64,000 nucleotides of DNA, from assembly GCF_011745625.1 (NCBI RefSeq), contig NW_027191456.1:496001-560000 (forward strand). The letters are read 5' to 3'. The position numbers were made by a program, and so were the translations under genes. Positions 1 through 64,000 of this stretch are shown here, piece after piece (positions within the stretch are counted from its first letter, which is position 1; every line of letters begins with the position of its first letter). Below the pieces are notes generated by a model. That model saw only the letters and a list, made by a program, of their open reading frames with translations. It searched no databases and was not told where the DNA came from. The DNA is from Cladosporium halotolerans (lineage: Eukaryota).

Positions 1-1716
1 CGACGTTGTGAACATCGACTCAATCGACTCGAGCGAACGATCTTTGGTTTCTGGATAGAAGATGAAGATAATTGGGATCCAGATGAAGTTCAAGGCAGCG
101 AAGAAGAAGTACGCACGATTCTGGAGGAGACTCGTCAGTATATAACCTTCAGGGTAAGCTGGTAACAATGGGCTCACCTCAATCGATGCGAAGAGGATTG
201 GGTTGATGAGGGTCGTCATTCCAACACCGATCGACCAGCCCGTAATGCCAAATCCGTTGCCTTGTGCGCGCATTTCGCTGGGGAAGATCTCGGTAGGCAA
301 TAGAAAAGCTACCGTTCCCCAAGTTGACGCATAGATGAGATTGAACAGGAAAAGCATCGCAACTGCTGCTGGCGCGAAGCTTGGTGCCCTAGAAGGGTCT
401 CCACGCGTCACTTCATAGAGCGATGCTGCCTAAAACCCTCACTAGATTAGTCAACGTAACGAAAGGAGCAGCATAGAACCGTGAGTTCGCAACATTCGGC
501 GGGGTTGGACTCACAATAATGTTGACTGCAGAGAGTCCGGCAGCGCCGCTCATGAGACACGTTCTTCGCCCAAGTCTGTCGACGATTTGTGCTGAGATGA
601 TAGTGCCAACGATACCAATTGTGTTGAGGCCACCCGCCAACCCATTTTGTGTCAATTCACTGTAGCCGGCTTGCCGGAGAAGCACAGGGGAGTATGCAGT
701 AACCGCGGTGATGCCGGTCCACGAGCCCATGATCTGAAGGAAGATAGCCAACCACGCTCTCCTTCCAAGATGAGGAGCCTTCTGCTTGTCCAGTCCGAGG
801 ATGACCTTGACGAACTCGAGGGGCGAACTCTTCTTGCTTTCTTCGGCCATAGTCGTGATTTCGTTGTATTCCATCTCAACCCGGTGGTCGTCCGCACCGC
901 GGAGGTGTACAAGAACCTCGCGTGCCTCTTTGTTCCTTCCGACTGAGGCGAGAAAACGCGGTGAGTCGGGAAGTGTTTTCACTCCTACAAGTAGTAAGAT
1001 CGCGGGAAAACATTGGAATGCCAACAAGAAACGCCATCTGACGGGAGAGTAGCCGTTATCCAAGAAAGCAAGCCCGAAATCGATCCAGTAGGCTAGCGAG
1101 ATGCCCAGGTAGTTTGCGATGAAGACGTAGCCGAGGAAGCTACCGCGATGATCGGACTTGGAGATCTCCGACACAAATACGGGTGTGATGCCGACAAGAC
1201 CTTGAATCGGAATAGTCAGCATTACAAGCAAAGACTGCAGCCTGGCTTCTGACACTTGTGACTTACCTCCTGTACCAAGACCAGTTACGACTCTAGCCAC
1301 GATCATGAAGTCGGAACTCTGAGCAGCTGCCTGCAAAGTGCCTCCTACCAAAGCCATGATAGCCGAGTAGAAGATACCATTTACGCGGCCAACGGAATCG
1401 GCAGCCCATCCGCCAACGAAGCATCCGAACATACATCCCAGGTAGTACTGTCGTCAGTTAGAAAAGATCGCGATGGATACGTGTAATCCATTTCGAAACA
1501 TACCACACTAACGATCCCTCCCATTTTTGTTTCATTGGTGATGGTACCATCAGCATTCCCGATGTTTACCTCCTTTACATAATCTGGCGAAGCATTGACG
1601 CCACCCATAACACCTTGATCGTATCCTTCAAAGAAAATTGCAATCAAGGAGAATGCTTGTATCGCTGCATTCAGCTGCGTCGCCGACAGCTTCTTCCAGA
1701 GACTCATGTATGCCAT
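1..1716 (-). CDS. MFS sugar porter family transporter; 3' end runs off the left edge of the window; several introns
   Basis: Spliced ORFs give EGYDQGVMGG, DSVGR, VFVSEIS..HRG, PDSPRFL, DRLGRR and PTEIFPSEMRA..G sugar-porter motifs. ATG at 1716 (MAYMSLW). Confidence 0.93.
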
Positions 1717-2416
1717 GTTAGGAGATTCGACAGTTTCGATCAAAAGGTGATGGGCATCCGACCGGCAGAAATGCGAGGAGCATCAAACCTCTAGGGAAGG
1801 GACGCTGTATCCGACTCATAAATAACTGATGACCGAACCTCTGGTATTATTCATTCGTCCCGGAGCCGGCATCTCGAGCGATTAAGCGATTAAGCGAACA
1901 AACCGATCGAGAAGGGATCGGCGGAAAGGCGGCATTCTTTCATTCTCCGTATGTTTGGTCGCGGACGGGCTTCCGCTAGAATCGCTGAATGCTTCACTGT
2001 TGCATTGCTCGATTGAATCATTTCAAAAAGACACTTCAACTACTAGAGACTATTTCAACGAGTCTCGATTAACGCCTATCGCTTCTTAGGTAAACAACTT
2101 AGCAGCGTGATAAGGCGTAGAGGTAAGTGAAGTAAGCTAAAACCCAGCGGGAGTATCCGCGCGACCAAATCTTCGGAGCACGGGAGGATAGAGGCCGCAA
2201 CAGGCAGATTAACGATCGACCGATTTGCCGGTTGAGAGGGACAAGCGATTAAGCGATCATTTCAAAAACCGAGTAAGCGTCCGATAAAAGCACTTATAAA
2301 TGTAAGTTCTATGTCTCTATCGCAACCAGGAAAGTATAAAGAAGCACTTCTTACTCAGCATATCGTCCACTCGTAACGTTTTCATAACCACGATTGCGGC
2401 TATCATACGAGAGAGA
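1717..2416. promoter_or_regulatory. Divergent promoter of the sugar porter and levoglucosan kinase, with repeated GATTAA(G)CG elements
   Basis: AGCGATTAAGCGATTAAGCGA 1877-1897, CGATTAACG 2066-2074, GATTAACGAT 2207-2216, AGCGATTAAGCGAT 2244-2257. ATCATTTCAAAAA repeated at 2017-2029 and 2256-2268. TATAAA at 2295-2300 and 2335-2340. Confidence 0.6.
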
Positions 2417-3806
2417 ATGCCTGGAATCTCTGCAGCGCCGGAAGACAGCCCCAAATCATGGCAGAATGGCGAGATTGCTGCCCTCGACTTCACTGTCTTG
2501 GGACTCAATAGTGGCACGAGCATGGACGGCATTGATTGTGCCTTATGTCGGTTTCGGCAGAAGAGCCCTACATCCCCCATGCATTTTGAACTGTTACAGG
2601 TAAGTTGCCCGTCAATTTTTGAGGAATGTGAGTTAACGGAGTATCAAGTACGGCGAAATACCATTGGAGCAGACTATCAAGCGGAGAGTGATGCAGATGA
2701 TTCTCAAAAACACCACTACTCCGGAAGAGCTTTCGGAAGTCAATGTGTTACTGGGAGAAGCATTTGCCTTGGCTGCTCAACAATTTTGCGAAGCAAAAGG
2801 CCTATCCATGTCAGAGATTGACATTATCGGATCGCATGGCCAGACCATCTGGTTGCTCAGTATGCCCGAGGAAGGGCAAACCAAAAGCGCCTTGACCATG
2901 GCGGAAGGGACCTTTATCGCTTCTAGGACCGGTGTCACCACGGTCACCGACTTCCGAGTCAGCGATCAAGCAGCTGGCAGACAAGGAGCGCCGCTGATCG
3001 CCTTCTTCGATGCTCTTCTCCTTCATCACCCCCAAAAACTTCGCGCCTGCCAGAACATCGGCGGCATAGCGAACGTCTGCTTCATACCAGGCGATGGCGG
3101 AGTTGACAAATGCTATGACTTCGACACTGGTCCCGGCAATGTGTTCATAGATGCTGTGGTCAGGCACTTCACGAATGGAGAGCAGGAATACGACAAGGAT
3201 GGAGTCATGGGTCAGCGTGGAACCGTAGATCAGGGGCTGGTGGACCGATTCCTCCAACACAAGTACTTCAAATTGGATCCACCCAAGACTACTGGCCGAG
3301 AAGTGTTCAGAGATAGTCTGGCATTCGATTTGATCGAAGAAGGCACAAAGAAGGGGTTGAGCCAGGATGACATCGTCGCGACCGTCACCCGGATTACCTC
3401 TCAGGCTATCGTTGACCACTACCGTCGTTACGCGCCCTCTCAGGACATCGACGAGATCTTCATGTGTGGTGGTGGTGCATACAACCCCAACATCACCAAC
3501 TACATTCAGAAGCACTACCCGAACACAAAGATATACATGCTCGACCGTGCCGGAGTCCCCGCCGGTGCGAAGGAAGCTATCACTTTTGCGTGGCAGGCAA
3601 TGGAGGCAGTCGTCGGCAGGTCAATTCCGGTCCCAGATAGGGTCGAAACGAGGGCCGAATATGTGTTGGGTAAGGTGTCCCCTGGCCGGAATTACCGGGA
3701 GGTCATGAAGAAAGGAATGGCATTCGGCGAGGGTCTTCGGTTGCCTCCGGTGAAGGAGATGGTGAATTATGTGAACGGAGAGGCCTTCGCCAACACAAGG
3801 GCGTGA
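2417..3806 (+). CDS. lgk: Levoglucosan kinase (anhydro-N-acetylmuramic acid kinase/AnmK family); intron 2600-2648
   Basis: [83 protein letters not shown] and AKEAITFAW closely match Lipomyces starkeyi LGK as recalled. Splicing restores [11 protein letters not shown]. Confidence 0.93.
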
Positions 3807-4572
3807 GTACTATTTGTATACAAGCCATATATGCAAGGCGACTCAAGGGTTGCGTCCAAGAACAAGTTGATCAAAATTCTTGCACCAACAGGAGAGACCA
3901 TCGAATCTCACGGTACGAGCGACCAAATATGATAGTTTGCGATGAATAGAGACCTCAGAAAGAGGAAGTATCAGCTCAATTTGACGCGAAGGTCAAGACC
4001 AAGTCAAGCGTAGGTTTGCCAATGAGAGAGGATATCATGACTTCTCCGATTGCTACAGTTCGTCTGTGCTCTTGCCTAATCCTTCAGTCTCACATGTAGG
4101 CTGTCATGGCCTGAGATATTGACCTGCGTCCAGTCACCGTTGAACGTGCTCTCTCTGAAGCAGGTATGAAACTGTCAAGCATGGTCGCCATCGAGAGTCG
4201 GTGTTGATATGTCTCCAAAGCTTTCGGTCTGGATGTGCTGCTATCTGACAAATTGTTCTCAGTATCGATAATACTTCCAAAGCTTGTTCTGAGTCGTCAA
4301 ATCATGCCCTGCCCGAGATAGATGTGCAGCTGTCAGGGGCAGTGGTCGGCAATAGACAAATGGCCGCTAAAGAGACTATGCTACGATATTGAGGATTCCC
4401 ATAACGATCTAATTACCAACTGCTGTTATCTCACCCGATAGTCCCTGAATGTGAGTATGGCATTTTGACGTAAGGGGCATGACCGTGTCATCGGGGCTCC
4501 CTCGCTGCTGCCTCTCAAGGTCAAACTGTGTCAAAATAATATGAACTGCAGATTCTGCGAAATTTCCACATT

Positions 4573-4656
4573 GGGCGCTTGGTCTAGGGGTATGATATCT
4601 TCTTCGCACCTCTGTGGGTTTGGAGATGGTCGTGGGTTCAATTCCCACAGCGTCCA
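4573..4656 (+). tRNA. tRNA-Ala(CGC) with a 12-nt intron (4609-4620)
   Basis: Acceptor stem GGGCGCT/AGCGTCC with the G3:U70 alanine identity pair and A73. Anticodon stem TCTTC/GGAGA, anticodon CGC at 4605-4607. T arm GTGGG-TTCAATT-CCCAC. T8 Pol III terminator at 4657-4664. Confidence 0.93.
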
Positions 4657-4784
4657 TTTTTTTTGCTGTCTTTGGATTGTGTTGCTGTTGTGGTTGTTGT
4701 GAACGATGGGCGAACAGAACCTTTGCCGGCTTGACAAAGGGTCACGTGTGGCAAGCACACGTGGCGTCTCAATCCCCCCCAAAG

Positions 4785-4839
4785 TTCGCATTAATCCAGC
4801 AAACGGGAGAGGTCATGAGTTCAACTCCCACAACGTTCA
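4785..4839 (+). pseudogene. Decayed 3' half of a tRNA-Ala(CGC)-like gene
   Basis: TTCGCA, a 13-nt spacer, then CGGGAGAGGTCATGAGTTCAACTCCCACAACGTTCA. The last 29 nt match the neighbouring tRNA at 24/29. There is no 5' half and the T stem is broken. Confidence 0.65.
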
Positions 4840-5344
4840 TCATTCTGCTCGCCATCCTCCATGCAGGGATGGATGCGGCCGTAGATTTGATCCAAGGGAT
4901 GTCCGCTCCGTTTTGTGTGTTCTAACGCTGCATCGAAATGTATCAAGGAGGGGTTTCGAGCGCGTTGACTCATGGAGGACTCGTTTGATCGATCTTTTCT
5001 ACGAGAATCCTCAAAAGTATCAAATGATGCAAGTCGGCTGGATTGACGCGATCTCGATGGTCCGCTCTCGGCTTCTCTTACAGAGAGCTACAGTACGAGC
5101 ACAGAGCTTCGGACGCCGGATCTAGAACGGGCTCGCGCATGCTATCGAGTTCAAAAATGCTTAAACTTTTAGGGACTGGCACTTCACGGCTTCCCATCCA
5201 GTCTCGTCCGTACAATACAATACATTCACAACGCATTCTACGTAGTTGCATCTTTCGATCATGTTGCGCATTGAATTAATTCCTTCGACAACGAACGGGC
5301 ACTTGAGATCGATAGGATCGATTGATACAGTATGTGTTCAACGC

Positions 5345-7271
5345 TCAATGCATATTGAAAGGCCACGTGGGCCGTGTAGTGGTTGTCTCGACCGCTACGC
5401 GGTACTTGCAACCGACATTGTGAGCTTTGTCGCCGTTTTTCTTGATTTCTTTCTGTGGGGCAAGGCATCTGAGAACTGTCAGTCTGACTCCCAAAATGTC
5501 GAGACAGGAGCATGATAGGTTGACTTACGCCCAGCAGAACTGATGGCGACATTTCCGGCACGTCATGCTGCGCGCGATGTGTTAGCGCTTCCACAACCTC
5601 AGGACGACATGCTCTCGTAAGGTTTACTCACTGATCACACCCATCGATCTTCTCAATCCTCCACCCACAATCCTGGCCCGGACATAGCTTCGAGAACTTG
5701 TTCAGCGCCGCCTGCGTCTTCTTCTCCTCGTCCTTCGCCTTCCGCCCACTAATCCTATAATCGTACTGCTCGCACGTCTCCCCCTGGTGCCAGGGCATCC
5801 TGTGCCGCAGACACTGCTGGTAGCCGCATGCCGCGCAACGCATAAAATCCTCGTGCGTGAAATCGATGTTGACCTGCCCGCTGCCGCAGCCGGGCGCAAG
5901 ACACCAGGCGAAGTCCGGGAGGTTGGCGAGGACGTCGTGCGCGGTGAGGCGGTCGTACTGCGCGAAGGCGTCGGAGGAAGCGGCGCGCTGGATTTCGGAG
6001 TGCGAGAGGGCCGCGGAGCATTGGGGGCAGGAGAGGGCGCGGTGGCCTTTGTCGGCTAGTTCGGAGGCGAGCCAGGCGGAGAGGCAGTCGCGGCAGGTTT
6101 GGACCTGATGCGTGCAGGAGAGGGAAGGGGCGTCGGAAGGGAAGTCGAGGGCGGTTTTGCTCTCGGCACAGACGGTACAGTCGCGGAACCATTGGTAGTC
6201 GCTAGTGGGGGTTAGGGGGTTGCTGTCGATTGATAGGAGGTCGGACAAGATTTGACTGTTGTTGTATTGACGCGTAGCTTTCGATTTGCCTTTGCCTCTG
6301 CCCTCTGGACTATTCGACGAGTCTGATAGACTAACGCCGCTGTCTGCCTGGAGATGTGAACTTCGAGTTTCGATGTCGAGTTCTTTCGTGTCTTGACAGT
6401 CGTTCGAAAGACGACCGCGCCTTTGAGATACATTTCGCGCACGCTGCGCATTGCATCGGCTAAGACCACGACGACTCGAGGATCCAGTGACAGGATTCCT
6501 AGACTGGCTATTAGAATGCAAAGGGTAGGCCGAGCTCTGTTCGGCAGGCCGCCCGCTGAAAGCAAGGGACTGTTCTGTGCGGAAGCGATGAGCCCGATCA
6601 AGTGTCTCGTAGCTGACGAAGCCTCCTGTACGCAGTCTATTGAAATTCATGCCGAATCGTGTTGGAAGCGTACGATGTGCTTCGTGTGTCCGCGCTAGAG
6701 AATTGGTAATCCTTGAGTCGCCCTCTACTGGATCCCGTGGTGGAGGAGTCGATGGCGAAGTATCCGCATCAACGATATTTCTACTCAAGCCGGCGAGGAA
6801 AGACCGTTCCCCCTGGCGCTCGAAGGTGTATAACTGTTTGTGAAGTGCGGTCCTTTTCTTGAGAGCCTCTCTGACTGACTTCATAGCGTGATCTGAAGGC
6901 CAGTCCTTAGCATTCAGAAGCGTGTCAATACGGGCGTCAATGTCTCTACATTGCTTGATAATGGTATCGTGAGTAGCGCCGTACGATGGAGGGGGCTCCA
7001 GTGGAGAGGCCTCGGAGATTCCACGGTCGATTCCTCGCCCTGCGCTGGCTGAAATATCCAGAGATGATCGCGAAGAGGAGTTGAAGGCGTAGTCAAGATC
7101 ATTGTCGGACTCATTGAATTGCCAATCAAAGTCATGTTCGAAGTCGCTGACGAAACATCGGTTGCGAATCGCTCCGTAAACCTGGCTCCTCCCTGGTTTC
7201 ACTGCGTCCTTATCGGCGTCTGACGGTCCACCTGAGCGCATCTTCGCACGCAAGTTCTTAAGGAACGACAT
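5345..7271 (-). CDS. RBR (RING1-IBR-RING2) E3 ubiquitin ligase with a long low-complexity N-terminus; two 3' introns
   Basis: CTVC..CTH..CRDC..CPQC (RING1) and WCLAPGC..CAAC..CLRH..WH..C (IBR). Splicing gives KLCPG..[24 protein letters not shown] (RING2 with the catalytic GCDHM). Stop at 5345-5347. Confidence 0.88.
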
Positions 7272-8533
7272 AATAGCGAGGCCGCAGGGCTCAGCCCAGG
7301 GTAAGATTGGGTACTTAGGAAAAGTAAGAAGGACAATTTCAAAGCGAAAAATGAAGCAAGGTGGCGAAGAGCAGCGACGGCAGCTGCATGTCAAAAAGCC
7401 CACGGTGTGCGGTACCCCAAGTCAGGCGGAGCGCATGGACTGTACGAGGCAAAGCAGCTTTCCGATACGTCCTAAGGCATGGTATGGTGTAGGACAATTG
7501 CGTCCGGCTTATTGGACGGTGAATGACTGCGCGCAGTGCAAGCTCGACAAGCGAAAAGTTACACGCTGAGAGACTCACCGGCCCTAGAGAATAAGCCACA
7601 AAAAGGCGGCAGATTTTATTCCTAAGTGAGTTGATAGATGCGCGTGGTACACCACTGTCAGTTGTCACCAGCCATGCTTGGACTGCATCTTCAAGGCGTG
7701 CCGTGATACCAAGGACATCTTCAACATCTCAGACAGAGATTCTTACAATGTAGTCCATGCGTTTCCCAGATGAAGGCGCAATGTCGGCATATCGATTGGA
7801 CGCGGCAGTGCATTCCAACTTGCTGCCTTACCGCAGCAGACGGTCCGCAGGCTAGCTCTGGTGCTCCTGTTGCGGCGCTCTGACGTGAGACACAGCTTGC
7901 GTAGTCAGCGATGGTCGGTAGAATGGAGATTTTGCTAATCTCCAACTGCTACAAAGGGACCATCTAGTCTCTGTCGTCCCTGCGACAGACTTCTCGCCTG
8001 CCTGCTCACAACATGGGACGAATGAGGCGCTCTAGTACTGCGCGGTCAGCCGAGACCCGGCTCGCCAAACGCGCGACATGACGAGGCGGTTGAAAGCCTG
8101 GCGCCGCTGCAGAGTGAATGAAGAGAGTGCGCGCGAAGGATGAGACGACGAATAGCGAGCAGTAATCTCCGTGAGGCGCAGCGCGTGTTGTAACGGCGAG
8201 ACGATTGAGCTGACGCCAACGCCTTTAACTCTGGGAGTGGACGGGCGACGAGCCGCCCGGCCCGTGTTGGGTGGCTGCGGCGTTGCTGGGTGAACGAGTT
8301 CCCCAGGAACAGCGGCACAACAATGCCGACCCCAGCACAAGCATGACGACGACCCGCCCTGGACGCAACCTGCTCTCGCGATATCGCAAGCAGTTGTATC
8401 TCACTTAGCATCTTTCACGCGCAACAAGTGCCCAGCTCACTCGCTCGCTGCGCGCACATTCGCATCGCTACAACAACATAAACACCGCCATCATAATTGT
8501 TCAGACGAGCGTACACACTCACTCGGCGGCACC

Positions 8534-11484
8534 ATGCCACCCACAGTGGCGGGCTCGGAAGCCCCTACAGTCACATTGTCTTGTAAGAGAGTCTTCGCCG
8601 CATCTTCTGTGCAAGTGCTGACCTAGTCACAGTCGCCAACAACTTCTGGGGCAAAGACGACGCAGGTGTCACTCCCCTCCTCACACGACTCCACAATGCC
8701 AAAATCGCGGGCGACGAGCTGCACGCCTTCTACACCGCAAGAGCAGCCATAGAAGCCGACTATGCCAAGAAGTTAATGAACCTGGCGAAGAAGCCGCTCG
8801 GATCGACAGAAGGTGGAACGCTCCGCATGAGCATGGACGTCCTCAAGGCGGAGACAGATGCCATGGGTAAACAACACGGCATGATCGCACAGCAGATGAA
8901 GACCGAGCTCGAGGACCCTCTGGCGACACACTGCGGCGGAATCAAGGAGCGACGGAAAATGGTCCAGGGCGGCATCGAGAAGCTGCTCAAGACGAAGAAC
9001 TCACAGACGATGGCCGTCAACAAGACAAGAGACCGATTCGAGCAGGATTGCCTCAAGATCAAAGGCTACTTGGCGCAAGGCCACATGGTCATGGGACAAG
9101 AAGAGCGTAAGAATAAGGCCAAGCTTGAGAAGACGCAAGCTCAGATGAGCTCGAACAGCAACGAGTACGAAATGGCCGTGAAGGTCCTTGAGGAGACTAC
9201 TGGACGCTGGAACCGCGAATGGAAGGCTGCTTGCGACAAGTTTCAGGACTTGGAAGAGGAGCGCGTCGACTTCTTCAAGAGCAGTCTCTGGAGTTTCGCC
9301 AACATTTCATCCACAGTCTGCGTCAGCGACGACCAAAGCTGCGAGAAAATCCGCCTAAGCCTGGAAGACTGCGACGTGGAGAAGGACATCACCAATTTCA
9401 TTCAGGACTTCGGCACCGGCCAGGAGATTCCGGATCCGCCCAAGTACATCAACTTCTGCCGCGGTGATGTTGATGACAACGTCTCTACGGCCGACTCAGA
9501 CGACGGCAGCTACTCCGTGGCCCAGTTCCAGCGCACCATGAACCCGACCTTCAGAAGCTCCTCACCGCAACCCAGCACGTTCGAGTCTCACCACGATCCT
9601 GACTCCAGCTTGCGTGAAGAAATGGGCATTCCGAAGGGCCGCGCATCTATCGACATGTTTGACGGACGAGCATCGACAGGCAGCGCCAAGGGCTTCCCTG
9701 GAGGAGTGCCGCCACTCAATCCTTCCATGTCCTCTCAGCACAACCCATACGGCGACGTGGCCCAAATCGCTCACAACCCGTACCCAACGGATGGCATGAC
9801 CCAGTTCTGCCGGCCGCCGTCCGTACGCTCGAACCGTTCTCCAGTGCGAGCTTCGAGCAACGGCAGCCAGGAGCAACACAGCGACTACACCAACCCCACG
9901 TCTGTTTCTGACATGGAACTGATGAGTGGACAGCAATCGCCCGTCAAGAGTTTCAACGGATCGGCACTCTCCGGCATGTCCGACATGTCCAACGAGCCAG
10001 AGGAGAAGCCCGTGCAGAAGAAGAAGAGTGGGTTCTTCAACTCTCCGTTCCGCCGCAGAAGCTTGAAGAACAAGGAGCGCTCCAACTCCGCTGCACCCCC
10101 GACGAACCGTAACTCCTGGGCACCTGCAGGCCACCGTGGAACTGAAAGTGCATCTACCAGTCCAGTCAAGCCCGCATTTGGTGCTGGCAACAGGGCAAAC
10201 ACATGGCAGCCGAAGCAGCCATCTCCTACCCCTGAGGCTGACCCCAATGCGCCGAACTATCAACTCGGCATCGGCGACAATGTCTTCGACGTCGCGTCTC
10301 CGGATGCGCGTGGTAAGGCAGCTCCTGGCAAAGGTGCTCAGCCAGGACAAGACCCGATCGCACAAGCCCTTGCCGAGCTCAAGGGTGTCGCCAAGCAGGC
10401 GTCTGTTCGTCAGAGCGCAGACAGACACTATGGAATGTCCACCCCCGCTCCTCCCACCGATGCTCGTGGCGCTCCTGTCGGCGCTGTCCCTACGCCTTAC
10501 GCAGGCAATGGACTGCGCAACACGCCGCCTCCAGCATACGACCACCCTCCCGTGAGCCGCCTCGGCGCACCCCAGCCAGCCCACACCAGCAGAGACATGC
10601 AGAAGACCACCGAGCGCTACGTCTCGCAGAAGCGCGACATGTTCAACGCCGGCGGCGGCCCTGGCCCAGGCGCCAGCCCATCTCGCCCCGTCTCCCGCGC
10701 CGGCCAAGGCAGCCGCGGCAGCGAAATCAACCGCGCGACCTCCCCCGTCCCCGCCCCCCTCCGCAGCACCAGCCCCCGCCCCTCCTTCAACGGCGACCAC
10801 CGCCCCTCCTTCAGCGCCGCCTCGCCCAACACCTACGGCGCGCCCCCTCAAGCCCGCTCCCGCGCCGGTTCCGTGAGCCCCATCAAACCCCAACCCAACT
10901 ACACCGGCTACGCCTCCCGCGGCAACTCCCCAGGCTACCAGGCGCAGGCCCCGCGCGCCGCGTCCCCGAACCCAGCCTACGCGCGCCCCGGCAGCTCCAT
11001 GGGCGCCGGCAGCCGCCCGCCCAGCAGCCGCGGCGACCCCAGCGGCGCGATGGCGCTCCAGCTCGCGCCGGGCGGAGGCGACCCTTACGCCGGCGGCGGA
11101 CAGCAGCGCGCCGCGCGCCCGCAGAGCTCGTACTACGGCGACGGCGCCGCGGGCGGGGGCTGGAGCAGCCAGCAGCTGGCGACGCGCAACAGGAGCCAGA
11201 GCCAGGGCGCGGGGCGGCAGATGACGAAGGACGGGAGGCCGATTATTCACTACTGTAAGTGCCATTTCCAGTGGGCCCTCGTTATTTGAGATGTTGAGCT
11301 AACTGTGTTCACAGCGCGCGCGATGTACATGTACCAGGCCGCGATCCCCGAGGAGCTGTCGTTCAGCAAGGGCGACATTCTTGCCGTCTTGCGCCTGCAG
11401 GACGACGGATGGTGGGAGGCGGAGGTCGTGGGCAAGAACGGGCGGCCGGGGCTGGTGCCGAGCAATTATTTGAAGAATTGCTGA
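8534..11484 (+). CDS. HOF1: F-BAR (FCH) and C-terminal SH3 cytokinesis/septation protein (Hof1/Cdc15/Imp2 family); introns ~8583-8631 and ~11255-11313
   Basis: N-terminal FANNFWGKDDAG and helical F-BAR region, Pro/Ser-rich middle, SH3 ARAMYMYQAAIPEELSFSKGD..DDGWW..GLVPSNY. Confidence 0.88.
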
Positions 11485-12212
11485 GCATGCTGAGCGGCCT
11501 ACTCGTGTTGAGATTGACGCGTGTGAGATGTACAGTTTGGGGAAGACTCGCTTGCTTTTGGGACACGGGAGTTCTGGCGATACCCTTCCTTTTTTTTCTT
11601 CTTGCTTCTGGGATGTATTTTTCGGGGGCGTTTGTTCGTTCCTTTCGTCGAGCTCTACGTGGAAGCCGCAGATTGTTTATACCAGGGGTTATTCTTTTTT
11701 TGTCAGTATGGTCATCACGCTGGGATGTGTAAAGCTGCTTGATGCGCGATGCGGTTGGGAGTACATACATTACGTGCTGCTGAATGCGAGATTGTGTTAC
11801 GATTTTCCTAGATCGAGTTGCGTGCTGTAATGGGGATAGAGGGTTGTGTAGCTGCTAACGTAATGTGAATGACATGGAGTGCTGAGTCATCTTTTCTGGT
11901 CTTACAAAAATGTTGCATCAAGCGGTCCGGTCCCAGTGATGGCACTTGCACAGACGGACCGAGGGAATAATAATCTTGATTTGGATGCAAGTGGCGAGCA
12001 AGATAGATCACCTGATGATACGTACGCGCGAGGTTCCATGATTTTGCGGTCACGAGGAAGGCCTGCCTGCTATCCGCACAGAATCCGCCGTCTTACGCCG
12101 TAGCACAACATAGATGGTCAGTGTATGCTCGAGAGTGGTCAGCTTCTCACAAAGAATGAGGTGAGCACGAGGAGGGGAGATATTACCCGGGCAGGCGCGT
12201 GCCGTTCCGAGA

Positions 12213-12600
12213 ATGGCAATCAGCGCCAGGATGTCCTTTTCTACAACAGTGAAGGAGTTTATCCCTGTGCTGCTCAACCGCATTATAGAAGTCAATCTAC
12301 CCACACCTGAAATACTAGCCAAGGTGAAGCTGATGATATTCACGCGGCTTGCCTGAAAGATCGTTCAAGATCTTTTCGAGCTATCACAACAGATAGGAAT
12401 CGATCCCAGTGCCGCAGAATCCTTTGCATGGTGACACTAGCAATGAGATGAAATAATGACCAGTCAGTTCTATCCGGTGACCTGAAAGCCCTCATTGATA
12501 CGACGGAGGTTGCCGTGTTCTTCATCGAGATCCTGTCGTACGAATGTATGCGCGCGTGACACTACGTCTGGCAGATTAATGCAGTTTGGTCAGGAGATGC
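12213..12600 (+). pseudogene. Probable relic of a fungal protein-coding gene (in-frame stops, frameshift)
   Basis: Protein-like reading EFIPVLLNRIIEVNLPTPEILAKVKLMIFTRLA*KIVQDLFELSQQIGIDPSAAESFAW*H*Q*, then in a shifted frame DLKALIDTTEVAVFFIEILSYE followed by a GTATGC donor-like site. Stops at 12354, 12432, 12438 and 12444. Confidence 0.45.
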
Positions 12601-14280
12601 CGCAAGACCTCGTAATCACGTTACGAAAGATGGAATGGCGTGTTTGTTACGCCGTCAGATTCATGGCATTGATCATGTCCGGATATTCATCGTTGGGAGA
12701 AGACTGGTATCGAGATTATCCGTGAGTTGGAGGAGCCGGCTGTACGTCTCGCTTGTGTACCTGCCATGCCCTAGCTTCTTTGCGCTTGTAGCGGGTACTG
12801 CGGCGAGCTGATATTACTGTAGGGATGTCTGCCTGAGTGAACAATTTCAACACGCACAACACGACAGACTGGAGCCGGTGTGCGAAGGATCCGATTGAGC
12901 TCTGCACAAGTCGGCCACACAAAGTCTGACGAGTTTCTCACAGTCAGAGTTGGAGATCCACGATGGACCGCGCGTCGTCTGGAGATTCTTGAGTGATGAG
13001 CCGGAAGTCCCGGCGATTCATCAGCCCGCATTGCTATAACATGCGGATCGTGGAAAATGTTAGTGGCCGCAGTGAAGAGGTCCTGGGTAGCTTGACCTGT
13101 CTTAAGCAGTATTTATGGTCTTCAGCATGAGTCATAAGAGGCAGTCAGAGTTCTCCATCCATTGAGTTTCCAGTGTGCCGTCGTGTTGGTGCTACCAATG
13201 ATATCGCCAGTATTTGCGGGTGTTACTACGCAGTATCTGAGAGCTTGGCGATTGGCGGAGGGAACGACCGACGAAAACGGCAGTTGCTTTCTACCAGACC
13301 CCAGGCGCGTTTCTCTCTTGAGTAGCAGAATGCCTTGTCCACTACCGAACGGTAAGATGACACGTCGCACACTTCACCTCCGCAACCCAAAAGGCTGCTG
13401 TGGACAGGATGCGATCGAAGGCTGCGACGCCGGCTGGCTCATCCGTGCCCTCATCGCTTTACCATTCCATTCCGGCGGGCAGCATGATAGCCCTTCCTCG
13501 GCCTGGGATCCCAAAGAGAGCTCTCTGCTGCTTATTAATCTGGAGTTGGGGCTTCGTGTGCGAGCCGGATGCGTCGGATGAGCGGCCGCTGGAGCGGAAG
13601 CGCAAGGATGTACGGGATGGAAGCTGAGCGTGTGTGTACCAGCTGATGCGAGTATCGAGCAGGTCTCCTCGGAGCCATCAGCGACATATATACACGTCTT
13701 AGGCGCAGGGTGGATGTACCATCGAGAAGAGCCTCGGTGGGTTTCGTGAGATCGTGAGAGCACCACTCCACTCCACCTTCGGCGAACGGAACTCGCTGCC
13801 CTGCCGGCGCGTTCCCTTGCCCCCCGTCCGTGAGGCGACCCACATCCCCGACCTGCTTCAACTTGGCGCCTCTACCTCCGCCGATGACATAAGCCTCAGC
13901 AGTCCCCAGCTCGACCTCAGGTGGTGCAGCACGTTACTCATCTTGTAAGTTGATATGTCTTCTGCCCCCAGAATGTCCGTCTCAACTCGCCGGACTGGCG
14001 GTGCCACGCGACCATTACTGACGCGCTCATTGCATGCAGGCACATGTCGCGACCTCCACCGCATGCGCCTGTTCCGAGAACGCATCCACCGCATTACCCT
14101 TGAAACTCGCCCTCACGCGCAATCCGCGGGCGCTTAACCGGATCGCTGTCATTGTGCCAAACAAGAGGAGGAGGAATAGAAAGGAGGATCGCGATATAAC
14201 ACGAGTCGTTTGGTGGCTTACGTGAAGTCTGATTCTGCGGCCGGGACAATCTACCTCGAACGTAGCGCAACCTGATCACG

Positions 14281-15352
14281 ATGCAACACGCCGCTGCTCA
14301 GGTAAGCTCAAACTCTCAGCGCGTTTCGCACAATTGCCACTCTGAATTGGAATCATGTTGTGGCAAGTTTGCTATGCTGCTATTTTAGGGAATCCACACC
14401 TCGCTCTTGCTTTTGCTGACATCGTGCCATGTAGGAACCAACCAGGGACATTGATTCGGGAGACTACAGTCAGTAGTTGGCAATACAGTCAAATATCAAG
14501 ATTAATTGATTACGCATGCTGACCCAACACCTCCCTAGATCAAAAGGTGAAGGAGATAAGAGATCGCTTTTTCGGCCCGAAACCCTCGGATACACCATTG
14601 CAATCCTATCCATCACAGTCATCTACTCAAGACGAAGTCTCTGACAGACAGAATCAGACATCCGGCTCTGCTAGTCCTCGACTTCTTTCAGAGTCGAACA
14701 TCGCAGGTGGACAGCAAGGCTCGTACAGAGCCATGTCCAACGATAACACCGGCGATGATAGCTTAAGCGCAGAGGCACGAAAGAGCAAACGTGAGCTATC
14801 GACTAGCAAGCGTGCGGCCCAGAATCGCGCGGCGCAGGTACGTTCACTTGAACTTAACCTTCTTAGCACAGTTACACGGCCGCTAACGGACATCAGCGGG
14901 CTTTTCGCCAGAGGAAGGAGGGTTACATACGAGAACTGGAGGAGAAGGTCAAACAGTTTGAATCGATGGAGACCAACTTCCGCAGCCTACAGGAGGAAAA
15001 TCACCAGTTGCGAGAATACATTCTCGGCCTCCAATCGCAGCTTCTGGAACACGGCAGGGAACCACCGTCTTCTGCGCCGCAATCCAAGGCTCGCGCCGCG
15101 CATTCTGATGGCGCTGAGCATGAACATAGCCATGGAGCGCATCGCCACACTGCACTATCACCACCAAATCCAGATGGTGCCTCCGTAACTCAGCGTGAGG
15201 ATGGCGCTTCCGGTGCGTCATGGAGTGACCATATTGATCAGCTACGCCAACGCTACCCTGGCTATGGCACGACAGGCGAGTCTGCACCCCATCGGACTTA
15301 CGCTGAGGGAGAAGCTGCACATAGTGCAGATAGCAAACCTGCGCCAAGATGA
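14281..15352 (+). CDS. kapC: bZIP transcription factor, KapC-like (YAP-related basic region); three introns
   Basis: Splicing gives KRELSTSKRAAQNRAAQ|RAFRQRKEGYIRELEEKV...LQEENHQLREYILGLQSQLLE. Two short 5' exons (MQHAAAQ|EPTRDIDSGDY|NQKVKE) join in frame. Confidence 0.8.
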
Positions 15353-16096
15353 CGAGCGGAAATCATCTTGTCTGCTAGGATCCGTGTTACAGTACTGCGC
15401 GTTTGCAGGCTTTCAACGGCGTTCATCTGGGCTGAACCCATCGACAGGTCAAGGAAGAGGTCGGCGTTCATTGAAGTGGTGGGTGCACTCCATTCCAAGG
15501 GAGAATGGAATATTGTCGCGCCTGCTCAAGGGAAGGCTTCCAAGCGCAGAGATAGGACCCGCATACCATTTGGGTTTGTACCTTACAGTATGCATATTGG
15601 CTCTTCATTCTCGCTTACGCTTCGTCAGTCCACTGGCCCATCATCCAAAACCGTGACGTCTGCTCTCATTTAGTACCTCCATCGCGCCCTCCATGCTCGC
15701 AGTCCGCACATCAGGCATCACTCCAGCCTGCCTCGGCCGCAGAAGTGAAGTCAGCAGCTTTCAAGCGCTTGGCACCCAAACGTTACCATCGCGTCGGTGC
15801 CTGGACCTCACAAAAGCCGCTGCGCCGGCGGCTTCTTGCTCCTGCAGGCTCTATCCCTAAATAAATCTACGCTTGCTCGCTACGTCACTCACACTCGCGC
15901 GACCGCCAATACAGTCACCGCCGACCGTAGAAAGCATGTGAACACACATTTTGCAATCGGCAATGTCAACACAGCACTCGCATCCAAAATCAATCAACAC
16001 CGCGACTCCCTAACCACACCCTCATCCTCTCCTCCCGTCCCCGCTACCAAAAGGACCACACGACCGACAATCCCACCAACACCCACAATCTTCACA

Positions 16097-16918
16097 ATGG
16101 CCCCACAACAGTCGCAGCAGCAGCCGCAGTCGCAGCAGCAGCCGCAGTCGCAGCAGCAGCCGCAGCCACCCACCCAACCCCCCACCACCGCCCGCGACGA
16201 ACTCACCCGCCTCGCGGCGTACCTCGAATTCCGCACCCGCGACCTCCGCGCCTCCCTTTCCACCTCCCTCGGCTTTCCCCCTGTCCCAGCAGAAGTAGCA
16301 GCCTCAGCATCATCCCCCACAGCGCCCGGCGAAGACCCCGACCCGGACGAAGACCTCTTCGCGCCCATCGGCCACCCCTCCGAAGCCTGGACCGAAGTCT
16401 CCGCGTACGCGCTCGACGTCCCGGAAGTCCGTATCCGTTCTGCCCTCCCTATCGATTCGAGAAAACGACCGCTGACGTGATGTGTGTGTGCACAGGACCT
16501 CTCCGCGCAGCGCCCCGCTCGCCCGCCGCCGCCGGGCCCGATCGAGGGCGCTTCGCGCGGCGTGCTGAGGGCTGCGGCGCTGGCGGGGGCGTATTTGGAG
16601 GCGGCGGTGGGGGTTGTGGGGGCGAGGGGAGGGGTGGAGGGGTTGGTGAGGGGGAGGTTGGGGGGGTGGATTGCTAGTGCGCGTTTGTTAGGGGAGGGAG
16701 GAGCTGGAGCTGAGAGGGCGGTGCTTTCTGCGGGTGAGGCGCGGGAGGAGCAGCGAGCGCCGCCACTGCCACCGGCGGTCGCAGGTGCTGATTTGGGTGC
16801 GGATGGGGATGGGGATGGGGATGCTGATGACGATGGCGATGGCGAGATGGAAGACGTCCCGCTCGACGATCCGGTCGATGCCTGGGAGCCTTTTGGGGAG
16901 GGGGAGCATTTGCACTGA
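16097..16918 (+). CDS. Hypothetical protein with a Gln/Pro-rich N-terminus and acidic C-terminus; one intron ~16427-16495
   Basis: ACAATGG Kozak context, two ORFs joined in frame by a GT..GCTGAC..CAG intron, coding-like codon bias. No recognisable domain. Confidence 0.55.
16109..16162 (+). repeat. Perfect 18-bp tandem repeat x3 (CAGTCGCAGCAGCAGCCG), encoding QSQQQP
   Basis: Read directly from the sequence. Confidence 0.9.
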
Positions 16919-17345
16919 GCTGATCGGAAGTTCTTTATTTTCTTCTTGGAGAATGGGGTAGATGTGGTTCTCGTTTGGATTCGTCATCGTGTAGTATCGA
17001 AAAAGAAGGCCAAAAGAGTGCCTTTCCTGTTCGCAAATCCGCGAGCTAGGAAGAATGATCGATGGATAGAATCAAAAAAGTACAGACAGCAAGACGTCGA
17101 AACAGTCTCAGGGTATCCAGCAGCTCATGTCATCGAAGAACGCGCGCCGGCCGCCGGGGGTTCTTCTCACGAACCATGCTATGAACGCCGTGTAACAGGG
17201 GAAGAAAAATGTACCCACCGGCCCAAACCAACGAAAAGGACGAAGCAGGATTATATCAACGATCGTCGTCGAACGCGGAAACCAACGCCATCAAGTGCAA
17301 GCCGAGTCCGTATATCAACAACTAAACCAAATCGACATCCTTCGT

Positions 17346-17992
17346 TCAGACAAACTCGTAATCCTCATCCGCATCCGGCACCCTCGTCGCGCCCATCCCG
17401 CGCGCTTTAGCCTTGCCCTTGCCCGCCGGACTGGCCGTGGCCAACGATTCCCCCTCGCCGTCGAGCACGTCGTACTCGGCCCTCACGAGCTTGACGGTCT
17501 CACGCTCCTCGAACTTCTCGACGGCGCGCGCGAGCGCGACGTTGAAGATCTGGCTGCCCTGCGTGGGACCGCGGGCGGCGTCGAAGGAGTAGGCGATGTC
17601 GGCGTCGGCGGAGGAGAGTGAGGGGGTGGTGTCGTCGCTGTAGTCGGAGGCGGAGTTGGGCGAGGAGGAGGAGGAGGCTTCGTCGCTCGTCGTGCCTTCG
17701 AGCATGTCTTGCTTGCGCGCGAGGCGGGCGGCGGAGATTTGTTTGTTGGGGTGGGTCCATTCGATACGGGGGGCGGGCTTGTGTCTGTATGGGTTGGTTA
17801 GGTGGGTTGGTATGGGATGGTGGAAGGGAGTTCTTACGTGTCGGAGGGACGCAGAGGCCGAGGGTTGCCTACGCCGCGGCCGCGGGTCTCCATGGCGCCC
17901 ATGCTCCACTTGTGCTTGCGGGCGGCGTCGCGTTTGTAGTCTTGGGCGGCGCTGCGGAGGTCGGAGGTGGAGGAAGTCTGGTCGGCGGACAT
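17346..17992 (-). CDS. Small fungal hypothetical protein; one intron ~17785-17837
   Basis: ACCATGT start (MSADQTSS..), GTAAGA..CTAAC..CAG intron, C-terminal block YSFDAARGPTQGSQIFNVALARAVEKFEERETVKLVRAEYDVL..DEDYEFV. Confidence 0.7.
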
Positions 17993-19015
17993 GGTCGCGT
18001 TTGCAGGGTTGTACAGTGTGTGTTTATGTAGTGGTGGGGTAGAGAACGTTGTCGTCGTTTGTCGGTGACGATGTCGATCAGTTGGGGTCTGGTCTCGGTG
18101 TCTGATCTGCGCCGAGGAGGCTGTTGATATGGGTGGAGCCTGGTTGAAATGGAAGCGTTTCCTAGGAGGAGGGGGGAAGTGGCTTCAATAGGTAGAGGGG
18201 AGTGGTAGGCAGAGGCAGAGGGCAGAACAAAGGATGGGATGACACAATCACCGCGACGCGTGACTGGCAGGTGCGGAGTCTCAACAAGGCAAGGGCCGTG
18301 ACTGAGGCCGGTATGACTGTTGGTAGCCGGGCTGAGGCAGGTGGCGCAGATAAGACAAGCTTTGGGAGTGTTTCGCGGCTGGAAGAGAGCGTGAAGAGAC
18401 GCGGGAAGTAGGATGGGTTGACAGTAATAAGGCAGCGATGGTTACCTGGATGGTTGAGGCAACAAAGGAGCAGCCCACCGTTGCTACAAACAAAGAGGGA
18501 CCACCTGCCTGCGCGCTCAGGGCGTGTTGACGGAGGTGGAGGTGGAGGTGGAGCTGGCAGCCGTCGGGGTCTGCGGTCGGTCTCCACGCGATAAGGCGCC
18601 GGGGTCCGAATGACGCCGCCACGCCGCGCGCTGGGCGGATGACGAGCGTTGCGGCCTGCTGAACGTGTGGTGAGCGGGTGGCGCGAGTGGCCCTGCTGCC
18701 CTGCTGCTGCCATCTGGCGCGTGGAGTCGCTGGAGTCTCTTCCGCCTGCTTTGTCTCGCCCCTCCCGAAGCTCATCAAGCTCGCTGAGCCTCGGCCACCC
18801 ATCACGGTCATCCATTCCCCGGCTGCCCGTTTGCGGAGACGCGCGCGATCCCTGGCGAAGCGCGTCACAGCCTGCGCTATTCATGGCAACTGGGCCAGGG
18901 CGTGAGTCCAGACGGCCGGCAGCCTGATTGCACGTTTCATGATGATCGATGATGATGTTCGCGGTGAATCTTGTGAGGCTCATCGTGGGTGTTGACCAGC
19001 CACAGTGACCAAGTT

Positions 19016-19620
19016 TTACGATTCCACAAACAACCGCTCATCCTCGTCGTCAGACTCCGCCTCTTGACTAGGCAGTCTATCAGGAAACCATCCGTATACT
19101 CTGAAATCAACACTCCGCTCTCCTAGACTGCCGTGCTCGACCTGCACCCCTTCCTGAGCTAGAACGTCCTCGTGCCGTGCAGCGCCATTTGCGCCTCTGC
19201 TACAAGTCAGCAAATGTCGCCTACGAACAACATAATCCGCGCAATCCCACCTAGGGCTGATCACTCCCTTCGAGTTGATCACGCGCTGCCAGGGTACAGT
19301 GTCACTATTGTAGCGGGCGTTCGGTTGATCGGACGCCGACGGCAGGTGTTTGAGGCACACGCCGACTTGTCTGCAGTGATATTAGCCTGCTTGGGGTCCA
19401 GTATCTAGGTCACTGGTATACGAGGAATTCCCACCTTGGTCGCTCGGCTATTTGCAGGATGTGATTAGCAGCAATCCAACAACCCGTTGCATGTGTCTGC
19501 CTTACGGTATCCGACGAGAGTGGCGATGTGGCCATACGACGTGACTCGGCCGTGCGGTATTTCTTGCACAGCTTGATACACCGCAGCAAACCACGCTGCT
19601 GCCTCTTCAGTTTGTGGCAT
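19016..19620 (-). CDS. ATL1: Alkyltransferase-like protein (MGMT/ATL family); three introns, 13-nt microexon 19435-19447
   Basis: VYQAVQEIPHGRVTSYGHIA..YPERPRQVG helix-turn-helix and PWQRV, with Trp in place of the catalytic Cys of PCHRV, which is diagnostic of ATLs. Confidence 0.88.
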
Positions 19621-19845
19621 CGTCCGGCTTGTATATTCGCATATCGTGAGAATCAGTAGTCCGGCGATCAAGATCTCGCATCACACGAGCGCATCGCCAG
19701 CCAGCCAATCACAGCCCCGCGCTCCAAAGAACCGAGCTTCCGTCACTGCTACAGCCCGACAGCTATTCTACCCTAACAATTTACCAACCCTCCAACCATC
19801 CTCCCTCCCAACACACACACCCCACCCACCCACCCAACCCCCAAA

Positions 19846-20865
19846 ATGCCCCTCGCCGACTACCTCGCGGCAAACTACCTCTCCGCCGACCCCAAACCGC
19901 CCAAAAAGCGCAAACGCAAAGCCGCCGCCGCCACCAACCCCACCTCCGAACAAGAAGCCCTCACAATCGCCGACGACGGCGCAAACGACTGGGGCGACGC
20001 CAAAAACGCTTCCTCAGACGACGAAGACGGCCCAACCGTCTCCGGCTCCGCGCCCCTAGCAAGCGGCCTCAACACCACCAAACCCGGCAAGAAACCAAAA
20101 TGGACCACCGTCGGCTCCGCCGCGCCCAAAGACGCCGACCAGGCGGCCGCGGACGCCCTGCTCGCGGCCGCGCGGGCGGAGACTAGGGCGCGCGAAGCGG
20201 AGGACGAGGACGCGCCGGCGGCGGTGGAAACGGACGGCCCGACGATGGGCTCCGGCGCGGCGGCGGGCTTGCAGAGCGCGGCGCAGGTGACGGCGGCGCT
20301 GAGGCGGAAGGAGAAGGCGGAGTTGCAGGCTATCAAGGATGCGGGGCTGGACCCGGCGGGGAAGGCGCAGGAGACGATTTATCGCGATGCGTCGGGGCGG
20401 GTGATTAATGTTGCGATGAAGAGGGCGGAGCTGCGCGCGAAGGCGGAGGAGGAGGAGAGGAAGAGGGTGCTGGAGGAGGAGGGGAGGAAGGGAGATGTGC
20501 AGAGAAGGGAGAAGGAGGAGAGGAGGGAGGCGCTGAGGGAGGTTAGGAGCGAGGGGGTGGCGAGGGGGGCGGATGATAGGAGGATGAATGAGGAGTTGAA
20601 GGGGAGGGAGAGGTGGAATGATCCTATGGCGCAGCTGCTGGCGAGTAAGAAGGAGAAGGGGGGTGGGAAGGGCAAGGGGGGTAAGGGGAAGGGTGGTGGG
20701 AGGACGTATCCGGGTGCGTCGGAGCCGAATCGGTATGGGATCAGGCCCGGGTGGAGGTGGGATGGCGTGGATAGGTCGAATGGGTTTGAGAAGAAGTGGT
20801 TTGCGGCTAGGAATGCGGCGCAGAACAGGAAGGATTTGGAGTATGCTTGGACTATGGACGAGTGA
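19846..20865 (+). CDS. CWC26: Pre-mRNA splicing factor Cwc26/Bud13 (RES complex)
   Basis: LADYLAANYL N-terminus, QETIYRDASGR, ERWNDPM, PNRYGIRPGWRWDGVDRSNGFEKKWF. Confidence 0.93.
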   Translation: MPLADYLAANYLSADPKPPKKRKRKAAAATNPTSEQEALTIADDGANDWGDAKNASSDDEDGPTVSGSAPLASGLNTTKPGKKPKWTTVGSAAPKDADQAAADALLAAARAETRAREAEDEDAPAAVETDGPTMGSGAAAGLQSAAQVTAALRRKEKAELQAIKDAGLDPAGKAQETIYRDASGRVINVAMKRAELRAKAEEEERKRVLEEEGRKGDVQRREKEERREALREVRSEGVARGADDRRMNEELKGRERWNDPMAQLLASKKEKGGGKGKGGKGKGGGRTYPGASEPNRYGIRPGWRWDGVDRSNGFEKKWFAARNAAQNRKDLEYAWTMDE

Positions 20866-21719
20866 ACGGACTAAGGTCATACTGCCGTGGAAGCCGAACA
20901 TGGTTATGGGGAGATTCCCAACGGAACGATCGCGACAAATATCGCACGAATGCTTTCTGGTCGACTTCTATTACTGAGGAAACCAAGATCTCTTGTCGAC
21001 CTCGCAAAAGCCGAATCCTACTCAAAACCTCTATGAAAAGCCGGCATTCCGCAGACCGCGCACACGTTACAGGCCACGAACGCCCGATATTGCCAGGCGA
21101 ACGCATTACCTCCGCGGATGGGGAAATAGCGTCTCGTATCGTTCCAAACAACGAAGAGCGGTTACATCGGCCGCATCGCTCCAGGACCAATTGACTGTCG
21201 GTGCAAGCGCTTCAAAATGAGCCGAAGGCCGCATTGATCACCTCGCTTGACATCACAGGACTCCACACATGGTCGACGCCGCAATCGATATGTACCTCGA
21301 TCCTCCTCGCACGTCCGCACGAGCACGAAGCATTGAGACATAAAATCCGCCACGCTTGTATCAAAGCGAAGAAATAGACCAAATCTTCACGAAAGTCCTT
21401 GCATCACGTCCCGGTGCGCAGTATCTTATGGTATTTTTCGCAACGCAACATCTCTCAAGCGAAACGGCGGTAAATCCTCGGAAGGAACGCAACTCCTTCA
21501 GCCTTGCATGTTAGGCGGATGCTAGTCCCCCGTCGCATTGCAGGCTAAAAGTACGTCCTTCCTTCGCGAGAAGTAGCACAGCTAGGACGCAGGAACAGTA
21601 GCGCAGTACGTAAGCGAACCCGTCGCAGACGAGTGGGAAGAATCTGGAGCGTGCGGGTGAAAGCCTCGCAGCTCCCCTTCCCACCTCTGATGGGCAGCCC
21701 TTCTCAAATCCCAAAGAAA

Positions 21720-23089
21720 ATGCCTCCGTCACTCTCACGAGCGAAACGCAACCTCGCCGACCGGCCCCTGCACACCCTCCGCGACGCCGCCCTGTCCTCG
21801 GCGGGCAAGACGCTCGCCGCGGCGGCGCTGCTGTGGCTCATGGCTTTCGCGGCCTGCAAGCGCCTGCTCTGGCGCGACCCGCACGCGGCGTTCTCCAGCG
21901 AGGACGGCGTGTACGACCTCGACTACAGCCTGCTGCGGCAGGCGGAGGCGCGGGAGTTCGTCGAGCACGCTGAGGCTGGGCGCGTGGTGTCTGGGCGGGA
22001 GGAGTCGGCGGCTGCGCCGGTGGTTTGTGCTGCGGTTACGACGTTTAATAGGGATGGCAGGCAGTATCTGAACGAGACTGTCGGGTCGATGCTGGCGGGG
22101 CTGACGGGGGAGGAGAGGGGGCTGTTGGACGTGAGGGTTTTATTTGCGCATGTGGAGAGTGATGTGCATCCAGATTGGGATAAGAGGTGGTTGGGTGTTG
22201 TTGATGGGTGGGGTGGGTATAATGTTTCGGGGGAGGAGGGGGAGCGGATCAGGGAGTGGGAGAGCGCGCAGAACTTCTATGCGAAGGGTGTTTAGTAGGT
22301 TTGGTCGATTTCGAGATCCGGGATTGTGCTGAACGGAGATGCAGTGATTACTTTTACATGCTGAGAGAGTGCCTCGTAGACTCAAAGGCTCCGTACATCG
22401 CCATCTTTGAGGACGACATTATCTTCGCAGACGGCTGGCTGGCGAAGACGTTGAAGGGCCTGTCTGAGCTGAGACAAAGATCCAAGTCTTGGGTTTACTT
22501 GCGCCTGTTCTACACCGAGACCTCCCTAGGCTGGGAGGCTGATGTCGACTACTGGTACGGACACCAGCTACTCACGTTCGCTCTCGCGATAGGAGCCGTA
22601 TCAGCACTCCTTTTGGTCGGACGAAGAGCATGCCGCCCTCTCGGCAAGCACCTGGACACGCCAACACTGGCAGTCCTTGTCCTCGTCGCAACGCCAGCCT
22701 TTACAGCCTTAGCCTTCATGATCGGCAAGTACAATCTGCACCCTCTCCAAGGAATCGAGCGCATGGACAAGCATGGTTGCTGCACCCAAGCGCTGGTCTT
22801 CCCCCGCTTCCAGGTCCAAGGGCTCATTGACTTCTTGCACGAGCGCGGCTCCGGGCAGACAGACTCGCTTATCGAAGAGTACGCGGACGCGCAGGGCTAC
22901 GAGCGGTACGCTCTCGCGCCGCAGGTCGTGCAGCATGTCGGGTTGATTTCGAGCAGGAATAATCTGGCGATCAATACGAGGAGCACCTGGGCATTTTGGT
23001 TCGAGGCGCAGGATCCGGTGAAGTTGCGGTTGGAGCATGAGGAGTTGGCGAAGTCGGGGATATGGCGTGCGTCGGGCGATGGATCGTGA
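21720..23089 (+). CDS. Membrane-bound GT-A glycosyltransferase resembling PGAP4/TMEM246 (GT109); intron 22295-22344
   Basis: N-terminal TM, YLNETVGSML, KGVYDYFYMLREC..YIAIFEDD (DxD-like), YLRLFY, two internal TMs, CCTQALVFP, QTDSLIE, PQVVQHVG..SSR. Confidence 0.7.
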
Positions 23090-24239
23090 AAGGGATTTCC
23101 CTGGCGTATTGGGAGAGGTCCAGCTGTGCGTTCATGTCGTCTGAAGGCTTCGTCATACGATCGTATGCCTAGTCGCGGGTCGCGTCTTAAGCTACGGATA
23201 GAACCAAATCGTTCAGTAACCTGATACAGGCCGCACCGTGATCGCGTCCTGGTTGCGAGTATCTCATAATGGAGGTCAAATGAACCTTAGAAATTTGCTC
23301 GAATAAAATCGAAGCGAATCATGGAATCGTACTCTAACATCACGATGTCACGATTAGCGAGTAGAGACACGATCCATTGGCCTTCGTGAGCCTCAGCTTA
23401 ATGTGATGCCTGAGGCACACCAGGGACCCACTTTTGATACGGTTTCCTTTCCTGGACACTTCATTCCAACCTTTCAGATAACGTTGCCTTCCTCCAACGA
23501 GTGTATTTCCATCTGACAGTCGGCAGGGTCAATCGTGAGAGAAGGATCCAGAACGTGTTCCACATGGCCAGCACATCGCATGCGAGTTTTGTGGCACCTG
23601 CGGCCGCGTGGGAATCACTCCACCGTTTCCAAAACGATGGCTACGATGGAGATCTGTCTCCGGAGATCTTGGGGTCTCCATGGGCAGACAACATGGTTAG
23701 CGCCGAGGAAATAGAGGATCGGCTCCTGCCAAGTGATAGAGGACGGCGCCTCAAACAATGATATGCAGCACACAGCCAAGAGATAAGGTCGCCTGCTATC
23801 TTCACCACGCGTCTCGTTTGAGAGCTGACATGGGACGGATCCGGCTTACTCGCTTTGTGTCTCCCACATGCTTGTGCGACGGCCGCGGCTTTACAAATGC
23901 TTGAGCGTCCTTCTCCCCGGAGAAGCACAATGATGTCTGCCATTGTTCAAGCCCCCAAGTGATAGATGTGTCTGGTTGCACCAATCCTGAGGCTCTGGCA
24001 TCCCGCGTTGAGGTCTGCTGAAGAGCTTTCTCCTTCACAGGACGACTATCGTCGCTTGGCTGGCTACTGTTTCAATCTCACTGTGAGTCTAGCCACCAGT
24101 CGTTGCTTTTGAAAGCACGGCGTCTGGCCAAGCACGTCGTGCGGTAGAAAGCTATATAGAGCCTCCGCCGCCCTGACGATGTAGTATTCCGACCTGAACC
24201 GTGTCATTCCTGTGTAACAAACACGAAACCTAAGTAACC

Positions 24240-25967
24240 ATGTTTTCTCCATCGGTTCTCTGGAGCGCGCCTGTCATCAACCCGATCAACAGAAAGGCTA
24301 GATCGATCCCTATTTTCAACCCTGTCAATCAATATGGCAGAGTGTTTTTTTTCTCCTGGTGGGGATTCTTCATCGCATTCTGGTCATGGTAAGGGTATCG
24401 CAACTCGAAGCCTCAATGTGACATGCTTACAAGCAACAGGTATGCGTTTCCGCCTCTCTTAACGAAGTCCATCAAGCAAGATCTCGACCTCAGTACAACG
24501 GACGTCGCGAACTCCAACATTGCGGCTTTGACTGGAACTCTTCTCGTGCGTTTCGTGGCAGGACCGCTTTGCGACCGATTTGGCCCAAGATGGACATTCA
24601 TCGGCGTGCTTCTAGCTGGTTCTATCCCAACGGCAATGGCCGGTCTGGTGAACAACGTCTCGGGTCTGATCGCATTGCGGTTCTTCGTTGGAATTCTAGG
24701 CGGCACATTCGTGCCGTGTCAGGTCTGGTCGACGGGCTTCTTCGACAAGAACGTTGTTGGAACATCGAACGCTTTGATCGGTGGCTGGGGCAACTCCGGT
24801 GGAGGCATCACTTACTTCTTGATGCCTCTGATATACGATTCGCTGAAGGCCGATCAAGGCCTGACGTCTCACCAAGCGTGGCGTGTGGCCTTCATCGTTC
24901 CATTCATCCTTATCGTCACCACCGCCGTAGGCATGTTCTTCCTCTGCGAAGACACCCCCACCGGCAAGTGGAGTGAGCGCCATCAAGCAACTCAAGCACT
25001 GCTGCACGCACACGTCGATTCGACTCCTAACGCCAGCCCGCCGCCTGAGAAGAACAACACACCAACTCCCGCTGGTAGCGACATGGAGAAGGGCGAGAAG
25101 TCTCCCGAGCGCAAACAGTCGAATGTAGACATCGGGCGGGGCACCATCACCATCATCCCCGACGAGGAGGCCCACTTGTCGAAAGATGAGATGCGGGCTG
25201 TGGCCCAGGGCGAAGTCGTCGTCGCACCGACCGGCAAGGAGATGTTGCACGTCATCTTCTCTCTACAGACTGCTTTCCACTGTGCTGTCTATATCTGCTC
25301 CTTCGGAGGGTAAGTTGATCCAATTCTACTGACAACGCGGGCTGTCCGCTGACCCATCCGAAGTGAACTCGCCATCAACAGCTACATCGCATCCTACTAC
25401 CTCAAGAACTTCCCCTACCTCGGACAGACAGGCGCCGGCAGATGGGCCAGCATGTTCGGTCTCCTCAACGTCGTCACCAGGTAAGCAACCATCCGATATC
25501 AACCCAACGTCACCACGTCCAACTGACCCTCTCTCTCCAGACCCCTCGGCGGCATCGTCAGCGACCTCCTCTACAAGCACGTAACCACCAACCTCTGGCT
25601 CAAGAAAGCCTGGATCGTCTCCGTCGGCATCATCTCCGGCGCCTTCCTGATCGCCATCGGTCTGCTCGACCCGCATAGCGAGTCCACCATGTTCGGCCTC
25701 ATCGCCGGCATGGCGTTCTTCCTCGAGGCCGGCAATGGCGCTTCCTTCGCGCTGGTCCCGCACGTCCACCCGCATGCCAACGGCGTCGTGAGTGGCACGG
25801 TAGGCGCTATGGGAAATTTCGGAGGTGTGATTTTCGCCATTCTGTTCAGGTTCCATGGCACGAATTACGCGGAAAGTTTTTGGATCATGGGCATTATGAT
25901 CATTTGCTTTAATCTGGTTTTGGCGTGGGTGCCGCCGATTCCTAAGGGGCAGGTTGGTGGAAGGTGA
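24240..25967 (+). CDS. crnA: High-affinity nitrate transporter (NRT2/NNP family, CrnA/NrtA-like); three introns
   Basis: [42 protein letters not shown], nitrate signature motifs GGWGNSGGG and [29 protein letters not shown]. Confidence 0.92.
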
Positions 25968-26100
25968 GATTGGGGACAGGCGAGTGTACGGGTGGGAGAC
26001 CCAAGACGCAGCAACGATACCTGGTTTACGAAACAAAAATTCCTTACGCTGAATACACAATATGATGGCCTGCAGACTAATCTCTCATCGTCCGTCTCCA

Positions 26101-27182
26101 TTAACTCTTCTCCCTAACCGGCGAACACCCCTCCAACTCCGCCCTAAACACCCCACCCTCCAACTCCGGCCGTCTCTCTCCTTCCCCAGCCTCATGCACC
26201 ATGCTCTCCGAGCTCAGCTCAGAATGATGCGTCCACGCCGCTTTAGGCCGCACGAGAGTCTCGGCCGAGAGCTCGCTCGCGTGCGACGGCGAGTACGGCG
26301 GGCCTGCGACGGTTCTCTGGGCCTCATTCTGCCGTCTGCGGCGGCGGAAGTAAAAGATGGAGCCGAGGGCGGCGAGTAGGGCGACGGCGGCGATGATGCC
26401 GATTGCGAGGCCGGCTTTGGCGCCGGGGGAGAGGGGGAAGGGGTCGTGGTCTGGGCTGGTGGGGTCGAGGGGGAGGTCGTCGGGGGGTTCTTGAGTTGGA
26501 GAGGAGGAGGGTTGGAGGGTTGGGGAGGCGGTTGCTGTGCTGGATGGGACGGAGCTGGAGATTGTTGTGCTGGAGCTGGTGGAAGGGGCGTCGTTGCCTA
26601 CGGATGGTGGGCCTTGAGTCTCGCCTTTGAGAGCCTGCACAGCGTTCTTGATACTGAGGGCGGTTGTGCCGGTGAGCTCTGGGATGCTGAAGCGGTCTGA
26701 GTAGTTTATCACTACGCCGCCTGATTGTTTTGTTGAGGTCATGCGGAAGAAGCTATGAAATGTAAGCTGGCTGACTTGTAAAAGACGGTGTAAGGGCCGT
26801 GGAAGACGTACAAGCCATTCTCGACGGCGGCAGCGATCCCTGAGCCAATGGATCCTTCTGCTGCATTGCCGGTTGAGAAAACGCCTTGAGATGCGAATGT
26901 CGAGAGAGGTTGCTGCATCGAAGGTCAGTCCCTAGCTGGGATGGATAGATTCGTCAAGAACATTACCATATCATCATCGTGATCCCCGCCCACCATCAAC
27001 ACCAGAGTGTATCCTGTGAGCTCTGATATGGAAGGCTTGATGCCTGAGTCCTTCCAGCGCACGTCGATGAGTCCCGCCGACAGGTTTGCGCCAGCTGCAG
27101 GCACAACGAACTCGACATCCGCGCAGCCGAAAGACGCGGACGCAAGGAGAAGCACAGAGGCCTCACGCCATTTTGACAGCAT
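26101..27182 (-). CDS. Type I membrane protein: signal peptide, Kre9/Knh1-like N-terminal domain, Ser/Thr/Pro stalk, TM helix and cytoplasmic tail; two introns
   Basis: DVEFVVPAAG..VRWKDSG.KPSISELTGYTL..GGVVINYSDRFSI resembles the N-terminus of fungal Kre9. LSPGAKAGLAIGIIAAVALLAALGSIFYFRRRRR is a Mid2-like TM. The tail has repeated S/AEL(S/E) motifs. Confidence 0.72.
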
Positions 27183-28462
27183 CGTGATCAACGAGCAAAC
27201 GTGACGCAGACTCAAGGTACAATGGTGCCAGCGATGTCTCCTCTCGCCATAAAGACGTCGGTATTGACGTCTTAGGGCAGTAGGAGTGCACCCCTCCAGA
27301 AATCGAGGTCTCTAGTGCTGCCTGAGAGTCCCCCTCGCGCCAGCATCACGTCCCAGGAACAGGCTAGTGACTTTCGGCCTTGCCCGTGAATACGTGAATT
27401 GACTCTGCTGGCTCGATCCTTCGCGAGCCTGGCGAAGCTTGGTACGGCGTTTTTCGCGTGGCCGCGTCACCCCATGACAGAACGCATTTCAAAGAACACA
27501 AATGCACCCAGCAATTCTCGATGCTTGAGCACTTTCCAAATCATCTATATGTTCTGTCAAAATGAACAAACTAGTAAGCCGTAGTCTGTATTGTCTCCAT
27601 CGCCTGTAAATGAAGGATTTTGAAGATGCTCGCCGTCGCGCAGAACGCGACTTCGTGCCGGAACCCGATTCGGACGGAACGTGAACCCGACTGCGCCACC
27701 AAACAGAGAACGGGGCTCCGCTCTTCGCGATTTCACTCCGTGGCATCTCATCGAATCATTCCCTCCCGCGATCCCAGGCTAAGTGATAGTTTGTCCGCGG
27801 TAAGAGCCTTCCGTCCCTCGTGTTTCACGGAACGAGCTCCTTGGAGCATGGCGTAGCCACGACTGCCAGGTACGCGAACTCTCTTTCTCCTGTGCAGTGT
27901 TTATCCGCGCATTGAATTACGACCGATTTTGGTCTGCCACTACAACAAAAGATAATGCCTGCTAGTGATTCACGATGTTGTGATGGCCTGATGAGCATCA
28001 GAGCCTGCAATCCACAATGAATTGCTGAGAACTGTGCTGTATCATGTACATCTTACCGTCCGAACATACAAGGCACACTTGAAAGCCATGTGTATAGCTT
28101 ATAGCTCCTGTCGATAAACACCGAGTATAAAACACCGAGTATACTGGAGTACGCCACGAGAACTGTGACTGTCTCCTGGATCGTTAAGTCGGGACTTTTC
28201 TTTGTTCTTGTTGGACAATACCAACCTCCAACGACCCTTTGGAACCCTCCGCAACAATATGAACAGACTTGCTCTTTGTAAACAAGGACACCGCCTTGAT
28301 ACTGCAAGCCGTCTTCAACGATTGGTAGCATCTGATCGAAATAATGCCGCATTGCCAGCCTAGACCTACCTGCTCTTAGGAAGCTTCCCAATCTGCGATT
28401 CTCCTCAGCCCACCTCATCGGACCACAATTGCGCCCTTGCACCGTTTCAGACACCCGCAATC

Positions 28463-28975
28463 ATGAAGTCCTTACTCACCCTCTTCACAGCCCTGCTGGC
28501 CTGCCTATGCCTCGTGCCGCACGCCGCCGCCAGGCGCAAGCCCAACAAGAACGACCGCGTCGACTGCCTGAAGAAGAACCGCGATGTTGGCCTCGCCATC
28601 GGCATCATGTGCACCAAGTATCCGGACTTGGTAGGAATCCCCGCCCAAGCTGAGCTCTAGAACAGCAGGCAGGACTAACGTTGTTTGCACAGGTCGTGCC
28701 GTCCGGCGAGGCGAGGGAGGGCGTGTGGTCGCCGAACGGGAAGTCGAGCGTTTGGATTAGGGGTGAGTTTGTTTTACCCGCGGTGAATGGGTATCTGAAT
28801 GGAGTGCTGATATCTGTGTGGCTATTTAGGCGACTGCAAGCCCAAGCAGTGGGTGCCGAGGGAGTACTGCTACAAGCAGTTCTTCAACATGTGCGTCAAC
28901 ATGGACAAGAGCGGCAAGGCGAGCAGGAGTTACGGCCGCAAGAATTGCCAGGACTGGCATGTTAAGAATTTCTGA
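28463..28975 (+). CDS. Small secreted, basic, cysteine-rich protein (candidate effector); two introns
   Basis: Spliced product MKSLLTLFTALLACLCLVPHAAA-RRKPNKNDRVDC..IMC..DL|VVPSG..WIRG|DCKPKQWVPREYCYKQFFNMC..YGRKNCQDWHVKNF*, with six Cys after the signal peptide. Confidence 0.78.
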
Positions 28976-29752
28976 GCGGATTGTTCGGTCGCTGGATGGG
29001 TGATGATTCTGTTGGCTGGAGGTAGCTAATGAATCGTTGATGATTGACAGTTGTTCTGTGATATCGTTCTCCCGTCTCCCTTGTTGGTGCTCTCGCACAT
29101 CACTGCTCGTGGTCACGGAGTGATTGGTACTGTGCCGGGTAATAAGACGACATCAGGCTGGGCAAATACTTCTCTATCGATCCTCAGGCTCCCGTCCCAC
29201 CCCTGCCTCACATGGGTTAGGCCGAACTCATGCAGGATCCATGACGCTAGCAGGGGCTGAAATCCGGGTTTTCGTCCCAGTGACCAGATCTGAACAGGTG
29301 CGCCAGTAGTATGCATATCGCTGTGGATGCAACCGCTATCTAGCGGCGACGCCGTAGATCTAGACCCCGGCGGCAGAGGCAATCTCATTACACAGGCAAG
29401 ACAGTGCAGCTCTCGAAAGCATTATGCCCCGCAGTGCGTACATGGACGGCGGTGAGGAATGGGAGAACGGTATGCGGCTGACTTGAATGCCAGCTGAACT
29501 CATGCAGCGCTAACGTGAGTTGCAGTAAGCCGGGCGATATCACGTCCGGATATGGATGTCTCATACAGAACGACCGGACCAAATCTGCGGCGCACGGCGG
29601 GCACGAATAGCTCGAAAAGCTGGTCCGATGTCGTGGCTGCATGTAGGGCTCAGCTGCACATGGCGTCTCCGGTAGCCTGTACTATGACTCCGAGAAGATG
29701 TCCTCTCTCAAGACGTGTTTTGCTCCAGGCCCAACCTTTGAGCTGTTGAAGA

Positions 29753-31049
29753 ATGCCCCTGCACCAGTACAATGAGCGAAAGGCACCTGGCCTATGGATC
29801 GTCGGCCTGGGGACGCAGTTCCCTGAAAACCTTCTCCGCCCGGAAGAACTAGAGTTGTTTGCCAGGAAGCACTACGATGCCAAAAGCGGAGGGTATGTCG
29901 TTCTCAATTATCCGGCGTGAGGGCTACCACTTACCACGGCTATGTAGTTTGCGAAAACTCCTCGCGATCAACCGCAAGACAGGCATCGAAACCCGCAGCT
30001 CAGTCCTAGACCTCAAGACAGGCTTCGCCGCGCCATCTGAGCCTCCTACAATCTCAGACATCGACAGCCACTTCCGCGATGTGGGCGTCAAACTGGCAGT
30101 TCAAGCATGCGAAAAAGCTCTACGTGAAGCCGGACTCAGCCCAGAAGATATCACGCACACGGTCGCCGTAACGTGCACGAACCAAGGCAACCCAGGCTAC
30201 GACTTCTTGGTGAATGAGCGACTGGGCCTATCGCCGAATGTGGACCGCACGCTCCTTCATGGCGTGGGATGTGCCGGAGGTCTAGCGACAATGCGGGCGG
30301 CCGCGCAGATGGCTCTTGCTGGGACTGCGCGCAGACGACCCGTCAGAGTGCTGGCTTTCGCTTGCGAGTTGTGCACGCTGAACGTGCGGAATGAGCTTGC
30401 GGCGGCGGAAGCGAGTTTGCCGGAGGATGTTTGTGTTGCCGCTGCGCTTTTCTCGGACGCTGCTGCGGCGTTCGTGTTGACGAATGACCTTGGGAGAGGA
30501 GCTGCGGAAGCAGTGTATGAAGTGTGCGCTTTCGATAATGCCGTGCTGCCGGGGACGAAGCATCATATGAGTTATTTGATTGATCCTTTTGGTGAGTTGC
30601 TATGCTTGTTTAATCTTAGCCGTAGAATCATCTAATGATATCGGGCAGGATTTCGCACTGTCTTGTCAAAAGCAGTACCGATATTGACTACACAAACCGT
30701 TGTAAGCATGTTCGATCGATTAGTTACCGAATACGCGGCATACACTGGAAAGATGCTCCTTGTACCAGACAACTTCGACTGGGCACTGCATCCAGGCGGA
30801 GATGCCATCATAAAAGGCGTGCAGGATCTTATGTCGTTGACTGATGAGCAGCTCGGGGCTTCCAAGAAGATCTACCGTACGCGAGGTAACGCTTCAAGTG
30901 CGGCAGTGTTAATAGTCCTTGATGAACTGCGAGGCATGGGGAAGGGGAAAGACGACGTCGTTGCAATGTCATTTGGGCCGGGTCTCTCGATAGAGATGGC
31001 GATGTTAAGGCGATGTCGGGCAAAACCGTTGGTCGATGAGATTATCTAA
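29753..31049 (+). CDS. Type III polyketide synthase (chalcone-synthase-like); introns 29893-29947 and ~30592-30648
   Basis: Cys-His-Asn triad in GVGCAGG, WALHPGG and RGNASSA, plus INRKTGIETR, VTCT..GNPG, ALFSD and FGPGLSIE. Confidence 0.92.
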
Positions 31050-31988
31050 GGCTAGAATCTTATCTTCCTGGATTGTCATCATGATTGAGCTTCGCTGCTG
31101 CTGTTGCCCATAGACGACTCGGAACAGGAATGTCCATTTCAAGCCATGATGAGATGAGAAATAGCTCGTTCCGTACTGTTTGACGATTGGGATGAAGAGC
31201 ACGTCGCAATGGACAACGCCCAGAGTATCAGATCTCTGATCAGCTAAGATAGCCTAATCGGATGCTTGGTTGTTTTTTCTGGCCCTGGTGAAGAATAGCC
31301 CAAGATCGCACGGCTATTAGGCCTTCCATTGCATTGATGCGTTCTCCGTCAAGTCGTCGCCGGTGCAAGAAGTCGACATAATTGTGCCTCTGGATATCAC
31401 CCGCGGGCTCGATGCCTTAGCGCCTCAACGCGGACTGTCTGGCGTGTTCATGAGGGGCGGTGCCGGTGCAAGCCGCGGATGTATGTCCGCGCGATGCCAG
31501 CAAAGTGTGGTTAAGACCATCTTAGGTATGTGGTTCTGGCCAAATTCCTTCGAAGACCCGAGGCTGACGACGTCATGCGCAATCGCACCGATGCGGCCGC
31601 GCCGATCAGCACGTGCGCGGCCGATGCTTGTTCGTTTCAGCGTGCGCGAGCGTCGAGGCTGTCACGGCTGTCTCGTGGCGGAGTGGACTGCGTCGCTTTG
31701 CCCGATTGCTGGTTCGTCGAGCGTGTCGTGAGGGCTACATCAGCCTTCTGCTCAGCCACGCATCTCGCCCGAACCCACCCTTCTTCATCGCCACCCCACC
31801 TACCCGTCCCCGTGGCCGCACCCGCCAACTCTTGGCCTCGAACGGGCGCGCATTCGTCCGCCAGCCCTACAGTGGACAGTGGTGACATTGCTCTTGGCCG
31901 CAATCCTACAGTAGTCGTTCTGTCGCAGCGTCCAATGTGAGCCTCGTCTTTTTCCACCACCTCCTTCACGGCTCACTCTCTGATAAGT

Positions 31989-33817
31989 ATGTCAGAAACG
32001 CCGAAACAGCCGACCCAGCTGTCGGCTTTCGACAACGACAGCAGCGACCAGATCCCGGAAGCTTACACCAGCGCTACCCGGGCAGAGTCCATTCGTCATC
32101 CTGTGCAGCGAGGACCCTCCCGAGTACGATCAGAGGACGACGAGCCTGGAGACAGCGAGGCGAACCTGCAAGTCCCTACAAACCACGAGCGAACCGACAA
32201 GAGTCCCACGCCTTCAAGACCTCATCCTTTGCGACATCCGTTACAACGAACGAAAACGAAGATCCTAGACCACGAGCAGAAGAAATACACCGACGCTGAG
32301 ACCTTGGAAGTCCTCAACACCCAGCCTCCCGAGACTCGACACTCGACCATATACAAGAACAAAACGGCGCGGCCTCGATGGGTCTTGCACGTCCAGGCGC
32401 AATTCTGGCGCGTGTTAATGGGCCTGGGCATGTTCTTCCACAGACTGGCGCCGCCTCGGCCGCCGAAGTACAACTTTGTGCGCACGATCCCGTCGACGAT
32501 CAGCGGCAAGCCTGGAAACATCGATTTATATTTTTATGTACCCATGGGATACGGCACGCAGAAGCAGCTTTGGAAGGACAGGCCCGCTTCGGATGATGAA
32601 GAGCGGGAGAGCGTTGATAAAGGCAAGCAAAGAAGTTCGAGCATCGGCTCGTTGGGTCACAACCTGCGCCGGCGCGGAAGTAGTGCTAAGCGTTGGGGCG
32701 GATATCCAGTCGTTCTGAACTTCCATGGCGGAGGTTTCACGCTGGGCTCCCCGATGGACGACGCGAGGTGGTGCAGCACGGTCGTCGACGAGTGTAACGC
32801 GGTCGTGATATCCGTCGACTACCGCCTCGCCCCGGAATGCCCGTTCCCGACCGCTGTAGAGGACGGTGTAGACGCCGTCATCTGGGTCCATCAAAACGCC
32901 GACGAACTCGGCATCGATCCCAACAAGATCGCACTGTCTGGCTTCAGCTCTGGCGCCAATATGGCCTGCACCGTCCCCTTGCGCCTCTGGGACGAAATGA
33001 TGGGTTTTCCTCGCGAAGACGACACTGTCCGCCCGAACCAGGTCCCTAACCCGGTCAGCAAGTCCGACAACCCCTACGACTCGTCCCCCGAAACGTCTAC
33101 CAGCAAACTGCCGCAGAACGACGGAAGCCGCGTGCAACTCCTCGACCCTGCGCAGCCTCTACCGCCCCTGCAGCGCGGCCCGGCCACGAAACACAACATG
33201 GAAGTGCGCGAGACCGTGCTCAAGCAAGTCTCCGACATCTCCCTGCGCGCCATCGTCCCCTGGTACCCTTCGCTGGACTACACACGCTCGCGCGAGCAGC
33301 GCCGCGCGACCTGCTCGCGGAAAGACCAGGAGCTGCCGGCACTGTTCACCGACCTCTTCGACGAATCGTACGTGCCAACCCTCCCACAAAAAAAAAATAA
33401 CTTAAACTGACTTTCACTCCCAGCTACCTCCACCCACCCCACTCCATCTCCCTCGACTCCCCCTACCTCTCCCCCGGCGTCGCGCCCACCGCCCTGCTCA
33501 AAAACGGCCTTCCGCACGAAATCATCCTGCACACCTGCGAGTGGGACATGCTGCTCGACGAGGGCCAGGCCTTCCGCGACCGTCTCACGTCGCCCGAGAT
33601 CGACAAGGCCGTCACCTACACCATGATCGAGGGCGTGCCGCACGGCTGGGACAAGGCGCCGAACCCCTGGAAGCCGACGCCCGGCGTGCGCGAGCACTAT
33701 CTGAAGGCGTGCAAGGAATTAAGGAGGGTGTTTGGTGAGAAGGGGGTTAAGGAGAGGGGTGTTGGGGAAGGGGCGGTGAGTGCGGCGCCGAGGGGGAGTG
33801 TGCAGGTTGTCAATTGA
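31989..33817 (+). CDS. Alpha/beta hydrolase of the hormone-sensitive-lipase (Abhydrolase_3) family; one intron near 33370-33423
   Basis: NFHGGGF oxyanion motif, VDYRLAPE.PFP.AVED, nucleophile GFSSG, CEWDML acid residue, PHGWD His. Confidence 0.88.
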
Positions 33818-34129
33818 GGGTGGTTTCTCCTTTCGTAATGGGTTCGTGGTGTGTAGCGTTCTAGCGAGCAGCGAGCATATATTCTCTGGGATTTGCAGAC
33901 GGCGTAGGGTATTCATCGTTATTTCTTCGCAGCTTTTCTTCAGGTCACTACGAAGTGTCTCCCTACAGCGTCAAACAGGGTATATGAGCCATCGTCTTCT
34001 TTCTCAGCTGCCGCGCAGCCATCATCTCGTCACCACCAGCCGCCCAGTAGCTTATCCCTTCGTACCCCAGTCCAGCAAAGGGCACGATGCCCTGGCATAG
34101 CACCACAACCATCCACTCCAATACATTGA

Positions 34130-35519
34130 CTACCTCTCCGCTCCCGCCTGAACACCCTCCCCATCCTCCCGATAAACATGCGTAAACACCCCCCTCGAAT
34201 TCTCCTCGTCGACCAAATAATGCAGATCGTCCTTCTCCGGCCCCAGCGTGCTCATCAGCCCCTGCCCCGGCCGTGGGTAGTGCGCCGGGTGCTCATCCGA
34301 GGGATATTCGCCGTCGTCGTCCGAGTCGTTCATGTCGCGGAGAATGGGCTGCGGGTGCGAGTGGCCATTTGCGGTCGGGGGTTTGGCTGGCGTGTTCGTT
34401 GGATTTGTAGTGGGGTTGGGGCGGAAAGAGGGGTCGAAGAGGGGGAGCGAGGGGTAAAGGGTTGTGGCCTTCGTGAGGAGGGTTACGAGGAGGCCTGGGG
34501 GGAGGGTGGAGAAGTATTTTTGTCGCTGCAGGAAGGTGGTCAGTTTATTTCTTGGGCTTTCAGGGTTGGCAAGGGGAGTTTACCTCTTCTGCCGAAGCGC
34601 CTTCGGCTGAGACGAAGTTCGTGATGTGAGGTTCGGGAACGGGCTGGATCATCGCCCTCGTGCACTGCTTGCAATACCATTCTTTGTCTAGCTCGTCGAT
34701 CACGCTCTGGTCGATCGGCGGCTGGTGGCAGTAGCGGTGGTACGGCACGTTGCAGCCGTCGCAGAAGACGATCATGTTGCTCGCGGGGCTCACGCCTCGC
34801 AGGCAGATCTTGCACACCGCGCTCTCTGGGTTTCGTCGGTAGGTGCGTTTCTTCTTGTAGGTCGGCACGGAGGGCGGCGAGGGCTGGGGAGGCGGCACGA
34901 ACGAGGTCGGCTTCTGCACGTTGCGGCCGGATTTGGTCGTCGTCGGCGCGTAGATCTCGCTGTCGGATGACAGGCCGTCGTCATCGTCGTCGTCGGCGCG
35001 TTTGCGTTTGCCGCCGCGGCTGCCTCGTGTGCTGGCTCTCGTGGGACCGCGAGCTCGGCTGCCTCGGGGTCGACCGGGTGGACGGCCTCGTGGTGCTGAT
35101 GAGGGCGTGGCGTCTGTTGCGGTGGCGGGCGTGTCCTCGCCGATTATGGGGAAGCTCACACGTTTGCTGCTGCGGCTCCCGCGTCCGGACTCTGGACCTC
35201 CATTCGCGGGAGTCGCTGTTGGTTGTTGCGGAGTCTGCATTTGGGGTTGACTTGGCTCGGGTTGGGATGTCAATGGTGCGCTCTCTGGAGCTGTAGTGGG
35301 AGTTGCCGAGTCGGGCAAGGGGGACAGCTCAGAGTGTTTGGGTTCATCTTTGTCTTGTTGCTTGCTCGGCTCGGGTATATTTGACGGTGGCGGTATTGAT
35401 GGAGTATTGTGTTGTACATCATCGTGCGCGGTCTCCAGCGGGGTGGCAGTGGCAGGCGCTGTTTGATCGGCTGTCGTAGCAGGTGCAGCTGCAGCTGACG
35501 GCGCCTCTTGTTCCTCCAT
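34130..35519 (-). CDS. PHD-finger chromatin protein with an AT-hook-like motif (Phf1/Phf2-like); one intron near 34530-34582
   Basis: CKIC..NMIVFCDGC..YHRYCH.PPI..WYCKQC (C4HC3), RGRPPGRPR, TKSGRNVQKP. Last exon ends LVDEENSRGVFTHVY. Confidence 0.82.
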
Positions 35520-35795
35520 CTTCGTTTACTTTTTGCTCGGTCTTTGCTATCACCAAGTGCAGTGTTAGGTCAAGAACATCGGCAAACTCGACCTGTCGTC
35601 GATCGTCATTGGTCTGGGGAAACCACCAACCGTTCACGGCGCGCTTCCGTACCAACACACAGCTCAGCGCGCAACCAAAGCGCATCGCATGTGAGAGGCG
35701 CGCTTGCATACCAATATCAGGAACCTCGAAACAGCCGACACCGGCTTATTACTCAAACGCATCAACAGCGCCTCCAGGCCCACACAACAGCTACC

Positions 35796-36350
35796 ATGGC
35801 GCCCATCACCACCGCCTCCAACGATGAAACCCACGCGGCCCTCCTCGACTCCCTCGACATGCACAAGATCCACAAACCCTTCCGCAACCCAGCATGGAAG
35901 CCACCGCAGCGCCGCAACAAAAACCTCAAACAGATCCTCTCCGAAGCGCAGCGCGCGCAGCAGAGTCTCATGAACACGCAGCAGAACTCCGGCGCAACGA
36001 CACCTCAACCCTCGTCGACCAACGGCAGTTCGACGCCCTCCCTCAACCCCAACCCGGCGCAAGCGAGCCAGGATCTCAGCCGGCTGGTCGTTGAGAAGAA
36101 CGCGAAGCAGGTCAATGGGGCCGTCGGAATGGTCGTGCCCAGCGTCACGTACACGAGCATCGCCGCGGCGCCGAGCTTGAAGCCGAAGAAGAAGTACTGC
36201 GACATCACGGGGCTGCCGGCGAAGTACAAGGATCCTAAGACGGGACTGTTTTACTACAATGCGGAGGTGTATGCCGTGATCAAGAGCTTGACTACGGGAC
36301 AGGTGCAAGAGTATCTCGCGGCGAGAGGAGCCAACACCGTGCTGAAGTGA
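35796..36350 (+). CDS. IES6: INO80 chromatin-remodelling complex subunit Ies6 (YL1-C domain)
   Basis: KPFRNPAWK..RRNKNLKQIL and TYTSIAAAPSL..KKYCDITGLPAKYKDPKTGL.Y..YLAARGANTVLK. Confidence 0.93.
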   Translation: MAPITTASNDETHAALLDSLDMHKIHKPFRNPAWKPPQRRNKNLKQILSEAQRAQQSLMNTQQNSGATTPQPSSTNGSSTPSLNPNPAQASQDLSRLVVEKNAKQVNGAVGMVVPSVTYTSIAAAPSLKPKKKYCDITGLPAKYKDPKTGLFYYNAEVYAVIKSLTTGQVQEYLAARGANTVLK

Positions 36351-37530
36351 GGGCTGATGGCATCTGAGGCACTAGACTTTACTTGTCTTCCAGATCGGAT
36401 GAGAGGCCTGCAATATACGGCGCCAGGCTGCAGGGTTCTCTTGATATACGCTTTATTACGACTGCCAACACTAAGGACTAGGCAGAACAATTCCGTCCGC
36501 ATGATGACATGGTCGTGCCAGAGGGGCACAGGGCGACTGAAGAAAACGGGAGGAGACACGACCGGCTACAGCTGCACGATCCGCAGCTTCAGTACAAGAC
36601 GTACTGAATTTCTATACTTTGATACCCCAAATCAATAGACAACACAATATCCTCAACATCACACTCAGACGCCAATAATACAATTGACATCGAAGAATGT
36701 CAGATCAACACAGTCAAGCCCCTTCCACCCACCAGGCTCCTTTCGGAGCAAGGCTCAAGAAGACGCTCCGGCTTAGTAGTGTTCCGTTCTATTCTTCGCC
36801 AGTGACGGGTACCGTAGGCTATGCAGGAGAGCGAACAGTTACAGACGTGTGCTTCCGGAGAAGTTTCCGACTGTGGTCCAGGCGGTGGATATACTTATCT
36901 CTTTTCTGATATTGAGGCTTGATGAGGGTTGATGCTCTTCAAGCAATCAGACGATCTGGGATGATAGCAACCAGATAGAATGGGAGACGGCAGATCCTCT
37001 TCCCATGCTTGCTGGAAGCAGCCTTGCTTCAACTGCCCCCTAGCTCATCACTCAGCACATTTGAGCTGGGTGTTTTCGAATTGCGACGCGTCGTGATTGA
37101 CTGGATTAAAGGACGGCGGAGGCCAGCAATTGTCGAAGAAAAGCTTGCGGACGTGCTCAACGGACTCCGCAGCGCTCTCGGGAGAGCTGTCGCACGGACA
37201 TATCAGCTGCAAGCAGTGGCCTTCCAATGATCATGACCACGATTGCAAGCACGCCGAATCCATTATTGAGATGTCTCTGTGCGACAATGTAGGTATAGAC
37301 TTCGCACCGGCCGTCCGGCGATAGCCTCGATGCGTCTCTCTGCAGATCAATCTTTGAATCGGCTTGCGTCATGGCTGGACGTGACCCCTTGAACATGCCG
37401 TTCGAAAGGACGCCTTAAAAGGCACAGTATATGGTGGAGTATTGATACATCTTCTGCAATTGACCGATACCACATGATACACACAGTGAATTAGTGGATA
37501 CTCTGATTACCTGAAAAACCATTTCCAATC

Positions 37531-38686
37531 ATGGCCCTTCAACACCTTGCACCGCCCAAATCGCCGCCCGACCTGACCATCCCCAGCTCCGATGTGACAG
37601 TTACAGTATCATGTATAGATACGTAAGTTACGCAACAAAGGATCCTTGATTATTTTGGCCAACAACAGTAGAACTTCTCGCCTCAAGCTTCCCATGTCCC
37701 TCATGCTCCAACCAGACTACGTCGGCCACCCAGAGCTTACCGGACCGTCACTGTGCTTCCTACTTGACCATCCATCCGGCAAAAAGATCCTCTTCGACCT
37801 AGGTGTGCGCTATGACTGGCAACGACTACCCTCCTTCCCTAAATTCCGCGAGAACGCTTGGGGCATTATGGTCCAAAAAGACACCGCCCGGATTCTCCAA
37901 GAAAACAAAATCGACGTCGCAAACGGCGCCATCTCCTCCATAGTCCTCTCCCACCACCACTGGGACCACGCCGGCGACCCCAGCACTTTCCCAAGCAGCA
38001 CAGAGCTTGTCGTCGGCCCCGGTTTCATGGAAACCCACCTGCCCGGCTACCCAGCCAACCCCAAGGCCACCCTCCTCCAAACCGACCACGAAGGTCGCGA
38101 AATCCGCGAACCAGCCTTCTCCGATGCCTTCAAAATCGGCCGGTTCCAAGCCCACGACTTCTTCGGCGACGGATCCTTCTACCTCCTCTCCACGCCCGGC
38201 CACTCCGTCGGCCACCTCTGCGCCCTCGCCCGCACAACCGCCTCGCCCCCAACCTTCATCTTCCTCGCCGGCGACGCCTCGCACCACGCCGCCGAGTTCC
38301 GCCCAACAGAGTACCTCCCGCTCCCCGCCCTCGTGCCCGCCAACGGCACAGGCGAAGACTTCCGCAACGTGCACGCGGAGCAGAGCGCCGTGAAGCCCTT
38401 CTACAACGTGACGGCGGGCTTCGCGCACAGCAAAGAGCTCGCGGACTGGACGATCGCGGGGCTCGGCGAGTTCGACTGCCAAGAGAACGTGCTGCTGCTG
38501 ACGGCGCACGACGAGCACATCCTGGACGAGCAGGCCGGGATGGAGTTCTTCCCGGCGCCGCTGAACGATTGGCTCGAGAAGGGGCTGGCGGAGAGGGTGA
38601 AGTGGCTGTTTCTGGGGGATTTTGAGGGCGCGCTGAGGAGACGGGAGGAGGGGGGTGAGGCGTTTACGTGGGGCGTGTATCCTTGA
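37531..38686 (+). CDS. Metallo-beta-lactamase-fold hydrolase (AHL-lactonase-like fungal MBL); one 5' intron ~37623-37671
   Basis: ILFDLGVR, SHHHWDHAGD (HxHxDH), DFFGDGSFYLLSTPGHSVGH, LAGDASH, TAHD. Confidence 0.88.
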
Positions 38687-38904
38687 CGAAGGGTGGGTGG
38701 ATGAGGGCATCGGGTGGCACGCTGCGTCTAAGTCTAACGTTACAAGCCTTCTTCAGTCAAGCCATTGGAGGCCAATACATTTGAAGGGCTAGCCTCAGAA
38801 TTCAAGCTCTCACACCATTTGCTTCGGAGACATCCTGCTATGGCATTGGAGACGAGTTCTAATTTTTCTTCCATCACACCTCGGATGAAGCAGCGTAGTT
38901 TGCC

Positions 38905-40649
38905 TCACATCTGAACCTCGCGGCGCATCTGCACAACCGGGCCAGTGTACACACGCCGACCTTTCGCGAACCAGAAGAAAATACTAACGATGATGCAACC
39001 ACCAAACATGGTCGAGGCCCAGTTCATCGATGCGGCAGTCACAGGCAAAGCCAGCGGCCAGCTGTCATTTTATGGTTAGCAGGAGAGCAGAAGATTGGGC
39101 AGAACGTCATCTTACAATGCAAAGAACCACAGCGGCGTCAAGAGACAAAATGCAGCGATGTTGATAGGCAGTCCCATACGGCCGAGCGACCATTTTCGCG
39201 GAGGCAGCGGAGCGCCGTAGAGGCGTCGCCAGATCAGGCATCCGATAGTGATGAGGTAGCTCGTGAGCAGCGAGACGCCGGCGAGGGAATTGATGGCGTT
39301 CAACGCGACGTCTGAGCCGATGTTGATGAGAGAAAGCAGAGTTACGACACAAAGAGAAACCAACACCGCTCGGAGCGGGATGTTCTGGCCGGGATAGACA
39401 TGCGAGAGCCAGCCGCTGAACGGCAGGCCGTTGTCTCTTGCGAACGACCAGATTTGGCGACTGGCGGTTGCGGTCTCGCTGATGGCGCAGTTGGTGAGGC
39501 CGAAGATGACGAGAAACGTCATGGCATTGACGGCGTGGCGATTTTGGACGGCGTTCATGAAGATCTGGAGGAAGGCGTAGCCGTTGAGTTCGTCGCTGGC
39601 GGCGAGGACCGCTTCGGCGTCTCCGACGCAGAAGATCAGGGTCATTGCCATGAGGAAGCCAAGGCAGCAATTGAGACTCACGGCGCTCAGGATGGACTTG
39701 GGGAGGTTACGGGAAGCGTCGTGGATCTCCTCTGCCATGTGAACGCTGCAGTCGTAGCCGATCCAGATGCTCACAGGTGTGGTTAATCCGATCATTGAAG
39801 ACAGTCCCGTGGTGGGCCATCCGCCGAGGTTGGTGAACTCAAGTAGGACCTCGCGAGAATCGCCGCGCGGCGACATCACCCAAAGAGGTATGATGACACA
39901 GAACAGCCCGCAAATGTGGACGATGACTGCCACGCCTTCGGTCAGCGGCAATTTGCCTGCGAGAAGCGTGTTGAAGATGATGGCGAAGCAGATAACCGCA
40001 ATTGCCAGTAGTGTTCCGTGCCACGATTGGAAGACGTAATTCTCATTGTTGACGATAATCAATCCTTGAATGATTGTTCCGACCATGAAGCAGACACTGG
40101 CCAGGAACGTTTGCCAGCCGATAGCGCAAAGCCAGCCCGTACAGTAGCTTAGGAATCGCTGACACTTGGGAGGGCCGAACTCGGAAACCCAATGATATTG
40201 CCCGGCAGCAGTTGGAGACCTATTTTCTTGACCGTCAGTATGAAATCAATGCGAGAAAGGCTATGGCATACGTACATTGATGCGATCTCAGCTACGCTGA
40301 GATAGACCATTGCCATGGTGATGCCAACGCAGATGAAGCCCCAAAACATAAGGGCAGTACCTCCGTCCAACAGGACATAATTGAATAAAGGGAGAAGACC
40401 TTCCCATGCACATACGACCATGCTGGCAAAGCCGGTCATGGTGAGGAGCTTGAAGTTACGGCGTAGCTCCTGCTGTTTGCCCTGGACGATCATGTCTTGC
40501 CTATCTTGATCGGTGCCCCGGTATCTTTCAGGAACAGCGTTTGCAATGACATTTTCCTGCTCTTTATCGGTAGACTCAGCGTAGGGAGAAGATGAACGGT
40601 TGGGTGAGGCCCGCTTGATCGCCATTTGGATTTCGGTTACCCTAGCCAT
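38905..40649 (-). CDS. APC-superfamily amino acid permease (GABA/choline permease type); two introns
   Basis: QELRRNF, SVAEIASM|.PTAAGQYHWVSE, GYDCSVHMAEEI, ASRQIWSFARDNGLPFS, MNWAS, YTGPV; many TM helices. Confidence 0.9.
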
Positions 40650-41956
40650 ATTCGCGGTCCACGATGATGAACAGCCTGCGAGAAAGAACGAATGAATAAT
40701 TGAGGGGCCTGTTGTTGTTGCTGAAAAGCAAACGAGGCATGAAAACAATTAAAGCATAGCAATGTGCCAGGGTGATATGACTTTGGAAGCTGCAACCGAG
40801 ATCACTGACTCGCAAGAGTGGAGACTGTAGTTTGAAGAGGGCCATCCTTCAGTCTCTCGTGCGGAGCGAGGTTACCGATTTACGGATGAACTACCGACCG
40901 TGTCGAGGCAAAGCTATTGGGGATTTAGATCCTGGTTCGTTTAGGCAGAGTGAAAGGATCTCGGCGAATTGCGAATTGGCGGATCCTTCGCGTGTTTCCG
41001 ATATGCAGGTATGCTGATCATCAACGAGGTTTACACGGCACATAGATTCGATGCCGCGAAGTACGCTGGTCTGCTCTTATGTTCGGTTGGTCACTTCGCG
41101 AGATTATTTTGTTGAGAGAATGGTAATAGATTTTCGGACCTGAGTGTCAATTTGTGCTCGGGACAGCTCAAGGTACCTTTACAGTGGGCCATCAAAAACT
41201 GCACAGTCTCCGGGTACGCAATCTATGAGTCTCAAGGATGGTATTGCCTTGAATCGTGTCATACTTGGAGTCGAGATGGAGCCAAGAAGCTAAGGAAGGA
41301 AGGAAGGATGGACGCCGTTTCGCGGATGACCCCAGCGTCCCACCGCCGCAACCGCTTCCGCTTCGTTCCCCGAGGCGCGGCCCACATGATTTGCAGTAGC
41401 GCTGTAGGGAATATCAGCAGTTTACAGGGCTCGGGGGGTTACAGATGGATGCAGATTCAAAGGTCGATTCCGATCACTTTATCGGAGGAAACCGTCCATT
41501 GTGGCAATATCTGGGCTTTCAGTCCGCTGATGATGACAATCGATTGCTCGATTGATCATACTGAGGAACTTTCGAGTCTTACATATACCTTTTGGTTAAC
41601 CGTGAGCTTGTCCATGCATCGAGGCGAGAAAGTTGGCAGCATTGATTGTCCTTGGGGCCGAACTTACTCAGGGATACGAAATCCTACAGGCCTGTTTTAT
41701 CATCCTCAGCGCCGCACACGCGTTCGCCGCATGCGAGGGCTGGTTTCCTGGAGCCTGTAAACAACACGGCTCGCCAATTATCCCCTTTCATATCGCATCT
41801 TGTTTCCTTGGCCGAAGGATCCGACTGAGTCTGTCTAGGAACGGGCTCTTGTGAACTCTTGTCCTAGTGACGGCTCTAAAGCGGCATGCCTTCAGGTGAA
41901 GTAAATCGCGTTTCGACTTCCCCGTCCACATTTTCGGCCGCTCGCCATACTCGATA

Positions 41957-43362
41957 ATGCGTCAATATCCGCCATTCGCAGTAGTTTCGGAAACCGACCA
42001 CACGGCTTGGATCATCATCGCGGCCGCCATTGGTATTCCAATCATCCTCATCTTTGGCGGAATACGCCTTGCAGTGCGCCAGCCGGTGAACATAGGTCTG
42101 GACGATGCGCTGATTGGAGGATCGACGGTAAGTGGGATGGGTCCAAGAAGAGGTATTCGAATGTCAGACAAGGACTGATCGGATGCGCAGTTAGTGGCTA
42201 TCGTGCAGGCCTCGCTCGTTCTGCGTGCGTGTTCTTATGGATTTGGTAAAGAGTCGGCTCAAATCGATCGCAGTCTGTTGACAAGAGTACAAGAGGTCAG
42301 CGATTCTGGCCGACAGCATTAGCCTGTGGACACTTGCTAATGCTCCAGAAGCTCTATTATGGCAGTAATATCTTGCTTTTGATCTCCCTTGCCTTGTCCA
42401 AAGCATCCGTCGCCGCTTTGCTTTTGCGTCTTTGCATCGAGAAGACTCAGAAGAAGTACTTTACGGGAGCCCTTGCTTTTGTGGCCTTATGGGGACTGTG
42501 TTCGATCTTCGCCGTTGCATTGCAATGTAATCTTTCAAAACCGGCGATCTTATTCGACGGAGAGTGCAGTTACGTCGTAGGTGATCGCGAAAGTCGCCAA
42601 AGATGGCTTGAGGCTGACGAATGAGTCGCAGCTTCTCCGCTGGCAAATCATCGGTGGCATGGACATCGCATGGGAAGTGCTTGTCGTCGCGATGGCTGCT
42701 TACCTGATGTGGAACCTTCAGGCGCCGCTTGCGACGAAAATACAGGTTGTGTTTGCTTTCTCGTTCCGGCTCTTGTATGTGGCTCTTACCGTTATCGCAT
42801 CGTGCTGTTATTAATCACAGCTGACCGAACCAACAGACTCATAGCGCCAATAGCCTTCCGGTTTCACACCTTCCCAGAAGCTCGATTGGCTGAGGATCCG
42901 TCGCTGCCTCTAGCATCATTCGTCGCTTGGACGCAGGCTGAGCTCTACTGAACCGTCGTCTCGGCCACGATCCCCAGCATGCGACCGTTCCTTCGCGGAC
43001 TAAGTACCGCCGAGACAGCCGTCTTCGAAAATAGCACTGATCCAGCCTCTCGTGCCGATTATGAATTGTCCAAGATACGCTCCGGTCGTCGCGCATCGCG
43101 CTTCAGTGTCAAGAGGGATTTGGTGAAGCGGAGCTTGCGGTCGCAGACACAGGAGGATGTTGGCCTGGAGCCTCCGTTCGTGGGAAGTGCAGGGAAAGAG
43201 ACGGTAGTGGAACGTGGAAGACCGCAGCTGGTCCACAAGCGGTCGATGGAAATAGACCTCGACCGAGACTCCGTCGTGTCCGGGAGTGATGAGAGCCAGC
43301 GTATGATTATACGTAAAGATGTCGCTTGGTCGGTGGATCGGAATTATCAGGACAGTTCGTAG
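41957..43362 (+). pseudogene. PTH11-like (rhodopsin-domain) integral membrane protein interrupted by an in-frame TGA at 42949-42951; four introns
   Basis: GLDDALI, YGFGK, LSKASV, ALQC, QVVFAFSFRL, then WTQAELY*TVVSATIPSMRPFL continuing in the same frame to 43362. Confidence 0.68.
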
Positions 43363-44724
43363 CCCTTGAATTGATCCAGCTTAGCAACGCCGTACACCAT
43401 CATGGGAAGAAAACGGGTCATAGGATTCACGGTGGATGTCATTGGATGGGGTCGCCCAAGGTTCTCAACAGAGAATGAGGCCTGATTCCCTTCGACTATG
43501 CCGTAGATGATCGTACTCTCAAGAGCGGAAGACCGAGGACACTCAACAGATGGTGACTCCAGACGGGTTTGGCAGGCCCGTGGAAAAGATGGCATTGTCA
43601 ATGTCTTAAGAGTCCAATGTCCGATCAATCTTGTACTGTCATGTTACGTCCCACGAGCTGAGTATGATGTTAAGCACTCGGAGAGCCTGTAGACATCTCC
43701 CAACTCTTGCTTTTGTCGGATGCTCGAGGCTCCGTTGTGTTCGTCACAGTGGGTGTAATCCGTCACTCCTTGCTAGATCGTGCGGAAGGATTGCTTCGAC
43801 GCAGGCACAATGAAACGAACCACTCAATACGCGAACGGCACCCTATCAGGGACATTTTGAGCTGTCTCCTCAGGAGACCACCGCTCGCAGGCGGGAGCCG
43901 CCCGGACAACGATAGCGCGAGGTCGTCAGACGAGCTGCTGCGCCCGAGGACGTGGCTCCTGCCCCTGTGGTCGCAGCCTGCAGAGTGACGAGTGTGGGTG
44001 GGTGACGACCGACGAGACCATGTTGCCGGCCAGTCTGTAATCGACATTCGAGGACGCGAATACCTTTCTTCAAATCGCGCGCTCTAGCGACGATGCACTC
44101 TGACTGACATTTGACCGACCTTTCACGTTGATCCCGTACGACCAGACTGTCTCATTTCCGGTGGCGCTTGGTCGAACGACGAGTCACAAGACCGCAGCGA
44201 TCAAGTTGGCGTCGGCTAATCAGGTACTGCGCTACGTACTGGGGGTACGTAGTGGCTGGCTCATCACTGGAATGCCAAATCTGTTCCAGCCGGACGCCTC
44301 GGCTCCGCCTCATAGGCGCGTCGTTAGGCGGAACTCCTAAGTACTCGAGTACCTCGCAAAGTGAATCGAGGTGCTGACCATTCACGGCGTGTCGGTAGTC
44401 GTAGCTGCATGCACCGTGCCCATTCACGTACAGTGACTTCGGTACTTGTATACCTCCCCACGGGGGCGGGTTGGCGGCGTGCGGGGGTACCTTTGTTTGA
44501 GTTGCGCATGTGTGTAACTGTGTCAGCGAGTTCCAGTACCTCGAGCTCCCCCGGTGGTGTGATCTTATAAGCCCATTTCTCCTCTTTCTTTGTCACCTTC
44601 TTCTTCTCTCTCTTCAGTACCTCTGCACAACCTCTCCACTCTAAGCGAAGGCCGGTACCTCTTCAGTCTCATCCACCACCTTTTCTTCTTCCTCACTTTT
44701 CAACTTCTCTTATCCAAGACCAAA

Positions 44725-44907
44725 ATGTTCGGCTTCAGCCTCTACCAGAGTGCGTGCCTCTACGCCAGCGTGACGGCCTTCTCCGCCACCTGGATCGCTC
44801 TTGCGCTGCCCATCCAGCACGGCAAGGCTGGTCCGTTCAACTACCACCGCGCTATCAGGCAGGGCCGCCGTATCCCATGGCGCCGTATTCCTGGTATGAA
44901 GATCTAG
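44725..44907 (+). CDS. Putative 60-aa microprotein with a hydrophobic N-half and cationic C-half
   Basis: TATAA at 44566, long CT-rich leader, CAAAATG Kozak context, mostly C/G-ending codons. MFGFSLYQSACLYASVTAFSATWIALALPIQHGKAGPFNYHRAIRQGRRIPWRRIPGMKI. Confidence 0.5.
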   Translation: MFGFSLYQSACLYASVTAFSATWIALALPIQHGKAGPFNYHRAIRQGRRIPWRRIPGMKI

Positions 44908-47028
44908 ATGCCGCGCGGCATCGCCACCGACCGTGTCAGCGGTGGTAGTCTCGCTGTCGCAAGATGGCCGAGGCTTCACTCAAGGCGGGGTGTCTGACAC
45001 CTTTCCCTCCTCGCCTTCTAAGCGCAACGTAGCGATCATCCGCGGACGCTCTGCGCTACGACCGATTCCTGCATGCTTCGTCGCTCTCTTCAAAGCAACC
45101 GACGGGCAGCTTTCGCAAATATGCTGATCACCATGGATCGACGCCATTCACTAGTGCAGTCGAAGCATCTCTGGCACCTTTCGCTTGCAGCGTTCAACCA
45201 TACAAGTAATACATCGAGCACCCACGCAGCACCTCTAACATCCACCTGGGACTCACCTTGAACCTGATTGCTCTTTTCACGGCGGAACATCTTCCACCGC
45301 ATTCGCTTGCACACGGTGTTGTGCCCGAGCCAACCTAGCCTTTGCGGCTTGCCTTAGCACGCCGACTCCCGGGCTCTCGCATTAGCTGCATCGCCAGCTT
45401 GTGCATGCACTCACTCGAGCCTCCAAGCATCACGATCACGGTGTTCATCTTTCCTCGACTGGCTTTCTGGTTCAAGTTCTTGGTTCGCCTCGCCACCTGC
45501 GCTCTTAGCTGCTCGCGGTCACCTGTACACAAAGACGTGCCTCTCGGCCGTCCATGTCGATATTCATGCAGAATGATTTAATGAAATGAAGTTCAAACCA
45601 TCTTCTCCGTCGTCCTTTCCGCGTTGGTGATGAAGTTTCGATGGAGTGAAGTTCATCTTCGCCTTAGACAGGACCCACAGTTGCCCTGAAAGACGGGAAG
45701 TCCGTTCGCCCCTAGCGTGCGCCTTGCGACGGTGTCGCGTGCTTCTTGTGATGATGGGCATCTTGAAGAAACACACTCGCTCGCACTGTACATTTGTCGC
45801 CATGTTGCCTTCTCCGCGTGCTCAGCTCTCATGCTGATGACCATTTGTACTTCATAACATTTACACCACTTGCGCTACATACCGCAATGGCTCTTAGCAT
45901 CCCGCCGACAGCCGTTTCTAGCAGCCAAAACCTCTCCCTTAGCCATCCCACAGCAAATACACGAAGGTGTTTCTCCTCCCAAACCCAGCCCAAACTCAGC
46001 CCTCGCAGCGGATTCGCCACCCAAGCTCGCTTCGCCGGATGTAACTAGGTATCGCCACTCTACTGGCTCGCGAAAGGGTTCGGGTGTCGCGGTGTGCGCA
46101 CCGGAAAGTGGCTGGCTGCGCCCGGTGCTCATCTTCCCCGCTCTCAGGATCGGGGGGCGCAAATGGATCAGCGGCCTGGGCGAATTGCTCGCTTCGCGGA
46201 CCTTTGTTTTCGCTGGCGCCTCCGAAGGGGCTTGGGCGGAAGGGGCATAGTCAGGTACAAGTACTTGTGTGGCAGCGGCACGGCTTCCGTTTGCCTTGGT
46301 TGGCGCTATATTGGGAGAGTCCTGGTGTTGGCCAATGCTTCTAGCAATCAGGTAGCGATGCAGCGTACGAACTTCTCATGATCTTGGGAGCTCTGAAAAC
46401 GCTTCATGTTGGACGAGTCAAGTGCTGTGTCATCTGTTCGTTTGCTGAGAAACATAGCAATTCCTCAGCCCGGGCGCAGAAAATATGAGGCTGCGACGAG
46501 GCTTTGGAGAGACGGTGCCTGGGTACGTTTGGCGCCGGGATCATGGCTATACAGCTTTCGTCAGGTCAAGGAACAGTCATATATATGACCTTCTTTGCGC
46601 AGCCTGTCGAAAGAATATGAATGCTGGCGACATTATTGAAAATGGCGTATTTACTGTATGCAAATAGCCCATTTGCTGGGAGGTGGAAGTCACGTGCTTC
46701 TTAGGCAAGCCGAAGCACGCTTCCAAAGCGTGGCGGATGGTGCTGTAAGTCAATTTTGCACGTGCTCTGCTAGTTGCAATTGACAAAATTGACGACTTCG
46801 TGCACAGCCCGTTGGTATTACCTGCCCGTGAATATCATCGTTGACGGGATGACCGCGGAGAGGTAGCAGCACGCTGAAGAGCGGGCTTTGCGGGGAGTTC
46901 CAGCCTAGCAACGGCGCCAAAACAAGCCCCAAAACAAAACTTGAGACAGCTTCGCGCACAAACCTCCAATTGATGAAGCGCATGCGCCTGACACGCTCAT
47001 CAATCGCGCGCGACGAACACCACACAAC

Positions 47029-49152
47029 ATGGAGTCACCATCGATACAGATCACACAGCCTATCGAGGACAGCGCATTCGACGTCGACGGCCCACCTTCG
47101 TCGCCCTTCCAGAGCGAGGTCGACGCCAGCAGCCGCAGTCCCAGTAAACAATACAGGCCGTCTCTGAGCAGCGTTGCGTTGGAGTCCATCGACGAGGATG
47201 CCGCAGCGCAACCAAAAGCCGAGTCGCCTGACAAGGCATCCGTGATCGATTTCACGGACTTCATGGACGACAAAGAGAACGTACCGCAAGAGGAGGCCAC
47301 TGCGACAAAGATTAGCATATCACCGAAGAAGACGGAAAGTCCGGGGTCAGTCAAGACGACCAGATCTTCGAAGTCGCCTGCAAAATCAGTGGTCGAGGAA
47401 AGCATTATGGAGCAGCGGAGAGGCAGCGCGGACTCAGATCGCATGCCGCCTCCGCCCTCAATCCGCAAGACACCGAAGAAAACACCTCTCCAGGCCCTGC
47501 GTAGCGGCGAAAGCCCAACACCACGCACAGCCACGCGCGGTAAATCTTTCGAACGAGCCAGTCCGACTCCACGCAGGACACCTTCGGGATTCCAGGCTGG
47601 TCTGGACCTTCGGGCTTCTACCTTCCAAGGCGGCGATGTTACCAACGTTGACGACACATGCTTCAGCACCTTCTCCGAGATCCCCGAAATGACCATCTTC
47701 GCAAAACTCGGCCAGAGCCCCACGAAGCGCGGCGACATGACGCGCACGCCGGGCCGCGATACCGCACCCACACCTGCGACCTCTCGCAAGCGACAGTCCA
47801 GTTCAAGGTCGCCGTCTCCCACTCCGCGCCGACGTAGAACGCCAGACAAGGTTTCGGACGACACGACGAACTTGCTCCTCGACTTCACACAACAGATCGA
47901 AGGCATCTCTCGGCCAAACGCCTCCGTTTCGCCCAGCAAGACCGAGCCAAATCTTCTCCGCCATCTGAACAGCCAGCGCTCGCCTCATAAGTCGAGGCAC
48001 AGCATTGCAACGCCAGCGAAGCAGAGCAACCTTCTCAACTTGCTTGATTTCGAGCTCCCGCCTGCGCCTACGCCGCGCTCTATTCCGACTATCACCGTCA
48101 GAGAGCTGGAGACTCTGAAGTCTTCGTACCTATCGCAGATCTCAAGCCTCAAAGCAACTCTCAGCGGTCGCGAAGCGGAGGTCGAGAGTTTGAAGCGCGC
48201 GGTCAATGATGCTGAGAGGCGCGTTGGTGAGGCACAAGAGGAGTTGCGGGAAGAGAAGGACGCTCGGGTACACGCCGAGCAAGAGAAGGCTGGCTGGGAG
48301 AAGCGAGGGCAGGAAGTGGAGTTGGTCTTGAAGAGCGTGAAAGAGGAGGTCATCAAAGGCGAGGTGGAGAAAGAGGAGCTCGTTCGCAAAGTCGAGGATA
48401 CAGAGCGCAGGATCGAGGCCGCAGAGGCCAGAGCCGTCAAGGCGGAAGAGCGCTTTGCTGATGCGCTTGCTGCGCGCGCTGATCCCGGCGATGGCAGCAC
48501 ATCCGCCACGGAGGAGCAGGTCCAGAAACTTGTGACAGCGCAAATTGACTCGAAGATCGAGGCCGTCAGCCGAGAGCTGCACGCTGTGTACAAGGAGAAG
48601 CACGAGCGGAAGGTGGCGACATTGAAGAAGAGCTACGAGGCAAGAGGCGAGAAGCGATGCGCTGAGCTGCAGAACCGTTTGGACGCAATGCAGAAAGAGA
48701 ACGAGGAGCTGCACGCGTCCAAGGACGCGACATTCTCGGGCCCCGTCACTGGCATCAGCAGCGAAGAGACCGCGGCCATGAAAGCCGAGATGGAGGAGCA
48801 GAAGGCGCACCTCGCCCGTCTCGAGAACGAGATCCGCACATCTCAGCAGCAACAGGCACAGCTGGTGCACGATCTTGAGAAGGAGCGCATTGAGAAGGGT
48901 GATCTGGTGGCCGCTGTCGACGAGATGCTTGCTTTGCAGTCTGAGGCAGGCCCCTCGCAGACACCAGGCGCGATGAGCGTGGTGGAGGATTTCAGGAAGA
49001 GCATCTCCAAGCCTTCAGGCCTCAAGCCTCCCACAGCCGGAGAGAGTAGGATCGGACGGGGTGTGCCGACCCCATCAAGGGGTGGCAGTGGCAAGAGCAG
49101 GATGTTGGCGAACATTGAGAGAATGGGCCGGACCACCAGCCAAGGGGAGTAA
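47029..49152 (+). CDS. Coiled-coil spindle/kinetochore protein with a fungal TACC (Slk19/Alp7-like) domain
   Basis: 707-aa intronless ORF. S/T-P-rich disordered N-half, long coiled coil, and IEAVSRELHAVYKEKHERKVATLKKSYE motif. Confidence 0.72.
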   Translation: MESPSIQITQPIEDSAFDVDGPPSSPFQSEVDASSRSPSKQYRPSLSSVALESIDEDAAAQPKAESPDKASVIDFTDFMDDKENVPQEEATATKISISPKKTESPGSVKTTRSSKSPAKSVVEESIMEQRRGSADSDRMPPPPSIRKTPKKTPLQALRSGESPTPRTATRGKSFERASPTPRRTPSGFQAGLDLRASTFQGGDVTNVDDTCFSTFSEIPEMTIFAKLGQSPTKRGDMTRTPGRDTAPTPATSRKRQSSSRSPSPTPRRRRTPDKVSDDTTNLLLDFTQQIEGISRPNASVSPSKTEPNLLRHLNSQRSPHKSRHSIATPAKQSNLLNLLDFELPPAPTPRSIPTITVRELETLKSSYLSQISSLKATLSGREAEVESLKRAVNDAERRVGEAQEELREEKDARVHAEQEKAGWEKRGQEVELVLKSVKEEVIKGEVEKEELVRKVEDTERRIEAAEARAVKAEERFADALAARADPGDGSTSATEEQVQKLVTAQIDSKIEAVSRELHAVYKEKHERKVATLKKSYEARGEKRCAELQNRLDAMQKENEELHASKDATFSGPVTGISSEETAAMKAEMEEQKAHLARLENEIRTSQQQQAQLVHDLEKERIEKGDLVAAVDEMLALQSEAGPSQTPGAMSVVEDFRKSISKPSGLKPPTAGESRIGRGVPTPSRGGSGKSRMLANIERMGRTTSQGE

Positions 49153-49545
49153 GCGGTGGATCTTTCAAATCATTCTCTTCATTCGTTACGCTGTTGTAGG
49201 AGTATTCGTAAGGTCATGGCAGGGATACACGGATGGCGCTGAGGGCTGTTTTGAAGGATTTCGTAGTCTGGGTCAAGGAGCACCATATAGCGGCTCGCTT
49301 TCGTATCTGTTCGTGAATCAGCCTGATTACAGCACTCTGATCGTTGACGGCAAAATTAATTGATTTCATCCATCTTGCCATCACATCGCCAAAGAGTTGC
49401 AAGTAAGGATGTACAACCATGCGCGAGAATCTGCCGAGGATCTGCCGCCGATTTGCGGAGCGCGAATCTCAAACCCCCGAGACGAATGTACGGCACGCGA
49501 GAGAACATCGGATGGGCACATTTCTGCCGACGACCACATCACATA

Positions 49546-51036
49546 ATGCCGCGCCTTCCCATATCAGAGCAGGCCCTGCGCCTCGCTCTCACCCGACCAT
49601 CGACATTCGCGCAATCGAATTACGTCTGCCGGACATGCATTCGACAATACCACCCCACGCCGGTCCTCCGCGCCGAACTGCCTTTCTGGAAGCGCCTTCA
49701 GCACTCGATCTTCGGTTCGCCTGAGCAGAAGGTTGCGACGGAGAAGCGCGAAGAGGCACACCAGAAGCACATCCAGGAGCTGGCTGACAAGGGCGGCACG
49801 GAGATGCAGCCGTATACCGACAATGAGGGACGGAAGTGGCAGATTGCGGCAGTGGTGGATCCCAGCATCAACAAGCAATACGTGCAGGCGCAGAGATGGG
49901 ACGGTCTGCAGTGGATAGGTACCAAGGAGTGGGTTGCGCTCAACAATGATGGCAAAGAGGCTTATGTCGGGTAAGTGGACATGAAAGATCAAAGCTCTGG
50001 ATATGCGCACGGCAAGGGAATTGAAGGGCTGACAGAGAGCGCGCAGGTTCAACCCGAGGAGGAAGCTGGATCTCACCAACGCGCAGTGGAATCGTTTGCT
50101 CCACCATGTGGCTGTGGAGGTCTTAACCCTTGCCCAGGCAGGCAGAGATGTTAATGCCGTACACCTTGAGCGACCGCTCAACGTTGAGGAATGGATGCGT
50201 TCAGCTCGTGTGCAAATCAAGGAAACAAATGGTGTCATCGAGCTCCAATTCCCCACGGAGGACACTCAAGAATTGATCGTCAACGCAGTGCCCCAGAGTC
50301 TGGCTGAGGAAATCATGATCGCCGCGAAGCAAGCTGAGGAAGCGGCTGAGGCGGCAGCAGAGGCTGAGAAGGCTGCCGCAGCAGTAGAGGAGGCTGCTCG
50401 CGCTGATGCGGAAGCCAAGGGAATTCCATATGAGCCCGCAGAAGCCCCCCTCGAGAAAGTGGAAGAAGAGGCGGAAGCAGAGGCAGAAGCAGAGGCCGAG
50501 GAAGAAGTCGAAGCACCTTTCGTCGACAGAAGAAGCGCGAAGGAAATCAGTGCCGCGGAGAAGCTGTACATGCGCCAAATCAGGGATGCTGTGCGAAGGA
50601 GCGCATCTCCTGTCAACAATGAGTGGCTGCGGACCTCGCTGGCGGCCCCCGCTGTCAAACTTGCTGTAAGTGAAGAGATGCGGGCATTTGGAATTTATGA
50701 TCATAATATTGACCTTTGCAGATTCTCAAGCGCGTCACCCAGCTAACTGGTCACCGCCTACCCGATCCTGTCATGACATCCGCCACTTCGATGTCAGACC
50801 TTTACCTCGCATTCAAGATCAAGCCTCAACCCAAGAAGCTCGCAGACGAGAGGCGCATGCACAATCTCAACCTTGACGTCCCCAACATTACTGTGCACCC
50901 TGTGAGGCAGACTCCCATTCACAAGGACAGAGAGGTCGGCAGATGGAAGGTGATTGAACAGGAGCTTATCAACAAGGGTCTGCCCATCACCGGCAGCAGA
51001 TATCAGCATGCAAAGACTACTAGCCCCATCTTTTAA
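49546..51036 (+). CDS. Mitochondrial large ribosomal subunit protein mL50-like; two introns
   Basis: Mitochondrial-type presequence (YVCRTCIRQYH), WDGLQWIG, VKLA|ILKRVTQLTGHRLPD, KPQPKKLA, DREVGRWKVIEQEL..GLP. Confidence 0.78.
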
Positions 51037-51487
51037 AAGCACTGCGGGAACATCTAGATGCATTCTGGCCGTTTTGGAAGGCACAGCCACGGCAGGCTTG
51101 GAGGATGTTGAGGACCATGTAGTGTCGCTTGCCACTGAAACTCATGGCGAGCGTCAGGCGAGTGAGGGCTGTCAGATGCTAGACATGTCGCTCACATGTA
51201 TCACCAATTGTACGTTCACGGTCTGTGTAACATGTTTTTCACTAACAATATGTATTCACCAAAATTTGCTTCGAAGTTTCTATTTGCATCCGTCAGCCTT
51301 CACCGTAGGTATCAACAAACAGCGCATTTCGTGACTAACACGTTGTTACGGACAACAAACCTGTTGATCACCACTCAACCCACTCGTGCCAAACTCCATC
51401 AAATCCACTGGCCGCGACAGTCGAAACTATTCAAAGCGCATTCCTATACGACAGCAGCTCACTCGTGAACCGACTACTCACGCGAAC

Positions 51488-52051
51488 ATGCTGGCCATCC
51501 TTCTGGTCGCTTCTATGGCCATGCTGGCGCTCGCGACGCCCCAAGAGTACCAAGTCACGCGCCCAGGCTCACTCAAACCGATCACCATACCTCTTCTGCA
51601 ACCGCCGTATGTCAAAACCCCAGGCCCTTTGGCGAAAAGAACCGACATGCCAACGGCTACATATGCACTGGCGAAGTCAAGCCCGCTCGTCGCAAACACG
51701 TCAACGACCACTCTGGACCCGGTGACGGTGACCATCACACTTGAAGCAACCACATTTTGCACGGCTCTGCACAACGGCACCGAAGTCCCAAGTGCTACAT
51801 TCTCTAGTGGGCAGACACCGACTACGACAATGGGAGACGCGATGCCCGGGTGCATGTCTGTCTGCGTTGAGCCCAATGAGAATGGAGAGTGCGATGTGAT
51901 TGCTGGTTGTGTGGGAGGGAGTTCGACCGAAAGCCAGAGTTGCCAACAATCGGAGGGAAAGGGGACCAAGGTGGCTGGAGATTTCTCAGAAACACTATTT
52001 GTCTTTCTGGGGCTGATAATTCTGGGTCCAGTCGCGTTTAAGCTTTGGTGA
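51488..52051 (+). CDS. Small Thr-rich secreted protein with a C-terminal hydrophobic tail (GPI- or membrane-anchored)
   Basis: Signal peptide MLAILLVASMAMLALA, KR site, Thr-rich stretch, Cys cluster C-MSV-C..EC..GC..C, terminal LFVFLGLIILGPVAFKLW. Confidence 0.62.
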   Translation: MLAILLVASMAMLALATPQEYQVTRPGSLKPITIPLLQPPYVKTPGPLAKRTDMPTATYALAKSSPLVANTSTTTLDPVTVTITLEATTFCTALHNGTEVPSATFSSGQTPTTTMGDAMPGCMSVCVEPNENGECDVIAGCVGGSSTESQSCQQSEGKGTKVAGDFSETLFVFLGLIILGPVAFKLW

Positions 52052-52653
52052 CGGGACTGGGAATAGCTGTGCAACCAGTGATCTTATGAGCCGCCAAGTA
52101 GTTGCCTAGAAGCAAAGCAGGGAGCTGGCTCTTCCCTTCATCAGAGATGATTGCTCAACGACACCATGGGAAGCCATAAGTAGCAGAATCACAAATCAGA
52201 TTTGAAAGAACAAATGCGAAAGGAACGGTGATTTGTTTCATACCAGATTGGTGACCATGAAGCTGGGCGTGGCGGACATGGCTTAGCCGGAGCCTGTAGC
52301 CGAGAGTAGCACCGATATTGGTGTTTGCCACTTGAAATTATCCTTCGTGAACCCCACGATGTAGCATCTCGCATCGCTGCTTTGTCGGCGTAGGATGATA
52401 GCTTCAGCCTCCTCACTCCCGCCTCAAGCGATCGTGCCGGACCAGAACGTCGTCTGAGCCATGGCCTCACCAAAAGCGCGAGTCGTTCTATCCTCACGAC
52501 TGCCAGTGCTCGGATAAAGGCCCCGACAGATCAATGGCTCATCCTCAAACGGTTCTGACGACCTTCTTCTGTGCCCATTGTCCTGTCTGCCAGCATCCCA
52601 GATTTCGCATTTAGGGTTCCATCCAAATCTCGATTTCTCTATTCTCCAGCTCT

Positions 52654-53055
52654 TCATCCGCCGCCATGCCTCACAGCATACCGCTCCTGAATACCCTTCA
52701 ACATCTCCTCCTTCTTTGCCTTCATCGCTCGTTCCCTGTGTCCCCAGTACCAGTAGCTCAAAGGCGCAGCGCCTGCAAGCAGACCAAGGAAGATCAACAC
52801 AACAGCGTTGGAATCACCACCCTTAGGACCATGGTTACTGAGCGCCGGATGCGAGACTGATGAAGGATGCCTCTCCGCTGGGGTTGCTGCAGGCTGCTGT
52901 GTTTGTGGTGGTTGCGCCGTCCCGTTCGATTGCGGTACCGTAGATTGGTGGCGTCTGGAAAGATGAATTGTTGAAGTCAGAGTAGGTGGTGCTTCGCGTG
53001 CGCGCAGTGATCGTCGCAAGGTGCTCAAGACCAAATTTCGAGCTGTTGGAGACAT
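52654..53055 (-). CDS. Small single-pass protein with a probable mitochondrial presequence
   Basis: Arg/Ser/Leu-rich N-terminus ending RRHQS, TM AVVLIFLGLLAGAAPLSYWYW, then a charged helix HRERAMKAKKEEML. Confidence 0.62.
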   Translation of the reverse strand: MSPTARNLVLSTLRRSLRAREAPPTLTSTIHLSRRHQSTVPQSNGTAQPPQTQQPAATPAERHPSSVSHPALSNHGPKGGDSNAVVLIFLGLLAGAAPLSYWYWGHRERAMKAKKEEMLKGIQERYAVRHGGG

Positions 53056-53443
53056 CGCGGCTAATGTAAAGGTTCGATGGCAGGCGCGTTGGCTATATTG
53101 TGGAAGACGAATGCGAAAGTCGAGTACATGACCTAGCGGTGCTAGTTCTAGATGCCAAAGCCGGACCGAACGCTTGGCGGGTCGCCTTTCAGGGACCCAT
53201 GCTTTCCATTGTTTGTAGAACTACCTTAACGTCCTGGACATTTATTCTCAAGAATTTCAGAAACTTTCAACCCCTATTCAAATATCTGGACTGACAGCTG
53301 ATCCTTACGTAGAAAGCTTCGGGTTTGCGCGTTTGCCGATGTACAGAAGTTGACCTCAGGAAGACTCGTCTTTGAGCACGCGCTACCCGATTACAACAGA
53401 TGACGACCTGAGCGGGAGGCCGGCACCTTCGCATCAGCTCGTC

Positions 53444-54867
53444 TTATTCACCATTGACCGCGTGGTAAAGCCCTTTATCTGGAGGCGGACAACCATACCA
53501 GTCCAGTCCGAGCTTGTCTTCCGGATCTGGGTCCGGCATCTGATAGAAACCATCATATCTCCACCACCTTCGCTTCTCCCAGGTCTCTTCAACGGGTTGC
53601 ATACCCTCATCTTGCAACCGAGACGCGGTGTCAGCAATCTCTTGCCACACTCGAATGATGTTCTCCCCAGCAACTTGAGCCAGCTGTGCCTCGGTTGCTC
53701 CACGTTCAAGGATCGCCTGGAGCAAGCTTGGGAATTTTGAACAATCTTCCAGCCCTGGAATGACTGACGCTATTCCTATGAAACCAATGAGTGTCTGAGC
53801 AATCTGAAGCCAATCATGGCACTTACCATCGAAGTCGGATCCCAAACCAACGTGATCCCATCCGATACGGCCCGCAATATAGAACAGATGGTCTAACAGC
53901 ATGTCGATTGTGGCTTCGGAACGTCGAGGACTGAGATGCTCTGGCACAAATGTAACCATTACGATACCCCTGTTTGCCGGAACGAGATCGAGGACTTCGT
54001 CTGGTACGTTTCTCGGGCAATTGAAAACAGCCTGCGCGTTGCTGTGTGAGAAGATCACCGGAGCAGCTGTGCAAGCCAACGCCTGTTTAGCGGCATCCAC
54101 AGACACATGAGAAAGATCGACCATCATTCCTGTAATGTGTTAGTGCGTCTGACCTTTTGTGTACTGAAGTATTCTGTTCATGGCTTCCGACAGGCACTGA
54201 ACTAACCGATGCGATTCATCTCCTTTACTGCCGCCAGACCAAGTTTCGATAGTCCTCCATGGACGGGCCCCACTTTGGAAGTCGATGAGTCGGCAAATGC
54301 GTTATTCTCAACATGTGTCATGGTACACTGCAATGTCAGCGAGGATCCTCTGAGCGTTTGACAAACCACACATACATATCTGACGCCGAGTTGATGATAA
54401 GCTCGAATGACGCTGATAGAGTTTCCTGCCTGATGGAGGCCCTCAAGCCCAATGGAACATGCGATCTTGTTCGATTGATATGTCGGTCTAACCTCTTCAG
54501 GATCGTAGATGAGCTTGAAATCTTTCGGATACGACTTGATCATTCTGATCGAGAGATCGATCTGCTCAAGCGCGTCTCGACACATGTCGTTGTACTGTGG
54601 CAACTCGAAGTCTTCCGATCCGCGCAGATGCGGTACACAAATAGACCAGAACTGCAGACCAACCGCGCCCTTTCTCAGCCTGGGTAAATCGGTCATCCCC
54701 CTTTGGAACCCTTTTTCGAGATCAAACTTGGGGTTGTCATGAATCTTGCCCTGGAAGCAGCAACGTGGCTGCTGGGGGAGATCGTTGTGGCCATCGGCGA
54801 GCGGAGTATTGAGCAAAACTCGCTTGACTCGTTCGTCAATGTCCAATGTTTGATATAGTTGCGCCAT
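53444..54867 (-). CDS. Membrane/renal dipeptidase family (peptidase M19, GliJ-like), apparently cytosolic; three introns
   Basis: [63 protein letters not shown]. No signal peptide or TM segment. Confidence 0.92.
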
Positions 54868-55577
54868 GTCGATCTCGATGTTCTTGGAACAGCTCGTCGA
54901 GATGACAATCACGGCAGTGAGATCGAATGATGAAATGAGGTGGGTGGGAGGATTGAACTGTGGTCGCGCATACACATAAAAGCATCGATTGCACGGGTAC
55001 TTTACATAGTATCGTACAGCGGAGCACTACTACTATCCTCGGATACAATGAAGTGATTTCCATCGGTCACTATCAGGCCGGCATTCTGGACTTGCCGTTA
55101 TCTCTCAGTTGCCCGTCAGCCGGAAAACCAGCCCCGCGCACCTCCACAACTTATCTTGGAAAAGTCTGTGGCATTACACAGCTATTCCCTGGACAGCGTC
55201 AAAGTCGCGCGCTCTAGTAGAAACGATAGCAGCTCCGAATTGTCTGTAGACCGCGCAGGGGCTCCTCGAACGTGAACAGTATCATCTTCGACCAAATTTT
55301 CTCAAGCCACCGTACTACTATCCATTCTAGACAGTCCAAAGACAGTTTCCAAGAGAGCGTCCTGGTTCGTAGAGCTACAAACTTTGGATCGACTTTCCCG
55401 GACCTTCGGAATACGTTTCCCGCGCCTGAGAAAGATAGAACGCAGCATTGTGTAACCTCGCTCACGTTACCGTCATGATGACCTTCCATTTATAGGCCGC
55501 GTCCCAAGTTCCTAAGATCATGGAATCTCTTGAATCGCAATCATTAAATCGATCTTTCCGTTTCGCACGCATACACC
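54868..55577. promoter_or_regulatory. Divergent promoter (dipeptidase / dialkylglycine decarboxylase) with clustered GATA sites and a CGG-containing motif
   Basis: HGATAR at 55070, 55098, 55151, 55224 and 55433. CGGAAAACC at 55121-55129. Confidence 0.5.
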
Positions 55578-56945
55578 ATGTCTACCACAGCAACCATCAC
55601 AGACACTACGCCAAAGCTCGATGTCGTCGACACGTTCTGGCCCAGAGCTAACAGATACCTTATGTATACTGGTGTGCCGGCTTCTCCGGTCATAATTACA
55701 AAGGCGCAAGGAACCAAGCTCCAAGATGCTAGCGGGAGACAAATACTGGACTTCACCTCCGGCCAGATGAGCTCTCTGCTTGGCCACTCTCATCCAGAAA
55801 TTGTGGAAGTTGTGTCCAAGTACGTAGGAGAGCTCGATCACCTCATCAGTAACATGATTACCGAGCCCGTCGTGGAGCTGGCGGAAAGACTTGCCCGTCT
55901 CCTTCCTGCGCCTTTGGAGAAGTCCTTCTTCCTCAACACTGGCTCGGAAAGCACTGAGGCTGCCATCAAGATGGCGAAGCTTCATACCGGCAAGTTCGAG
56001 ATCGTAGCTTTCTCCGCAAGCTACCACGGTCTCACCCAAGGCTCAGGATCCGCAACCTATTCTGCGGGCCGCAAGAATGGCGGTCCAACAATGCCGGGTC
56101 AGCTGGCGTTCCCTGCGCCGTATGGTTATCGATCCCCCTTCAAGAAAGCCGACGGATCCTACGATTGGGAAACAGAGCTTGAATTCGGATGGTCTATGAT
56201 CGACAGGCAAAGTGTGGGCTCTCTGGCTGCATTCATCATGGAGCCCATACTTTCAACCGGTGGTATTCTTGAGCCTCCCAAAGGCTACCTTCCCCGAATG
56301 GCAGCAGAGTGCAAGAAGCGAGGCATGCTTCTGATCATGGACGAGGCGCAGACCGGCGTCGGTCGTACGGGCGAGATGTTTGCCTTCGAAAATGAAGGAG
56401 TTGTGCCCGACATCCTAGCGCTGTCGAAGACCCTTGGATGCGGTCTTCCTCTGGCTTCGGTCACGACAACAGCGGAGATCGAAAACGGTTGCAAAGAGGC
56501 AGGGTTTCTTTGGCTTACCACTCATCTCAATGATCCTCTCACTGCCGCAGTTGGAGCCAAGGTTTTGGAGATCGTCGAGCGCGACAATTATTGCCAGAAG
56601 GCTGCCGATCGGGGTAGACAACTGCGCGCAGGCCTCGAGAAGCTCCAGAATAAATATTGGTGCATCGGTGATATTCGCGGCAGGGGCCTTTTGCAAGGCA
56701 TTGAGATCATTGCCGACAGCGCGACAAAGGCGCCAGGCTCGGATCTTGGTCAAGCTGTCTCTGAGGCGGCCATGAGGAACGGCCTCTCCTGCAACATTGT
56801 CAATCTTCCGGGTATGGGTGGGGTGTTTAGATTGGCGCCTCCGGTCACGGTCACTGAGGAAGAGATCGAGGAAGGGCTTCGCATCTTGGACGAGTCATTC
56901 GCGCAAGTTCTGACAAAGTCAAAACTCATGACCGCAGCTGCTTAG
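55578..56945 (+). CDS. dgdA: 2,2-dialkylglycine decarboxylase (pyruvate), class III PLP aminotransferase; intronless
   Basis: ILDFTSGQMS..LGH.HPEIV, ATYSAGRK, IDRQS.G.LAAFI.EPILS.GGI, DEAQTGVGRTG, LSKTLG (PLP Lys), TTH..DPL, NIV.LPGMGGVFR.APP. These match Burkholderia cepacia DgdA motifs as recalled. Confidence 0.9.
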   Translation: MSTTATITDTTPKLDVVDTFWPRANRYLMYTGVPASPVIITKAQGTKLQDASGRQILDFTSGQMSSLLGHSHPEIVEVVSKYVGELDHLISNMITEPVVELAERLARLLPAPLEKSFFLNTGSESTEAAIKMAKLHTGKFEIVAFSASYHGLTQGSGSATYSAGRKNGGPTMPGQLAFPAPYGYRSPFKKADGSYDWETELEFGWSMIDRQSVGSLAAFIMEPILSTGGILEPPKGYLPRMAAECKKRGMLLIMDEAQTGVGRTGEMFAFENEGVVPDILALSKTLGCGLPLASVTTTAEIENGCKEAGFLWLTTHLNDPLTAAVGAKVLEIVERDNYCQKAADRGRQLRAGLEKLQNKYWCIGDIRGRGLLQGIEIIADSATKAPGSDLGQAVSEAAMRNGLSCNIVNLPGMGGVFRLAPPVTVTEEEIEEGLRILDESFAQVLTKSKLMTAAA

Positions 56946-57574
56946 CTATTCCATAGGTCTTAGATCGGCGGCAACAATTCTGGGAACCGTTTCTCCTTAC
57001 GATTGCCACAAGCACGTAGTAGTACCTCTTTCAATTTTGATTCCATACTTGCTATGCCTTCTAACATCGTATCGCAGCCGTTCGACGCTGTTCATCGCAG
57101 ATTTCTTGTTCATCGCCGTATGTGAGCAGCAGATCATATCATCTTGGATTACTTATGTCACGTTGAAGCTCGAATGAATCATTGAAAATCGGGCCCGGTG
57201 GACCAAAGGGCAAAGTGGAAGATGTTAGCCCGGACCAGAGACCCAATTCATTTGGGCGCCGTCCCATGATTCAGAGCTTCAGTTCTCGGTATATCCCGAC
57301 ACCTTGACGTTGGCACGGACGTTTCTCCAATGAGGCGAATGAGGTAGCAATTTCAAGTCGAGGCAATGATGAAATCGTTTAGAGTATCGCTTCACGAGTT
57401 TCAGATGAGCTACAAGTCATGAACCGCATTCGAAATTGAGGAAGGACTTGTGCTATGAACGCCGCTGACGAACTAATCTCGGAAAGACTGCGAAGTCACG
57501 CCGCTAGCCAACTCCTGTAAGAGAATATTGCACTCCAGGTGACCGGGCTTCCAGAATACTCCGGTACTCACAGC

Positions 57575-59230
57575 TCAATATACATACTAAAGCGTGGTTA
57601 GGTCGACGAGTTCTAGCAAAGTCTATTTCGTTTCAGATTCGGTGCGAACATACCTTGAAGTTGGGATTGTCGAGATCAGTCTCGTCGTTCAGACCACGAG
57701 TTTGCCCGTCACGCAGGTCATGTGTCTTATTTGCATTTGCCGCGGCCCTTCTGCGGTTTCGGTTCCAGAGCAGAGCCCAGGTTGAAAGGATACAAACGAC
57801 CTGAATGGCGATGCATGTCAACATCATACCGACTCCAAGCTCATATCGGGGCGCTTGACTGCTGATGAAGAAGAAGGGGCCAATGAAGTTTCCCAGACAG
57901 TAGCCGATGAGTAATATTGCGGCGCTCGTCGCCTTCTTGGTGTGACCAGCAGTGTTCGCCGTGATGACAGACATCGAAAGTGACCATGTCGCAGTGTAGC
58001 TGAACGTGATCCAAAGACAGACAAGACGTCCGTAAGGGTTTGTCTGTGGAAGGAGCCACATTCCGACAACACCGGCCAGTGTCGGTAGCAAGCAAATGAG
58101 CATGATAGCAAATCGCGCATTCTCAAAGGAAGAAGCGACGAAGCAGGCGGCTGTGCAAACCACGAACTGTACTCCACCAGAAGGCATTTGGATTAGGGTC
58201 GTTCGTAGCTTCGAAAATCCCAGCCCACGGATGATCAGGCCTTGAAAAGTCGTCAGCCCTCCATTGGGCGAATTGCTGGCCACTGCGAACAAGAACATAA
58301 GCCAACTTTTCGGATCTGTCAGTGCTTCCCAGAATTGGCTGGCTTTCCAGTGTTTGTTTTCCACGCCTGTCTCGTTCTCCTTGATGCGCTCTAGCACACA
58401 CTCTTTCTCGAATTCAGTGAGGAATTTGGCGGAGGCCGGGTTGTCCGGTAGTAAGACTAGTACGACAACACCCCAGGCAATGGTAATGGTGCCCCAGACA
58501 ATGAAGGTGTAGCGCCAACTCGGTAGGGCAGCGTCGATGTGTCCAATGCCGAAGCTTGCGATTCCGGCGATGATGTATCCGATGCCTGCGCATCCGATCC
58601 AGATGCCGATTCGCAATGGTTGCTCGATGCGTTTGTACCACATAGTGAATATGACCATGGTGACTGGTTGAATTGAAGCTTCGAAGACCCCGAGGAAGAA
58701 TCTTGCAGCAGCCAATCCCGAGAAGTCATGCGCTGCAGCATGGCACGTCAGAACGATTCCCCAGGTGATCACCTGTGATCAGTCAGTCTCGAGCTCGATG
58801 TGGGAAGCGGGAAATTCGTCTCACCGAAGCTCCAAGGAATTTCCCCAGCGGCAGTTTTTGGAGGAGTACCGACGTTGGCCATTCCCAAATCATGTATCCT
58901 AAGTAGAATATGGCACCGAGCCAGGAGAATTCCGAGCCCGTCAAGTTTGTGTCCTCTCTGACTCCAAATACTGCAGCGTAAGACAGCGTGGTCTTATCGA
59001 TCGATTGCAAAGCGTAAGTGAAACATCTGAGAATCGTCAGCAACACCGTGTATGGTCTGGCTTTGAAATGGTCCTCACAATATTGGCATCAACCAACAGT
59101 CGATCTTGAACTTCAGCTTTTTGTCGTCGATCTCCGCCACCTCTCCGACATGGCATTGTTCGATGCCCATTTCTTTGGAGAGGTCTTTGCCATCTGGCTT
59201 CTTCGTCGTAAGGTCCAGCTCAGCAGCCAT
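57575..59230 (-). CDS. MFS transporter of the Dal5 allantoate/dipeptide permease family; three introns
   Basis: KIDCWLMP, IDKTTLSYAA.FG, FSWLG.IFYLGY, RFFLG.FEA, WYKR.EQP.R, LPDNP..AKFL, N.TG..NK, NTAGHTKK, QAPRY, DETDL.NPNFK|YVY*. Confidence 0.92.
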
Positions 59231-59807
59231 TTCATCGAGAATGTCTGATGTGTTGGGTACAAGTGTCACACAAATGTTACCACTGTCCTCGAGATCTACT
59301 TATACACCATTCCAAGTGTTGATAAGACGGGGCCGCAAACCTACCGGGTCCGGAGGGCTGACGGAAAACCGCTCTGCGCGAGCGCCATCATAACGAAAAG
59401 ATGGTTGGCTGCTACGGGAATAGACCAAGATAGCGATAAGGTCATGTGTACATACCCTTCTGCTGAACATGGCAGATTGGACAAGATATCACTAGAACCC
59501 TGGCGATGAGTACCTGAGGGGTAATGAGATAGCGCCGAAAGAGTTTACCGTACGGTAAGTCAGGTTTCGGGAAAATGCCACCGCCTCGGGCTTGGCGGGC
59601 GGCGAATGCTGATCTCCGAATCAATCCGCCTTCGACAGTCTTATCAGGGCGCTATTGACATGGCGAGAGTCTCGGCCTTCGCCCGACCATTTGCCTATCA
59701 CGGAGAAAACCGTACGCAAATCTCATGAATATGCATTAATCGTGCTGTTCGCAAGCTAGCGGTTGCCGCTCGCGGGACTTGAGTTCCCCGATGCCATCAG
59801 TTAGACC
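59231..59807. promoter_or_regulatory. Divergent promoter (permease / Zn2Cys6 regulator) with clustered GATA sites and CGG-Nx-CCG elements
   Basis: HGATAR at 59320, 59428, 59434, 59527, 59641 and 59695. CGGAAAACCG at 59362-59371 and CGGAGAAAACCG at 59701-59712. Confidence 0.5.
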
Positions 59808-61972
59808 ATGGAGCAGCATGAGGCCGGCGAGCTTCCCGGCAGTCGTCCATACCGCTCTCACAAACTTCCCGCCTGTACTGTTTGCCGACAGCGCAAGGGA
59901 CGCTGTCATGTGGACGACCCAACGCTTCCATGTCGATATTGCCGCCGAAAGTCTCTAACGTGCGACCATGGCCTCAATTCGAAGAAACTCATTCGTCGAC
60001 ACCAGACTCAACAGCACGGCTCACAACACCAAAGTCCCATAACGCAAGCACCCACGAACTCTCCGAGAAGACATGATTCGTCTCTGGTGCAGATGTCGTT
60101 CGGAGAGATGCAGACTCTGGACGATTCGTCTCCAATCATGGTCAATCCAACCATGGCAGAGGACCTGGACGTACTAGAGCGCCACCTGGCTCCACGAAAT
60201 GTCGCGGAGGTGGCTGAAGCACAACCGTATGTTCGTATATCAAATACTCTTGATGAGTCGATTGTGTACCGTACAGTACCGCGGATACGCAAAGGTCTTC
60301 AGTCTACGTCGAGTCCAGGCGTAAGGCAGCGTGAGATCATGGAAAATGTTCTCGGAGAACTTCACGTCGCTGTCATCCAATTGTAAGGCGGTTTAGTCTT
60401 CTGCGACGAACTAGCATGGTGACGTATCGCAGGTACTTCGACGTGGTCAACACGCATTTTCCGATCTTGGACGAGTCTTCGTTCTGGAAACTTTGGCGCA
60501 AAGATCCTAAGCGTATATCCTCGACTCTGATGTGCGATATTTATGCAGTCGCTCTGCCGTATTGGGAAAATTCTGAAGTATTACGCGACCGTCGCCGCCC
60601 CGACGTGCAATTTGCTTGGAACCAGGCAGTTCTTGCCTTGAGAGATGACTTCATGGCGCCTTCGTTGACAACAGTGCATGCCGCTCTCCTAGATCTGCTC
60701 GGAAGACCTATATACTCGGTCACTGGTAACATCATCACCGCAGGTCGCACCGTCAGTCTCGCACATAGTCATGGTCTTCATCGTGACCCGAGCACATGGA
60801 GGGCCAGCAATGGCGAGATAAGCCTACGCATACGAGTGTGGTGGGCGATCCTCATTCATGACCACTGGTATGAGCCAGATATTGTGTTTGCTTTGGGAAC
60901 ATGCACTGACGTTTATCAGGTCCAGTTTATCCCACGGAACGCCTCCTAATGTGGTGAACGACAACTATAATGTGCCACTGCCAAGTCTCGCATCTTTCGT
61001 TGCAAGAGGTGCTTCAGACGCCCGCAAGCTCGCGTCAGCTTCATTCTTTCAGCTTTGCCGCTTGACCAGCATCCTTGGGGGCATCTTGCCGCTTGTATAC
61101 TCGTTAAAGCTCAATTACAAAGAGGCTTGGAAAAGCATGCGACGCATTGAGTGCGCCCTTGACGAATGGGAAGACACGCTTTCTGACTCCTTTGGTGAAG
61201 ATAACGGCTTCAGTGGTCATGAATCTGTTCTTCGCCGATCCAGCAGCTTGTTTTTCTGCTACCTGACTCTCAAGCTCATGTTGAAAAGACTGGCATTCAA
61301 AGTGAGTGGACCGCTTGGTTTCCCTTTTGCGAGCGCTTATAGTTTTTAGATCACATTGCGCGACGAAACTCAGACGCAACCAGAAATGAAGCAGTATCGT
61401 TTCGCCGAGATGCAGCAATCTGCCATCGCTGTAATAGATTTCGTGGCATCGCTGCAGCGAGAAGAATTTCAACAGTTCTGGCTCCCCTGTAAGTTACTGG
61501 CAGCATACCTAACCATTTCCATTGCCCGACAGCGGCCCTGACTATCGCAGATGCTGCTCACTTGCTCGTTTCCGCATGCACAACACTTCTCCGATGCGTG
61601 GTTGAATCGCCCCACGTCGAGACCAAAAGGGCGTCAGTCAAAAGTCTCTCAAGCATGCTCAGCAACCTGCGGGTCGCTCGAGAGCTTTACAACTGGGATT
61701 TGGCCGTGCTTTGCATCGAGACCTGTGGACAGTCCATTGAGCGGATCGCGGCTGCCAACCAGAACCCAGCGCAGCGAGATGTGGCCAACTCATCTCGGAC
61801 TGAATCGCGCGGAGAAGGCCTTATTGAGCCGGCGGAAGCTGCTTTGCAGACAACTTTGGGCGCTCAGCCTCCAGGAGACGATGCGGAGCTCCTCTTCAGT
61901 CTTGATCTTCCTTGGGATCATTTGTGGGATGACATTGCCCAGCCGTGGCAGCCGATTGTTGATTACACTTGA
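59808..61972 (+). CDS. Zn(II)2Cys6 transcription factor with a fungal-specific middle homology domain; four introns
   Basis: ACTVCRQRKGRC..PCRYC..LTC zinc cluster, YFDVVNTHFPILD, AHSHGLHRDP, RIRVWWAILIHDHW, acidic C-terminal W/D/P tail. Confidence 0.92.
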
Positions 61973-62438
61973 ATGGACGTCGGCAGCATGCATTGAAGAA
62001 GCCACCATAAGCCTCGGAAGACATCCTGTGATCTAGTCACCACGAATCAGCCTTCAGGGACTTTCCAGCGTCGTATCAGAGGCACCACAATGACGTTCCC
62101 CGCAGAAGCTCCGACAGTGCAGGGCCAGATACCAGTGCATCAATTAAGTGGGGGATTATCATAGTGCTCGACGTCACTTCGCTACACTCATTGCCGTTTG
62201 TATTGTGATGCTACCTAAGTATCACACGTTTCACGGCAGCGATGCATCAGCTGCATGAGCTTCAGCCAGATGATCTCTTTTGAAGGAAGGTTGTCCGAGC
62301 GGACATTGCTTACTTACACGAGGCCTGATATGCCGAGGATCTCTCCTCTCTTACTCTTCCTCGACCATAGTATATCATGTAAACATTGTACATTAGCTTT
62401 GCTTGCCTTGCCGTTTCCAAGAGCTATTGTCATCTAGC

Positions 62439-63977
62439 ATGGCTCCTTCTAGGGTCGAGCCATCTACTTCGGATGCCCGCCAACAACCTCGCTTCCTTAT
62501 CATAGGCGCCGGATCTCGTGGCAACTCGTACGCCAGAGCACTCCAGGATTCTAAACTAGGAGTTGTTGCAGCAGTAGCTGATCCAATTGCATTTAAGCGC
62601 AAGCAACTAGGCCGCAGATATATTTGGTCCTCTTCTGCACCTGAGGATGGCCAGGAGTTTGCAGGATGGAAAGAATATGTCGCGTACGAGCATCAAAGGC
62701 GTGCTGACGAGGCTGCCGGCATCTCCACGCCACCCAAGATTGACGCTGCTTTCATCTGTGTTCTAGATCATCAGCATGTAGAAGTCGCCTCTGCCCTTGG
62801 GCCCTTGGGCCTTCACATCATGTGCGAAAAGCCACTGGCGACGACGTTAAGTGACTGTCTCCGAATCCAGCAGTCGATCGAATCAGGCCCAAAGTCGATC
62901 TTCGCGATAGGTCACGTTCTTCGGTACAGCCCTCACAACATGCTACTCCGGCATCTCGTGCGGGAGAAGAAAGTCATCGGTGACATCCTGTCTCTCGAGC
63001 ACATCGAGCCGGTCGGCTATTGGCACTTTGCCCATTCGTACGTCCGCGGCAACTGGAGGAAAGAGTCTATCTCGGCACCGAGCTTGATGACGAAAAGCTG
63101 CCATGACATCGATTTCATCCTTTGGATGCTCTGCTCGCCACTGGAAGCCAAAGATCGAACGCCACATTTGCCGGCGACGATATCTTCTGTAGGCTCGTTG
63201 AAGCAGTTCAAACGGTCAAGGAAGCCAAAGGAGGCGGGTGAAGCAGAGAACTGCACAGAATGCTCGATCAAATCCAGCTGCATATACTCCGCGCTTCGAA
63301 TCTACCGCGACAGGCACCTAGCCAAAGGCAACGCGAAGTGGCCTGTGGACATCGTCAATCCCGAGATTGACGCGCTGTTGGCTCAGGGTGAAACAGAGGC
63401 AGCAGATAAAGAGCTCTTGGCTTCGTTGGCTTCTAACTACGGCAAAGACACACCAGTCCAAGACATCGAGTCGAGACCCTGGTACGGGCGATGCGTGTTC
63501 GAAAGCGACAACGACGTCGTCGACGACCAGTTCGTCACATTCGAATGGAAAGACGGTCCAAACGGTCAGGCGAAGACTGCAAACTTCCACATGATAGCGC
63601 AGACGCTGGCTCAGTGCGAGCGGAGGGGCCGGATCTACGGCACGGCTGGAGAAATCTATTATGACAGCAAGAGCATCACGATTCACGATTTTACGAATGA
63701 CGAAACGAAGGTGGTTCATCCCGAAGTACCAAAGAACTCGCATCATGGAGGCGGAGACGACGGTCTCACTGCCCAGTTCGCGAAGGCTGTGGCTGCGGTC
63801 AAAATGGGCGCAATGAGCGTTGATGAGTCGCAGACGGCTTATGTTGGCTGCACTCTGGAGGAAGTCGTAAGATCACATGCAGCGGTCTTTGCTGCTGAGG
63901 AAGCCAGGCGGGGCGGGAAGGTAGTTGATTGGGGGGAATGGTGGGAAGAGCACGTGAAGCATGGCCTTCGTTCGTGA
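62439..63977 (+). CDS. Gfo/Idh/MocA family NAD(P)-dependent oxidoreductase (StrI-like)
   Basis: IIGAGSRG Rossmann motif, HIMCEKPLA, GHVLRYSP, HFAHSYVRGNWR, TKSCHDID, GRCVFESDNDVVD, HGGGD. Confidence 0.88.
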   Translation: MAPSRVEPSTSDARQQPRFLIIGAGSRGNSYARALQDSKLGVVAAVADPIAFKRKQLGRRYIWSSSAPEDGQEFAGWKEYVAYEHQRRADEAAGISTPPKIDAAFICVLDHQHVEVASALGPLGLHIMCEKPLATTLSDCLRIQQSIESGPKSIFAIGHVLRYSPHNMLLRHLVREKKVIGDILSLEHIEPVGYWHFAHSYVRGNWRKESISAPSLMTKSCHDIDFILWMLCSPLEAKDRTPHLPATISSVGSLKQFKRSRKPKEAGEAENCTECSIKSSCIYSALRIYRDRHLAKGNAKWPVDIVNPEIDALLAQGETEAADKELLASLASNYGKDTPVQDIESRPWYGRCVFESDNDVVDDQFVTFEWKDGPNGQAKTANFHMIAQTLAQCERRGRIYGTAGEIYYDSKSITIHDFTNDETKVVHPEVPKNSHHGGGDDGLTAQFAKAVAAVKMGAMSVDESQTAYVGCTLEEVVRSHAAVFAAEEARRGGKVVDWGEWWEEHVKHGLRS

Positions 63978-64000
63978 AACCTCCTCATGCAAAGATGTTT

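Follow-up and report, generated by a model that had tools for sequence, protein, structure and literature searches.

The closest described system is the subtelomeric DGD1–DGD2–AAP cluster of Saccharomyces and Zygosaccharomyces, in which DGD2, a regulator of the Zn2Cys6 type, and a gene for an amino-acid permease accompany the decarboxylase gene DGD1 (Tapia et al. 2023, PMC10169451). As set out in that report, the cluster allows Aib and isovaline to be used as nitrogen sources and detoxified, DGD1 supports growth on Aib with formation of acetone, and induction is Aib-dependent and requires DGD2. Aib from peptaibol breakdown was proposed there as the ecological rationale (PMC10169451). The decarboxylation chemistry of the DGD family is established and was shown for yeast Dgd1, tested relatives take Aib and isovaline (PMC10169451), and a functional DGD1 was described in Mycosphaerella graminicola (Adachi et al. 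2003, as cited in PMC10169451). In Burkholderia cepacia, the dgdA–dgdR locus pairs an enzyme of the same family (520 bits) with a divergently placed dedicated regulator, which is of the LysR type. LysR genes also adjoin dgdA in three of the loci compared here (L039, L042 and L047) and lie within 3.5 kb in two others (L055 and L059), and neither an M19 dipeptidase (0/19) nor a Dal5-type permease (0/19) was found in bacterial dgdA loci.

The locus described here lies at positions 53444–61972 of the window, the whole 64,000-nucleotide stretch of DNA that was analyzed, and consists of four intact, transcribed genes arranged as two head-to-head pairs. Like the yeast cluster, it contains a DGD, a Zn2Cys6 regulator and a permease. 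In contrast to the yeast cluster, the permease belongs to the Dal5/ACS group of the MFS rather than to the amino-acid permease (APC) family, and an M19 dipeptidase is added (PMC10169451). A previous reading of this DNA from sequence only knew of no such cluster described in eukaryotes, a view that the published yeast cluster shows to be incorrect (Tapia et al. 2023, PMC10169451). Instead, the dipeptidase–permease arm and the common cis-element look new, as an extension of that smaller cluster. The four genes are proposed, at about even confidence, to be one nitrogen-catabolic and detoxifying regulon for α,α-dialkyl amino acids (Aib, isovaline) that reach the cell in small peptides. If true, this pathway lets fungi use Aib-containing peptide fragments as a nitrogen source and detoxify them.

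Gene models and transcription

Domains were identified by Pfam profile search, exons were modeled (nine modeled introns), and RNA contigs were compared with the models (Table 1). The Pfam domains and gene models agree with the dipeptidase, DGD, Dal5-type permease and Zn2Cys6 factor of the sequence-only reading, as well as with its two head-to-head pairs, and the ends it gave, 53444 and 61972, are exactly the outer stop codons of the cluster. The dipeptidase gene is matched by Peptidase_M19 (PF01244) in each half (E 1.6e-49 and 3.2e-33), Aminotran_3 matches the DGD gene at 55578–56942 (E 3.8e-90), and MFS_1 matches the minus-strand permease exons (E 1.5e-27). In the transcription factor (TF), the Zn_clus domain scores 22.4 bits against a cutoff of 21, and Fungal_trans matches with E 1e-10.

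Table 1 Features of the four-gene locus (window coordinates).
Feature	Position	Strand	Details
M19 dipeptidase	54867-53444	-	exons 54867-54376, 54327-54207, 54129-53827, 53775-53444; 415 aa
Dipeptidase/DGD bidirectional upstream region	54868..55577		710 bp
DGD/DgdA, an orthologue of 2,2-dialkylglycine decarboxylase (pyruvate)	55578-56945	+	single exon, 455 aa
MFS permease, Dal5/ACS	59230-57575	-	exons 59230-59079, 59026-58825, 58772-57654, 57586-57575; 494 aa
Permease/TF bidirectional upstream region	59231..59807		577 bp
Zn2Cys6 TF	59808-61972	+	exons 59808-60382, 60433-60867, 60920-61301, 61350-61488, 61551-61972; 650 aa
CGGRAAAS	55121-55128	+	dipeptidase/DGD promoter
CGGRAAAS	55393-55400	-	dipeptidase/DGD promoter
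CGGRAAAS	55415-55422	-	dipeptidase/DGD promoter
CGGRAAAS	59362-59369	+	permease/TF promoter
Looser site CGGAAAG	55554		dipeptidase/DGD promoter
Looser site CGGGAAAA	59568		permease/TF promoter
HGATAR sites			five in dipeptidase/DGD promoter, six in permease/TF promoter

Spliced RNA contigs from runs X2 and X3, which match the window without differences, cover all four genes; seven of the nine modeled introns are seen in X3 contigs, and three of those seven in X2 contigs. In the TF gene, all four introns are visible as GT..AG joints, and the last acceptor, 61551, was set by the RNA contigs. RNA of the organism itself confirms permease introns 57587–57653 (X2, X3) and 59027–59078 (X3, and also X20), and dipeptidase intron 54130–54206 has a joint in X3. 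Joints for permease intron 58773–58824 and dipeptidase intron 54328–54375 appear in X20 only, the RNA of a relative that is 90–99% alike to the window. The modeled dipeptidase intron 53776–53826 is unspliced in the X2, X3 and X20 contigs. This 51-nt segment is in frame and free of stop codons, its retention would give a protein of 432 rather than 415 residues, and it is missing or an out-of-frame gap in the homologues of L001, L002 and L009. The RNA contigs place the start of the TF transcript at ~59650, and the permease transcript of a relative extends to 59498. On the permease side, loose poly-T ends lie at 57385 and 57411, and the permease protein ends in NFKYVY.

Properties of the encoded proteins

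The DGD gene, also covered by RNA contigs, matches the B. cepacia DGD structures at 520.7 bits (E 3.2e-155, residues 18–442) relative to 231 bits for the next family, so that the initial description as DgdA-like holds strongly. Catalytic residues K272, Q52 and R406 are retained. The bacterial pocket residues W138/M141/S215 are replaced by Y/L/T, a triad present in all 119 other fungal homologues among the matches listed; the yeast cluster enzyme has W/M(V)/S. The nearest named relatives are from Acrodontium, Elasticomyces and Cryoendolithus. M. graminicola, a Mycosphaerellales Dothideomycete, belongs to the same broad group as these relatives, and its DGD1 is probably orthologous to the window DGD. 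Going by its title and the text that cites it, the 2003 paper by Adachi et al. (Curr Genet 43:358) reportedly concerns this single gene. The DGD assignment is solid and, following the literature, indicates Aib/isovaline catabolism (PMC10169451).

The dipeptidase is signal-less, as previously noted: its HND metal motif begins at residue 27, and its N-terminus aligns with the starts of Aspergillus fumigatus GliJ and mature human DPEP1. The nearest solved structures are GliJ, best for both halves, followed by mammalian DPEP1/DPEP3; bacterial M19 structures of the PDB 3id7 series (Sco3058) are also matched. The M19 fold and metal-ligand motifs are common to GliJ and DPEP1, and the absent signal peptide to GliJ. 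In contrast to GliJ, other cytosolic fungal M19 enzymes and DPEP1, the cluster dipeptidase falls in a separate orthogroup, and the gene conserved beside it encodes a permease rather than a biosynthetic enzyme. Among the matches listed, this orthogroup comprises 69 sequence clusters with 51–91% identity to exon 1, followed by a drop to ≤46%, and all of its clusters with a named source are from fungi. GliJ, the closest solved relative, acts on a Cys-Gly adduct and not on Aib peptides, which speaks against the proposed regulon.

For the permease, the TIGR00893 match (157 bits) is under the family cutoff, and the source records name homologues "ACS family allantoate permease-like" or "allantoate permease". 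The likeness to the yeast allantoate/ureidosuccinate/dipeptide permease Dal5 is at the family level, drawn from these source names and the TIGR00893 match. Transporters of the Dal5 family also accept anions other than peptides and one or more amino acids; with so many substrates, dipeptide transport is just one possibility.

Linkage in other fungi

Ten distinct metagenomic DGD loci of fungal type were compared with the cluster genes by tblastn. A TF homologue adjoins DGD in seven of these loci, the permease in four and the dipeptidase in three. The four genes occur together in two Dothideomycete loci, L001 and L002, in the order dipeptidase(−), permease(+), TF(−), DGD(+), and in L009 (= L013), a Cadophora-like Leotiomycete locus in which DGD shares 99.8% identity with the Cadophora malorum enzyme, in the order TF(−), permease(−), dipeptidase(+), DGD(+). 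Both orders are unlike that of the window, the flanks of which lack homology to any of 80 loci. Since L001–L003 share flanks among themselves, they were counted as one lineage; L003 is without the dipeptidase. TF–DGD only is found in L004, L007 and L012, and L005, L006 and L011 are without a TF homologue. The synteny comparison suggested in the sequence-only reading finds the four genes linked in other fungi; counting the window, there are three orders and at least three lineages, with unrelated flanks.

In the yeast-like loci L075, L079 and L080, a TF with 26–28% identity over ~500–600 aligned residues adjoins DGD, and L057 gives weaker, partial TF matches. One contig of Elasticomyces elasticus carries DGD (LTS10_004968), the permease (LTS10_004970) and the dipeptidase (LTS10_004971). 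Locus tags of the dipeptidase and permease follow each other directly in Neocucurbitaria sp. VM-36, N. cava and Zasmidium cellare. The two genes appear to share a contig in 13 further named organisms, and in Colletotrichum they are represented by gene models that join M19 and MFS into one protein (P0134, 895 aa). Coleophoma cylindrospora, Aspergillus steynii and Neonectria ditissima each have DGD and the dipeptidase on separate contigs. Thus, the dipeptidase and permease are neighbors in many Pezizomycotina, and the TF–DGD pair reaches yeast-like loci. This separability of the modules across loci counts against a single regulon, as do the alteration of the DGD pocket triad relative to the bacterial enzyme and the lack of an M19 gene in the 19 bacterial dgdA loci.

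A common promoter element

The element CGGRAAAS has four matches in the 64-kb window, relative to 9.1 expected, and all four lie in the two shared promoters (1,287 bp). In the window and seven loci together, which span 187 kb, the cluster promoters make up 7.2 kb and hold 35 of 48 matches, frequently as inverted pairs. The dipeptidase–permease promoters carry three matches in L001, three in L002 and one in L009. These counts were made in the same promoters in which the element was found, the only held-out tests being L005 and the yeast-like loci; in L005, all three matches are within 270 bp upstream of DGD. Because the DGD contig of X20 begins at 55508, the site pair at 55393–55422 would lie ~90–115 bp upstream of the transcript. 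HGATAR density is 8.5 per kb in the two promoters; elsewhere in the window it is 2.0 per kb. For yeast DGD1, the cis-elements were left by the authors for future work (PMC10169451).

Discussion

Linkage, the common promoter element and transcription of all four genes support the conclusion that they behave as one unit, and on the linkage and motif results this grouping is more than chance. Their togetherness in distant fungi and the common motif suggest one pathway for Aib-peptide fragments. The Dal5-family permease would import a dipeptide-sized fragment, and the cytosolic M19 zinc dipeptidase, with an Aib/isovaline dipeptide as its putative substrate, would free the dialkyl amino acid. DGD would then convert it to acetone or butanone and CO2, with transfer of the amino group via PMP to pyruvate to give L-alanine. 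The Zn2Cys6 factor, which corresponds to yeast Dgd2, is predicted to bind the CGGRAAAS half-sites, for which motif and placement are observed, and to activate all four genes, and the HGATAR sites may add general nitrogen control. The unit would be composed of two older modules, TF–DGD and dipeptidase–permease, joined or apart depending on lineage. None of the four genes encodes an endopeptidase that makes Aib dipeptides from peptaibols or an enzyme that cuts intact peptaibols, and a cytosolic route cannot act on the membrane-active peptide itself, although it could feed on or detoxify peptaibol fragments. Of the earlier interpretation, unit behavior and the role of DGD stand, dipeptide import, cleavage of Aib bonds and a peptaibol source are putative, and novelty among eukaryotes and the disarming of intact peptaibols do not hold.

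A less likely but serious competitor is that two independent nitrogen-scavenging modules are neighbors by chance: TF–DGD for free Aib/isovaline that enters, as it does in yeast, through general amino-acid permeases, and dipeptidase–permease for ordinary or Cys-Gly-type dipeptides, with only general nitrogen regulation and no substrate stream in common. Cys-Gly-type compounds are the substrates of mammalian M19 enzymes and of GliJ, and the dipeptidase has its best PDB matches in GliJ and DPEP1. In addition, the modules are found apart in many fungi, and on different contigs in three named genomes, and HGATAR is enriched in both promoters. In yeast, Aib uptake is by Gap1, and deletion of the cluster permease is not known to have an effect (PMC10169451). 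This arrangement by chance is difficult to reconcile with the specific CGGRAAAS element, beyond GATA sites, in the dipeptidase–permease promoters of L001, L002 and L009 and in both window promoters. Moreover, three arrangements with unrelated flanks and the span of four locus tags in Elasticomyces would be hard to obtain without selection for linkage.

It is improbable that the substrates are instead other unusual dipeptides, such as L-Xaa-D-Xaa from bacterial cell walls, D-amino-acid peptides or cyclic dialkyl (e.g., ACC) conjugates, from which M19 would free a D- or quaternary amino acid for removal by DGD through decarboxylation-dependent transamination. Bacterial M19 enzymes such as Sco3058, the series matched by the dipeptidase, prefer L-D dipeptides. 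In DGD, the leaving group is placed by stereoelectronic control and D-amino acids can be slowly decarboxylated, as reportedly described by Sun, Zabinski and Toney 1998, a study cited in PMC10169451. Y138/L141/T215 is fixed in all Pezizomycotina enzymes among the matches listed, and the substrate range may therefore have shifted from that of the bacterial enzyme. However, fungi have D-amino-acid oxidases for D-residues, no cluster gene points to cell-wall fragments, and tested relatives use Aib and isovaline (PMC10169451).

Finally, a secondary-metabolite cluster in which the M19 enzyme, like GliJ in the synthesis of gliotoxin, trims an intermediate derived from glutathione would fit the best structural match of both dipeptidase halves and the occurrence of cytosolic M19 enzymes in epipolythiodioxopiperazine clusters, but is highly improbable: no NRPS, glutathione S-transferase, γ-glutamyl cyclotransferase or other such gene is present among 36 long ORFs in window positions 1–53400 or, by Pfam, in the flanks of L003–L007, L011 and L012, a type III PKS, the biosynthetic gene closest to the cluster, lies 23 kb away, and the conserved partners are the permease, DGD and TF rather than biosynthetic enzymes.

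Results

The four genes and their transcripts

The sequence-only reading had described four genes at 53444-61972, encoding a dipeptidase, a 2,2-dialkylglycine decarboxylase (DGD), a permease and a Zn2Cys6 transcription factor (TF), and Pfam searches bore out each of these families. Exon models were built from GT..AG sites and homology and were then checked against RNA contigs. The contigs of two RNA runs, X2 and X3, are identical to the window and spliced, with poly-T loose ends at the 3' end of the permease gene. Seven of the nine modelled introns are seen as joints in X3 contigs, three of these seven in X2 contigs as well, and the other two, one in the permease and one in the dipeptidase, are joined only in X20, a run of a relative that is 90-99% alike. 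The RNA also shifted the last acceptor of the TF, which gives a product of 650 aa. Because the exon models are matched by spliced RNA contigs identical to the window, the four genes are real, intact and transcribed; the depths of these contigs give no basis for ranking their expression.

Coordinates of the cluster features and of other genes discussed in the text
Feature	Sequence	Position	Strand	Remark
Dipeptidase gene	window	53444-54867	-	Peptidase_M19 on both halves (Pfam)
DGD gene	window	55578-56945	+	Aminotran_3 (Pfam)
Permease gene	window	57575-59230	-	MFS_1 (Pfam)
TF gene	window	59808-61972	+	Zn_clus and Fungal_trans (Pfam)
Dipeptidase/DGD promoter	window	54868-55577		CGGRAAAS at 55121, 55393, 55415
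Permease/TF promoter	window	59231-59807		CGGRAAAS at 59362
51-nt dipeptidase segment	window	53776-53826	-	treated as often-retained intron
Dipeptidase intron	window	54328-54375		joint in X20
Permease intron	window	58773-58824		joint in X20
Last TF acceptor	window	61551		shifted from 61533
GFO/IDH/MocA oxidoreductase	window	62439-63977		downstream of the cluster
APC-family permease	window	39115-40245	-	13 kb upstream of the cluster
Sugar transporter beside AnmK-family kinase	window	416-1453; 2637-3803	-; +	
Type III polyketide synthase, with MFS transporter and esterase/lipase nearby	window	29853-30632; 24393-25310; 31941-33407	+; +; +	~23 kb from the cluster
Second fungal DGD context	L006	6747-8143; 12048-13592		
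Second fungal DGD context	L011	6294-7708		
S15 X-Pro dipeptidyl peptidase	L052	1821-3863		directly downstream of dgdA
S15 X-Pro dipeptidyl peptidase	L059	11324-13318		directly downstream of dgdA

Dialkylglycine decarboxylase

The DGD protein matches the B. cepacia DGD structures 1d7r, 1dka and 1dgd over residues 18-442 (520.7 bits, E 3.2e-155), and the next-best family, the caprolactam-racemase-like class-III enzymes, reaches 231 bits. With this full-length match far above other class-III families and the Aminotran_3 assignment, its description as a DgdA-like PLP enzyme holds. An NCBIfam search of the protein gave no model above cutoff and none specific to DGD. In the alignment, Q52, K272 (the PLP lysine) and R406 are present in the window DGD and in 119 other homologues among the matches listed. 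In the pocket, W138, M141 and S215 (B. cepacia numbering) are replaced by Y, L and T in the window DGD, in all 119 other fungal homologues listed and in 10 fungal metagenome loci. Position 138 is W, position 141 M or V and position 215 S in the 16 bacterial and yeast-like loci examined. The report by Tapia et al. (PMC10169451) lists W138, M141 and S215 as subsite residues of the bacterial enzyme that are kept in yeast Dgd1. The Y/L/T changes are conservative and clade-wide and describe the pocket rather than define the family, which is why the window protein is filed in a Pezizomycotina DGD clade. Its nearest named relatives are those of Acrodontium crateriforme, Elasticomyces elasticus and Cryoendolithus antarcticus (85-86% identity), which places the source fungus probably among Mycosphaerellales-like Dothideomycetes. 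Fungal DGD proteins are at least 80% identical across four classes of Pezizomycotina. A DGD from a MAG named 'Deltaproteobacteria bacterium' at NCBI (P0115) is 99.5% identical to that of a Cadophora-like contig (L009/L013), which looks like a misbinning of fungal contigs in a bacterial genome.

Dipeptidase

The two halves of the dipeptidase match positions 5-174 and 174-319 of the 319-position M19 profile (Pfam). All of its M19 motifs align with those of GliJ and DPEP1, with HND, GLEG, DLSH, FSHS and SDFDG each lying over the same motif in GliJ, and we take the motif residues to supply the zinc ligands (HxD, the bridging E, two H and D). The protein starts 26 residues before HND, and its N-terminus aligns with the starts of GliJ and mature DPEP1, leaving no room for a signal peptide, in agreement with the earlier description of the enzyme as signal-less. 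The C-terminus is a hydrophilic extension, and at neither terminus was the signal peptide or GPI anchor of the mammalian membrane M19 enzymes found. From these two ends the enzyme is, like GliJ, a cytosolic member of the family.

Splicing is incomplete in the transcript contigs of the dipeptidase. A 51-nt segment with GTAAGT...TAG ends, in frame and stop-free, lies directly after the SDFDG metal-ligand motif and is kept in every X2, X3 and X20 contig, neighbouring introns being removed in some. Its counterpart is an out-of-frame 49-nt gap in the homologues of loci L001 and L002, and the 17 residues are absent from the L009 homologue. The segment is treated here as an often-retained intron whose retention leaves the frame open; by regulated or leaky splicing, retention could add 17 residues beside the active site. 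Among the homologues, three Colletotrichum and Aureobasidium models, P0134 (895 aa), P0145 (809 aa) and P0123 (669 aa), are about twice the normal dipeptidase length, and Colletotrichum P0134, which represents 47 member sequences, contains both M19 and MFS domains. These overlong models reflect either true gene fusions or annotation that merged the divergent pair.

Permease and regulator

The permease matches MFS_1 (E 1.5e-27, Pfam) and, with one exon only, scores 157 bits against TIGR00893 (cutoff 395). This best model and the source names of its homologues ('ACS family allantoate permease-like' and 'DAL5', both automatic annotations) suggest a permease of the allantoate (Dal5/ACS) kind. No relative of the permease exon was found in prokaryote genome contigs, which were searched for fungal contigs in MAGs. 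The TF scores 22.4 bits for Zn_clus (cutoff 21) and E 1e-10 for Fungal_trans (Pfam). In three yeast-like loci, L075, L079 and L080, the TF adjoining DGD is 26-28% identical to that of the window (E 1e-45 to 6e-52), yeast-like L057 gives weaker partial matches, and the unrelated Zn_clus genes of L006 and L011 give no match at E 1e-5.

Linkage of the genes in other fungi

A metagenome scan with the DGD protein returned 154 relatives, of which 80 were kept (L001-L080). Those of fungal type (identity of at least 78%) number 15 and represent 10 distinct loci when duplicates (L008 of L007, L013 of L009) and contigs that are too short (L010, L026, L068) are left out. Neighbours were called by local tblastn with the window proteins. 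A TF homologue is found near DGD in seven of the 10 loci (L001-L004, L007, L009, L012), the permease in four (L001-L003, L009) and the dipeptidase in three (L001, L002, L009). The TF, 2.9 kb from DGD in the window, is directly divergent from it in six loci and less than 5 kb away in the seventh (L009). All four genes are thus found together in L001, L002 and L009, but in L004, L007 (Penicillium-like) and L012 the TF and DGD stand without the other two. The dipeptidase side of L003 has given way to unrelated DNA, and in L005 (Aureobasidium pullulans-like) no TF accompanies DGD. Because their flanks are common to all three, L001-L003 were counted as one lineage. The order is dipeptidase (-), DGD (+), permease (-), TF (+) in the window; dipeptidase (-), permease (+), TF (-), DGD (+) in L001 and L002; and TF (-), permease (-), dipeptidase (+), DGD (+) in L009, whose DGD is 99.8% identical to that of the Leotiomycete Cadophora malorum. 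The flanks of the cluster (40000-53400 and 62000-64000) have no match in any of the 80 loci. The downstream oxidoreductase, with no tblastn match in any of these loci, was placed outside the unit.

Named genomes extend this pattern. One Elasticomyces elasticus contig carries DGD (LTS10_004968), permease (LTS10_004970) and dipeptidase (LTS10_004971), and consecutive dipeptidase/permease tags occur in Neocucurbitaria sp. VM-36 (116660/116670), N. cava (006698/006699) and Zasmidium cellare (68202/68203). From equal-sized contigs, an indirect sign, dipeptidase and permease apparently share a contig in another 13 named organisms: Periconia macrospinosa, Pseudocercospora fuligena (40-kb contig), Niveomyces insectorum, Pseudovirgaria hyperparasitica, Cadophora sp. 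DSE1049 (214-kb contig, with DGD too), Halenospora varia, Pleomassaria siparia, Fusarium oxysporum, Aspergillus keveii, A. varians, A. oleicola, A. unguis and A. terricola. By the same indirect sign, A. granulosus, A. californicus and Xylariales sp. PMI_506 have DGD and permease on one contig, and A. spectabilis has DGD and dipeptidase on one (133 kb). In contrast, Coleophoma cylindrospora, A. steynii and Neonectria ditissima carry DGD and dipeptidase on separate contigs. The overall pattern is one of two old modules, TF-DGD and dipeptidase-permease, which have come together in several lineages and in differing gene orders.

A common promoter element

The element CGG(G/A)AAA(C/G), or CGGRAAAS, emerged from unbiased k-mer counting in 14 cluster promoters. 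The 64-kb window has four matches, where shuffles expect 9.1 (s.d. 3.0), and all four lie inside the two bidirectional promoters. Over 187 kb (the window with L001-L005, L009 and L012), 35 of 48 matches fall within the 7.2 kb of cluster promoters, a count inflated by selection for the discovery set; fairer tests are the window-wide exclusivity and L005, which is outside that set and has all three of its matches less than 270 bp upstream of DGD. L001 and L002 each have three matches in the dipeptidase-permease promoter and L009 has one there, and in three yeast-like loci 1/2, 2/4 and 1/2 of the matches are in the TF-DGD spacer. The sites often form inverted pairs, for example CGGGAAAGTTTCCCG in L012, an arrangement that fits a Zn2Cys6 factor, since such factors read CGG half-sites. 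The element is absent upstream of DGD in L006, L007, L010 and L011, and CGG-Nx-CCG and CGG-Nx-CGG dyads of fixed spacing (0-15) show no clear enrichment in the 14 promoters. HGATAR sites, through which AreA-type factors exert nitrogen-catabolite control, occur at 8.5 per kb in the two window promoters and at 2.0 per kb elsewhere in the window, a background that includes coding DNA; this density is consistent with such control.

A second fungal DGD context is seen in L006 and L011, where the enzyme is 78-81% identical to that of the window. A TRI12-type efflux MFS gene lies upstream of DGD, a P450 gene lies downstream in L006, and the unrelated Zn_clus gene and an ankyrin protein gene are found further along. 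This DGD may be a paralogue with another role.

Relation to published systems

Tapia et al. (PMC10169451) describe a yeast cluster in which DGD1 supports growth on Aib, Aib resistance and acetone formation, DGD2 encodes a Zn2Cys6 factor related to Cha4 that is needed for Aib-dependent induction, and the third gene encodes an amino-acid permease. They propose that the genes detoxify Aib freed from peptaibols. Earlier fungal work cited there includes a functional DGD1 of Mycosphaerella graminicola (Adachi et al. 2003) and an enzyme from a fungus (Esaki et al. 1994) (PMC10169451). The earlier statement that no eukaryotic cluster of this kind had been described was thus mistaken for the core of DGD, regulator and permease, and the DGD gene and its regulator are already known. 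As in yeast, the window DGD is close to a dedicated Zn2Cys6 regulator; an amino-acid permease is part of the yeast cluster, and in the window an APC-family permease gene lies 13 kb upstream of the four genes.

Full-text searches found in print neither the dipeptidase-permease arm, the wide conservation of this pair, its recurrent fusion with TF-DGD nor CGGRAAAS. They returned no publication linking dialkylglycine decarboxylase or membrane dipeptidase with allantoate permease, and no relevant one linking dialkylglycine decarboxylase with dipeptidase. The accessible main text and eight supplements of a Pyricularia oryzae transcriptome (3 h with a trichogin analogue) list no dipeptidase or dialkylglycine decarboxylase among the differentially expressed genes, and two 'allantoate permease' genes change in opposite directions (PMC8551967). 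Pyricularia is absent among the dipeptidase matches, and this transcriptome weighs neither way.

Discussion

Proposed function and alternatives

Aib and isovaline (Iva) give peptaibiotics and modern peptide drugs their protease resistance, and we know of no described mechanism by which organisms recycle them from peptides. For the present cluster, gene identities, expression, recurrent linkage and a common CGGRAAAS element are matters of observation, and the four genes probably form one co-regulated functional unit. In the proposed mechanism, the TF would bind the CGGRAAAS sites; in relatives, induction by Aib through a neighbouring Zn2Cys6 factor is established. The permease would bring in a dipeptide-sized Aib or Iva compound, from which the cytosolic dipeptidase would release the dialkyl amino acid for DGD. 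As established for its relatives, DGD would then convert Aib to acetone and CO2 and pass the nitrogen to pyruvate. The conserved partnership of dipeptidase and permease points to an imported substrate; Aib/Iva dipeptides are favoured because of this partnership, because Dal5 family members carry dipeptides and because M19 enzymes accept C-terminal residues that are D-configured or unusual in other ways, as a quaternary residue would need.

For the whole uptake, hydrolysis and decarboxylation route for Aib/Iva dipeptides, the considerations on either side are evenly balanced. Weak points are the following: the cluster has no enzyme that would make dipeptides from protease-resistant peptaibols, the TF-DGD and dipeptidase-permease modules are separable, and bacterial dgdA loci have no M19 partner (0/19), their 114 ORFs including no M19 or peptide transporter pattern and only LysR regulators. 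The main alternative is that two unrelated nitrogen-scavenging modules merely adjoin, against which stand the specific element common to both and their repeated joining; if the dipeptide link fails, the locus would be an ordinary known catabolic gene pair beside a dipeptide-salvage pair. A route for L-D dipeptides or for other quaternary amino acids is less likely, though the altered pocket triad of DGD leaves room for it. A GliJ-like biosynthetic role, of the epipolythiodioxopiperazine type, was rejected because no NRPS, GST or gamma-glutamyl cyclotransferase gene is present among the 36 long ORFs of window 1-53400 or in the flanks of related loci (L003-L007, L011, L012).

The yeast work covers DGD and its regulator for free Aib, and the present locus suggests the missing upstream uptake and hydrolysis of Aib dipeptides. 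CGGRAAAS is a candidate regulator-binding site, a matter deferred to later work in the yeast study, and the dipeptidase is a candidate Aib-bond dipeptidase of possible biotechnological use. A broader proposal is that Pezizomycotina have a widespread, dedicated route for using or detoxifying peptaibiotic fragments, in which a Dal5-type permease and a cytosolic M19 enzyme are specialised for bonds beside alpha,alpha-dialkyl residues, with an Aib-sensing Dgd2-like factor coupling them to DGD via CGGRAAAS; this is tentative and somewhat doubtful. If true, the dipeptidase would be the first described peptidase that naturally opens Aib bonds, those built into peptide drugs against proteolysis. A cytosolic route can use or detoxify fragments but is unable to neutralise intact pore-forming peptides. 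The candidate conserved regulon may also influence how fungi fare against peptaibol-producing competitors, for example Trichoderma strains used in biocontrol.

Bacterial loci and other genes of the window

In two of the 19 bacterial loci (L052 and L059), an S15 X-Pro dipeptidyl peptidase gene directly follows dgdA, and in L059 an M13 peptidase is also nearby. Aib-Pro bonds are common in peptaibols, and the S15 enzyme may be a bacterial counterpart of the peptide-feeding arm. Elsewhere in the window, the type III polyketide synthase, recognised by its chalcone/stilbene synthase N-terminal domain, is unlinked to the cluster in related loci. Near the start of the window, the sugar transporter adjoins a kinase of the AnmK family, the family of fungal levoglucosan kinase, and the two may form a small anhydro-sugar utilisation pair.
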